From assembly GCA_028023455.1 (NCBI GenBank), contig JAQFVV010000002.1:28086001-28150000 (forward strand): a DNA stretch of 64,000 nt, written 5' to 3'. Source of the stretch: Epiperipatus broadwayi (taxonomy: Eukaryota > Animalia > Onychophora). Of this stretch, positions 1 through 64,000 are shown piece by piece. Numbering within the stretch: the stretch's first letter is position 1; each line of letters opens with the position of its first letter. Both the position numbers and the translations under genes were made by a program. The notes below the pieces were generated by a model. That model did not search any database. It was not told the origin of the DNA and worked only from the letters and a program-made list of their open reading frames with translations.

Positions 1-1208
1 AATTGGATTTTTGAATATGCAAGGTGGTAGGAGACCAGAAAAGTGGCTGGAATTAAACAAAGCAATTGAAAATGAAGAGCTTGAGGTATTAGCAGTAGTG
101 AAAACTATTTTTGAAGATGTGGTATGGCAGGGTATAATAGAAAAAAAAAAGAAAAAAGAAGTGGTGGTATAGGTGTTATATCGAAAAAAGTATTTAAATA
201 TTGTTAAATGTCAAGAGCATTTGTGGTTTGAAATAAGGTTGGGCAGACAAGAATGGATAGTGGCTGTAGTGTATATAGCCACTGGAGATAGTCAAACTGT
301 AATGGAGTGGAACAGTAATATATATGAATACCTGTAATATATATGAATGCCTAGTTAAGGATATAGAGAGTTTTGAAAAAAAGGGGGTAGAGAATAATGG
401 TTATAGGGGATATGAATGGATATATTGAAATTTGAGCATTGGGAATTTATCAAATATTTATGAGGGCCAATACACATGATCTAGGAATAATATATTTCAC
501 ACAATAGATTATGTATTGGTAGAGAAAAAGGGATTGAATAAAATATAGAAAATTAAGGTGTTTGATAATGAAGAGAGAGTATGTAATAGTGATCATAATT
601 TTATTGTAATAGAAATGGTTAGTAATGTGATGGAGGATAGAAATAAAGGTAGAAACAATAGTGAAAGATGTGGATGGAGAATGAATGATAAGAATAAGTT
701 GGAAGAGTATAAAATACAAGTTGAAGAAGCCATGGAAAGGTTGGTTGGGGATGAGTATAAGGACTGGTGTGATGAAATAAAAAAAGTGGCAAATAGGGTT
801 TTAGTTGAGAATATGCAGAAAAATAAAAAAAATAAAAAAATGAGAGTTAATAAAAGTGTAAAAGAGAGGAAAAAATCATGCAGAGAATATAAGTGTGCTA
901 TTAAGAACAAAGAAAGTGAAAACATTATTAATGCTAAATAGGGAAAGTACTTAGAAAAGAAAAAGTTGGCTAAAATGGATAATTATAGAGAGAGGATGAA
1001 GTTAAATAGTAAATTGTTGGAGGATATTAATAAAAGTGGAAGAGATGGGAGTAAAAAATTTTGGAATTACACTAAAAAGAAAAATGTAGGGGAGAGAGAT
1101 AGTATTAATAGATAATGAGGGAATTGAGTGTAGCTCTAAAGAAGAGTTAGAGAGAATATTAAATAGATATGTAATGGATATAGAAAAGATGTTAGATGTG
1201 AAGGACTT

Positions 1209-1356
1209 AGTGATAGAAAACATGAAAGCATTTAGTAATGGGAATAGTGATAGAAAACATGAAAGCATTTAGTAATGGGAATAGTGATAGAAAACATGAA
1301 AGCATTTAGTAATGGGAATAGTGATAGAAAACATGAAAGCATTTAGTAGTGGGAAT
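1209..1356 (+). repeat. 4 tandem copies of a 37-bp unit inside the LINE
   Basis: agtgatagaaaacatgaaagcatttagtaatgggaat starts at 1209, 1246, 1283 and 1320, with no spacers. Confidence 0.95.
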
Positions 1357-2554
1357 ATTAGGTTCACAAAAAATGAACTGAATGAAGCAGGGAAGAGATT
1401 GAAAAGTGGAAAGGCAAGAGGTTTAGATGGATGCACAGCAGAGATAGTAATAAATTTAGGGCATAGAGCAAAAGCAAAGTTATTATCATCTTTTAATAAG
1501 ATGGCACAGAATAAAGTTTTTCTGAGTAGTTGGAGTAATACAAGAGTAAGATTATTATTTAAAGGAAAGGCTAAGGATCATAAAAAGTTAAATAATTATA
1601 GTCCAATAGTGGTAACATCAGTTTTATATAAAGTTTTCTTATATATGGTGGCTGAAAGAGTTGGTAAAATGGATAGAAGAGAATAAGTAGTGGAGGAAAT
1701 GCAAGGAGGTTTTAGGTCAGATATACATATAGAAGATGGTTATTTGTAGTTACACTACTTATGGATACTAGGAATTCAGGTAGATCATTATATATGAGTT
1801 TTATACATATAGAGAAGGCATACGATAAAGGAAATAGAAATATATTATGGGTAAGTTTAGCAAATTTGGTAATGGATGAAGCTTTAGTAAATATTATTTA
1901 AGAAATTATATGAAAATAATTACTATACATACCAATTAGGGGATCATAGAATGAGTTAAGTTAAAAATGAAGTGGGATTAAGGCAAGGATGCCCTATGTT
2001 ACCTATTTTGTTTTGTTATAGTTGAGTGAAATGGAGAAAGCAATAGAAAGACTAAGAAGAGGGAGATACCATTAATGGGTAGCAAGGGAGTATACATTTT
2101 GTCGGGTCTTTTTTTGTGTATGATATTTTTTTGTGTGCATAAAGAAGAGAAGATATGAAAGTTATGCTTAGGATATGTGAAGGGTGGGTAAAGAGATGGG
2201 GATTAAATTTAGTGAAGAAAAATCAAATATAATGATGATTAATAATGGGGAAAGATATGTAGAATTTTTATTGGGGGATATAAAGTGTGGTGGATAGATA
2301 TAGTTATTTGGGAATCATCTTAAGTAATCAGAAAAATTGCTTGGCTGAATGGGAGAAAATTTGGTACATAAATCAAAGAAAAGAAAGGGTTTAGTAAAGA
2401 AATTAACAGTGTTTTCATATAATAAATATGATGTAGCTAGAATTATATGGAAGGAAATCGTAGTAGCACGGTTAAGATATGGTAATGATGCATTATGTGT
2501 TAGTAAAAAAGTATTAGATTACTTAGACAAAGTACAAAGAGAAGTAGGAAGACA

Positions 2555-2968
2555 ATAAACATCACATGACCACCACCTCTTATGCTTGTGTATAACTGTT
2601 GTTAAACAGGCAAAACTCACTATACATATTGCCATAAATAGCAAGCTAGAGTAATCAGTGAATGCCAGAAGGCTTGTGCATAAAATCCCCATCTAGTGCC
2701 TACTCATCCAATATCCCCAGACTAGTTTCTGGCCTGTGGCCTTCGTCGGTGAGGAGCCTTGGATCTGAGAGCACTGCACTAAGATCTAGGTGAATTGCTC
2801 TAAGATCCAAGGCTCCTCACTGATGAAGACCACAGGCCAGAAACTAGTCTGGAGATATTGAATGAGTAGGCACTAGATGGGGATTTTATGCACAAGCCTT
2901 TTGGCATCCACTGATTACTCTAGCTTGCTGGGTGTGGCAATACATATAGTGAGTTTTGCCTGTTTAAC
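2555..2968. mobile_element. Family A hammerhead-containing foldback insertion, copy 1
   Basis: Minus arm ~2555-2785 and plus arm ~2786-2968. Near-perfect 15-bp TSD agaagtaggaagaca (2540-2554) / agaagtagaaagaca (2969-2983). It interrupts the LINE frame EVGR...HALDAEVW. Confidence 0.9.
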
Positions 2969-4249
2969 AGAAGTAGAAAGACATGCATTAGATGCAGAGG
3001 TATGGACAGCAAAGGAGGCAATTCAAGGAGAAGTGGGATGGTCAAGTTTTTATATGAGAGATGCAAAAAAATAAAATGAAAATGTTTAGTAGATTGCATT
3101 TTATCAATAATAAAAGAATAGCCAAAATAGTATTTAATTGGGTTATGAGTAAAGGGCAGGCAACAAGATAGCTGAGAAAGATAATATGGTATGCAAAGTA
3201 TTTGGATAAAGAATTTATATCAGAATACTTGTATAAAAGGTGCGATGATTGTGTTAGGAGGATTGTTGAGGGTTATAGTGGTAAGAAATGGGATAAAAGA
3301 ATAGATGCATTAATAAAGAATAGGGAGTTGGAGAGATGGAGAACTAGTATGGAGAACTAGTATGGAGAGTAAAAGGAGTTTAAATATATATAGAAGTAAA
3401 CAGAATATTGGGTGCGAGTTAATTTATGATAATAGTAAGGAAAGTAGCTTATTGTTTAAGGCTCTAATGGGATTTTTAGCAACAAAAGAATGTACATGTA
3501 AATGGAAAAATATGGATGATTTAATCTGAAAATTGTGTAAGGAAGATATAGAATATATTAGGCATCTGTTGATGGAATGTAAATGTTTGAAAGCAGAAAG
3601 GATATAAATAATGAAGTTATGGGAGAATAAATATAAACAAAGTGATTATACAGAAAGTGGGTTATCGGTTTCTATGCTGGATTTTGGAAAAGATAAGGGA
3701 GAATTTAGATATAAAGGCCATAGAGTTGACAAAGATTATGTTGTGAAAATAGGATGGAGCAGATTATGGGAAAGCTTAGGATTGGGAATGGAAGGGGAAG
3801 GTAAAGTGGCTAACAGGTTTCTTTGGGCATAGTTGCTGAGAGATTCCTGATTCTGTTTAAGAAGAAGTCATGGTACATCACATCACATAGACAAGAATAA
3901 GCTAGTTCAGTGGTGGCAAACCATTTTATATACGTGCGCTTAATATTACAATTATTTTTTTTGTCCAACTTCTGACGTGCTGGGAAATTCTTAGTAGGAA
4001 ATAAACAGTAAAAATTTAATTAAGGAGTTGACTTAAAAATTCACAAAATTATTGTATACAATACATTTTGCCATATAAAAATCAATACTAATTATAACTT
4101 TTATTAATGAGATTTTTGTGTTGTACTTTGGATGCCACGTAATTGTATATCGGGTTCATAAGTTATGAGAATATCAAGTTATTTTGAAAGTTTTGCTCTG
4201 ATATTGATATGATTATGGGAGCATATATATATATATATTAAGTGTGATA

Positions 4250-4384
4250 ATGCTCAAGACTAAATGGACTTAAAAGTAACCATTAGAAACCAATCATCTC
4301 TTATTTATTTCCTTTTTTTTAAAAAAAAATAGCATGAACACATAAGCAATTGAATAGAATAATGTATAATAGCACAGAGTCACA

Positions 4385-4436
<52 letters not shown>

Positions 4437-4960
4437 CCATTAGAAAACAGTCAACATTTAGACAATCCCAATATAAATCACATTCAAGAATTTTAAACTG
4501 TTGTCAAGGCAACCTTTTTAAACAGGTAAATATAACCTGTTCTGAATGGAGACTAATAAATAGTCAATTATAACATTACAAATTGCAATTATAATTTTCA
4601 AATTGCACCCAAAGTATTATGTAAATAATAAGTGTAATAATGTTCAAAGCTAAACGAGTTTATAAGTAACCATTAGAAACCATTCAACACTTAGACAATC
4701 CTAATAGAAGTAACAATCAAGAATTTACCTGTTTAAAGAGGTTTATTTAAGCTTTTCCAATCAATAATTTCAATATCTGTAGTCAAGTTGCAATCTTTAG
4801 TTTCTTTATAAATATAGGAGACCATTAATGGAGGTGGGTTCCACCTCTATTACTAAAAGGAGCTTGCCTTGACAACAGTTTGAAATTCTTGATTGTTATC
4901 TATATTGGAATTGTCCAAGTGTTGACTAGTTTTAATGGTTACTTATATATTAGTAAAACC
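4250..4960. repeat. Family E/F degenerate tandem-plus-inverted repeat, containing a (TA)n tract at 4386-4435
   Basis: gtaaccattagaaac blocks recur at ~4277, ~4435 and ~4667, with an inverted copy at ~4865-4945. The ccttgacaacag block and gaggtttatttaa are shared with 29035-29540; the ggtttatttaa block also occurs in 24305-24600. Confidence 0.6.
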
Positions 4961-5685
4961 ATGTTGTGTAGTTTTATATAGTTTACATACATGAGTATTT
5001 GTAAATATTTTTTGTTTTGCAAAAAGAACAAAATGCAAAAGAATACTTATATATGCATATTGATATAAACCAGAAGTTTTAAAATGACTGAAATTTCAAC
5101 TCATAATTTTGATTACCGACACAAAAGATGTACCCGATATTTTAGGTGTAAAGTGTTTTTTATATACTGGAAATATGGTAATTTGATCAAAGCAGAAAAC
5201 ATTAGAGATCTCACCATACTAATATTTAGTTTAAACATAATATCCACAGCAATGTCACAAACAATATTCTTACATTGTTATAGATAAATCATAACTCAAT
5301 CAATACATGAATATGACTGATCATCGATTCCACATTTTATATCATGAAAATAAAGTAGTAATTAAACATTTCAATCTAACCAATCTACAAGTGACTCAAG
5401 GGGTGACCTAGAAATCAATTTATTTTGCAAAAAAAGCCACAGAGCTTTTTAATTTTCAAATTTAAGACATTTTTGCATTATCCATTAAAACAAAATTACA
5501 TTTTCATGCATGCACATTACATGCATATTTAGTCATATATACATATGGATATCATGAATGTGTACGATGCATTCATAATAAATCAAAACTGACTTTTTCT
5601 CTCACAAATATACTTAAAAATAAACAAAAACATTTACTGTAATAAATAAGCTATTTATATCCATTTGTCTATGTATGTAATATAA

Positions 5686-5840
5686 GTATATAACTGTTAT
5701 CTACTTCTTTTTTCCTCTATATTTTGCTTCTTTTTATATTTCAATATAAACTTCATTAACACTCTGTTAACACTTTAAGTAAACAATCTTTATTTATTTA
5801 TAACAGTTTCAACTGACCTAGCAGTCTTCTTCAGATCTAC
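5686..5840 (-). ncRNA. Minimal type I hammerhead of PLE lineage B (core 5798-5840) plus a downstream complementary motif (5686-5703)
   Basis: Minus strand reads gtagat-CTGAAGA-a-gactgctaggtcagtt-GAAactgttat, then gtagat-aacagtt-atata about 100 nt further on. Confidence 0.65.
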
Positions 5841-6840
5841 AACAAAAATTATACAAATATTACATCAATCCAAACAAAATTCTTATTCTTTATATTTTTA
5901 TATAGTCATCATAAAATTACAATAATGCAAAGGAAAACAACTCAATCCAAAACTTTTAAACAAAAACAATTTTTTTTGATGTTTTAAAAATCCAAAACAT
6001 AAAAAAGTAAAAATATTAAAAATTAAACCTTCTTTAAAATTATTTTTAAAAATATAACCAAAAATAAATATATAAAAATAATTCAAATTTTAACATCAAA
6101 CTATGAAAATCAAAACCCTTAAAAACCCATTAAACCATTAATCTAAAATTAATACCAAAAAATATCATTTTCTACATAATTAAAATTACATAAATAAAAA
6201 ATTATATAATGAAAACCAAAAAACCCAAAATCAATAATCAAAATTTAAAAATTAAACTTAAAATTAAAAATTAGAATTAAAAATCAAAAAACATAAATCA
6301 ATAAACCAAAAAACCAACTTACCAAAAAAACTAAAACTAAAAAATCTTTTCCCCCTTTTTTTACACATCCATTTATACTCTACATAGCTCATTTTATATT
6401 TCCATACCATCTCTTCAATTCCCTTATTCATTTATATTTTAACACTCTCTGTCATCTTTACTTATTTAACTACCATTTTATAACATTTAATATCCATACA
6501 AACTTAACTCTCCTTACCTTAAACTTTTTCTATTACATCCAACTTTCCTCCATTTTTCTTTTTCAGTAACCAGCCCCCAACTTCCTTTTACCTATTAATT
6601 TTTACACTTTCTTTCACTTTAATCATCCTAAGCCTTGTTACTTTTTATTTTTAAACTACCAAAGTCCTTATCCCTCCTTCTCTATTAATGTTAGGCTTTA
6701 TGTTCTTAATCAACAATGCTTCTCTTATCTTCCTATCCCTTTTACTATTTGTATAACTAATCATTTTTCTATTTCCTTCTCCAAATCATGCCCTGTCTTC
6801 ATCATATGCACAAATACTGGCAAACTTTTATAATATCTAT
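5686..6840 (-). mobile_element. 5'-truncated Penelope-like element (lineage B): end of GIY-YIG ORF, pLTR and hammerhead
   Basis: The minus strand encodes a VHMMKTGHDL...REALLIKNIKPNINRE-like GIY-YIG C-terminus. It is homologous to 19545-20040 and 21810-22890. Confidence 0.85.
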
Positions 6841-7957
6841 GTTGCCTGTCTTATATATATATATATATTGTAACCGGATCACTATACAACCCTATTATTA
6901 CTTCAGTTGTAACAATTTCCTGATGAGCATGTTGCAGGAAGGAACTATCAATTGGCATTACCAAATGCAGATGTTAACCCCCCCCCCTACAACAATATTT
7001 TCTGCTCATCAGAGGATGTAGTACCATAGAGGCTGGAAGCATCTAGACATTTATATGTTTGGTTTTCCAAACGGCACCACTAGAGTTCCATCTCACTATA
7101 ACCTGACTTACCTAGGTCTAGTTATGCCAGACGTAGCTCAGGAGGCATGAGATTCTCATGAACAAATGCATGACTGATGAGTGATGCAATAAAAACAAAA
7201 TAGAATTGAACAACCGGATAACTAAGATTAATTGTAAGTAACAATAAATTTATTTAACAAATTAATTTGCAAGTTCTTCTAATAAAGTTCCTTCATATTC
7301 ATGTGAAGATTCATTGTTTTATTCATTTCTGGTCCATTGGGTTTCTTTGGTATACTTCAGTATGACTTAAAAAATGTAACTTGTTGAGAATATAATAAAG
7401 TCCTTTCATAGTTCTTTTAACAACTTACATCTTTAGTTGCATAATTAATTCACAGAGAGGAATGTGTCAAATTGAGATAACAGAGAGAGTAATGAAGACA
7501 ACTGATAGCATCTGATGCAGAGTTCCACTTAATTTAACAAATATTTTATTTGCAGTCCACTGTGTATCTTAGTATACAGTCAACAATAGTACAATAGGAA
7601 TTAGAGAATGCAAGTTCTTTAACAATTTACATTTTGTGTCTAATTCAGGGTTCCAGTTAACCTTAAGTTATTTTATTTGCAGTCCATTAGTATTTCATTA
7701 AATTTATTAAATCCAGATAGAAGTAATATGCAGTTACTGTCACTAGGTGGCGCATACTAGCAAATAAAGGGACACATCAAGTAATTTTATTTGTACTGGA
7801 TTTACTGTGAATTTGTTGAAAAATTGATCTCTTATTAAAATTACAGCAAAGGTAAGAACCTTTCTTAAATATTCAGAAGATTAAAGGCTTTAAAAAAGGG
7901 AAATTAGATTATTAGAACTTCATTTCCATTGTGAAACGTTTTGATAAACAGTTCAAA

Positions 7958-10131
7958 ATGGATTCTGGGGAGAAGCCTCAGTCTAAACAGAGCAGAAAGA
8001 AAATGAGCTGTAACACTCAGAATTCAAACAGTAAAATTAAAGAAAACCTTAAAAAACCTGTCAAAGTAACCCAAAATGGTATCAACAATGATTATATACC
8101 CCAGAAATCTATGCTAAATACAATGACAAAAAATTCTGATAAAAAGAGTAAAATTGAGAATGAAACCAAAAATAATGTTATAACAAAAACACCAGATTCT
8201 TATAAAAATATCACAGAAAAATCAATAGAAACTCAAAACAAAGTTAGGATACCAATTATTGATCAACATTTGCTCAATACTCAAAATTCTCAGAAGTCAA
8301 AAATAAGCCCACAGTAATAAATGCAAAATTGGAACTGGTTGGAACTAAAAATTTCACAAAAATAGACACCACAGATGGTGCTGTACTGGAAGTGTCTGGA
8401 TCTCACAATAAAGAAGGCCAATTTCAGGAGAAAAACACTGAAACCATAATCCCAAGTGCCAAACATGATACAACAGTGGAAAATATTGATCCTCAAGAGG
8501 TTTTGATGCCTAAAAAAATATTACAAAGGGGAAGGAATCTACTTAAAAATAATATGAATGATTGGGAAATTTGGCAGAACTGTAGAAATACTCCACATTC
8601 TCAGTCTTCTACCATACCTCAAAAGCAGGAAATGCAAAAAAGAACACAATTTTCTTGGCTTAATAGTAATGCAAATATTCAAAATATCTATAAATCTAAT
8701 ACTTCTATGACTACTAAAATCATGTCATATGCGGATAAGTTAAAATCTAGTGCAAGTGCTCTCAACTCAAATAATACCATAACCCACGCTATGACAGCTG
8801 GAAAGGGAGAGAGCACTATGAAAAACCAAACTCCAAAAGATCAAAGGTCAGGAAGATTTCTTATTGATTTTGATGAGGAGGAAAATATTATGATGACCAG
8901 TGAGTTCAATGTGCACAACACTGAATTAAAAGATGCCCCAATAGACATTGATAGTTATGAAGCAGTGAGCACTGAATTCAATGACAGGCTGCCTCTGACT
9001 CTGTATAATTCATTTCAAAACTATAATAATGATCATACTCTGATTTTGACTACTACAAATAATAAATGCAATCTCTTCCAATTTCCAAGTGATCAATTAT
9101 TCTCATTAATAAAAGAAAACCAGCTAGCTGATGCAATTAAAAGGGAGTATCACCACCCTAACAGAAGATACTTTGTGGTGGAATTCCAGAATATAATTCA
9201 GAAAGAGATTTTCAAACGAGAGCACAATTTTCTCAATGCAAGGTATCTTGTCAAAATAGATATGGCTAGGCCAAGAGTAGCACATAGGATAGTAAGGAAT
9301 TGTTATATGAACTTCACCAGTGGAAACCTGCAGAAACCCATGGCCAAATTTGGAAACATCACTGCCTTCAAATACTTGGGCGAAAGAAGAGTAGGACTAG
9401 AGCTGCCATCAAACACTGCGGCTTTTACTATCAAACTTGTGAATGGAGTGTCTTTATTTGATTTACCCTCAGTTCTGGAGGAGCCCAACTGCACCTTATA
9501 TCTATCCTTTTGCAGGGTGAAATCACAGTGTTTTATATGTCAGGAGATATCGCATCTAGTAAAAGCCTGCCCAAGAAAATATGTCAAAGGTGTCAGGGCA
9601 GGAGTAGTAGAGCCCACCGGTGTGTGGATTCCTCCTATAGCTTGAAGCACACAGCCTCTTCCTATGGTGATGAAGCTGTGCAGACATTATAATTGGTCTA
9701 ATGATCTAGCTGAAAAACAAAAGCCACAAACAGAACCCAGTGGTACCATAATTGATGCAATTGAAAAGAAGCTGACACCAGAAAATCTCATGTTGGTTGA
9801 TTACAGCCCTAGCAAAACAATGCTCAAGCTAGGGGCAGACACTTTACCCCAAGAGAACAATTGTCTCATAAATGAAATATCAGATATAACCACTGTCAGT
9901 AGTCAAAGTAAAGCTACAGCACCTAGTCCTGTAGACCACCCTATGAATCACACAGGCAAGAGGAAAACACAGGACTCCTCTGGCTCTCAAGGTGAAGAGT
10001 CTGTAAATTTGTGGTCTGATTCTGACATTGAGGAAGCAATAGCTTGGCCAGTGAGTGTTAGATCCAGGAGTCCAATGAAAAAGTATGATAAAAAGAGATC
10101 TAGAATGGCAGACACAGACAAAGAATTATGA
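7958..10131 (+). pseudogene. Tx1/L1 ORF1 (gag-like, CCHC zinc knuckle), frameshifted
   Basis: ORF pieces 7931-8317, 8329-9645 and 9664-10131 join through frameshifts (e.g. ~8300). Knuckle CFICQEISHLVKAC at ~9530-9570. Confidence 0.8.
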
Positions 10132-10350
10132 CAGGAAGAGCTGCAGCAGACACACCCTTGTAATATCCAGATTGGAAGACCAGTCTAGGACCAGCAAAAC
10201 TCACAAGTTACCTCAGAGGACTTGAGACAAGTGATGTCCTGCAATTTGATGGACCCACCTCACTGCAGAAGCTCACTAGAACCTCAGGTACAAATTAAAT
10301 CGCAAAAAGATTGATGCGTGGATTAGGAGACTAGCCAAAACATCATCATC

Positions 10351-13300
10351 ATGCAACTGAACATCGGTGGTGTGAATGTCAGAGGATTAAACTCCTTGGA
10401 TAGAGCATATGCTCTGCAAAGATGGTTCAAGAATAGTCAGATGCATATAGTATGCCTTAGTGAAACAAAGCTTCATTTGAATACCAACAGTAAAATAATA
10501 CAAATCCTCAATCAGTTTGGGGTCTTTCAGTTCTACCAATCAAACACATCCACCTCAGGTGTTGCCATTCTCATTAATAAACAACTGAACATAGAAAGAA
10601 GCAGAACTCTATACCTCAACAATGATTTAATTATAATAGAAATCACAATCTCTGGAATGTCATTAATTCTAATTTATGTCTACATGCAGAAAGACACCAG
10701 GCAGATCGACTTCACAATAGGCAGGATCAACTCTATTCTTGCATCAGCAGTGCCACCTGTCATTTTGTTTGGGGACTTCAACATGGCCTATCAACAGTTT
10801 AATCAAAAATATTTGCATAAACTCAACAGAGTGCTGTTGTGTGGGGAGGGGTGTTTTCCCACCAATGACATGGCAGCACAAAACCCTAATTGATTTACTT
10901 TATTATAGTCCAGAATCTTACCATGAGCTACATGCCTCATTGCAAATTGTTCCATTCTCTGATCATCTGGCCATGTTGATTTCCCTTCAACTGGATCCCA
11001 TATCACTAACCCCCTCATGCCAAATTAATATACTTAACAAGGCCAGCACACCTGAATGGATCTTCTCAGAAGCTTATATCCTCTTCCACAAGATCCAGCT
11101 TCTCTCATTGTCACCTCTAGAGGCTTTTTCAGCCTTTGTAGGGGTACTTGGTTCCCTGATAAACAATTTCACCCGAAAAACCAAAGGTCCAAACAGGCTG
11201 CTTGGGGAGCTGGATTTCATTTGCAAGAGAGTCAGTGAATTATCATCAATTGATGCTGGAATTGGGGAGATCATGTTATTAAAGAAACAGTATAGGTAGA
11301 AACAGAGATTGCTTGCACAATATGTTGCGACAAAAAGGGAAAAGATCTATTTGGCAACACAACAAAATTGGACGCGGAGCTACCTGAGATGGGCCATTGG
11401 TGCTACAAAAAGGCCTACCCCATCATTAATCAACATAGACAACCATAACTACTTTGGGGCTGCAATGCTAGATAAGATCCATGAGCACTTCAAGAGAAAA
11501 CTCCAAAGTCAAAAGTTTGACATCAGTAACATCTGGGATGATAAACAAGAAGTTGGTGAACACAATATAACAGAGGAACAAATAATCCAGAAGCTTCAAT
11601 CCTATCCTGAACATGTCCATCCTGGTTTACATGGCATTCCCCGATTTGTATTGTTGCACCTTAGCCATTTCACAGCTCCGATAGTACAGAGAGTGGTTGA
11701 TATGCTGGCCGGGGACTTTCAAAGTGTTCCTGACCTGTATCCAATTGCTCTTGTACCATACATGAAAAAATTCACCAATCCATCCAGTTTATCTAACATT
11801 AGACCTATCTCAATGTCCCCACTAATCATCAAGTCAATTGAATCATTGGTTAAGGATAGGATCCAGCAGCAATTACTTACCAGGATCTCTGTACACCAGT
11901 TTGCACGCAAAGGCTCATCCACCATTGAGGCGGTGCAGCGCTTTGTGCTGCTGGTGGAGCATGTAAGATCACATCGAAAATCAGGGCCCATTGCTGTTCA
12001 GATAGACTTTGCAGCTGCCTTTGACTCCGTGATGCCAGCAAAACTACTATCCATATTAAGGCACTATGGAGTACCTATTGTCTATGTTAAAATCATTGCT
12101 AACTTGTTGCTAAACAGGTCAATTCACACATCACTTGATGGCTCCCTGGCACCTGGTTTCAGACCACATCTATCAATCCCCCAGGGGTCCCCACTAAGCA
12201 TCCTTTGTTTCATTACCTACCTGAATCCCCTACTAGAAGATGTGGAAAAATAACTACCAGGAGTCTTTGTGCCAGCACTAAAGGAGGAACTCCACCACAT
12301 TTCATATGTGGATGATGTTACCATTTTCCTCCCTTCTGAGAAATACCTGCCAAGTCTATACCAACTGCTGGACAGATTTGGTGACAGATTCAATTTGGCC
12401 ATCAACCCAGACAAATCTGTTGTCTGGAAAATCAGTAGGGGTGTTACAGTACCATCAAGATATACAGGAAATCCACAGAAATTCCTTGGGTTCCCAATTG
12501 CCCTCTCCAAAACAGCGATGAGGAGGGCCATCCAGCAGGATCTTTTGGACAAAACCAAGAAGGTAACAAACTCTCTCTCAATGATCTCCCTCTCACTCCC
12601 AGGCAAGGTGGCATTGTTAAATATGATGGTGTTTCCATGTATAAACTACTACCTGCCCATCTTCAAACCGACCAAGGGTTTTCAGGATGCTATAAATTCA
12701 GCCTGCACCAAGATGATGTGGAAGAGAAAAACTGTATGCATCAGTCTGGCCAAGGTGCAGAGACCACATGACCTGAATGGACTTGGTCTCCATGCTGTCA
12801 AGGTGTTTTTTGTTTAAAGAGCTCTTTCAGTGCTCAGAAAAATCCACAATAAAAAAGAAAAGGATCAGAGTGAAGACACTGTGGAGCCCACAGATACACC
12901 ACCACCCATACACAGTAAATGGGTCAAAGAACTGCAAGAACAACTGGGGACTCTATTTTCAGTTTCCCAGCAATTAGAGAAAGCTAAGCAAACATATTGA
13001 GAAGTATACAAAATCCTTTTCCAAAATCAAAACCCATTATCTACCCGATTAAGACTGTCTGTAAAACAAATGCTCAAGAAGTCAAGATACTGGTGCATAG
13101 GACCAAAGCTGGTCGATTTTATAATCAAGTTTAACTTGTCCTCCTTGCCCACCAGTCACTTTTTGGTGATGCAAAGAGGATTTCGTCAATTAAGCCCCAT
13201 GTGTAAACTCTGTAATATGCATGAAGAAACACTGGAGCACATCTTCTATGTCTGCTCATACCTGAGTTGCACTAGAAATAAAATTATCGCAAATATTTCC

Positions 13301-13618
13301 TCTGGCTGTGGCAATGTTCTGTCAATTGATCGGGCAATTAAAGAAGGAAACTATGCAACTATCAGGCTAGCGGCATGCCTACTACATGCTTTATGGATCA
13401 CCAGGTGCCAGCATATCTTCAGACAAGGACATAGTGATCCTTGGATAACTTTTAAAACAATAATAATAAGCATGAAGAACAGAGATCGACTCCTTGTGCC
13501 AGAGCGTCTCTTTGTAGACACATGGGCACAGATTATCATTTGTGACGATGAGACGACATCTCAGACTACTGCAGTAAATGTTATGACAATACCACACAAA
13601 TTGGTTTCAAAACTTTGA
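10351..13618 (+). pseudogene. Tx1/L1 ORF2 (APE endonuclease, RT, C-terminal zinc-binding domain), broken into ~5 pieces
   Basis: NIGGVNVRGLN, CLSETK, ILFGDFN, SDH (endonuclease); RPIS, IDFAAAFDSV, IPQGSPLS, SYVDDV (RT); CKLCNMHEETLEHIFYVC. Confidence 0.92.
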
Positions 13619-13695
13619 ACTTCTATATGAAACTATTATAATTATCAAATGTAGCTACCTGACACTGTAAATTTTTTCTTAATAAAAAAAAAAAA

Positions 13696-13900
13696 AAGTA
13701 ATATGCAGTTGAAGCATTTATAATTTAGTCAAATATAGAGGTATATTCATACACATAAACTTTATTATATTATCCAGATAGAAGTAATATGCAGTTGAGG
13801 CATTTATAATTTAGTCAAGTATAGAGGTATATTCATACACATAAAGTTTATTATGCAGTTGAAGCATTTATAATTTAGTGAAATATGCACATAAGCATTT
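13696..13900. repeat. ~86-bp tandem repeat (about 2.5 units) that forms the Tx1 target site
   Basis: aagtaatatgcagttga(a/g)gcatttataatttagtcaa starts at 13696 and 13782, with a partial third unit at ~13852. The 25-mer atccagatagaagtaatatgcagtt occurs at both 7711 and 13772. Confidence 0.85.
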
Positions 13901-16900
13901 AGAGTCCATATAGTATTTAATTATTCTAACATAAATATTTACTTGGTCTGCTGCAAACGTATATTTTTATACATAAATTCATTAGCAGTTTTATTTATAT
14001 TTTGAAATATAGAATACAATTAACGTTTTCGTATTTCTCCATTAATTTTTTTCTTTTATTAAAATTTTTATCATAGCATTAATAATTGAATTGCTACTAT
14101 TTTTTAATTCTTACCTTATTACTTGTTGTTCTCTTTCAATACCCATGGGGCTTAATGAATGGCACAGTAGACAGGCTGGAGCTTACTTCAGGATTGTGGA
14201 TGAAGAGAAAAACGCAGGTCAACCGCCCATGTTGTATTGTTTTTTCATGGTTAAGTTTTGATTTTTCTATCTTGCTTTACTTAGTAAAACTGATAAAAAT
14301 AAACACTCTCTGATAATCCGAATTTTCCAAATATTTTGTACTTTCCCTGCTTCTTTTATTCAATATGACTTCTCAAAAGAAAAACTACTTAACCGACGAT
14401 AATAATAAAAATTATTCTCTCTAACTGATAATTCAAATTTTTCAAGCTATTTATACTTTCTGCTTATCAGAATGGATTCTCTTTATATGATGCCTGCCTT
14501 AATTGGTGTTGGTAGTATGTTTTCGTCCACGTTCGTGCCATTTCCTCCAGCTCATTGGCTATTCTTTTTGGCGATAGAAGACCGTTTTTAATTATCTGGC
14601 TATGTGTTTTTGAATTCCAATTAATTTTACATTTCTTTGCCTAAATGCATTGGCTTAACACCTAAGTTATTTTGCCTTACAAATTAATTTTCTGCAATAC
14701 AAAATAAACTTATCTTTTTTTAATGTTTAAATATATTTTTTTCTTTTTTACTTTATTGATTTCCTTTTTTTTGGATTGATGAATTTTAATAAAGAAAGAT
14801 TTACCCTTTCTTTTAATTGCAGATTTAACGTATTTGTTGTCTTTTTTTTATTTTTAATTTGACCAAATTAACTTTCTTTTTTCATTGCTGTCAATTTTCA
14901 TGATTCCTTTGTTTCTTTAAATTTTTAGTTTTCCTCAACCATTATTAAGTCTTTTCTTTTCTAACAACAAATTATGCCAGTATTTTTAAATGAGGGGGGG
15001 GATCTTTTGAATATATATACACGGGGAACAGTATATCTGTTTCAATATATATATATTGTACCAATCGGAATGAAAGTGAAGATCGAATCTAACCGCAAAA
15101 ACAATATCTGCACTACAAGGGCGCCATCTAGGCATTTGAGCCTAGAAAAATTTATAAAGTAGGCAGATACGCGCCGTTAAGATTCCACTTTATTTAAATA
15201 TTCTGATCGTTAGCCCAAGTCACTAGCTCAGTGGAGATGCAGAGATAAAAATCTATATCTTAATTTATATCTTAAATATCAAAGAGTAAAAGCCACTGCC
15301 AGAAATTAACATATAAAAATATTTATTTACACACATATAAAATAATATTTAAATTTTGAGGAATAAGTTTAACATTTTAGATTTTTATATTAACTTTTAA
15401 TTTTACATTTAACTAAGTTTCAATGAGTTTAATTATTATTTAGATAGTCAAGTATGAATAGACTACATAGATCTGCATTTGAAAAGAAAATATTCTTCCC
15501 TGATTTAACCTTAGGCAACAAATTTCGCAATCAAATTGGCGCCAATCCATCTGATACATTCATGTATTCAATGTAGCATGATACGACAACACAAAATACT
15601 ATATTGTCAGGAATGTACATCTGAACAATAAGTAGAAATAGAGAAGACATTGACTCTCCACCAACAGGAATGTGACATCTGTTGGCAAGTAGAACAATAA
15701 ACAAAAAACTCCATAGGAATGGACTGCGGTCTTCTGCCGACTTACAAACCCATCCATAGGCAAACAGAGTGTGTGTGGCGTATATCTATAATCCTGCCCA
15801 TAGCGGACCTCATACTACATCTACTAATTACACAAATATATCCAATCCATTGAACCAATTCAACTACGAAATAAATAATCTAAGATTACCCTCCCTTAAT
15901 ACAACTTTACAAAACTATATAGCCATTCACGCCCGACTTAATTTTAACATTTAAATACGTTCCCACAGATTTGTTTAAAAATGTTGGGTATAGATCGATT
16001 ACATAGATTCCACGGTCAAAAACATTTCAAAATAAACATAAACGATCAAAATACAAAATTATTGATACCGACAATCGCAGAGGGAAACTTATAAGTAACC
16101 CAATAGTATTCACCATAAGATACTTGCGTTGTCACCAATAACTTAAAAGACATCCGAATAAATACATTTTAGATACTCACCGTAAGGTATCATTATTTAT
16201 CGAATGTCTATATATTTTGATCAAATATGAAAACCAAAATATAATTAACCGCAAACGAATCCATGCAAGCGTCTATAAACAACTTAAATTTCATACATTT
16301 AAATAATCTTTACAATAAAAAAAAAAAATGGAAATGATGTTTATCAATCGGAAAACATATAAAATTAAACATTATTAATTTGATTTAAAAACTTACAAAA
16401 GTCAGATAAGAGTCCGTTTTAACATTTCAGTTGGCTTGTTTATCAATTTGTAAAACTTGATGAAAGTTCTTAATTGATTTTAACAATTGTTCATTTCATA
16501 TAGCTTATGGTAGAAGAGTCCAGGCCTCTGCTTTCAATTCCCGTGACGCCTCCGTTGGAAGGTAATGTTCTGGAGATGGCAATAGCTGGTTCAAGGTATC
16601 ACAGTCTTTTCATTTTTTTTTTTTTATAGAGAGTGTGGTATGTGCGTCATACCACATCTCTCAAACACACAACGCTGGAACTGTCCGAAAAACTGTATTT
16701 CCCTTTTTATATTATCCACAAGGATTCACTGAACAAAACGTCACTAATCTATCACTTTCGTTAGGGTCCGAGCCAAGGCTTAGTGCTTCCACTGGTCAAG
16801 CTAAAATCTCTTTCTTCTCTTATCTAACTTTTCATCTGACTTTTTAATTAAACAGCTTTTAGATAATTAATAAACAATCATTTCCATTTACAGATTACAG

Positions 16901-17184
16901 GAATTAATTAATACCTGTTTTTATTTTAACTTACGTTATTTTTTTATTAAAATATTTTTATATTTCAATCTTGTATTTTTTTTATTTAAAAAAATACGTT
17001 CAAATACTTTTTTTTTTTGTTTATGAAAAAAATATTTTTAAAGTTTAGCATCTGTGCGAATATATACGTTTAACAAACATTTTAATTTTAGCGTTTAGTT
17101 TTTTTTTCTTTTTAATACACTTATTTTTATATGCGAACTTAAAAGTTTTTATTTCCATTTAATGTAACGACATATTTATATATC

Positions 17185-20040
17185 GTTACAATATATTGAA
17201 TTCTTTGTTTCACCCACATATTTATTTCTAATCCCCTTATCTCTACACTTTTTACGTTCCATCATATAAATCCAATTAACATAATTTCTCTCTTTATCTA
17301 TATTTATTATCCAAAACCTTCATCATATTTTTCCTTTTCTTATTCACTATTCTAAATTTCACCTCAATTTTATATTTTACATTAAGCTTTTTAATTATAC
17401 TATTAACCTTCCTAACAATCCTATAATCACTTACTCTTATTCCTATATATTTGGTCTTCCCATCTCTTTCACTTACCCTTCTCCCATCCTCTTCTTCCTT
17501 TCTACATTTTCCTTCCACACTCTCAATACTCCTTATCTTTTCTGGAAACTCTCTATCCCTAAACTCCTTAAATATTGTATCTATTTCCTTTTTATAATCT
17601 TCCCTATCTGTACAATAATTATTTTTTCTAAATACCCTCAAAGTTATAGCACTAATTTTAAATTGCATATGTACATCAGACTCCCAATTCACTATATTAA
17701 CCTTCTCCATCTTTCTACACATCCCTGTTCTCACTTTACACTTCCATTTATTATACTCTTTTTTCATCATTATATCCAAATACACTAACTCATTATTCTT
17801 TTCCCATTCCATTGTAAATCTTACCTTTTTATCTATTTTATTAACTTTATCATAATACTTCTTATTTACCTCTCAATCTTATTAAATATTAATAAAAAAT
17901 CAACTACATATCTCTTAATTAAAATTGGTGCATTTTCATCATTCGCCATAGCTCCTTCCATATCTTGCATATAAATTTCACTTAACACTCCACGTAATGT
18001 CCCTCATATCAATAGCACCTCCTTCTGTTTCTAATAACTTCCATTAAACTGAAAAGTAATATCTCTACAACACAAACTCATTAAATTTTTCAACACTTCT
18101 ACTGGCATTTCTACATCTTTCTCTTTATCTCTCCTATATTTATCCATTGCCAACCCTATTGCCTTCTTTACATCTATATTTGTGTATACAGACACCACAT
18201 CCATTTTCACCATTGTCAAATTATACCTCTCATATTTTACCACCCTTTCCCTGATTTTCTCCACCAACTCCCTATTATTTTTTATAAAAGCCATACTCTC
18301 CCTATTCACATACTTTTTAAACATCTTTCCCAACCATTTTGATACCCTACCATAATATGATCCTATCCATTAATCACCGGTCTCAGCAGCATCTTTTCTT
18401 TATATAGCTTTGGTGCTCCATAAATCTTCACCACCTCACAATCCTTACTATACTTTCCATTACTCCTCTATCATTCCCTTATTACACAATCCTTTAACCA
18501 TTCCACATATCTTATTACTCTTCAACTTTGTATCATTTCTCCATATTTTTAACAAAAAATCCCTCCTTCTATAACTCCTCTATCTTTCTAATATATTCTT
18601 CTCTAGGCATTATAACCAATTTTCCACCTTTATCTGACTTCATAAAAATTACATCTCTTTCATATTCCCTTTTAATTTTCCTAACTTCATCTATCCTTAT
18701 TTTTCTTTCCATCTGATTCCTATTTTTTACTACATACTTCATTTTATATACCATATTACCAACCTCCTCTTTTAGCTCATTTATCCATTTTATAGCATTT
18801 CCATTCATAACATTATACACATCTTTATTATCATGACAATATATCCCATATTTATCCTCCAATACTTTCTGCAGTATTTTTTCCACCCCTATTTGTAATT
18901 TTATATCTTCTCTCCTACTATCTTCATATGGACCATACTTCAATCCTTTATCTTATTATCTTTGAATGTTCTTTCAATTTTATCAATGTCAAGTTACATA
19001 CATTACTTTCCCAATTCCTTTCTTCCCCTTTCTTTTCTTCTTATCCCATTAACTTATCCATTTTCTTCTTATGTCTTACACTCATCTTATCATTTATAAT
19101 ACCCCTCTTCACATAAACAAGTCTTCAAATAATTACTTTTTTTTTTCTATTAATTCTAGTCATTAGTTTCATTTCCAAATCCTTAATATCTTCATAAATT
19201 TTTTTTTATTTTTATATCCATCTCTTATACGTTCTCATAAGATTCTTTCCTCCATACTCCTTATTAAGTTTTTTTTATTTTTCATCATCCTTCACAATTT
19301 TTCCATCTACACAAAATATGGTATAACATTATTATATAGGCACCTTTCATGAACCTTATATTATTTTTAACATTATTCAATCTAATTAATAATCTTCAAC
19401 TTCTGTTTCTCATCTTCTACCACTTTAATATATTCTATATACTTCTTAACATTGTTAATGTCTTCCATTCTGGTTGTATAACCACAATATTCATAAACTT
19501 CTTTAGCCTGTTATTCTTTTGTGTATCATCTTATATTTCATATATAACTGTTATCTACTTCTTTTTTCCTCTATATTTTGATTCTTTTTATATTTCAATA
19601 TAAACTTTATTAACACTCCTTTAACACTTTAAGCAAGCAATCTTTATTTATTTATAACAGTTTCGATTGTTCTAGCAGTCTTCTTCAGATCTATAACAAA
19701 AATTATACAAATATTACATCAATCCAAACAAAATTCTTATTCTTTATATTTTCATATAGTCATCATAAAATTACAACAATGCAAAGGAAAACAACTCAAT
19801 CCAAAATTTTTAAAGAAAAATTTTTTAAAAAAATCTTTTAAAATCCAAAACATAAAAAATTAAAAATATTAAAAATTGAACTTTCTTTAAAATGATTTTG
19901 AAAAATACAACCAAAAATAAATATATAAAAATAATTCAAATTTTAAATCAAACTATGAAAATCAAAACCCTTAAAAACCCATTAATTTAAAATTAATACC
20001 AAAAAATATCATTTTGTACATAATTAAAATTACATAAATA
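17185..20040 (-). mobile_element. Penelope-like element lineage B, minus arm (pLTR, hammerhead, ORF through RT to the GIY-YIG motif)
   Basis: KSDKGGKLVIM, KMDVVSVYTNI, LCCRDITFQFNG and MEWEKNNELVYLDI, plus a WIY...YVGETK GIY-YIG motif near 17200-17280. Confidence 0.92.
19540..19695 (-). ncRNA. Lineage B hammerhead core (19652-19695) with downstream complementary module (19540-19558)
   Basis: tatagat-CTGAAGA-a-gactg-ctagaa-caatc-GAAactgttat, followed by gtagat-aacagtt-atatatg. Confidence 0.65.
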
Positions 20041-22890
20041 AATTGAAAGAAAAACATTTAAAGATAGTAAGTAAAGAATTGAAGTATGTTCCATATGAAG
20101 GTAGTAGGAGAGAAGATATTATGGAATTACAAATAGGGGTAGAAAAAAATGGTACAGAAAGTATTGGAGAATAAATATGGGATATATTATTATGGTAAGA
20201 GATGTGTATAATGTTACAAATGGAATGATATAAAATGGATTAGTTAAAAAAAGAGGTTGGTAATATGGTATATAAAATGAAATATGTAAGAGAAAATAGG
20301 AATCAGATGGAAAGAAAAATAAGGATAGATGAAGTTAGGAAAATTAAAAGGGAATATGAAAGAGATGTAATTTTTATGAAGTCAGATAAAGGTGGAAAAT
20401 TGGTTATAATGTATAGAGAATATATTAAAAAGATGGAGATGTTGAAGGAGAGATTTTTTGTTAAACTAGAAAGAAATGATATGAAGAGTAATAAGATATA
20501 TAGAATGGTTAAAGGATTGTGTAATAAGGGAATGAGAGAGGAGTAATGGAGAGTATAGTAAGTAAGAATTGTGAAGTGGCAAAGATTTATGAAGCACCAA
20601 AGCTATATAAAAAAGGGATGCTGCTGAGACCAGTGATTAATGGTATAGAATCATATTATGATAGGATATCAAAATGGTTGGGAAAGATGTTTAGAAAGTA
20701 TGTGAATAAGGAGAGTGTGGCTTTTATAAAAAATAGGGAGTTGGTGGAGGAAATCAGGGAAAGGGTGGAAAAATATGAGAGATATAACTTGGCAATGGTG
20801 AAAATGGATGTGGTGTCTATATACTCAAATAGATGTAAAGAAGGCAATAGGGTTGGCAATGGATAATTATAGGAGGGATAAAAAGAAAGATGTACAAATG
20901 CCAGTTGAAGTGTTGAAAACTTTAATGAGTTTGTGTTGTAGAGATATTACTTTTCAGTTTAATGGAAGTTATTATAAACAGAAGGAAGTGCTATTTATAG
21001 GAGGGGTATTACGTGGAGTGTTAAGTGAAATTTACATGCAAAATAAGGAAGGAGCTATGGTGAAGGATGAAAATGCACCAATTTTAATTAAGATATGTAG
21101 ATGATTTTTTATTAATATTTATTAAGATTAAAAGGTAAATAAAAAAGTATTATGATAAAGTTAATAAGATAGATAAGAAGTTAAGTTTACAATGGAATGG
21201 GAAAAGAATAATGAGTTAGTGTATTTGGAAATAATGATGAAAAAAAAGTATAGTAAAGAGAAGTGTAAAGTGAGAACAGGTGTGTTTAGAAAGATGGAGA
21301 AGGGTAATATAGTGAATTAGAATCTGATATAGTCAGGCAATTTAAAATTAGTGCTATAACTCCGAGGATATTTAGAGCAAATAATTATTGTAGATAGCAA
21401 AGATTATAAAAAGAAAATAGATACAATATTTAAGGAGTTCAGGGATAGTGAGTTTCCAGAAGAGATAATAAAGAGTATTGAGGGTGTGGAAGGAAAATGT
21501 AGAAAGGAAGAAAAGGATGGGAGAAGGGTAATTGAAAGGGATAGGAAGAACAAATAGGAATAAGTGATTATAGGATAGTTAGGAAGGTTAATATTATAAT
21601 TAAAAAGCTTAATGTAAAATATAAAAATGAGGTGAAATCTAGGAAAGTAAATAAGAGAAAAAAATATGGTTTTGGATAATAAATATATAGATAAAGAGAG
21701 AAATTATGTTAATGGGGTTTATATGATAGAGAGTAGAAAGTGTAGTGATAAGAGGGTTAGAAATAAATATGTGGATGAAACAAAGAATTTGATATACACA
21801 AAGCTGTAGCAACATAGATAGGATAAAAGTCCACTGGTATTTGTGCATATGATGGAGACAGGGCATGATTTGAAGAAGGAAAATATAAAAATTATTAGTT
21901 ATGCACATAGTAGAAGGGATAGGAAGATAAGAGAAGCATTGTAGATTAAGAAAATAAGGCCTAATATTAATAGAGGAGAGATAAGAACTTTGGTAATGTA
22001 AAATAAAAAGTAGCAAGGTTTTAGAATGATTAAAGTGAAGGGAAGTGTAAAAATTAATAAGTAAAAGGATTAAAATGTAAAGTAATTAAGTAATGGATGC
22101 TTAATAGAGAGAGCTAGTTGATGGGGGATGGTTATTGAAAAAGAAAAATGGAGAAAAGATGGAGGTAGTAGAAAAAGTTTAAGGTAAGGATATTTAAGTT
22201 TGTATGGATATTAAATGTTATAAAAGGGTAGTTAATTAAGTAAAGATGATAGGGAGTGTTAAAGTAAAAATGAATAAGGGAATTGAAGAGATGGTATGGA
22301 GGTATAAAATGAGCTAAGTAGAGTATAAATGGGTGTGTAAAAAATCAGGAAAGAATGATTTTTTAATTTGTTTTTTTTTGATATATTGGTTTTTGATTTA
22401 CGTTTTTTATTTTTAGTTTTAAGTTTAATTTTTAAATTTTGATTATTGATTTTTTGGCTTTATTTATGTCATTTTAATTATGTAGAAAATAATTTTTGAT
22501 ATTAATTTTTAGATTAATGTTTTAATGGGTTTTTAAGGGTTTTGATTTTCATGGTTTGATGTTAAAATTTCAATTATTTTTATATATTTATTTCTGGCTG
22601 TATTTTTAAAAATAATTTTAAAGATTTAATTTTTAATATTTTTACTTTTTTATGTTTTGGATTTTTAAAAGATTAAAAAAATTTTTTTTTGCTTAAAAGT
22701 TTTGAATTGAGTTGTTTTGCATTCTTGTAATTTTATGAAAATATAAAGAATAAGAATTTTGGTTGGATTGATGTAATATTTGTATAATTTTTGTTGTAGA
22801 TCTGAAGAAGACTGCTAGAACAGTCGAAACTGTTATATATAAATAAATATTGTTTGCTTAAAGTGTTAAAAGAGTGTTAATAAAGTTTAT
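20041..22890 (+). mobile_element. Penelope-like element lineage B, plus arm (5'-truncated ORF, GIY-YIG, 3' pLTR)
   Basis: Inverted homolog of 17185-19000 with the same RT motifs, GVY...YVDETK at ~21715-21785, and a pLTR with hammerhead at 22796-22840. Confidence 0.92.
22796..22840 (+). ncRNA. Minimal type I hammerhead ribozyme (PLE lineage B)
   Basis: gtagat-CTGAAGA-a-GACTG-ctagaa-CAGTC-GAA-ACtGT-t-atatat: intact core and a 5-bp helix II. Confidence 0.75.
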
Positions 22891-22900
22891 ATTGATATGT

Positions 22901-23066
22901 AATAAATGAAAGTTTGCTAATCTTTCACATGCACTAAGACAGCCAATCAGATTTTAAATAGCTGCTCCTCTGTCGTGTGTCAAAGCCTGATCATTCTTAG
23001 GGCAGCTATTTAAAATCTGATTGGCTGTCTTAGCGCATGTGAAAGATTAGAAAACTTTCATTTATT
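22901..23066. mobile_element. Hairpin MITE-like element (65-bp arms, ~36-nt loop)
   Basis: 22901-22965 is nearly the exact reverse complement of 23002-23066. Confidence 0.75.
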
Positions 23067-23115
23067 TCCAATTTATTAACAACATGCGATTTAAACAAAT
23101 ATTATTGATATGCAA

Positions 23116-23512
23116 TATAAAGAAGAGAATAAACCTTTGGTCATTTGCTTTTTATGAATTTACATGCACTCAACTGTAAGTATCAATTTAAAAATCACAA
23201 CTTATGGTTAGAGATTATCAAGTGTTATATAAATAGACTATTTAAATTCAAAATTTAATATTTATAATCACAGACAGTTAAAAATGAGATCTTTCTGCTT
23301 CTATAGAATGAATGTACAATTCGTTTGTCAAGTTATCTATCATATACACAATAAGTTAAAGCTCTGATTTCAGCATGGTGATCAAAGGTTGGCTTATATA
23401 CCAATACGCTCTAAGCATAAATGGTCCACTTGTTTTTTAAACTGAACCTTATGAGCAAGTGCCTGTAAATTCATAAAAATCACATGACCAGAGGTTTATT
23501 CCCTTCTTTATA
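23116..23512. mobile_element. MITE with ~55-bp imperfect TIRs
   Basis: tataaagaagagaataaacctttggtcat...gaatttacatgcact versus agtgcctgtaaattcat...accagaggtttattcccttctttata. Confidence 0.6.
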
Positions 23513-23805
23513 ATACATTTAATTAATGGATTCTTTCATATCTGAGGTTTATTAAACATGCATAATAATACTTGTACACAAATAATTTAATATGAATATG
23601 TAGGCATTTATATGTATTCCTCTCTCTTACAAATTCTAAAACAATTTTATTTTGATAACAAATAATATTTACAACAACTGATAAACAAATAGTTAGCTAA
23701 ACTCTTTAATATAATTCCTTGTTAACCAATTAAAGTTTGCACACTCATTACATTTCTATGCTTAATTTTTTTTATATTTTGGGTATTCTCCGCAGTTTAA
23801 CTTAG

Positions 23806-24115
23806 AAGACTGATTCCTTCTCTGAAATACTTACAAGTTGCAGATTTAGATAAGTATTTTTTCATATATATATATTCCTTAGTTAGTTTTTTTGATTATG
23901 AATCTGTGTGTATATATATTTATATTAAACAATATAATACTAAATGAATTGTTAGTTAAGTATAAGTGATGATAATCAGATCTCATGCTGAATATGCCAA
24001 ATAAGAATTGGAAAGATGTTGGGTAGTTTCATCCATTTTTGAATAGAAATTTATCACTTGCAGGCTTCTTGGTGGTTCTGCAGCATCACCTGGTGGCCAG
24101 GGTACAACTAACTGA
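23806..24115 (+). CDS. Putative last two coding exons (23806-23853, 24064-24115) of an unidentified host gene: ...RLIPSLKYLQVADLDK LLGGSAASPGGQGTTN*
   Basis: Canonical AG/GT sites, matching phase 2 across a 210-nt intron, locally GC-richer sequence, and AATAAA at ~24265. Confidence 0.5.
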
Positions 24116-24304
24116 AAACTACCAGATGTTGAATATAGAAGAGTACGGTTATGTGAAAGTACATACAGATATGTACAAAGCAATGATCAAAGTATTATTC
24201 CTAACTGTACATACATTTCTAGAGAAGAGGAACACATTAGGTTTTCCTATTGGATAAAATAATTAATAAACAAGTTTGCACATCCATTACAATCTGGTAG
24301 CTGA

Positions 24305-24600
24305 AGATATTAGTATAGACAATGGTTGAAGATTAATGGTTTGGATAAGCTTATCATGTGATTACATTTATAAAACCATCAAAGTTTGTGCAAAATCAGA
24401 ATCATTAGGGGTAGTAGGGATTGAAATGATCATTTATTAATCTACTTTCAAAACAGGTTATATTTGCTCCTTTATTAATGGGGTTTATTTAAACTTCTAG
24501 GAATATAAAAATCTGTCTGTTAAAAGTTATGTGCCAGTTCAAAGGTATAATCCATCTTTTACCTCCAGAGGTTGCTTTGAGAGCACATTAATTATGATCT
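24305..24600. repeat. Family E/F copy
   Basis: gataagcttatcatgtgattacatt...aggttatatttg...ggtttatttaaactt is homologous to 29170-29400. Confidence 0.6.
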
Positions 24601-25484
24601 GGATAATCTTAGTCAAGACATTATTCAATCAGCGTTATTAATAATATATGTAGAAATAATAATGAATTAAAAATAAAGAACTAAGACTGGATTTTTTAGC
24701 AACAAAATGTTTAATAAAGATAAAAATCAATAATAATAATTGACATAACAGTACTAGATAAAACATCTACATTCTTCTTTAAATATAATGTATACACAGA
24801 AGGGTTAATTAAGATGTATTACCAGATAATATTGTTTTCAATCATTTATTAAAATAAATTTTTATATTAAAATAACTAAATTAGTGAAATAATTCTAATT
24901 TAGATGCAATGAGAAAATATTTAGATTTACTACAAATTTCAAAATATTGGAGTATTAAAAAACAGAGCCAGGACAAGGGTGAGGGAAATGAGACACTTGC
25001 CTCAGGTGAAAGGGTGCTAAATAGGTGAAAAATGAAATTTAATAAATTATAAAATTAAAAAAAAAGCCAAATATATCTTGCAATGTTCGTCAAAGACTTT
25101 AAGCAAACAATTTGTATCAGGAGCTCTTGTTCGATACACCCATTTCCTCATGGGTACTGTTCTAGTAAGTGGTATGTATGAATATCTAAACTCGCTTGGG
25201 CACACTTGATCAATGATATCAAACAAGAGCACTTGTGAGTATGTGAGATTTGGGTACGTTTGTTATGTAAAGTACACTAATATGCATTATTTATGTAGTG
25301 TGTTAATATGATAGCAAATGGAAGGTATTAATTTAAATACATTAAAATTAAGATAAGTTGTATATTACATAAACTTGTAAAAATGATTCATTGTGTGTTA
25401 CATATTACAACTGCAATATTATTTTCCATTTTTATTTGCAATGTAATCAAAAGTGAAAAAATAAATATAAAATTTTTCTTTTTC

Positions 25485-26300
25485 AGATGAACTAATGGTA
25501 CCAAAAAAAACCCAGTGGTGCTGAATATAGGGAAAGCAGAAAATTGAGAAATGAAACAAGTCAACATAGTGTAATACAGTTGCAAAATTGGCTAGAAAAA
25601 CCAGGTACTTCAAGCAGTTCATTTGAGACAACACTGATCGAGACTCAAGAAGAGATGATTGAATTTGATGAAAACACTATCATTGAAGATTAAGAAAAAA
25701 GGACGAAAAGTTGAAGAAGAAAAAATTGAAATATAAAAAAATTTGACAGAATAAGAAAGAGATATTTAATTCTATTAATTTCAACAATCCTTCCTCATGG
25801 CTGCCTATTAGGGGTAAAATTATGTTTTATAATCGAACATTGACCAGAACAAAAAAATACTGATTTCAGGGAATCTGGTTCAGAGGATGGCAAGAGATTA
25901 TCAGAAAAATGGTTTTTTTAAAAAAAATGTTCTAATGGAGAAAGCAAGTCCACCATAACTGGTTCATTTTTTTCAAAAATATCAATGCCGATATTTTGTT
26001 TTCCATATATCCTTTTTGGTAAAGGAGATAAAACAGATTCTATCATCTGCAATCAAAGCTGAGGATTTAAAGATTGCGAAAATCTATATCAAATTTTCGA
26101 TCATGAAAATTCTTTATTTCATTGCGACATGTATTTCCATAGGAAATGCTTCGAAAAGAAACTGAAAACTGATCGTTTTATAGACGATTTTTACAAAATG
26201 CAATACAGACAGAAAAGGAAAAATGAATTATTTTATATGTTGTGTTGGATGTAATTTTATTTTGTGCAAAGAATAACTTTGCACGTTTAGACTAGTTCAT
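25485..26300 (+). pseudogene. hAT (Tip100/ZMYM-like) transposase N-terminal remnant with a TTF-type zinc-finger region
   Basis: KKPSGAEYRESRK, NPSSWLP, DFRESGSEDGKRLSEKWF and FCFP motifs. A possible TIR-like start (cagagccagg) lies at ~24963. Confidence 0.6.
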
Positions 26301-26559
26301 TTAATCCAGGAGTGATGAAAGGTAAATGGTAGAGGGAGCAATTGCACCGTGTGATTCAAAACTTGATGAAAATATAAGATTTTCTACTTTCAAATTTTTT
26401 ATTAAGTTTTATTTAGTTACATTTTTTTTATTATGTTGGTGTTAATTACGTACTTCAATTGTTCCTCCTGCAAACTAATAAATACATAGTTGATATTTAA
26501 AAATCTAACATGTTTTTAAATAAAATAAAAATACAATGAAACATTGCAATCAATTTAAA

Positions 26560-26800
26560 TCACTGATTTGTTAAAAATTTTGGCTGTTGATTGGAAATGA
26601 GGATCCTAAAAAAAAAGTCAATAAAAATTTTAATTTACTTTGGATCAACATTCTTACGTGAAATTGGTTTCTCAAAATTAGCTTTTAAAAGAAATATCAA
26701 ACATGATTGAATCCAAAAAATGATTTATGGGTACCATAGAAGCAATCACAAGTTTTCTAGAAATGTAAATTCCACATTAATTATTAAATTACATTAGCGA
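26560..26800 (+). pseudogene. hAT/Buster transposase C-terminal dimerisation-domain remnant
   Basis: FGSTFLREIGFSKL...KYQT*LNPKNDL resembles the PF.STYLCE.GFS...K.RSRL...DL motif of Buster/SCAND3 proteins. Confidence 0.6.
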
Positions 26801-28203
26801 TCAGGCTAATGCACATGCGCTTTACAGATTTTAAACTATACGTAAATGAATACTTTCGTTCTCAAACAGATAAAGTCTTTATGAAAAGATAGAATGAATC
26901 CATTTATATTTTCAACCCAAACGTTTAAGTATGGGCTAATCTTAAGTATTTAGAGATGAGAGGGTGAAGATATTAAGCAGTCACTTTAAATTACTTTATT
27001 ATGTTTGAATGAATGATGCTTATGAAATTATTTAAAATTTACTATACGTCATTCTTAGTTGAAGTTAAACATATATATAATAAGGTATTTATTTATTAAC
27101 ATAGGGCTATATAAATAAATACCTTATTATAAATTACATCAGTTAAATTTTCATTAAATTAAAATTTGTTGACTGTGTACGTAATATTATATGTATCTAT
27201 ATAAATTATATATGAATGTATTAAAATTATTAATTTCTAAATTATGTGTTTCATTATATTTTTTAATTAGATAAAAACAATTTAAGGGTCACATAGAACT
27301 ACCATCTATGAAAAGGGATCATACCGAAATTCTATCTAACAAAAGGAGTCGTAGATAGAAATAGGGTGCACAACATTAATAGTACCATAGTATTCACTCC
27401 CTTAATTTATAATTTTTTAGAATTTCATCCTAGATTATCTTCATTAGAATAGATATACGTTACATAAAACATCATAAGATTTGATTAACATTAGTTCTAT
27501 TAGACAAAAGAAACTCTTATCTTCTTTTATCATCATTGATTAAATTAATGTTTAAATAATTGGGTGCTAATTATTGCATGTTAGAATTAGATATTGAGAA
27601 TCCAGTTAGATTCCAGATGCAGGACGAACAGTGTTTATAAACTAAGGCTTCTTGAATTTTTCAATGATATTCTCATGTAAAAGAAATCTCTTGTAAATAT
27701 GTTTAATGTAAAGTAAAGCATTTTTTTTTTTTTTTTACAATATTTTATTTTTAAAATTATTATTATAACAATTACATAAATTTATATCATATGAACTTGA
27801 GCAATAATTAACAGTTTTACATAAATAATTTTATTTTGCACTGAAATATTATGATCGAAAGATTTTTTTTTGTTAAAAAAAAAGTTTGCATAATTTTCCT
27901 CAGGATTTTTTTACATCAGGAATACCAAAAAATCTCATAAGACCAAATCCCATAAGAGCTGAAAAAAAAAAAAAAAAGGATAATTATAATTATTTAAAAA
28001 AAAAAAAAAATATAAGAATAATTTCCAATTTCTATAATTTAAAAAAAAATTAATTCAGAATTTATCTTTGTAATGTTTAATTTTTAATTTCTTATGATAT
28101 AGAAGCTCATTAAAGTTTATAATGGAGCTAACAGCATATAAACATTAGTATAAATTGTATTAAAGAATTCTCAAGTGATAAAGCTACCATTGTTGATATT
28201 ATT

Positions 28204-28656
28204 TCAGAGGTAAAACTGTCCATGTGCAACCCAGATTAATTACTGGATGCAGGAAGGTTTGGGCATAAAATCCCTATCTAGTGCCTATTCATCCAATATC
28301 TCCAGACTAGTTTCTAGCTTAAGAATTTCATCAGTGAGGAGCCTTGGATCTGAGAGCACTGCATGTAGATCTTAGGATCCTACTCATCCAATATCCCCAG
28401 ACTAATTTCTAGCTTAGGATCCTAAGATCTAGGTACGGTGCTCTCAGATCCAAGGCTTCTCACTGATGAAAACCACAAACTAGAAACTATTCTGGGAATA
28501 TTGGACAAAACTAGGCACTAGATAGGGATTCATTGCACAAACCTCCCTGCATTTAATGATTACTCTGGATTGCACTGAGTGGCACTACTGTATGGAGAAT
28601 TTTGCCTCTGTGAAAAACAGCTTCTGTAAGCATAAAGAATGGTGATCATGTGATGT
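28204..28656. mobile_element. Family A foldback insertion, copy 2 (more diverged)
   Basis: Minus arm then plus arm. 11-bp TSD ttgatattatt (28193-28203 and 28657-28667). Hammerhead remnants at ~28300-28345 (-) and ~28455-28500 (+). Confidence 0.8.
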
Positions 28657-29034
28657 TTGATATTATTGCTAGATTGTAATATTTTACTGTCTAGTTACTC
28701 CTGTTAGCTTTAAACAAAGAACTTGTGATATGTTGACTATACAGTGATTATCTAGATTCTAGAACATAGCAGAAAAACACTATCCTGGTAAATTTTATAC
28801 TTCCTCAATCCTTAAATAAAGGTCATGAACATATCACAAACTATATTTCTACTTTGTGTATTTCAACTAACTAAATGTTTTTAGATAGATATTTATAACC
28901 AATTGAACTTTTAATAGTAAGTAAGATTGTTTTAAATTCTTAAGTATAGTGAATAACATTTGATCATTTAAAGTATTTATAGTGAATAATATATATATAT
29001 ATATATATATAAATCTGACTTTGCCCAAAACTAG

Positions 29035-29540
29035 ATATGTAAATGTAATCACATGATAACTGCTCAAGTTTATATGAACTATGAATTTTCAGTATGTTGT
29101 CAAGGTAACCTCTGTAAGTAAAAGATGGATTCCACTTTTTAGTCTGAACTAAAATCTTAATATAGATAAAGACTGAAGATTCATGGTTTAGATAAGCTTG
29201 GGATGTTATCATGTGATTACATTTATAAAACCTCTATGTTTTGTGAAAAATCAAGTTCATTAAACTTAGTAATAATTAAGAGCAGTGGGATTTGAAAAAT
29301 GTTAAAAATGATTATTTATTAGTCTACTTTCAGAGAAGGTTATATTTGTTTTTTTAATGAGGTTTATTTAAACTTTTAGGAATATAAAAATCTCAGTCTA
29401 TTAAAGTCCTGTGTCAATTCTTTGTCTATATTAAAATCTTAGACCAAAGTGAAAGAGGAATTCCATCTTTTATTAATTTAGGTTACCTTGACAACAGATT
29501 GAAGATTCATGATTTAGATAAGTATGGGATGATATCATAT
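29035..29540. repeat. Family E/F foldback with a ~326-bp tandem period
   Basis: gaagattcatg at 29175 and 29501. 29035-29150 is an inverted copy (atgtaatcacatgataac versus gttatcatgtgattacat). Confidence 0.7.
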
Positions 29541-31054
29541 GTATTGTGCCATTTTATATGTTTAATGCTATTTATTAGACCCGGATGGCTGTAAGATTAG
29601 TTTTATATATATCTGTTAAAGATATACCTGTTACCTCCCATGCCCACACCTAATCTAGATTATTGTAGTTAACCATTTCAAGTTTTAGCATAAGCGTAGT
29701 ATATTTCCCAAGTAATACGTTCCTAATTGTAACTAACTAACTTTCCCTATATTGTCATTTTTAATAGTTTAAATTTGTTTTTTTATTAAGAGCCAGGATT
29801 CTATTTAGATATCCCTATTAAATTGACAATGAAGGAAAGTTTTCCCCCTCCTTTTGCCACGTCCCACCAAAACCCTCTCTATAACATGAATGAACAAATC
29901 GCCCATATATTAACTTATCCCTATAATCTTTATACAAACTAATGCAAGTATATTATATATCTGTATCATGACCTCACAAATAATAAATCTAAGAATATAA
30001 CAAAATTATGTTGGTATCAACAGTTGAATTTTTCAAAGATCGCTGAAAGAATATAGTTATGAGGCTTAAACAAACAACACATTGTAATTCTCTCTTTTAT
30101 TATTATTTTTATTTATCAGCATATTCAATAAGAGCAAAACAACAAAAGAAAAAATTGTATTATCATAGCAAAATTATTTCTCGGATTCATTAACCATATA
30201 AAAGTACATTATGATCCATTAAACTATGTTTTCTTTTCTCCTTGTTTATATGAGACGTGAGTATTCTAAAGTTATTTCAATAAGCATGTAAGTTCAAAAA
30301 TCTGATTTCTTATCAGTAAGATCGTTCTTTGGTAGTACATATAATCCTCAGGTTTTCTTCATGACACGAGGCTTCTATTTTAGGCAGGTGGCGACTTAAC
30401 TCTTCTAAATCATTTTAAGTATGTTCGAGGGAATGGAATGATTGGTGATGTACAGACATTCTAGCCGCTCATCTGAATATCAGCAGCTGACGATTAATGA
30501 TATACAGACATTCTAGCCACCCATCTGAATATCAGCGGCTATCATGGGATAGTGCAACATCTTGTGAAAAATCCGAAGAACAAACAACACTTCTTTATCT
30601 ATGTCCATTTTATATCCCTCTGAAAACTCATTACACATGTGTACGTTGATACCACCCGCATTCTTTCTTCAAACTTTTATCTTTCTTTAAATTTTTGTTC
30701 TCAAAGTTCTTTTTTTTTGTTGTAGTTACCATGACCATATTTAATTACTAATCTTTCCTTTGCAGAACTTCTATCAATATTTACAATCAGTATTCGCTTT
30801 TATTATTTAAACTTGCTCTTTTTTAATTGAACGAAAAGAAAAAAAACAAAATGTATATTGCCTCAAGGAAATTTTTTTTTCCCAAATTTAATCCCATAAA
30901 AGACTTATTCTATACATTAATTTGTATCTATATCAAACATAGTTTTATTTTATTTTCCTTTATATTCATTTCAGCAAAATCTTCAAATTCAACTGCCATC
31001 GTACTTTGCACCGTTGCAGTATATATATTGAAATGAATGTTTTCACATGTGAAA

Positions 31055-31330
31055 GAAGTTTTAGGAAGCATGTTTTCAGGAGTAACTGTGTTTAATAGAA
31101 TAAAATAAATTTATAACAAATGTTTCGATAAGATAACACTTAAGATAACACTTATCCTCTACTGGGTGACATATATATATATATATTCACTCAATAGAGG
31201 ATAAGTATTATCTTTTTGAAATGTTGGTAATAAATTTATTTTATTCATCCAGTAGAGGGTGTTATCTTATCAAAACACTGGCTATAAATTTATTTTATTC
31301 TATTAAACGCAGTCACCCCTGAAAACATGC
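31055..31330. repeat. Family G foldback element centred on a (TA)n tract
   Basis: gaagcatgttttcagg...aatagaataaaataaatttata on the left versus tataaatttattttattctatt...cctgaaaacatgcttc on the right. Confidence 0.75.
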
Positions 31331-31917
31331 TTCATAATATATATATATTAATAACTTGATTTAAAAATAAACATACTTTTATTTTATTTTCATTTTTTCT
31401 TTACCTCTATCTCCTGGAATGTAGAATGAGATCATTTTTCAAATATTAATAGATTCATAATTGTGACCTTGCAACACTATATAAGAAATCAATAATTTCT
31501 AAGTGGCTCCAAAAGTAAGAATTCTGTCTCCCAGCAATTTACTTTTTTATTTATGATTTTCACAATTTATTAAACATTTTCCTCTGATTTGTATATTGTA
31601 AATCAATAGCTTTCAGTTTATAAAAATAAGAGAAATATTGCTTCTCTTAATAAGTGAATATTTTTTAAAATAACATTTCCATATTTATGATATTTTATGT
31701 TTTTTTAAGCTAATTTTTCCATTTAAAAAATGACAAAATCAAGCATTTATATATTCTACACTAGTCATTGAATAAAACACAACTGTTTCTTCCAAAATGT
31801 TGACTTTGGATAATGGTTTCTTACACTGGCATGTCACGATCATGTACATAAATGTTAGTGGAAGCAATTTTTGACTTAAATTCATACAATATTAAAAAGT
31901 TATTCTATTGTTTATAT

Positions 31918-32115
31918 AGGGGATTTGAACTCAGACTTTCAAGCACCCTTCAACTATCCACACTAACTCATACCACTGATACACATGACCACACACACAC
32001 ATGTAGAAAAGATAAATAATCACCAATATACGTATTTCATGCTGAACCAGCACTTATCAGTTGGTCCAGATTATCATCTCTCACACATACATATAATCAC
32101 TGCTCAGTTTATATT
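31918..32115 (-). mobile_element. Family D element: hammerhead (32022-32066) followed by a tRNA-like region ending in a B-box-like gagttcaaatccc
   Basis: Minus strand reads accaa-CTGATAA-gTGCTG-gtt-CAGCAt-GAA-ATACGTAT-A-ttggt. Homologous to 42470-42570 and 54110-54290. Confidence 0.7.
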
Positions 32116-32729
32116 AAGATAGCAAATCTTCATACTTTAATGGACACGCTTCAATCTATTCCATCCTCCAACTCTTCAGCCATCCATAGCCATCTATTGT
32201 TTATTAATCTGCCATAAAGGTAACTCAAAGATATTGGTAATATATTGTCTAAGGTATATTTTTGTCTCAATGGAAGCAATTTTTGCATTAAATCCATAAA
32301 ATAATACAATATCAAGCTGTGTTTGCCATGGTTTAGCAATAACTCAAAAATATTCATAACAGCTATATAGTATTTTGTTCCGGATCCTGAAGACATTTAA
32401 AATACATTAAGTTTGATAGTACTATTTAAGTATTACTAAAAAATTCAACTTATTAAGATGTGAGTGACATTTCAATAATCTCTGTTTCGTTGTAATTTTG
32501 AAATGAAAAAATCTATCAATAAAAAATTGCATAATTGATTCTTGAGTGCTGAGATCATTTGGATCTTTTGAGTTTTATTGATAAAGAAATAATATTTAAA
32601 GAAAGAAACACCCAAACCAGAAATGATACATTTTAATACAAAAACTAAAACACATAAAAAATAATGAGCGGTGCTAATTGCCCTAACAAAAAATGCCGCA
32701 AAAGAAAACATTTAAAAATCTCTATCTAG

Positions 32730-33862
32730 AAATTATCCCCAATCCTCAGACCACTGGTTTCATGCTTTGGAAATCCTCAGTGAGGTACTCATTATTTTTT
32801 TATTTACAAGCTTATAAAATGGGGTCATGTGATGTATGACTTTATTTTATTTACTATTAAAACACACATTTGATATTTCAATACTAGATATTATGAACAA
32901 TACCTTGGTTAATAGAGAATAAAGAAACAAATTTTTTTGGCCATGCTTTTTTTTTAAAAATGGAAAGCACATATTGGCAGATTTTAATGTTTAAATAATT
33001 TGTTTAAAGCTCTAAAGAGGCATGAAACATTGTTAAACCATCTAAAAGTGAGAATTTCATTTTAAAACATTTTGTTCTGTTTATATTTTAATTAACTATC
33101 AAAAATTGAACTGTTTTACCACTCCCAAATCTCGCTACATGTTTTACTTAAAGTATGATATTTCAATCTCGATCAATATGTTGTATACTGACTGGTTATG
33201 TAAATATCTTTATTAACAAAGTTATAGATACACATGTATGCGATGGTATAGGGTGGTCAGTATAGATGGTGTTAAAGCACTCCAGAAAAAATAATGATAT
33301 GCAAAAAATATAATTAGTTTACTGTAAGAAGCAACAGGATAATTTGCATGTCAATAAAGTGGAACTTTATACAAATTACCAAAGTGGATAAAAATGCCTG
33401 CAGATCTTCAACTGGTGATCTGTCATTTCAGTTCAGTCAGTGGTGTCTAGTGAAGTAATAATGTGAAGAGAGAAGGTAAAAAAGCAAGAGTTGAAAACTG
33501 ATCAGACAACCTCTTAGAGTAAACCACTATTAAGAGTCAAGAGCTCTCGTCATAATCAAATTGGACCATCTCAAGAGATGTATGTGAGCGATGCAGTTGT
33601 AAAGAAACTTTTGCATATTAATTATCTACAGATAGTAACTGTTACATGATCTAGATTGATCCTGTGTTGAACTAGCAATTAGACGGTTGATTTACTAATC
33701 CTATCTCCTAAAATTATTGATATGCAAAGTAAATAAACTCTTGAATTTATCATTAAACTTTTATGTTTGTTTTTTTTTTTTTAAACAATTTATATGATTA
33801 TCCAGCTGCTGAATTATAGTTTGGCCCTGGATATATTAAATAGTCCAAAACTTATAGATTAG
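32730..33862 (+). CDS. Putative last two coding exons (32730-32784, 33806-33862) of an unidentified gene: NYPQSSDHWFHALEILSE LLNYSLALDILNSPKLID*
   Basis: AG/GT sites and a phase-0 junction give a continuous protein-like peptide. The donor GTACTC is weak and the family is not recognised. Confidence 0.4.
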
Positions 33863-34842
33863 AAAAAAAAAAAAGGAATAATTTTGAATGTAATTTTCAA
33901 AAGTAAATTAAAAATGAAACGTATTTAACTTAATAAGAATTTTTATTCGTAAACCAATATCATATAACAAATTAAATAGCTAAGTAAAATTATAAAATAC
34001 ATACTGTTTATGGTGTCAAGCATTGCATTTCATTAACAAAAGATTTAATAAACCTAATATGAATTTTATAAACGCTAACGGTTTCCTAATGATTTTTATA
34101 TATTTTTACAAAGTTTCTTTATGATTATAATACAGTAATTATAATGAAGCAGTAAAACCCTTTTCAAATGATAGCGATTAGAAGAGCACAGTTTCCTTAA
34201 GAATTCGGGCATGTCCAGTAGAAGTCAAGCCTCTGATCTGATTGTGACTTAGAGAAGATGTGTAGTCAAAGTTTCACTGATTGCAATAGCAGGTCTGCAT
34301 ACAGAATTAGATAAATTATGAATTTTTTTTTTTTTTTAAATCTTGTGTCTGTTTATATTATTTGAAATTTTTTTCCAATATTCACTTGGTCTGGATTGGT
34401 ATTCTCACTAATCACTAAACTAATGGTTTTTTAAAATCAAATTATCAAAAAAAATAAAAAAATATTATTTAAACATTTTAATGTAATAATTAAATATAAA
34501 ATAAATCCCAATTATGATTTATAACAATAACCATTACTATGATTAGTTAATGAATAGTTCTCCTTTTTTTACTCTGGCGCCATCTACTATAAGCTTAAGA
34601 AATCAGTGATTAGCAGATGATGGTGCAATTTAATTCTTATCAGCAAACTGGTTTCTGATTTTTACCTTTGTCAGTGAAGATTTGCAATTCAAACCTGAAA
34701 CCAATGCAGTTACACTTTCAATCTCTTATTTTCATATTAAGCTAATAGATTAAAATTTAATATTAAATCAGTAGACAACAATTTAAAAAAAAAAATCTAA
34801 GATTTTTAAACTTAAATTTACATGCTTACTAAATTATAAATT

Positions 34843-36113
34843 GAACCACTAAACATCACATGACCACCATCTCCTATGCTAGCACATAACTGTTATTAAA
34901 CAGGTAAAACTCTCCATATAGTAGTGCTACATTGTGCCAGCCAAAGTAATCAATGGATGCCAGAAGGCTTGTGCATAAAATCCCCATCTAGTGCCTACTC
35001 AGCCAATATCTCCAGACTAGTTTCTGGCTTGTGGCCTTCGTCAGTGAGGAGCCTTGGATCTGAAAGCACTGCACCTAGATCTTAGGATTGCTCCAGCAGC
35101 CATCTTTTATCTCTACTTAACTACAAAACTATGAGAATGAAATTGAAAGCACAATAATATTTTCAAAACTCAATAGCTTATATAGTCATATGGGTCTGAA
35201 TTCAGTTCAGCACCCATGCATTTTGTTGTCTTTGGCTCATTAACAACCATAGCCACCACTATCCTATTAGGCAGGATTGATGTTAAACCACTAAACATCA
35301 CATGATTACCATCTCCTATGCTAGCACATAATTGTTATTAAACAGGCAAAACTCTCCATACAATAATGTGACCCTGTGCCAACCAGAGTAATCAATGGAT
35401 GCCAGAAGGCTTGTGCATAAAATCCCCATGTAGTGCCTACTCATCCTGTGCATAAAATCCCCATTTAGTACCTACTCATCCAATATCTCCAGACTAGTTT
35501 TTGGATTGTGGCCTTCGTCAGTCAGAAGTCTTGAATCTGAGAGGACTGCACCTAGATCTTAGGATCTAATGCAACCTTCCAGCTATCTCTACTAACTATA
35601 AAACTATGAAAATAAAAACACAATATTTTCAATCTAAGCTCAATAGCTTATATAGTCATATGGGTCTGAACTCAGTTCAGCACCATACATTTTGGTTTCT
35701 TTGTCTCATTAACAACCAATCCTGCCTAATAGGATAGTGGTGGCTATGGTTGTTAATGAGCCAAAGACAACAAAATGTATGGATGCCGAACTGAATTCAG
35801 AACCGTATGACTATATAAGCTATTGAGCTTAAATTGAAAATATTATTGGGTTTTCAATTTCATTCTCATAGTTTTGTAGTTAAGTAGAGTTAAAAGGTGG
35901 CTGCTGGAGTGTTGCATTAAATCCTAAGATCTAGGTGCAGTGCTCTCAGATCCAAGGCTCCTCACTGACAAAGGCCACAAGCCAGAAACTAGTCTGGGGA
36001 TATTGGATGAGTAGGCACTAGATGGGGATTTTATGCACAAGCCTTCTGGCATCCATTGATTACTCTGGATGGCACAGGGTAGCACTAATGTATGGAGAGT
36101 TTTGCCTGTTTAA
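34843..36113. mobile_element. Family A foldback insertion, copy 3 (~2 units minus + ~0.9 unit plus)
   Basis: aaccactaaacatcaca at 34844 and 35286 (period 442). Inversion at ~35717. 13-bp TSD taaattataaatt (34830-34842 and 36114-36126). Confidence 0.93.
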
Positions 36114-36767
36114 TAAATTATAAATTATTATCTGATATCCAATCAGTAATTACTTCAGTTCTAGTCCATTTATAAGCTTGATAATATATAAAAAAAAAAG
36201 ATGGTAAAAAATGTTTGCAGGATGCATAACTTGATTCTAGCTTTGAATCCCAAATCTTTATTGATAAAGATAAAAGTCAGAAACTGGTCCGGAGATGAAA
36301 GTTTGCATTACCATTTGTAAACACGTATTAGTACAAAATTACAATAAATTAAAGTGGTGAAGAGAAAAAAGAACAGGTTCATCATAATACTATAGTAAGC
36401 TGAAATGGTATTACTAGGATTATTTTTAATATGAGATTTTATTATATCTGAATCACATCTTTTTTAATCACGGCTAACCTTCATTATATTAAACTTGACT
36501 GCAATTGTGTTCGGATTTATTAGATTTCAAGTTATAAAAATACTGTATTGATAATATCAATATTTATACATGAAATCAGTGAACTATTTATTTTATTTTT
36601 TATAAGTGTATATATATATATATGTAAGAAGCGCAAATGCAATACACGAATACACTAGGTACACAAACAGATTATCAAACACAGATGAATTAACAACAAA
36701 GTAAATAAATAGTTCAATGATAATAGTGACAGCACCATGCTCACTTTATATCAACAATGGAATTTCT

Positions 36768-37075
36768 ATCATCATATGATCACCACTTTTTATGCTTCCA
36801 CAAGTTTTTCAAATAGGCAAAACTCTCCTTACAGTAGTGCCACTCAAATAAAAAAGTAAAAGGTGTTTGCTGAGGGTTACATTAGATCTTAAGATCTCAG
36901 TTCAGTGCTCTCATATCCAAGGCCCCTCAGTGATGAAAGCCACAAGCTAGAAACTAGTCTGGGGATATTGGATGAGTAGGCACTAGATAGGGATTTTATG
37001 CTCAAGCCTTCTGGCATCCACTGATTACTCTGGCTTTCACTGAGTGGTGCTACTGTATGGAGAGTTTTGCCTCTT
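36768..37075. mobile_element. Family A foldback insertion, copy 4
   Basis: Short minus arm ~36768-36848 and a plus arm carrying a hammerhead at ~36925-36965. Helix II reads AGC-cacaa-GCT (covarying with GGC/GCC). No TSD found. Confidence 0.85.
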
Positions 37076-38301
37076 TGTATATATGTAATTGTTGTTCAAA
37101 AAAATGCTCCTTTCTACTAACTTAGTATTATTTTTAAACTAAGAAATATTTACTAAATTCCTTTTAATAAAATTTATATATTTAATAGGTTTTAGATATT
37201 TCTCATATTTCTGCAAGTTTGAAGCTACATTTAGAAAAAAACAGATATTTTTCTACAATACTGAAGAATTATTTATATGACGATTTAAAGATCGATTAGA
37301 AAAATTTGCTTTTGAAATAACTTTTTTATTAACAATAATGAAAATTTTCTATTACTTTTTTTCAAACTGGCAATTCATACAAATTTTAAAGAGTTTACAT
37401 ACAAAAAAAACCCCTCAATGTGAGGTGACATTTGGTTCTTATCTAAATATATCATTTTGTAACAATGTAATAACTATAAAATTTATATCAAAATTTTTAT
37501 TTTTAGTTAAAACTTGATTTTTCATTCTAAGTATATTTAAACTAAATATATTTAAAAAATTTTTACACAATTTTAACGCTCATGAATTTTACAGGCCTTT
37601 TTTTTTTTTGATAATCTTTGACGGTATGACTGATTATGTCATAACAAGAACAATTTCTGCCTCCCTTTTTCCTGGGTTGCTTCTTTTTTTGGTTAGTTCC
37701 TTTTATAGTTTCGCATATTTTAGTCTGACTTTTAACAGCTTTTCCAAATTCAGAAAATTCTTAAATTGTTTTATTACTAATTCATGGAATATTCTCTATT
37801 TAATTGCCAATATTTAGGACAAATCAGTTTTACTGTGTTTATAAAGGTGATTGATATTCATTCCCCATAAAAATTATTCGATTCTCTACATGAGAGCTAA
37901 TACAGATTTTTATAATAATCCTTCATTTTTCCATCATCGCTTTTGATTATTAAGAAAAAATAATCTAGCAATATGTCTAGACTGAAGAACGTTAAAAGGA
38001 TTAGGTAATTTTTTAGGATTACAGAGTTTGTTTGTATTCTCAATGACCTTTCGTCTAGCAAAATATAAAAGTGCAAGTACTTTATTTCAATCATATTGAA
38101 TTCTATAATACAATTCTGGTTCCAAGCATTCATTTTTCTCCTTTGTCTAACAAATTTATGTACACTCATTTATTTTCTGGTATTAGTTATGAATTGAAAG
38201 AAATTGCTAGTAACATTCCTGGATTTGAAAAAAATTCAGAATTTTTACTTAATTATGAAATGTTTCTTATCTGATAAAAAATCACATATAATGTTGTAGC
38301 A

Positions 38302-38975
38302 CAGTGTTTCTCAACCTTTGGGTCATGACCCAATATTGGCTCACATTAAATTTTTAATGGGCTGCGAATATGCACCAAGAAATAAAAACATATACCTGAT
38401 AGCAAAAATCTTTTTATATTTTAAAAAAATATTAGTATTAATAAAATAAATTAATAAGTAATACTACCTATGCTTTGTGTAGTTTTCTCAAATTCAATTG
38501 TAAATTTGAATTTAAATAATCATAATGTTAAATTTCACGATTATTTTCAAAATGTAATTGTTCAAAAAATTGTAACCAAAAATGCAACTAAAATTAATGC
38601 AGCCAAAGCTCAAAAGTAGACTATTTTTTAAATTTTTCATATGTAACTTAAATAAAACTGTATAATTTATTTTTGTAATTTTTGCTTGTATTTCATGTAT
38701 AAATAAAACTTTATTTGAAAAAAAAAAAAACAAACACTAAACACCTTTTTTTTTGGTAATTAACAAAATGTGTTAAGCTTTTAAATTAAAAATATGTAGT
38801 TTAACTGTAACTCAACTTTTAACTCACAAATTATTTGTTCATTGTAAATATTATCAAATTGATCCGAATACATATATATATGCAGTATCGTGCTGATGTA
38901 ATATCTCTTTTATTTTATATTATAATTTATGTAATAAACATTTGGGTTGTACGGCAAAAAGGTTGAGAAACGCTA
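38302..38975. mobile_element. hAT/Buster-type MITE
   Basis: TIRs cagtgtttctcaacc / ggttgagaaacgcta. 8-bp TSD ttgtagca (38294-38301 and 38976-38983). Confidence 0.9.
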
Positions 38976-40739
38976 TTGTAGCATATAATATCATGACTAT
39001 AAATACAAATTTCTACAATGGTTAGAAACAATTCTCCAAAAGTTAAAATAACTGAAAAAGTGGTTTGAAAAAAATAAAGAATGTAAAATAATGAACTATA
39101 TTGACGAATTAGCAGAATAAAGGAATATAAAAATGTTTAATTCAAGCATAGATCAATATAAATTCAAGATTACTTTAATTAAAGTCATAAATGATTTTGA
39201 TGCTTAGGAAATTTAAAATATATCTTAGTCAAGAGTAAACTAAAAAAAAAACAACACCTTCACAACTGTTTCAAATAATTATCAAATCTGAATATAAGCA
39301 AGAAAATAATTGGTATTTGGCAGACAAAAATAGAATAAAAGATTCAGCAAGACTCTGCCCAGAAAAAAGAAATTTAAATGCAGATGAAAACTGGACATAA
39401 ATCAGACAGAGCTAATCATATAACCTCACTTCAATGTTAATACTCACCTAACTGTAAAGATATATACCTGGTTGAGTAACCATCAACATTCAAGACTGAT
39501 TATACACCGACCAATTTCATTTATAATCCAATAATAGATGTATTACGGAATAAAGCTAGATCTTTTAAAATCTTTAACAAATTTTCGATTATGCTGCAAA
39601 TAGGTAAAGACTGCTAAATGTACTAATATAAAGATATTACACCAAAAGTCTTCATTCAACTACTAGGTGGCAGCACCAAACAGATTACAGAAGAGCAGTG
39701 ATTCCCATTCACAATGCATATATACCTAACAGTATTAATCAGACATTTAGGGTTACATGTAATAATTTGAATAATGACAGGAAAAGGCACATACACCAAT
39801 AGTATAGGTTATACAACAAAAAGTTATTACTAATTTATATTATTAGTTTTACTTCTCAAAGTCCCGGTTTCTAGATATTAATACAAATGCCATATTCGAT
39901 TCAAATTTGAAATATAAAACTTTTCTCTCTCTACAATATATGTACATTTCAATTAAATTTAAAGATTAAATATTTCAAAACTTAAAAAAAATATTTGAAC
40001 ATATTCTTAACATAGTTTCCTTCACATATGCTTTCTCTATAAACAAATATATTTTTTAATTTTACAATGTTAACATTCGCACTCACCAATCAACGAAACA
40101 GACCAGTTTAGTTTAAACACACATTACGAAAGCAATTTGCATTAATTTGATAGATTTCACTGACTCTTCATGAAAATAAGAATGACTGACATTATTACTA
40201 ATTTTTAAAAATGTCAGAAAGTTGTGAAATTATCATCATTAATAGTAAAGTATGAAGAATGGCAGAATAAGGTTTCCTTTCTTACTTAATCTCAAAAAAG
40301 CCTTGTTCTTTTGCTTTATTTTAGTGAATGATGGTAACTCTATTCGTAAACAATGTCTGTGTTATTAACATGCCAATTAGCACCATGCTCTTATATGCTC
40401 AGTTCCACATTTCCCCACAAACACTGGAGTGCTGTTATGCCAGATAAACAAATATCATACTCAGTCCTATGAATACTCAGTGAGAGCGTTTTTCTGGTGT
40501 TCTTTTTATTATCACTTTGAATTAGCTTTTCGATTCATGACTTATTGGATATGGATTATTGGTTGAAAAGTGGCATAGTAAAAAAAGCTGAAACATAATG
40601 TGGATAGTGACCAACTACGCAAGATAGTGAGAAGATACAACGTTCACTTCTTGAAATAGGTAAAAATAAAAAAATATTGTCCTAATCTTCAGTGTTTGTA
40701 GAAAGTAACCAATGAGTAGAGGAAGCTCTCTTTATTCTC

Positions 40740-40800
40740 GCAGCATTTACAAGTAAAACATTTCGGTCATACAAACGATGAATGCAGATTTTTACACAAC
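40740..40800 (+). pseudogene. Gag-like CCHC zinc-knuckle remnant
   Basis: ...KHFGHTNDECRF, with the first cysteines lost to mutation or frameshift. Confidence 0.35.
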
Positions 40801-42469
40801 CTAGTGAAACACCAGAACATGATATCATCCATGCCATTGGCTAATAAAGATAACTAAAATGCATTTGTCTTATTATAAGAAATGACTATGTAGATGCATA
40901 CAAATATGAAAAAAATATTTAGTATATATGTAAGTGATTTGTAATATATTGTTAAACAATAGAGAAAAAAAATACTCGAGAAATAATTAAATGAATGAAT
41001 TAATTGGAAATATGGATCAAGTAGTAAATGTTAAAAAAAAATTACAATAAAATAAAGTAACTAAACTTAATTCAGACATGTGTTGTTAAATAAAAAAAAC
41101 AGCAGAAATTAATTATTAAAACAGGCAAAATTCTGTGATGTTTATTAGAAATTAATTAGTGATAGCTGACAATTTGGATGAGATAAAAATTTATTCTAAA
41201 AGGTAAAGTGATATATATATATATATGTATAATGGATCAATAAGAACTTGTCTGTTGGAGTCTCATTATCTTCAAGGATCCTGAAATGTGCTTGTAATAA
41301 TAAGTCACAAAGAAATAGAAGTAAGTCTATGTATGAGCAGTTGTGGATCTGATTCGTTGTGGGAAATAGAAAGCAATAGAAGAAGAATGTATATTGATAT
41401 GTATATGTATGCTTAAATGCACATACATGTATAGGTATAAACTTAATGAGCAAAAGTTATAAGTTTAAACAAATTAAAGAATTTTAAAAGACTGATTCTT
41501 TTAAAGTAGTAAGAAAAAGATTTATAACTTTAAGATTAGAAAAAGATTATTTCCTAAAATGAATACCAGTCTAATTAATGAGAGTAGAATAAGTCATTAA
41601 TGAAATAAAACAATGAAAGGAATTCGAGTTAGATTTCCTTTGTAATATAAATGACAAACTATAAAAATAACTCATTAATTAAAGTCAGAAAGATGACGAT
41701 GTGAATTCTTGTATAGAGATTAAAATGAAGAATCACCTGAGCGGATGGGGAGGAGTACGAGCCAATCAACTGCAGGGATTAAAACAATGAATGCCTCAAT
41801 ACGAATTTGGTGAAGAAGAGGACACTTCATGCTTGAAGCTTTACCTGTGCACATGAACATATATATTGGAGATCATCTCCCATGGCACAGCGACTTCAAA
41901 AATGGAGAACTGGTTTCCGAATGTGAGAACAGTCAGCTAGGACTCTTAGAGGTCGTACTGATCCAAATTATTATTTATGTATGCCTTCGGGCTTTATTAT
42001 GTTAAATAATTAAAACGCTCTTAAGGATCATTCATTAAATTATCTAAATATTAACTGTTTAGTAGTGTTTTGTACTCGTGTGAAGTTACTCTTAGATCAG
42101 TTAGATATAGCATATATAAACCTATTAGTAGATGATTATAATCAATCCTACTCCAATGGGAAAAATCCCACTTCTTTAGAAATGAGTTTTGTGATGGCTA
42201 TACAAACCAATCTATGAAACTCAAATATTTGCAGAAAAGTGGATAGAAATCAGTCTTTACCTTGTGTGAAAGTGATGCAGTGAAAATTATACTACAGAAA
42301 TATTATTCATTACTGGATAATTTCTAGTTTAATGAATGACTAATAAAAATTATTAATATACTTCCATTAAGTAGTTTGTATTAAAGTCGTGAAGGCAGCA
42401 AGTTTGGTTCTTATCAATTAAATTATCGTAATTTGCTATCTATCTATATGTATACTGAACAATGATAAA

Positions 42470-42570
42470 GATATGTGGTAAAAGATTATGGTCTGGTCAA
42501 CGTAATAAGTGCTGGTTCAGCATGAAATGTACATCTTGGGGATTATACATCTTTTTCACATATCTTTGGT
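42470..42570 (+). mobile_element. Family D copy with degraded hammerhead core
   Basis: gtgctg-gtt-cagcat-GAA-ATGTACAT-C-ttgg. Confidence 0.65.
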
Positions 42571-43060
42571 CATATATTTATGATTACATCCCTCCATAAA
42601 GTGTTAAAAGTGGTTAGGAACCTATATACAATGTTTCTAAATAATAATATTCATGATGGAATATACTACATATGGAAAATTATACATTTTTGCTATTTTC
42701 ATTGTATTCATTTGAAAAACATCATGTTTATCCTTAACTATGCATTTTAACTACCTATTTCCATTAGTAATAACATCCTTAGAAGACACTGGAATTCATA
42801 GTTTTTATAGTTTTTTTGATTTTTCTTTTTAGTTTTCAAATATTATTAAAATTATTGGTTTCAGTAGTTTTACTGTCAAATTTTTCAAACAAATTTTTTA
42901 CTTTAGTTCAATTTTTTGTTAGTTTATATTGTTACTATTATATTCTAATCTATTATTGAATGGAGAAAAGTTGGACTGTTTTTACTTAGAACGTCTTTTC
43001 TACCTTTTTCATATTCTACATTTAATGTTTAAATTTAAATATTCTCCAGGACTTTAAATC

Positions 43061-43817
43061 AGAGAGTGGTCAACCTTTTCAACTGGCAGGTCAATTGCAA
43101 CTTTGCCTTTTTTTGAATGAAGACCGTAATTTTTTGTGAATTAAAAATCAAGCAACATCATTATGATTAATGACTATTCCGCATTTAACCACAATTTGCT
43201 TTATGACTGTTCTTTGGCATATTTATATCTTAGAATTTCTTTTTATTTTCTGGACAGATCAATTCCATGACAGTTAGGATGCAGACTTTTATAAACTTCC
43301 TTTCAGTTCTGCTTTTTTTTTAAAATAAAAAAAATGTAATTTGCTTTACGGAATTTTCTGATTTATTTGTATTTCTTATAAAACAGCAGCCACTTGACGA
43401 AGCTCTTTTTCAAGTTTTATAATTTTAATATTTCTTTCTTTCCCAACAATTTTGTTATAATCAGAATGGTTTGTTAAATAGTGCTCTTTAATTATTGTGT
43501 TCTTTATTAATCGAAATGTTTTCCAGACATATCATGCACGTGGATTTACTATCCTTTTCTATACAAAAAAAATTATGCCTAGGTCCATTTCTTTTGAAGT
43601 GCATAATTTTCGGTGTCAATTTTTGTTATCTTACTCAGTGTAGTCATCCTATTAAAAAAATTAAAGGCAAAATAATAACAATAAAACAATGTAAAATTTG
43701 AGTTTTATTTTTGCTAGTATACATAAAAACAAACAAAATGTCTTCAGTGTTGTAAATTAAAGTTATAGTCAGATTGACGACTCAACGTACATAATTTGTT
43801 GGAATATTGCACACCTG
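43061..43817 (-). mobile_element. Internally deleted hAT (SPIN/OC1/GTF2IRD2-like) element with a BED-finger transposase remnant
   Basis: Minus strand gives a QKKWT.AxFF...STCMICLENISINKEH..KEHYLTNHSDY-like and an FIKVCILTVMELICPENK-like sequence. Degenerate TIR-like ends at 43061 and 43817, no TSD. Confidence 0.7.
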
Positions 43818-43952
43818 AAAAAATAAATTATAATTATCATGAAGATTGGAGAGAAAAAAGATGTAGTTGAGAAAATAACACATATTTTATTTTACTTAAA
43901 TTTTAATTCAATATTTGCATTAAGCCTGTTTAAATAAAAGTTTTACACAGGG

Positions 43953-44014
43953 TTATTTTACATACATTTCTGAAAATATCCATACGCCAAAGTTAGCCTG
44001 TAACCCGGAGATTC
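43953..44014 (-). CDS. Candidate second coding exon of the DMAC1-like gene (GISGLQANFGVWIFSEMYVK*)
   Basis: The only in-frame phase-1 acceptor I found nearby that gives a hydrophobic C-terminus. The acceptor context is poor. Confidence 0.3.
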
Positions 44015-44254
44015 CTTATACCTATTTTAATATTATGTCAGTTAAACATCAAATAATATGCTGGTATATGAAGATTATACAAAATTTATTAGAAATCAAC
44101 TACAACAATTAACATTAATAAAATACAATCAAAAAATAATAAAATTTTCCAAGAATATTAAACAATTAAGTCACCAATGGAGTCTTAATTAGTTTACGAA
44201 GATTTTACAATTCCATTAAATTCAAAATCAAGATAAATCTTGATAAAGAAGTTA

Positions 44255-44365
44255 TGCTGAAGATGTGTGCAAGGGTTGGTAAAGAGATGAGGATTACATT
44301 TAGTGAAGAAAAATCGAAAGAAATGATGATAAATGCGGGGAAAAGAGAAGAGAAAAAATTCCAGA
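44255..44365 (+). pseudogene. LINE RT fragment related to the element at 1-3888
   Basis: MLKMCARVGKEMRITFSEEKSKEMMIN matches the region at ~2160-2245. Confidence 0.5.
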
Positions 44366-44453
44366 AGTTTGCTAGCATATAAAAAAAAGTGTTATGTAAT
44401 TATTTTTAGTATCTATTCAATAGTTATTTTACAAATATAAATGAAAATATTAC

Positions 44454-44604
44454 CACCACCAAAAACAGCTGTTAAAATCTGGAAGTATTTTGAACTCGCC
44501 TTCTGACCTTCTGAAAAAACATAAATCCCTGCTGCACAAAAAACAGTGCCACCTGTAAGCCGACAAGGAAGACAATCTTTTGATTCTTCATTATCCATTG
44601 TCAT
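44454..44604 (-). CDS. DMAC1: First coding exon of a DUF4536/DMAC1-like small mitochondrial membrane protein
   Basis: MTMDNEESKDCLPCRLTGGTVFCAAGIYVF fits the DCxxCRxxxG + TM signature of the family. In-frame stop upstream of the ATG, acceptor tttttag at ~44632, phase-1 donor G/GTAATA. Confidence 0.7.
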
Positions 44605-44712
44605 AATATTTCAAAGTCATTTTCATATGATCTAAAAATATATATACAGTGTTAAAAGAATTATTAAAATATAATTAAAAAAAATAATTTTTTTTTTTAA
44701 TATAGGCTAGGC

Positions 44713-45073
44713 CAGGGGTTCCCAACCTTTTTGCACTTAAGAGCACATTCTATAATACCGTCCAGGTGGCGGGCACAATTTATTTTTTCAATGTAAATGT
44801 ATAGTTGGATATTGTTAATAATACACATAATGTACAAAAAAATATTTATTTCAAAAATAACATTTTAACGTAAATAACGTTTATATTTTTACGCTGTAAA
44901 AGTATAGTATGCCCTACAATTTGATTACAATATAATACAATAATTTATAAGAAATTTAAAAAATTAAATTTATTTGTATCAGATAAATAATTTTTTATCG
45001 TGTTCAGATAGCGGCGGGGTAAAATAGTCTGCGGGTGCCATGGTGCCCGCGGGCATAGGGTTGGGGACCCCTG
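44713..45073. mobile_element. hAT/Buster-type MITE
   Basis: TIRs caggggttcccaacc / ggttggggacccctg. 8-bp TSD ggctaggc (44705-44712 and 45074-45081). Confidence 0.93.
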
Positions 45074-46884
45074 GGCTAGGCTAACTTAAGTATTCCATTT
45101 TTAGACCAAGATTTTTTTTTTACTTTTCTCAATTAAAAATTAATTTCGGAACCTTGAATTTTTGAGCCAGCTAATCTTACACTGGACAAAGTGCACAGGA
45201 GATTAAATAATTTGATATAAGTACTTTATATAAAATGTGAAAACAGAATTACGAAAAATACTACAATATAAATACAATATACATTTATAAATGTGAAATC
45301 AAAAAATTTATGAGCAATTAATGTGCGTATAATTTCCAGTGTTAGTAATTCCAACAACTAGAAAAAAGCAAGCAAGCAAAATAATCTCAAAAACAAGACT
45401 TTTTTTTTAAAAAAGTAGAAGACTTCTTTATAAACAAAATACAATGAACAGTTATGGAATTTAGAAATACATACCGTAAAAAATAACACATAATTCTCCT
45501 AGTTTACTTTATTTCTACATTTAACAGTGTTAACTTTAATAAAAACCAGCATAAGTATTTCAATCTAGCACAATCTGAATGAAATAGTGATGAATATTAA
45601 GTAGATCCATGGTTTATTTCAAGCTACTGGCTATTCTCACTGTAGTGCATTGAATTGTATATATTCCAAAGATTTTGAACATTAAGGTATTTAAAGTTAA
45701 TATATCTGTCTAATAATATACACTTTTGGCTCTGTAACAAAGTATAGGTACACCAAAACAAAGCACCACATGGTTCTCCTGGCTTACATTCAATATTTGC
45801 ATTAACACAAGTAGTTTATTCTATATTGTTCTCCTCTAGAGCTAGCATAACATGTTGAGAGGATATTGCGCAGATCTTCAGTTCAGTTTCTGCTTACTCC
45901 AAAACCATTTCAACTCAATACCTTGATTACTATAATAAAAGTAAGGTAGACTGTTGTTAGATATGGGAAAACAGTCTTTCTTCCTGGATGACCAGAAACT
46001 AGTATAGATCTGGGCGGGCATCAATTATTCATGCTTATATAAATGACTCTATTAATGATAGAATGGATTACTGCTCTTAATGCCGATATTAAATCTAAGT
46101 TAGGAATTATTTGATGCATTGGAATAAACAAGTGTTCTTAATGAAGAGGGCAGAATTAATACAATGAATATATCTGGTGCAACCATTTAGTATTCATTGA
46201 CTATTCACATTTACAGATTGATGTAAAATTTATTTAGAAACATTTGCTGAATCAATTAAAGTAGGAATTTGAAATAATGACACATTAAAAGTGCATTAGA
46301 AATTTATGATAAAGATTAAGGAATAAAAATAGCAATATAAAATAACCATATAGAATTTATTATCACCAATAAAAGGATATAACTGGTGAAAGAAAATCCC
46401 TCTGACAAAAAACTACAAGGTGTTCAAGTTTATGCTGCAGTTTTTAACAATTTGATAATAGCTTTAATTAAATTTAGTTTTAAGTAACAAAAACAATTTA
46501 TTAAAATGGTTTGATTAATTAAAAATTATCCATGGTTTTATATATGTATGCAATCAAAATTATTCCAAATTCACAACTCAACCAAACTAGCCAAGAAAAC
46601 AAACTCTAAAACGCTACCAATGGTTTCACTGCTACAAGCAGACTTCCCAAGTGTAAAGAACTACAAAATAACAATATATTTAAACTAAACATTACCCACA
46701 ATTCCACTTAATTTCCATATACCCTTAATATTAAAAAACTTTTAAATAAGTTAACTGCTTCAGAATCATAAATTTTTAATAATAAAGATTCTTTAATTCT
46801 TCTTTTTATTTCATTTTCTCTCAAAGAAGACAACCTTAAATAATTAACTTATTTAAAAATTCTTTTAATATTAAGGATGTATGG

Positions 46885-47333
46885 CAGGTGTGGGCAATTG
46901 TTTTGGCTCAGGGGCCACAGAGGTTGGCGGAGGGCCACACCTTTTTTTCATGACACAATAAAACACACTGCTTTATTTTCTGTATTACCAAAGAAATATT
47001 TGTTTGTCCATTCTTCATTAAACACCAACATTCATCACCGATTTTACATTTTCTCGGAGGGTTCATGGTTTCATTAAAGTTGGAAATGTATATATCTGCT
47101 AATGCAAAGACAAAATTGAAATTAACCAGATCAACTGGGAAATAACTGCACATCGTATCTACGCTGTGCATGTGTATTGACGTAGCCATTCTAGTGGAAA
47201 ATAAGAAACAAATCCTCGGTCATGCATGGGAAGAAAATCTCAGTTCAAAGGGATTTTTGATTGTCTTGGCGGGTCGCATAAAAACTCTCAGTGGGCTGCA
47301 TATGGCCCTCGAGTTGCTATTTGCCCACCCCTG
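46885..47333. mobile_element. hAT/Buster-type MITE
   Basis: TIRs caggtgtgggcaa / ttgcccacccctg. 8-bp TSD atgtatgg (46877-46884 and 47334-47341). Confidence 0.92.
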
Positions 47334-47620
47334 ATGTATGGGAAGCAGAATTATGGGTAATGTTTAGTTTAAATATGTTGTTATTTTATAGTTCTTTACA
47401 CTTAGAGAAGTCTGCTTGCAGCAGTCAAACCATTGGTAGTGTTTCAGAGTCTATTTTCTTGGCCAGTCTGTTTGAGTTGTGAATTTGGGTAATTTTGATT
47501 ATGTATTGACTAGTTTAGCTTTATGTTTTTAATGTTTATATATATAAAGATATAATAAAACTGTAGTCCTGAAATAATATATCCGAAAAACATCATTTTA
47601 GTATGTTCTTTCCTTATACA

Positions 47621-48207
47621 AAGGCAAAACTCTCCACACAGTAGTGCCACCCTGTGCTAACCAGAGTAATCAATGGATGCCAGAAGGCTTGTGCATAAAA
47701 TCCCCATCTAGTGCCTACTCATCCAATATCCCCAGACTAGTTTCTGGCTTGTGGCCATCATCAGTGAGGAGCCTTGGATCTGAGAGCACTGCACCTAGAT
47801 CTTAGGATCTAATGCAACCCTCCAGCAGCCACCTTTTAACTCTACTTTACTACAAAACTATGTGAATGAAATTGGAAAACACAAAAATATTTTCAATCTA
47901 AACTCAATAGCTTATATAGTCATATGGGTCTAAACTCAATTCAGCACCCATACATTTTGGTGTCTTTGGCTCTTAAACAACCATAACCACCACTATCCTA
48001 TTAGGCAGGATTGGTGTTAAACCACTAAACATCACATGATCACATCTCATACTAGCACATAATTGTTGTAAACAAAGGCAAAACTCTCCATACAGTAGTG
48101 CCACCCTGTGTTAACCAGAGTAATTAATGGACTACTGTATGGAGAGTTTTGCCTTTGTTTACAACAATTATGTGCTAGTACAAGATGTGATCATGTGATG
48201 TTTAGTG
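47621..48207. mobile_element. Family A foldback insertion, copy 5 (~510-nt minus arm + ~80-nt plus arm)
   Basis: 16-bp TSD gttctttccttataca (47605-47620 and 48208-48223). Intact minus-strand hammerhead at ~47729-47770. Confidence 0.93.
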
Positions 48208-48975
48208 GTTCTTTCCTTATACAGAAAGAGAGGGGAAAAAAACTAAATAAGGGGTTGCAATGCCTAGTTTTCATTAATTTATTTAACTGCTATATATTGT
48301 TAATACATTAACCTTACTATCATATAACTATGTTTTGCTGCAATTCAAACCAGCCAAACGTTCACACAATAAACCTTCAATGCACGCCATATAGTCTGAA
48401 TCACAATAAGAAATTATAATGTGTATATAAATACAAGTTCCAAAAAATCTATCAGTTAAGATTCAAATAAATAATTAAAAAAAAAATATTTTACAAATAT
48501 AAAAAAAAGTTCAAATTTAAAACCATGGATTTTACACATGGATTTAATAATTAGTAAGCTTACTATCCAGCTACCTTTTTTAAAACTACACCTTTGTCTG
48601 GAACTGTAGTCTTTTACTATTTCTTTATGCCAATCTTAAATTTCTTCATCAGTCATTTTAAGACTAATCTCCAACTTGGGATCTTCAAATGTTTTATGCT
48701 GAATACTATTTTATTTCAGCAAAGTAAAGCAATTTTCAAATAATAGAAACAGATTTCCATCAGGATAGGCAAAATGGCAAGCTTTTTATATCATCATTAC
48801 CATCTTTGGGCTACTAATTATGAGGGATAGCATCTTTTCATTAATGAAGAAATTCATTTTTAAAAATATAGATAGCATACTTCTGCATTCACTCAAACAT
48901 ATTGCTGGAAAACATTTTCATAAAGAAGTTTCCATTATGGTTAAAATAAAATTAGTACTAGAAAGTACTTTCTAG

Positions 48976-49140
48976 CTATACGACTTCTTTGTATTAGGTA
49001 ATTATTAGCAAGCTAGAGTGACATCATTCTTATACCCTTTTCTCTTCTCCTCTAATTCAGGTTCCACACTGCACACACACTCTAGACTATCAAAAAATGA
49101 ACACCTCTATCAATCTATCAACGAATCTATAAGACCATAA
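48976..49140 (+). CDS. Possible terminal exons (~48976-48997, 49061-49140) of an unidentified gene, e.g. ...GSTLHTHSRLSKNEHLYQSINESIRP*
   Basis: Strong polypyrimidine acceptor at 49060 and a short upstream intron with a G/GTAATT donor. The reading phase is ambiguous. Confidence 0.3.
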
Positions 49141-49420
49141 ATCTATCTCTAAATGAATCAGATCAGACTGAATTTCTTTATATAGCTCTTCTAAACCTTT
49201 TTTTCTGGTCCATAAGATAAATTGTTTTCTGTAGCAGTAATTGTAGATTATTTTGTTTTTGTTGTTTTCTTAAGAGTTCATTTATATAACATATAATGAG
49301 TTCATTTATAAATGAGATTAATCAAACAATCCTTCAATTTTAAACCCTCAATATAATTATATATATACTTTTCTCTGTAATAACAATTTTTATTCCACCC
49401 TTACTTTGTACTTACTTTGT

Positions 49421-50497
49421 AATTACTAATACGCTAAAGTTAATTGTGTTACGGTGAAACTTTTAAGTTTATTAATTAGTAGGCTTTTTTTTTTTATCTA
49501 TTCTATCTTTTAGACTTAGCGCTTTCAGAGCCCTTGCAGCTCCATATTCATAGTCCTTTTCATATTGTTAACTATATGCAAATGCATGCAAATTGCTTAT
49601 ATCATCCATTTTTTCAAAATCGCGAAGCACGTGTCCTTTCTGTTTATTGCTCTGGTGATGAAACATGCTTCTTTGACCTTCCTCTTGACATTGTTTCTTT
49701 CTGTGCACATGATGTCAGCTTTAGAGGGCTCAAATTTGTGGTTGCATTCCTGCTGATGGTCAGCAAATACTGAGCTGCCTTCTTTTTTGGTTGTAGCTCT
49801 TGTGTATACATATTTATGCTGGGCCAGTCTATTGCCCACTGTGGCCCGAGTTTCCCCATAATAAACTGAATCACAACCTGTCTGTGAGCAAACAATTCTA
49901 TAAACTACATGGGAGGGTTTCTTCTATGTTTCTTTTGTCTTTAGTATTGTTGATGAGCCTATTGGTGTTTGGAGGGATTCTGAATCAGAGTTTGAATTCC
50001 TTCTGTAATATTTTACTGAAGTTTTTTGCCACTGCAGATATGTAGGGTATAGTCAGATGTTGTTTGTCTTCTTTTGTGTTCTGTTGCAGTCTTTTATAAA
50101 AGTTTTCAATCCTGTTGGTTATTGTTCTATGATCAAAACCCAAGCTTATTAAGTCCCTGATGTAGATGGTGATGTTGTTTTTCTTGTCTGACTCTAAATT
50201 ACACAGGTGGTTATTGTGAAATAAGAAGGCAGACAGCCCTGTGAGTTTGTGTGATTTAGGGGATTTTGAGAGTGGATGGAGACAACCTCTAACTTCGCGA
50301 TTTCGAAAAAAATGGATGATATAAGCAATTTGCATGCATTTGCATATAGTTAACAATATGAAAAAGGACTATGAATATGGAGCTGCAAGGGCTCTGAAAG
50401 TGCTAAGTCTAAAAGATAGAATAGATAAAAAAAGCCTACTAATTAATAAACTTAAAAGTTTCACCGTAACACAATTAATTTTAGCGTATTAGTAATT
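49421..50497 (-). mobile_element. 5'-truncated Penelope-like element (lineage 2) with an inverted pLTR copy
   Basis: LTIPYIS, VYYGETRATVGNRLAQHK and HKFEPSKADIMCTERNNVKRKVKEACFI (GIY-YIG). Inverted arms at 49421-49627 and 50293-50497. Confidence 0.92.
49512..49556 (-). ncRNA. Variant minimal hammerhead with an A3-U8 core (second copy 50366-50410, +)
   Basis: GGACT-ATGAATA-t-GGAGC-tgcaagg-GCTCT-GAA-AGCGCT-A-AGTCT. Confidence 0.65.
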
Positions 50498-50582
50498 TTC
50501 TTCTGGCATGTATTTTTTTTTTTATTTAATTATACATAAATTTCTCAAAATCACTTTACTGATTCTTTTGTATTTAAACTAA

Positions 50583-50770
50583 TAACATCACAAGCCACCA
50601 TTTCCTATGCTTACACAAGCTGTTAAAACAATAGCAAACTCTAAAATTGATTACTACGGCTTGCACTGGGTGGGACTACTGCATAGTGAGTTTGCTAACA
50701 AGTTTTTCTTGGTATAATTGCTGAGAGATTCTTGGTTTCATTTAAGAAGAAGCTACAGTACATCACATGA
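50583..50770. repeat. Degenerate family A-like foldback fused to a LINE 3' end (50694-50769)
   Basis: agcaaactc...gagtttgct arms, then gctaacaag...gaagaag...acatcacatg matching 3825-3888. Confidence 0.55.
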
Positions 50771-50789
50771 GGATAAATTAAAATCGTTA

Positions 50790-51050
50790 GAGACGGAGTG
50801 TGAGCAGAGATAAAGGAATTATTGAATAGAAATGATAAGGAAGAAATAGATAAGGAAGTTCAGAAGGTGGAAGAAAATGTTACAGATGAAATAGGGAAAG
50901 TAAATTATGAGACAGTATTGATAGGAGTTTCGCTAATTAGAGAAAGTAGAGATGTAATTGCAAGGAAAAATAAAAAGAGGTATGTAAGAATATATTTGCC
51001 TGGAGCTATAATTAGGGATATTACAGTTAAAAATGAAAGTCTTCAAGACC
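50790..51050 (+). pseudogene. LINE ORF1 esterase (SGNH-like) fragment
   Basis: LIGVSLIR...YLPGAIIRDI resembles the GDS.IR...CLPGA.I.D motif of CR1/L2/RTE-X ORF1. Confidence 0.6.
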
Positions 51051-51843
51051 CAGGATTATCTATGGTAGAACTCATTAAGTGGAAGTAATACAAATAAGCA
51101 GCATCATACCAAGCAATCCATACTGGACAGATACAACAACAGGACAATCAACTGTTATATGCATAAATCTAAGAAGCAACAGTGTGACAACAAGTGGCAT
51201 ACTCATGTACTAGCCTTAATATATATATATCACTAATAAACATGTTAAATTTTAATTAGTTTGTTCTGTATATTATAGAGATTAAGAGCAGAACCCATAG
51301 AAGTCACATGACTTGATAAGAACACAACAAGGTTTAATGTTAAATTAGGTAGTTAACCTTGCTATGGGAATTGTTTATTTAGAATAACTTGTTTACGAAA
51401 TTTTCACATTATCTATAATAATTATGTTGAATGATTTATATAAAAGTATCTAATGTTAATAGGGATTTCTCATGCCAAATCAATTATCTCAATAAGGGAG
51501 CTGAATCTTTTTGACTATATAAATACCACTTATTGAGAGCTGAATCTTTTGACTATATAAATGCCACCTTATATACGTATATTACTGATATGTCCGCACC
51601 TTATTAATCTTACGATCAGGATCCTTATCAGGGAGCTTTCTGTTCCCTGACTAAATTCCCAAATTTGTTATGTCCAGTCGACTCTTTCTATACTGCCAGA
51701 CACCTTGTCTGCGAGCTAAACTATTTCCAAACTCATTTAATTCATAATAATTCCCCAGTAATGACTCGATACTATTAGGTTGAGATTATTTGCATTTAAT
51801 AATAATAATCTTAGTAATTGTTAACCAAACATTACAATTTATA

Positions 51844-53770
51844 CACCTGGGTCTCGTTTTATGCGGATTATTTTAATGCGATTTTGAAGTTATGCGATTC
51901 ATGTTTCTTCTTAATATCTTTCATATTTCACTATATTTATTAGATATCAAGAAATTTAAATTATTAATAACTTATTTTCACTTGAAATACTTTTTTTTTT
52001 TAAAAATATAACGTTATATTAGCAGCTAACGTGAATATGGCCAGAAGCTTCTATGTAAATAACTTATTTATACTAATGAGTAAATAATAATACAGTAATA
52101 ATAGATTTATACTTACATATAAAAATATCGCAATAAATATTCAAAAAAATTAAACTTTTAAAACGTAGTTTGTTATATATAACAGAAATAAATAATCTTT
52201 TAGATTTTTAAAATAAAAAACGAAGATTTTATAAACTGAAAATAATCTTTCTAATGATAATGTATAATCTTTTTGTTTTGATTGTGATTTCATTTTTTTA
52301 ATATAGAAACAGAAAACCATTAACACAGCATAATACTGGAAGTGGCACTAGTTGTATATCACATCACAAATAAAAATAAAGTGGCTAACAAGTTTCTCTG
52401 GGCATAATTGCTAAGAAATTCTTGATTTCATTTAAGGAGAAGCCACAATACATTACATCACATCACATCGAATCTGATTTCTTACCAGTTTACAAACGAA
52501 CGCTAGCGGTAATGATTAAAATATGTATGAAAAATGTAAAAATTAAATACACCTGGGTCTCTTTTTACGAGGACTTATTTAACACGATTTTGAAGTTACA
52601 CGATCATGTTTCACCGGAAGTCGACCTCCGAAAATGTGCTATTACTTTAAATAATAAATTTTGCGCACTTTCGTTATATTGAAAGTAATAGCACTTTATT
52701 GGAATTCGACTTTCATCTTAGTAATTTCAATATTTTCAGTGCTTTATAATAGTAAGATTTTATGCAATAATGAAATTAAAACCATGATTTCCACATTTTA
52801 TGTATACACAGATTAAATTTTACAAGATTATAATGTAAATTTGTTCAAACATTGTGCGTGTTAATTTTGCATTTTAAATCACATTCTATTTTTGCTTTTT
52901 AAAAAAGAATGTAATCAATTATTATTTTCTTATTAATGACACTAATCATTAATGTGCTCTTAAATTCCAACAAGAGCTAAATGGTTGTATGTCTGGATAT
53001 CGCGAGCTTCATAAACAATTAATAAAATCATCATCTCAAAGATTAATTACGTTGTCACCAGAAAATCATTAACACAACATGAGAGTGAAGTTGGTGCTAG
53101 TTGTATTTCCTCTTGAGAAGAATCTGATTTTTTTACCAGTTTGCAAACGAACCTGTTTATCAATAATAATTAAAACGTGTATAAAAAAATGTAAATTACT
53201 GTACTGTAAATTATACATAAAAATATATTATTTTGAATAAAATTAAATATTATAGTTAAAAAAAGTTTGTCTTGTATCAATTTTTTTCAAATTTGAAATT
53301 TTTTATTAGTCATATTTTATTTCCTTATTTTTTTTTTGCGCGAATTTTAAAGTAATTTTACGTTGGTGCTTTGCTTTTACGCGAATTTTGAAAAATCACA
53401 GACCGCATCCCCCCTTTTTCAATGTAAGTTACGTCTACTTTTGCGCGATTTCATTTGCGCATGTTTTCTGAGGAACCTATCTATCACATAAAACGAGACC
53501 CAGGTGTACTGTAGTTAATAAAAAAGTAAAAAAAGTTTGTCTTGTATTAATTTTTTCCAAATATTTGAAATTTTTTATTAGTCATATTTTATTTGCTTAT
53601 TTTTTTAATGCAAACTTTAAAGTAATTTTTCTTTGTTGCTTTGCTTTTATGCGAATTCCGAAAATTATAGCACATATCCCCCATTTTTCAAAGTAAATTA
53701 AGTCTATTTTTGTGCGATTTTTTTTAATGCGGGTTTTCTGTGGAACCTATCTACTATGTAAAACGAGACA
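51844..53770. mobile_element. pogo/Tigger-like non-autonomous complex with duplicated ends and a transposase C-terminal remnant
   Basis: TA-flanked TIRs cacctgggtctcgttttatg (51844) / cataaaacgagacccaggtg (to 53506). Extra termini at ~52551 and ~53770. ALKFQQELNGCMSGYRELHKQL at ~52960-53025. Confidence 0.75.
52378..52477 (+). mobile_element. Isolated LINE 3' end with (CATCA)n tail
   Basis: gtggctaacaagtttctctgggcataattgct...acatcacatcacatc matches 3825-3888. Confidence 0.75.
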
Positions 53771-54109
53771 GCCCTTGGACATGTAAAAATAATCATGATC
53801 TATAAGACTTGTATAAATCCTAGCTGGCTGTTCACATATTTGGAGGCCAGCTCTCTGCACTTGACATCACTGTGCATTCGGGCTATGTTCTACACCCAAT
53901 TATAAGTCCATGTGCACTGGTGAAGCTCCAAGAAAAGTGTCCTTTTCTTGATCCAATTTGCACTGAGTCTTCTCATTGTTTCCTGTCCTAATGCTGATTG
54001 ACTCCTAATCCTGTCCATGAGATAAGGTGATTACTTCTTTCACTGCTCACATGCTGGATACAAGAATTTGAACTATTATATATATATAACTAATATATAT
54101 CTGAGCACT

Positions 54110-54290
54110 TATAGCATATATGTGTAGAGATGGTAATCTGGTCCAACTGATGATTGCTGGTTTAGCATGAAATACGTATATTGGTGATTATTTATCTTTT
54201 CAACATATGTGTTCAAGTGTATCAGTGTTTAGTGTGGAGTGTGGTGGGTTGTGTGAAAGTCTGGGCTCATATACCATATATATTACATAT
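54110..54290 (+). mobile_element. Family D copy with an intact-core hammerhead at 54143-54184
   Basis: CCAA-CTGATGA-tTGCTG-gtt-TAGCAt-GAA-ATACGTAT-A-TTGG. Predicted cleavage after 54180. Confidence 0.75.
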
Positions 54291-54650
54291 ATAGATCCAG
54301 GTATATAATAAGCCTGTGTGTTTCAGTTATAACTAATTAATGAGTTATATTTAGCTTACAGTTTATTACCACGAATTGTCAAATTCCTTTGATTGTTCAA
54401 TATATCATTATCATACTGCATTTTTGATGATTTAATTGCTTTTATTTTTCTTGAAATTAATCTTTTTTCTAATCTTACAAAATTATAATTAAATTCTATT
54501 TCACTATTTTAAAAGAATATCTTTTAAAATTTCTATGATTCTTTTATAACTTAATATTTATTTCCATTTGAAATTTATACCTTTATATGTATGTGTATTT
54601 AAACGTATACATAAATATCAATTACACTTACATAAAAAAATTTTTTCATA

Positions 54651-55580
54651 CCACTAAACATCACATGATCACCATTTCTTATACTAGCACATAATTGTTG
54701 TAAACAAAGGCAAAACTCTTCATACAGTAAAGCCACCCTGTGCCAACCAGAGTAATCAATGGATGCCAGAAGTCTTGTGCATAAAATCCCTATCTAGTGC
54801 CTACTCATCCAATATCCCCAGACTAGTTTCTGGCTTGTGGCTATCATCAGTGAGGAGCCTTTGATCTGAGAGCACTGCACCTAGATCTTAAAATCTAATG
54901 CAACTCTCCAGCAGCCACCTTTTAACTCTACTAAGGTGGCTGCTGGAGGGTTGCATTAGATCCTAAGATCTAGGTGCAGTGCTCTCAGATCCAAGGCTTC
55001 TCACTGATGATGGCCACAAGCCAGAAACTAGTCTTGGGATACTTGGATGAGTAGGCACTAGATAGGGGTTTTATGCACAAGCCTTCTGGCATCCATTGAT
55101 TACTCTGGTTGGCACAGGGTGGCACTACTGAATGGAGAGTTTTGCCTTTGTTTACAACAATTATGTGCTAGTATAAGAGATGGTGATTGATGTTTAGTGG
55201 TATAACACCAATCCTGCCTAATAGGATAGTGGTGGCTATGGTTGTTTAAGAGCCAAAGATCCCAAAATGTATGGGTACTGAATTGAGTTCAGACCCATAT
55301 GACTATATAAGCTATTGAACTTAGATTGAAAATATTATTGTTTTCAATTTCATTCTCATAGTTTTGTAGTAGAGTTAAAAGGTGGCTGCTGGAGGGTTGC
55401 ATTAGATCCTAAGATCTAGGTGCAGTTCTCTCAGATCCAAGGCTCCTCACTGATGATGGCCACAAGCCAGAAACTAGTCTGGGGATATTGGATGAGTAGG
55501 CACTAGATAGGGATTTTATGCACAGGCCTTCTGGCATCCATTGATTACTCTCGTTGGCACAGGGTGGCACTACTGTATGA
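54651..55580. mobile_element. Family A foldback insertion, copy 6 (~285-nt minus + ~645-nt plus)
   Basis: ggtggctgctggagggttgcattagatcc at 54935 and 55381 (period 446). Imperfect aattttttcat TSD-like flanks. Confidence 0.93.
55444..55485 (+). ncRNA. Intact minimal type I hammerhead ribozyme of family A
   Basis: TCCTCA-CTGATGA-TGGC-cacaa-GCCA-GAA-ACTAGT-C-TGGGGA. Palindromic helix III. Predicted GUC cleavage after 55479. Confidence 0.85.
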
Positions 55581-56706
55581 GAATTTTTTTTTTCATCCAA
55601 TCTCACTACGTTTATGCCATCTAGTATAATGCTAGTTGTGATTAATAAATTCTTATTCAGCGCTAACTGGCATCTACTGATTACTAAAGCTTATACGAGA
55701 TCGCATGAGCGTAGTGAAATCCCGGGTTTTAGATTGCTAATAGATAGAAAATGCGAAAGTAAAGATCATGTGATGTCTAGTTCATCATGGGATAAAAACA
55801 AGTTATAAATCTGTTAGCAAAGCAAGAAGAGTACAACGGATAATGAATCATAAAAAAAAACACTCCAGTAAAAACATGACATTATGCACTCTCCCAGGAA
55901 TAAATAACAGGACTTGATATAATATTACATTTTTATAATTTTTTGTAATTTTCAATATACATATGTGAGTCATATTGTATAACTAAGATACCACTAACTC
56001 ATTTCATCCAGTATTAGTAATGACAAACCATTATACTTTTGCGTAAACTGTTTTAGAAATCTACCACTATAGAGATAAACATTTTTATTTATTCCGAATC
56101 TGTTCTATTTTCTTTCGTTATATTAAACACCGTACAACTGTTATAACTATATAATTATAAGAATAGAATAATTGGAATATATGATTTTAAAAAATGTAAA
56201 TACATAAGAAATAATATACATAATTACATTTTTAAAAACATAATGCAGTTCATAAATAAAGTGAATTCTAATTATAAACTACGTTATATGACTTTTATAA
56301 AAGCTTATTTCAAAAATAGGTAAAAAACTAATTGTTTTTGATATTAATTATAAAAAATCCGGAATTAAAATATTATTAAAATATATATATATTTTCTATT
56401 TTCAAAAAATAATATGTTTTAGAAACAAAATAAGTATACAAACCTTGAGCTCAAGGTATTTTTTTCATTTTATAATTCAGTCGCAAGAGGTCGGTCAAAT
56501 ACAAAACAAAAAAATAAAATTGAAAGTGTTCGTTTTTTCATAATTTTTGTTCACAACATTGCAAATTTTTCCCCCAGTAAATAAACTTGTATTATTCCAA
56601 AATATAAACGAAAACGTTTTTAATTATACAGCAAATATAAATATTTTTCCTATTTAATGTAAAATTTTAATTAAACTTTTATACTTTTAGTGTTTCAAAA
56701 TCAAGA

Positions 56707-57238
56707 TTGATTGACGAATATTCTAATAAATGCTCCACAAACCTTGATCCTCTGTGTAAATTGTGTCAAACAGACGATGAAACTCTAAATCACTTGCTTT
56801 ACATCTGTCTCTTTCTTGCTCCACTGCGATCTCTAATTGTGGACGGTGTGTCTTTTGATATAAAGAATGTGCTATCTATCAAGAGAGCCATGAAGAATGG
56901 CACTATTAGACTTGCTATCTTCTTGCTTTTCTCAGTTTGGCTCACGAGATGCAAATATCTTTTCTCCCATACCAACCACAACATTGGTCAAGTCTATACT
57001 GACATAATTGGCAGGATCAGGGACAGAGACAAGCTGCTGACATCTCGTTCTTTGTTTAGGGACACCTGGTATAAGTTCACTTTAAACAAGGGCTAAACAC
57101 CTCATGTTTAATATAGACTTTTTATTGCCTCAGGTATATTTTGTTGTAAACAATGTCATTTCTCTTTGTTTATAATAATTCTATCTAAATTTTAAGAATC
57201 TCGTGTATAATTCATTTTTTTTAATAATAAAAAAAAAG
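56707..57238 (+). mobile_element. 5'-truncated Tx1/L1 3' end, related to 7736-13695
   Basis: CKLCQTDDETLNHLLYIC...RDRDKLL...LFRDTW parallels 13200-13530. A-rich tail at ~57225-57238. Confidence 0.85.
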
Positions 57239-57529
57239 ATATGGAAAATAAATGTTAAAATTTAATAATAATTAAACAAAAAAAAAAATTGTAACTTTTT
57301 TTTTTATGCCACATACATTAAATAAGAAATTCCTCAAATCTTTGCATGTAGAAAAATTAAAATATCACGACTTAATTTAATAGTAATATAAGAACTATTT
57401 CCATCATCTACAAAACATTGAAAAATTTAATTTAAATTTTTCAAATGCAATTCATCTGTTAGTGATAGCACACAAGTTAATATACAAACCAACATTTCTA
57501 CTGTTATTATTTCTTTTCTTCAGTTGTTT

Positions 57530-57610
57530 TGTTACTAGTATGGGGATCGAACCTGGACCTTTAGATTCGTGTATATTGAATTTAAGGTGATGTTCTAATC
57601 AACGACTATT
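57530..57610 (-). mobile_element. tRNA-derived SINE head fragment
   Basis: B box ggttcgatcccca on the minus strand (57541-57553) with a degenerate A-box region upstream. Not an intact cloverleaf. Confidence 0.5.
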
Positions 57611-57646
57611 TTTCTAAAGTCAACAGTTAATATTTCATATACTTAC

Positions 57647-57679
57647 CTATAAGGATTCTTATGATTTCTCCATTTTCCC
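57647..57679 (-). CDS. Putative 33-nt exon (GENGEIIRILI or GKWRNHKNPY depending on phase)
   Basis: Strong ttgttcttag acceptor and a perfect AG/GTAAGT donor. Coding status is unknown. Confidence 0.4.
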
Positions 57680-58022
57680 CTAAGAACAAGTTTAATTAGT
57701 AACTTCTGGATATTATATATTATCACTCTAAATTAAATTACTGTATATGGTTATTTGACGCTGGATATGACAGTCTCATTGAATTTTCTTCTTAGTACTT
57801 TTTTCTTTCTAACTAATATTTTTATATTTTCTCAATTGAGCAAGCTGATAATTAAAAAAAAAGAGAGAGAAATCAATTGTATCTAAAGTAGTTCACAATG
57901 TATGTACCAATGAACAAAAGTTTGATTGGCAAAATATAAAAATATTGGATAGACAGCCAAAAGTACGAAGAATAAAATTTAAAAAAGCTGCTCGCATGTC
58001 AAGGATAAATAACCCTTTAAGT

Positions 58023-58203
58023 CAGTGGCTCTCAACCTTCCTAATACCATGACTCTTTAATACGTTCCTTATGTTGTGGTGAATCCCAATCTTTAATTTT
58101 CTACTGTTATGAATCGGAAATGTGCTTTCCAATGGTCTTAGGTAACTGTGAAAAGATTGTTTGACCCTCAAAGGGGTCGCGACCCACAGGTTGAGAACCA
58201 CTG
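58023..58203. mobile_element. SPIN/URR1-like hAT MITE
   Basis: TIRs cagtggctctcaacc / ggttgagaaccactg and 8-bp TSD ctttaagt. The interior follows the URR1/SPIN non-autonomous consensus as I recall it (caaccttcctaat...ttgtggtga...ggtcttagg...aaggggtcgcgacccacaggttgagaacc). Confidence 0.85.
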
Positions 58204-58949
58204 CTTTAAGTCAACATAAATGTCTGGAAGCCACTAATTAATATTGATTTTAGAAAAAGGTGTGGTATCTTAAATTCTATATTTAAAATTTTAAAGGTTC
58301 TGGCTCAGTTCTTATGCAAATATTGTTACTGATCAGGTCAGCAACAACTGAAGATGGTAACAGAATAATACCACTTAAAATGTGCTATACACTAACTTGT
58401 GTGATATTAGTAATAATTCAATTATATTTGAAAAGTTTAAAGGAAATTTGATTTTTTAAAAAATGTTCAACATTTAATATTAGAGAAATAGTCCAGCATA
58501 TAATTTAAATGCCATCATTATAAACTTTCAAACAAATGCTAAGTATTCAGTATAAATCTGATACTATATCAAGCTTTAGATATAATGAAATATTATGTCT
58601 GAACTGATCACAATAGAAATTAACCTTACGTAAATCTGAAGAGATTGTTCCTAAGGATTTGCAACCAAAACTTCCAACTCCTACCTAGAGAGATCAGAAA
58701 ATTATTCAGAAAATGAGGTTCTTTTAAGACAAATAATAAATGCTCAAAGATTTTAAAGTGCTAAACCTTACATTCCATTGGTAATATAGAATATTTTCTA
58801 AAAATATAACTTACCGATAAAGAAAGAGATCACAAGTGTTTTTCAAGTAACATGAAAATCATACTCTAAGCAATATGGGGGTGGGAGCATAAAAAAAAAG
58901 AACTTGGAAACTTACATGAGCACATCAAAAGTCATATCAAACAACCTAT

Positions 58950-59303
58950 CAGTATGGAGAAGTATGGAGAGATGCATGTTGGGAGTAACAAGAAGAGATT
59001 GAAAATGCAATGTATGGGTAAGAGAACAAACAAGTGTTACTGACCTCATTGAAAAAATTAAGACTGAAGTGGAGTTGGGCTGGACATATTGCTAAAAGAG
59101 ATGATAATAGATGGAGAATTGAAATTTTAAACTGAATTCCAAGAGATTGTAAAAGACCTAGAAAGAGACCACATGTGAGATGGATAAATGAAATAAGAAA
59201 GTGTGCAGGGGTGTTGTGGAAAAGAGAAGCTAAAGATAGGAAAAATAGATTGAACTTGGAGAGACATTCGTCCTGCAGGGGATTGATAATGGTTGATGAT
59301 GAT
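58950..59303 (+). mobile_element. RTE-clade LINE 3' fragment
   Basis: MERCMLGV...KWSWAGHI...RPRKRPHVRW, ending in a (tga)n tail. Confidence 0.85.
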
Positions 59304-61524
59304 CAGTTTTATCAATTAAAAATTTTAATTCTAAACATCTAAGAGATGCTGACATTTTTGTTCTGGAAAAAAGACTAAATTTTGCAATCACACTATCTAA
59401 TATCCCTTTATTAGATATAATGGCAGCCACTGAGGAAGTCATTACAAAATTCCCTCTAGAAGAAGCAGTAGAATTATGCTGGAGAATAAAAAGATCATTT
59501 GAGAGATATCAACAACTGAAACCAAATATTTCTATGATGAGAAGAAAGTTATTAAATTTCCCAAACTAGATAAATCCATAATCATTCTACCTGCTGACAA
59601 AGGCAATACTACAGTTGTAATGAATACAATTGATTATAATAAGAAAATATTAACACCCCTCACAGTAGTCAAGTACAAAAAAGTGGCAAAAATCTGATAC
59701 CGACTACAGAAACAATGTTACAACTGTTTCTCAGAAAACATTTCAGATACTTCCCTAATTCAGAAAAAAGTAAATTAACATCATATTTTAGCAAAATTCC
59801 TCATCTTAAGGTCTATTTAAAATCCATAAAGACAAAAACTATTGTAAGTCAGAAATTAACCTTGCTAAAATTTGTCAAGATTTCTTCTCAAAGTTCTTAA
59901 ATTCTTTGACATATAAGACACAACCTTTGTGAGTGATTCTAAGTACTTTGTAAAATTAATCAAGAACATGAAAATTGAAAACAAAACCCATAGTATATTG
60001 GTAGGGAAGTTAAATGCACCAGTGATAAAGCATTGACTACTGTAGGTAAAAGAAATGATGATTTAGCTTACAAATCAAAACAATGTTCTCTATATTTAGT
60101 ATAATGGAATTACTAATATTCTACATAGCAATAATGTACGTTCACTATAACATTAAATTCTTCTAACAAAACCATGGGATGGTTATGGGTTCACTATTTC
60201 CATCCCTGATTACCAACATGTACATGGAAGAACTTTGAATCACAGTCATAAATACTAACTACTACACATCCACAAAAAGTTAGGCTTTACTATGACAATA
60301 ATGTATTTGCTACATGGCTGCATAGCAAAGCACAATTACAAACATTCTGAACAGACATCAATAACATATTTCTTGCAATAAATTCACAATTAAATCAGAA
60401 TAAGAACAGAAGTTGGTATTCTTAGATGTTCTTGTAACAAGACTCTTACAGCAAAATTGCAGTTTACAGAAAACCCATGCACACACATGCTTAGTGTATA
60501 TTTCCAATCACACCAGAAAAATGAAATATGGGGGTATATTATCTCAATAGAACAGCAAAAAGAGTTAATTAAGAAAACAGTGATTTGGGAAAAATAAAAG
60601 ATTTACATAGAACAAACTATTATCCATCAGTTGTCATTAAGAAAACCTTAATTAGGCAACAGAAATATATAAAAAAAATCCATTTGTTATTATGGTAGTA
60701 CATTCATATTTACCACAATAATAGACAAAGTAAATCTGCAATCAATATAGCATCAGAACAGCTTTCTAAAGCCATATCCCACTATGAGGGATTCTAATGT
60801 CTACAAAACCTAAAATTGAAATGCTGAAAAACAAAAACAGTACCTATGAAATATGTGAATGTGGAAATATATATATTGGTGAGATTGACCACACCATTGA
60901 AAAGTGTTGTAAAGTTCAATAATGATTAGAAAACAGAAGTAGCTAAAGTAGCAGCCCATGTATATATTAATGAACATGTTTGGTTGAGAAAATATAAAAT
61001 ATTTGACAGAGAGAAAAAAGCTCAAATAAGAAAATTCAAAGAAGCTGTTCACATGACAATGGTAAATAACTTCATAAATCAACCTAATGTGATAAAATGT
61101 AATGTCTGGAAGTCGCTTAGGAAAAAATAAGAAGATCCTCCTAGATAAGTATACAAAATTTCTACTAACTGTTGGTTTTAGTAGAATAGTCTGGTTAGTT
61201 AGAATGTCACAGTAAATTCAGTATTCATGAATCTAAAATTCCAGGTTAGATTATTAAACTAGTACTGTCACTGACCAGTCCAGGAATATCTAAAGAAGAC
61301 AAGAGTATAATTCTACTTAAATGTGTTATGTACCAATCTGCGCATTAGTACTGCCAGTTGAATTGTATTGAAAAGTTTAAATAAAGTTTAACATTTTTTA
61401 TACATTCTACATTCATTCAAGGATGATGGAAATAGTCCAACATATCACATGTAATAATATACCATCATCACAAACTTTCAGGCAAATGATTTACTTTACT
61501 TTCTAATAATCCATTGTCAGCATA

Positions 61525-61617
61525 TTTATTAAAACAGGCAAAACTCTCCATACAGTAATGCCACTCAGGGCAAGTCAGAGTAATCAATGGACGATCATGT
61601 GATGTTTGGTGGTTTAA
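61525..61617. mobile_element. Family A foldback insertion, copy 7 (minimal: ~65-nt minus + ~27-nt plus)
   Basis: 9-bp TSD gtcagcata (61516-61524 and 61618-61626). Confidence 0.8.
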
Positions 61618-62745
61618 GTCAGCATAGTCTAAAACATAAAATCCCAAAGTAAGTAAACTATACTCATGCAAGCTATGAATAAATAGTTTCTTTACATTAG
61701 GTGATAAAAACTGTAATGGAACCCATCTATTCTTTCAACTTATGATAATAGTCTTGTTTTGTTAACACTATTGAAAATTCAGAATGAAAATACTATTTAG
61801 CCAAATGTAAATATGGTGTTAGTAATTTTGAACTTATAATCAATTGAACAGAGAGCAAACTGAATTTCACTTGCAGTATCATTTGTGGTAATAATTAAAT
61901 AAAAGTTAATAATTATATTTCTATTCTCAATTTCTGGCAGGGTTGCTAAAATCAGAACTTATGTTGTGAACTCATCCTAAGCCTACTATCAAATAATGGA
62001 CTTGTCCAGATTACAATGTTATCAACATTGGTTTGAATATATAATACAATTGACCAATGAAATGACAGTGAAGAAAAATAAATTAGTTAATGGCATAAAT
62101 AGGCCAATTTGAGGAGCTAGGTTAGTGAATCTGATTGTTTTTAGTAGTTAAAGGACTCTCATTATATATTGAAAGTCTATTTGAGAAAATACTCAGATAA
62201 CTGTCAGATATCAGATGATAGTAAACTAGTTGTGCATTATTTGATAGAATATAGCAAAGAATGTGCAAGCCTGAAGTAGAAAGTTCCAGATACTGACATC
62301 ATTGTACCCATATCTGAGACAAGGCACTAATGGTCTGCAAAAAAATCAGATTCAATGGAAGAGTTAATTGTTTAAGATTTACTATTACAGTATTTGATTA
62401 TCACTACATATATAAATTAGCATTTTTGGTTTATCTTAAAGGATTTTTTAATTTTCAATGTTTACTTTTTTTGTTCCCGCACTTTTTTTTGATAGTAGCA
62501 CCTTAGGCTATTTAATGTGATGTTTTCCCACACTTTTTTTTAAGTGTAGTGCCTTAGGTGATTTATTTTTTTGAAAACTAAATGTTTCTAGTTGATGTCA
62601 TTTATCGCTTGCATGTGCCATCAGTGTTTTTGTGTGTTTTCAAATTCAAAATGGCCGTCGAGCACTACTATATCAGCACCAACTTTTCTTAGAGGCTTTT
62701 CTATATGTAATGATAGAAATAGTAGACTTTTCTCCAAAAAATGTT

Positions 62746-62984
62746 GGAAATAGGGATATTGAAATTAATATTTACTAAGGCAATAAACCTCAAGAATGTG
62801 CGCTTAAAAATGTGAAGGTAGGGACCTCTACAGGTCTTAACCACAAGCTTACGCTATGGAAGAATGGAAATAGTGTTATTGAAATTAATATTTACTAAGG
62901 CAATAAACCTCAAGAATGTGCGCTTGAAAATGTGAAGGTGGGGGCCTCTACAGGTCTTAACCACAAGCTTACACTATGGAAGAA
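62746..62984 (+). repeat. 120-bp direct tandem duplication
   Basis: tggaaatag...ctatggaagaa at 62746 and 62866, nearly identical. Confidence 0.9.
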
Positions 62985-63104
62985 AAGAGGGGAATTATAA
63001 ACTCAAATGGCCTGCTATTATTAAATTTTTGCATGATATGTGGATTTACCATTACAAATACTTTGTTTATGCATTAAAATTGATATAAAATATATACATA
63101 TTCC

Positions 63105-63845
63105 AGTTTGTAAAACAAACTTAACAAGCTTTGAAAATACCCTCAACCCCAGATCAGTTTTTGCATCTAGCATCATCAGTGAGGTGCCAGAGTATTCATT
63201 AGATTAAAAATACTAGGACTAGCCCAGCACTTTATCTAATGTATAACTATTGAGAAAAAAATCTGAAACTTTCAGACACCATATGTCTAAAAAATCCAGC
63301 TATCTAACTCAAATAGCCACATGGGACTGAATTAAGTTTAGATACACCATATATTAATAGCTCTAGCAATATAAAATCGCCAACGCCTTAATAGCAAAAA
63401 ATAAAATGATAAAAAATAAGTCAGATGTCACACGACCTAATTTTAATAAAGCTCGTATTTACAAACATTATATATAGAATTTGCAAAACAAACTCTTAAC
63501 AAGCTTTGAGAATACTCTCAATCCCAGATCAGTTTCTGCATCTAGCATTGTTAGTTCAGTCCCATATGGCTATTTAAGTTAGATAGCTGGATTTTTAAAC
63601 ATATGGATGTCTGAAAGTTTCAGATTTTCTTCTCAATAGTTATACATTAGATAAAGTGCTGTGCTAGTCCTCTATTTTTAATCTAATGAATACTCTGGCA
63701 CCTCACTGATGATGCTAGATGCAGAAGCCAATGGTATTCTCAAAGCTTGTTAAGAGTTTGTTTTGCAAACTCTATATATAACGTTCGTAAATACGAGTTT
63801 TATTAAAATTAGGTCATGTGATATCTGACTTGATTTTTTATCATT
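63105..63845. mobile_element. Family C hammerhead-containing foldback insertion (~373-nt unit)
   Basis: Minus arm ~63105-63548 (period 373) and plus arm ~63549-63845. Short TSD-like atattcc flanks. Consensus CCTCA-CTGATGA-TGC-tagat-GCA-GAAACTGATC-TGGG. Confidence 0.8.
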
Positions 63846-64000
63846 ATATTCCTATTCAAAACAAAATAAATTCAAATCATTTGAGCATTTCCAAGAGCAG
63901 AACATTGGATGAACATAGATTAGTACACTCCAACATTAAAATAATAAGTGCATTAAAAATAGATCTTATTCTATATTCACAAGACAATTGGTATTTGTTC

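Follow-up and report, generated by a model that had tools for sequence, protein, structure and literature searches.

The window, as we call the whole 64,000-nt stretch analysed, contains within its span 34843–36113 exactly one insertion of a non-coding repeat, here named family A, flanked by the two copies of a 13-bp TSD. The left copy (34830–34842, TAAATTATAAATT) is an exact direct repeat of the right copy (36114–36126). Rather than a plain tandem, the layout comprises two antisense units and, after them, a single sense arm in inverted orientation. Unit 1 (34843–35290, minus strand) matched positions 1–460 of the family consensus with 92% identity in BLAST, and on its outer side it has the 'long' 3' end at consensus ~460, which includes the tail of ~50 nt. 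Unit 2 (35286–35718, minus strand) lies in tandem to unit 1, is 5'-truncated at consensus ~42 and contains a 35-bp internal duplication (35412–35481). The sense arm (about 35709–36113, plus strand) covers consensus ~5–411 with 95% identity and terminates in the 'short' 3' outer end. TRF reported only the 35-bp duplication in this region and not the period of ~450 nt. The strongest Rfam match in the region, MIR7533, simply corresponds to the long palindrome at the inversion junction (35671–35795).

Three hammerhead motifs were found in this insertion, one of them with an intact core. The motif at 35009–35050 (minus strand) reads UCCUCA CUGACGA A GGC CACAA GCC A GAA ACUAGU C UGGAGA and has a single mismatch in helix I. 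The copy at 35486–35527 (minus strand) is dead, with G12 replaced by A and further changes in helices I and II. Likewise dead is the copy at 35959–36000 (plus strand), which reads CUGACAA; its exchange of G8 for A is ascribed to CpG decay. We concluded that 34843–36113 is an old, largely inactivated insertion, mostly dead.

Altogether eight family A insertions were identified in the window, where they make up 6.5% of the bases. The copies that a sequence-only reading of this DNA had listed were thereby recovered, six of them exactly bounded by TSDs. An antisense and a sense arm at 2548–2968 are enclosed by an 8-bp TSD (2540–2547 and 2969–2976), and the two arms at 28204–28656 by an 11-bp TSD (TTGATATTATT). 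For the two-arm insertion at 36769–37078 a TSD of at least 8 bp was looked for and not found; its hammerhead (36924–36965) carries a C3-to-G change together with an AGC/GCT variant of helix II. The insertion at 47621–48207 belongs to the T subfamily, has a 16-bp TSD (GTTCTTTCCTTATACA, 47605–47620 and 48208–48223) and contains an intact hammerhead with a U10.1–A11.1 pair (47729–47770, minus strand). At 50584–50693 lies a degenerate short two-arm insertion, and at 61525–61617 a tiny one of 93 nt, also with two arms, with a 9-bp TSD (GTCAGCATA). The best-preserved insertion, again of the T subfamily, is found at 54650–55587 with a 9-bp TSD. Its sense arm (54933–55587) carries two core-intact hammerheads (54998–55039 and 55444–55485) whose predicted cut sites, following 55033 and 55479, are separated by 446 nt; the hammerhead string quoted in the sequence-only reading is present, and its placement of the cut after C55479 was correct. 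A rough extrapolation to the whole genome gave family A insertions in the order of 10^5.

Each locus is a single insertion event bounded by a TSD of 8–16 bp; exact TSDs, with a median of 13 bp, were present in 27 of 33 insertions. In complete insertions an antisense and a sense arm meet head to head, both 3' ends facing outward, and the order antisense then sense was kept in 29/29 simple two-arm insertions. One outer end was located at consensus ~398–419 and the other at ~448–460 in 26 of 28 insertions, so that each insertion has one end of each type, at template positions that are discrete and separated by about 50 nt. The inner junction varied among insertions. Arm lengths differ by whole units, and very short second arms as well as single-arm copies also occur. 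Inside single TSD-bounded insertions the unit is repeated head to tail every 446–460 nt, for up to 4.6 units and without an ORF. Since arms extend through more than one unit, the template must have been longer than one unit, either a multimer or a circle. Subfamily-diagnostic bases are common to both arms of an insertion, which is consistent with a single template.

The 5' ends of the two arms were no more than 60 nt apart in 19 of 29 insertions (permutation p ~1e-4). The inner junctions did not pile up at the predicted cut site, with 1/58 arm ends within 5 nt of it, and positive evidence of cleavage is thus not seen in the insertions. As the sole model, twin priming of the classical L1 type on a single RNA was rejected: it predicts that the inner start of one arm coincides with the outer end of the other, which was not seen.

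The unit is 446–460 nt long and has a GC content of 41%. In a dimer of the consensus the longest ATG ORF comprised 42 aa, and no coding remnant was found. The sequence-only reading, which had described a non-coding unit of ~445 nt in tandem, was accordingly right about the head-to-tail repetition and the coding content, but the arrays are not simple tandems, being composed of antisense and sense arms set head to head. Family A copies are ~6% diverged from the consensus and the family is therefore old; it may no longer be active. Identity between units was barely higher within one insertion (0.909) than between insertions (0.886). The sense monomer (55034–55479) gave a predicted fold of -151.4 kcal/mol with a z-score of -5.5, compared with -2.2 for the antisense strand. 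The local hairpins pointed out earlier exist in the unit and were recovered in this predicted fold, in which the flanks of the hammerhead pair elsewhere. Helix I is open.

The consensus hammerhead of the family is UCCUCA-CUGA(U/C)GA-A-GGC-CACAA-GCC-A-GAA-ACUAGU-C-UGGGGA. The catalytic core and the cleavage triplet are present in it as CUGA(U/C)GA, GAA-A and GUC, and the core was intact in 48 of 75 copies. Helix I, UCCUCA/UGGGGA, has 6 bp including one G.U and was found in 45/75 copies. Helix II consists only of GGC/GCC (3 bp), with an A.A mismatch at 10.1/11.1 in 62/75 copies; in the T subfamily (9/75) a U-A pair at this position extends it to 4 bp. The palindromic helix III, ACUAGU, was seen in 59/75 copies and would allow a double hammerhead between neighbouring units. 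A descriptor of the full minimal hammerhead had four matches in the window, all in family A, and none in 100 dinucleotide shuffles. Three unrelated hammerhead families in the window carry palindromic helices III of differing sequence, namely ACUAGU in family A, AUACGUAU (core from 54147, plus strand) and AGCGCU (core from 49551, minus strand); ACGU was a further palindrome among the other hammerhead families of the window and loci.

The Rfam search that the sequence-only reading had proposed matched no hammerhead model, neither at the gathering score nor with E<=10 on 2.5 kb or on 91 nt. This is expected, because the motif has no helix III hairpin and no loop 1. The covariation that had been claimed for helix II did not hold. 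The AGC/GCT combination occurs in one copy only, 36924–36965, whose core is dead through the C3-to-G change, and no covariation within the family was found among the 75 copies, the other variants being single-sided decay. Helix II covariation was therefore rejected as evidence, and the variation was regarded as neutral decay. The loop 1–loop 2 tertiary contacts of the canonical type I hammerhead, as in the 2020 retrozyme definition, are absent. We concluded that, as judged from its sequence, the motif is a genuine minimal type I hammerhead motif of the dimer type, for which cleavage is predicted. Minimal dimeric hammerheads are present in the pLTRs of PLEs, and hammerheads of this PLE type cleave poorly in vitro (PMC4209133). 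A literature search for the family A hammerhead string retrieved no relevant paper.

The same genome contains autonomous Penelope-like elements (PLEs). A genome search yielded more than 10,000 GIY-YIG candidates with open frames of up to 901 aa. The 900-aa PLE ORF of locus L065 has a YVDD motif and, by the genome search, a GIY-YIG domain, and was placed by Atlas among RVT_1 / HTH_animal / GIY-YIG animal clusters; a Pfam search of this ORF gave no match, probably because of its extreme K/N/I composition. Neighbouring PLE copies followed the order minus then plus 20 times and plus then minus 0 times, and tandem PLE copies lie ~3.1 kb apart. Three dissected PLE insertions had TSDs of 9–13 bp and a tail of 49–54 nt on one side only. 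Their hammerhead, like that of family A, precedes the short 3' end by ~100–130 nt, and the sampled PLE cores have U3-A8 or A3-U8 whereas family A has the canonical C3-G8. Published PLE insertions contain partial tandems and a neighbouring copy that is inverted and truncated at its 5' end, and their tail is one-sided (PMC8557442). In family A we found all of these features, i.e. 5' truncation, partial tandems, an adjacent inverted copy, a one-sided tail and a TSD, and it has in common with the autonomous PLEs of its genome the head-to-head arms, the one-sided tail of ~50 nt and the TSD of ~13 bp. As the anatomy of family A is that of autonomous PLEs, mobilisation by the PLE machinery is well supported. 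A Penelope-like RT/GIY-YIG enzyme, already suggested by the sequence-only reading, is thus the best-supported mobiliser on account of the shared arms, tail and TSDs of 12–13 bp.

The unit could instead be only the pseudo-LTR (pLTR), or 3' end, of an autonomous PLE, with the loci being extremely 5'-truncated PLE insertions. PLE 3' ends are indeed built alike, with inverted arms, a tail and a hammerhead that precedes the end by ~120 nt, and Xenopus retrozymes resemble pLTRs (10.64898/2026.07.22.740005). A truncated PLE, however, would repeat with a multi-kb period (~3.1 kb), whereas TSD-bounded insertions of family A are built only from ORF-less units with a head-to-tail period of 446–460 nt. 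Nor did family A resemble 40 PLE loci or their proteins. BLAST of the consensus against these loci, which represent several families out of the >10,000 candidates, revealed no parent, nor did a tblastn comparison of the consensus with 62 PLE ORF pieces; apart from noise, the matches were to neighbouring insertions. We regard this explanation as already largely refuted and very unlikely. A SINE-like element mobilised by an APE-type LINE appeared highly improbable to us. A possible donor is present in the window as a broken LINE (8329–13618) with Exo_endo_phos and RVT_1 domains, short non-coding RNAs are mobilised by LINEs, and inversions are possible through twin priming. Against it, no poly(A) or simple-repeat tail was found on family A insertions and no tRNA, 5S or 7SL head was matched (Rfam, E<=10, 2.5 kb; no tRNA in the window by ARAGORN). 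The two fixed outer template positions ~50 nt apart are not expected from L1-type twin priming, and the anatomy is identical to that of the PLE copies of the genome.

Inverted arms of tandem units with a TSD on both sides would also suit a foldback or MITE-like DNA transposon with long inverted arms of subrepeats. We consider this hardly credible, because the termini are asymmetric (consensus ~408 versus ~460), because arms differ in length by whole units or are very short or missing on one side, and because RT-encoding PLEs have the same structure. The tandem arrangement, together with near-identical neighbouring units in a few arrays (identity 0.99 in L003 and L024), might finally reflect ordinary satellite DNA spread via unequal crossing-over or segmental duplication, in which the hammerhead string is a chance or fossil motif. 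Such an origin is barely conceivable for short insertions that are dispersed in their thousands, have fixed 3' ends and are each flanked by a separate TSD, and for a motif that was absent from the shuffles and whose architecture recurs in unrelated families.

Family A is thus read as a high-copy, non-coding, non-autonomous retroelement with one minimal dimer-type hammerhead per unit, copied in trans by a PLE RT/GIY-YIG enzyme, to which we assign a probability of roughly 0.8. As a non-coding, hammerhead-bearing and PLE-mobilised unit, it would belong to the animal 'non-LTR retrozymes', among those with a minimal hammerhead and PLE-like character. Several observations count against this reading, namely the lack of a PLE with sequence shared with family A among 40 loci, the differing hammerhead cores of the sampled PLEs, the missing Rfam match, the A.A mismatch in helix II, inner junctions that do not gather at the predicted cut site, and the age of the copies. 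For its propagation we suggest that genomic arrays may be transcribed into multimers, in which adjacent hammerheads would use their palindromic helix III (ACUAGU) to pair, with cleavage following GUC. Ligation may turn the resulting RNA of ~446–460 nt, for which strong self-pairing is predicted, into a circle. The PLE endonuclease would nick an AT-rich target with a stagger of ~13 bp, and the RT would copy around the template from an internal start that lies downstream of the cut site by ~120 or ~170 nt. The full sequence, in which family A RNAs are cut by double hammerheads and circularised, and the RT begins at one of two fixed internal positions separated by ~50 nt, follows a template that is circular or multimeric and doubles back near its stop, is a tentative and rather doubtful proposal. 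If true, family A would offer, at very high copy number, a natural record of how PLEs integrate and of what their minimal hammerhead does.

Metazoan non-LTR retrozymes (PMC7229834; bioRxiv 10.64898/2026.07.22.740005) resemble family A in their ORF-less, low-GC unit of a few hundred nt arranged head to tail, with one type I hammerhead per unit, TSDs of more than 4 bp, a strongly self-paired predicted RNA and co-occurrence with PLEs. All features of the unit were found in family A, and published retrozyme units measure ~150–450 nt, or up to 972 nt in the 2026 preprint. The retrozymes of 2020 (PMC7229834) have a canonical type I motif; that of family A is minimal, without loop 1/loop 2 contacts and without a helix III hairpin. 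Retrozymes are expressed as unit-length linear and circular RNA, whereas family A is known here from DNA. The head-to-head inverted multimers and the one-sided tail of family A are not described in the main text of either paper; the word 'inverted' is absent from the main text of PMC7229834 and appears once in the preprint, in its reference list only.

The minimal hammerheads of PLE pLTRs (PMC4209133) share with family A the conserved core, a massive dispersed copy number and an open helix I of ~6 bp; in both, helix III is short and palindromic, implying a dimer, and helix II has an irregular base at its foot. They differ in flanking an RT gene, while the family A motif lies within a non-coding, independently transposing unit of 460 nt, and helix II has 3–4 bp in family A compared with 6–8 bp in the Schistosoma and Drosophila PLE motifs. 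Non-autonomous PLEs, such as the Chlamys derivatives and MRC1 of Chlamydomonas (PMC8557442), show the same 5' truncation, partial tandems, head-to-tail multicopy arrays, adjacent inverted 5'-truncated copy and short tail at one end, and likewise have no ORF. Chlamys and Naiad elements do not have canonical hammerheads, and the tail is 30–40 nt in the PLEs of that study compared with ~50 nt in family A. Chlamys derivatives furthermore have a 3' end similar to that of their autonomous partner; none was found for family A in the 40 PLE loci. In newt satellite 2 and the amphibian retrozymes (HHR_Amex1/2), with a tandem unit of ~330–350 nt, the type I hammerhead also depends on dimer formation and its palindromic helix III is very weak, and the U.U mismatch at the base of helix II in HHR_Amex2 (PMC7229834) is comparable to the A.A of family A. 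Unlike family A, the amphibian motifs retain loops 1 and 2 with tertiary contacts, and there is no sequence similarity. The genome that carries family A, moreover, has the look of an AT-rich invertebrate genome.

Family A is therefore a new family of a published kind, the non-LTR retrozyme or non-autonomous PLE. The sequence-only reading was supported in its view of a retrozyme-like element that has no ORF and bears a minimal type I hammerhead whose helix III is palindromic; of its suggestion of a possibly undescribed retrozyme family, the family proved new and the kind already published (PMC7229834, PMC4209133, 10.64898/2026.07.22.740005, PMC8557442). A dependence of retrozymes on PLEs has been proposed on the basis of co-occurrence, the shared hammerhead and pLTR similarity in Xenopus (PMC7229834; 10.64898/2026.07.22.740005). 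Beside these arguments, the insertion scars of family A point to PLE dependence too, and ~10^5 TSD-bounded events represent a large natural data set for PLE integration. Of the 'dispersed minimal hammerheads in non-coding DNA' known since 2014, some find their place in family A.

Related sequence was present in 14 sequencing runs, in all of them as contigs, which show no ends, strand or level, and none was recorded as RNA. With depth given as one figure per contig, in 4/4 runs the third of the unit with the hammerhead had the higher summed contig depth, which we note as a weak lead.

In the block at 34843-36113, family A, the non-coding, hammerhead-bearing, retrozyme-like repeat of about 445 nt recognised in the sequence-only reading, proved to be real when we compared its first unit with the window, and the consensus with the window and 30 genomic loci, using BLAST. 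The proposed plain tandem arrangement did not hold. Two head-to-tail units antisense to the hammerhead (34844-35290 and 35286-35718) were followed by an inverted unit in the sense orientation (35709-36116). The 13-bp direct repeat TAAATTATAAATT flanked the block exactly, at 34830-34842 and 36114-36126, and the coordinates 34843-36113 thus bound one insertion event. The only core-intact hammerhead in it was located at 35009-35050 (minus strand), and TRF detected a 35-bp internal duplication (35412-35481) and nothing else. The inversion junction formed a long, nearly perfect hairpin at 35671-35795; this palindrome was the origin of an Rfam score of 43.8 bits (gathering score 230) for the plant miRNA precursor MIR7533, a false lead.

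By nhmmer and BLAST all places listed earlier were recovered as eight insertions in the window (2548-2968, 28204-28656, 34843-36113, 36769-37078, 47621-48207, 50584-50693, 54650-55587 and 61525-61617), together 4,183 bp or 6.5% of the sequence, which has a GC content of 30%. The source assembly comprises 5.6 Gb in 18,588 contigs. Searching the whole genome yielded 5,773 first-look candidates, 40 of which were scored, and five further insertions were found in 170 kb of PLE (Penelope-like element) gene loci picked for another purpose. Roughly extrapolated from insertion densities, the genome total would be on the order of 10^5. The consensus was 460 nt long with 41% GC, and the longest ATG ORF of its dimer was 42 aa. 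Copies were 82-97%, mostly 93-95%, identical to it. Mean unit identity was 0.909 inside one insertion versus 0.886 between insertions, and we concluded that most divergence is post-insertional and that the family is old.

In the 41 insertion clusters, each of the 29 simple insertions with two arms had an antisense arm followed by a sense arm, with the 5' ends meeting centrally and the 3' ends facing outward. Of the 33 insertions whose two outer ends could be recognised, 27 were flanked by exact direct repeats 8-16 bp long (median 13). The two outer ends were located at consensus ~398-419 (...GAGAGUUUUGCCUGUUUAAU) and ~448-460, respectively, in 26 of 28 insertions, so that the second, lying about 50 nt beyond the first, formed a one-sided tail. 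No poly(A) was found at family A insertions. Since arms ran through up to 4.6 units, the template must have exceeded one unit. The position of the inner junction differed among insertions, and only 1 of 58 arm ends fell within 5 nt of a predicted hammerhead cut site. Within one insertion, the inner ends of both arms fell close together in the consensus, less than about 60 nt apart by circular distance in 19 of the 29 two-arm insertions of the window and loci L002-L064 (median 46 nt apart, permutation p ~1e-4), with overlaps of 0 to 10 nt at the junction. Run-off at a shared RNA 5' end and turn-back synthesis are candidate explanations for this closeness. In one insertion (locus L017, 1045-1985) both outer ends were of the long type and the flanks repeated each other in inverted instead of direct orientation, which may reflect an assembly artefact or a larger palindromic rearrangement.

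The window holds a broken LINE of the APE/RVT_1 type (8329-13618, plus strand), whose ORF pieces contain zinc knuckle, Exo_endo_phos, RVT_1 and zf-RVT domains. This LINE and family A are unrelated, and PLEs are the better candidate for the mobiliser. More than 10,000 GIY-YIG candidates were found in the genome, with open frames of up to 901 aa, and the 900-aa PLE ORF of locus L065 grouped with animal proteins of the RVT_1 / HTH_animal / GIY-YIG type. The genome is therefore rich in PLEs, some of them apparently intact. Adjacent PLE copies in the GIY-YIG list were ordered minus then plus 20 times and plus then minus 0 times. We dissected three such minus-plus pairs: L067 (TSD, target-site duplication, of 13 bp; 54-nt tail, right only), L064 (TSD of 12 bp; 49-nt tail, right only) and L068 (exact repeat of 9 bp; 54-nt tail, left only). 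A central spacer of ~190-280 nt separated their mutually aligning arm parts. The hammerhead-like motifs of these PLEs preceded the short 3' end by ~100-130 nt. The layout of family A matches, with the predicted cut site at consensus 288 and its short end at ~408. The published PLE signature (PMC8557442) consists of partial tandems, a neighbouring inverted copy truncated at its 5' end, and a tail at one of the two ends; family A shows it in miniature. In our view this argues strongly for mobilisation of family A in trans by PLE RT/EN. That the unit might be just the pseudo-LTR (pLTR) of an autonomous PLE had been named as a possible refutation; structurally this is not the case, because the unit transposes by itself. 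Family A and 40 PLE-centred loci had no sequence in common beyond nearby family A insertions, and hammerhead cores at the sampled PLE loci were U3-A8 or A3-U8, versus C3-G8 in family A.

The consensus hammerhead read UCCUCA CUGA(U/C)GA A GGC CACAA GCC A GAA ACUAGU C / UGGGGA. Searching for the complete motif (core, H17, a palindromic helix III, 5 or 6 of the 6 bp in helix I and no fewer than 3 bp in helix II) gave four matches in the window, all within family A, and 0 in 100 dinucleotide shuffles. Rfam reported no hammerhead in family A, even with a 91-nt query. The best-preserved locus, 54933-55587 (plus strand), carried two intact motifs with predicted cuts after 55033 and after 55479. Helix III (ACUAGU) could not form a stable hairpin, but 6 bp could form between two copies, following the double-hammerhead logic known from newt and PLE motifs (PMC4209133). 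An A.A at 10.1/11.1 in 62 of 75 ungapped copies brought helix II down to 3 bp; a T subfamily with U-A at this position (9 of the 75 motifs, five insertions) differed at 10 or more other diagnostic sites. The helix II covariation claimed earlier came from one copy, whose core is dead, and was not upheld. The core was intact in 48 of the 75. By sequence it was CUGAUGA in 37 copies, CUGACGA in 14 and CUGACAA in 11, and the N7-G8 dinucleotide was TG in 47, CG in 25 and CA in 14 of 88 copies; the consensus contained zero CpG. The core variants look as if an ancestral CG at N7-G8 had undergone CpG decay, the CA product of which kills G8. Such a pattern would be expected from CpG deamination, with DNA methylation as the main core killer (G8->A), and on this reading the host genome would methylate CpG.

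Other hammerhead families also kept helix III palindromic, each with a sequence of its own (AUACGUAU, AGCGCU, ACGU), and this supports the hammerhead architecture at the between-family level. One further minimal family (CCAA CUGAUGA U UGCU GGUUU AGCA U GAA AUACGUAU A UUGG; helix III palindrome of 8 nt, U.U at 10.1/11.1) occurred at 54141-54190, core from 54147 (plus strand), shortly upstream of the family A insertion at 54650, and at L062 from 5024 (plus strand). A PLE-type motif with the A3-U8 core AUGAAUA and helix III AGCGCU was present at ~49512-49556 (minus strand, core from 49551). Behind the GIY-YIG gene of autonomous PLEs we found the conserved motif UUGAAAA-A-GACUAU...AUAGUC-GAA-ACGU-U (L044, L050, L055, L056, L060, L063-L065 and L067-L069; e.g. 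L067 5144, plus strand). Taken as a hammerhead, it has a U3-A8 core (or, shifted by 6 nt, AUGACUA with A3-U8) and a 4-nt helix III palindrome. A related motif with a differing helix II (UGACUAUAGAGUAAAGAUAGUC) was found at L051, L057, L062, L066 and L070. An inverted pair of hammerhead-like motifs (CCUCA CUGAUGA UGCUAGAUGCA ...; 63129-63199, minus, and 63686-63756, plus), with GAAA and helix III decayed, weakly matched family A consensus 81-296 (nhmmer, E 2e-5) and may represent a sister family. A 120-bp tandem repeat (62745-62984) adjoins this pair; unrelated tandem repeats were located at 53257-53769 (270 bp, 1.9 copies) and 1208-1387 (37/74 bp).

The definition of animal non-LTR retrozymes was based on canonical type I hammerheads (PMC7229834), and minimal hammerheads are known from PLE pLTRs and, in the thousands, as motifs dispersed in non-coding DNA (PMC4209133, PMC7761336). 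In Chlamydomonas, non-autonomous PLEs form multicopy head-to-tail insertions (PMC8557442), and a 2026 preprint makes the case that retrozymes derive from PLEs and are non-autonomous (10.64898/2026.07.22.740005). Family A is therefore new only as a family, of a kind already known. What we add is the near-symmetric inversion junction and the insertion-scar evidence for PLE mobilisation, neither of which we found described for retrozymes in the literature compared.

The 446-nt monomer between cut sites had a predicted energy of -151.4 kcal/mol (z -5.5; 0 of 100 shuffles as stable) and a branched predicted fold with long-range pairing, which fits the "highly self-paired" retrozyme RNAs (PMC7229834); the antisense strand gave z -2.2. 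In 14 public runs (11 coded organism labels, 5 studies; contigs only, none recorded as RNA) a fifth to a quarter of the sampled 31-mers were present. Four of these runs contained 2,919-14,941 matching contigs each, counts uninformative on ends, strand and level, which suggest that family A or close kin are abundant in several related samples.
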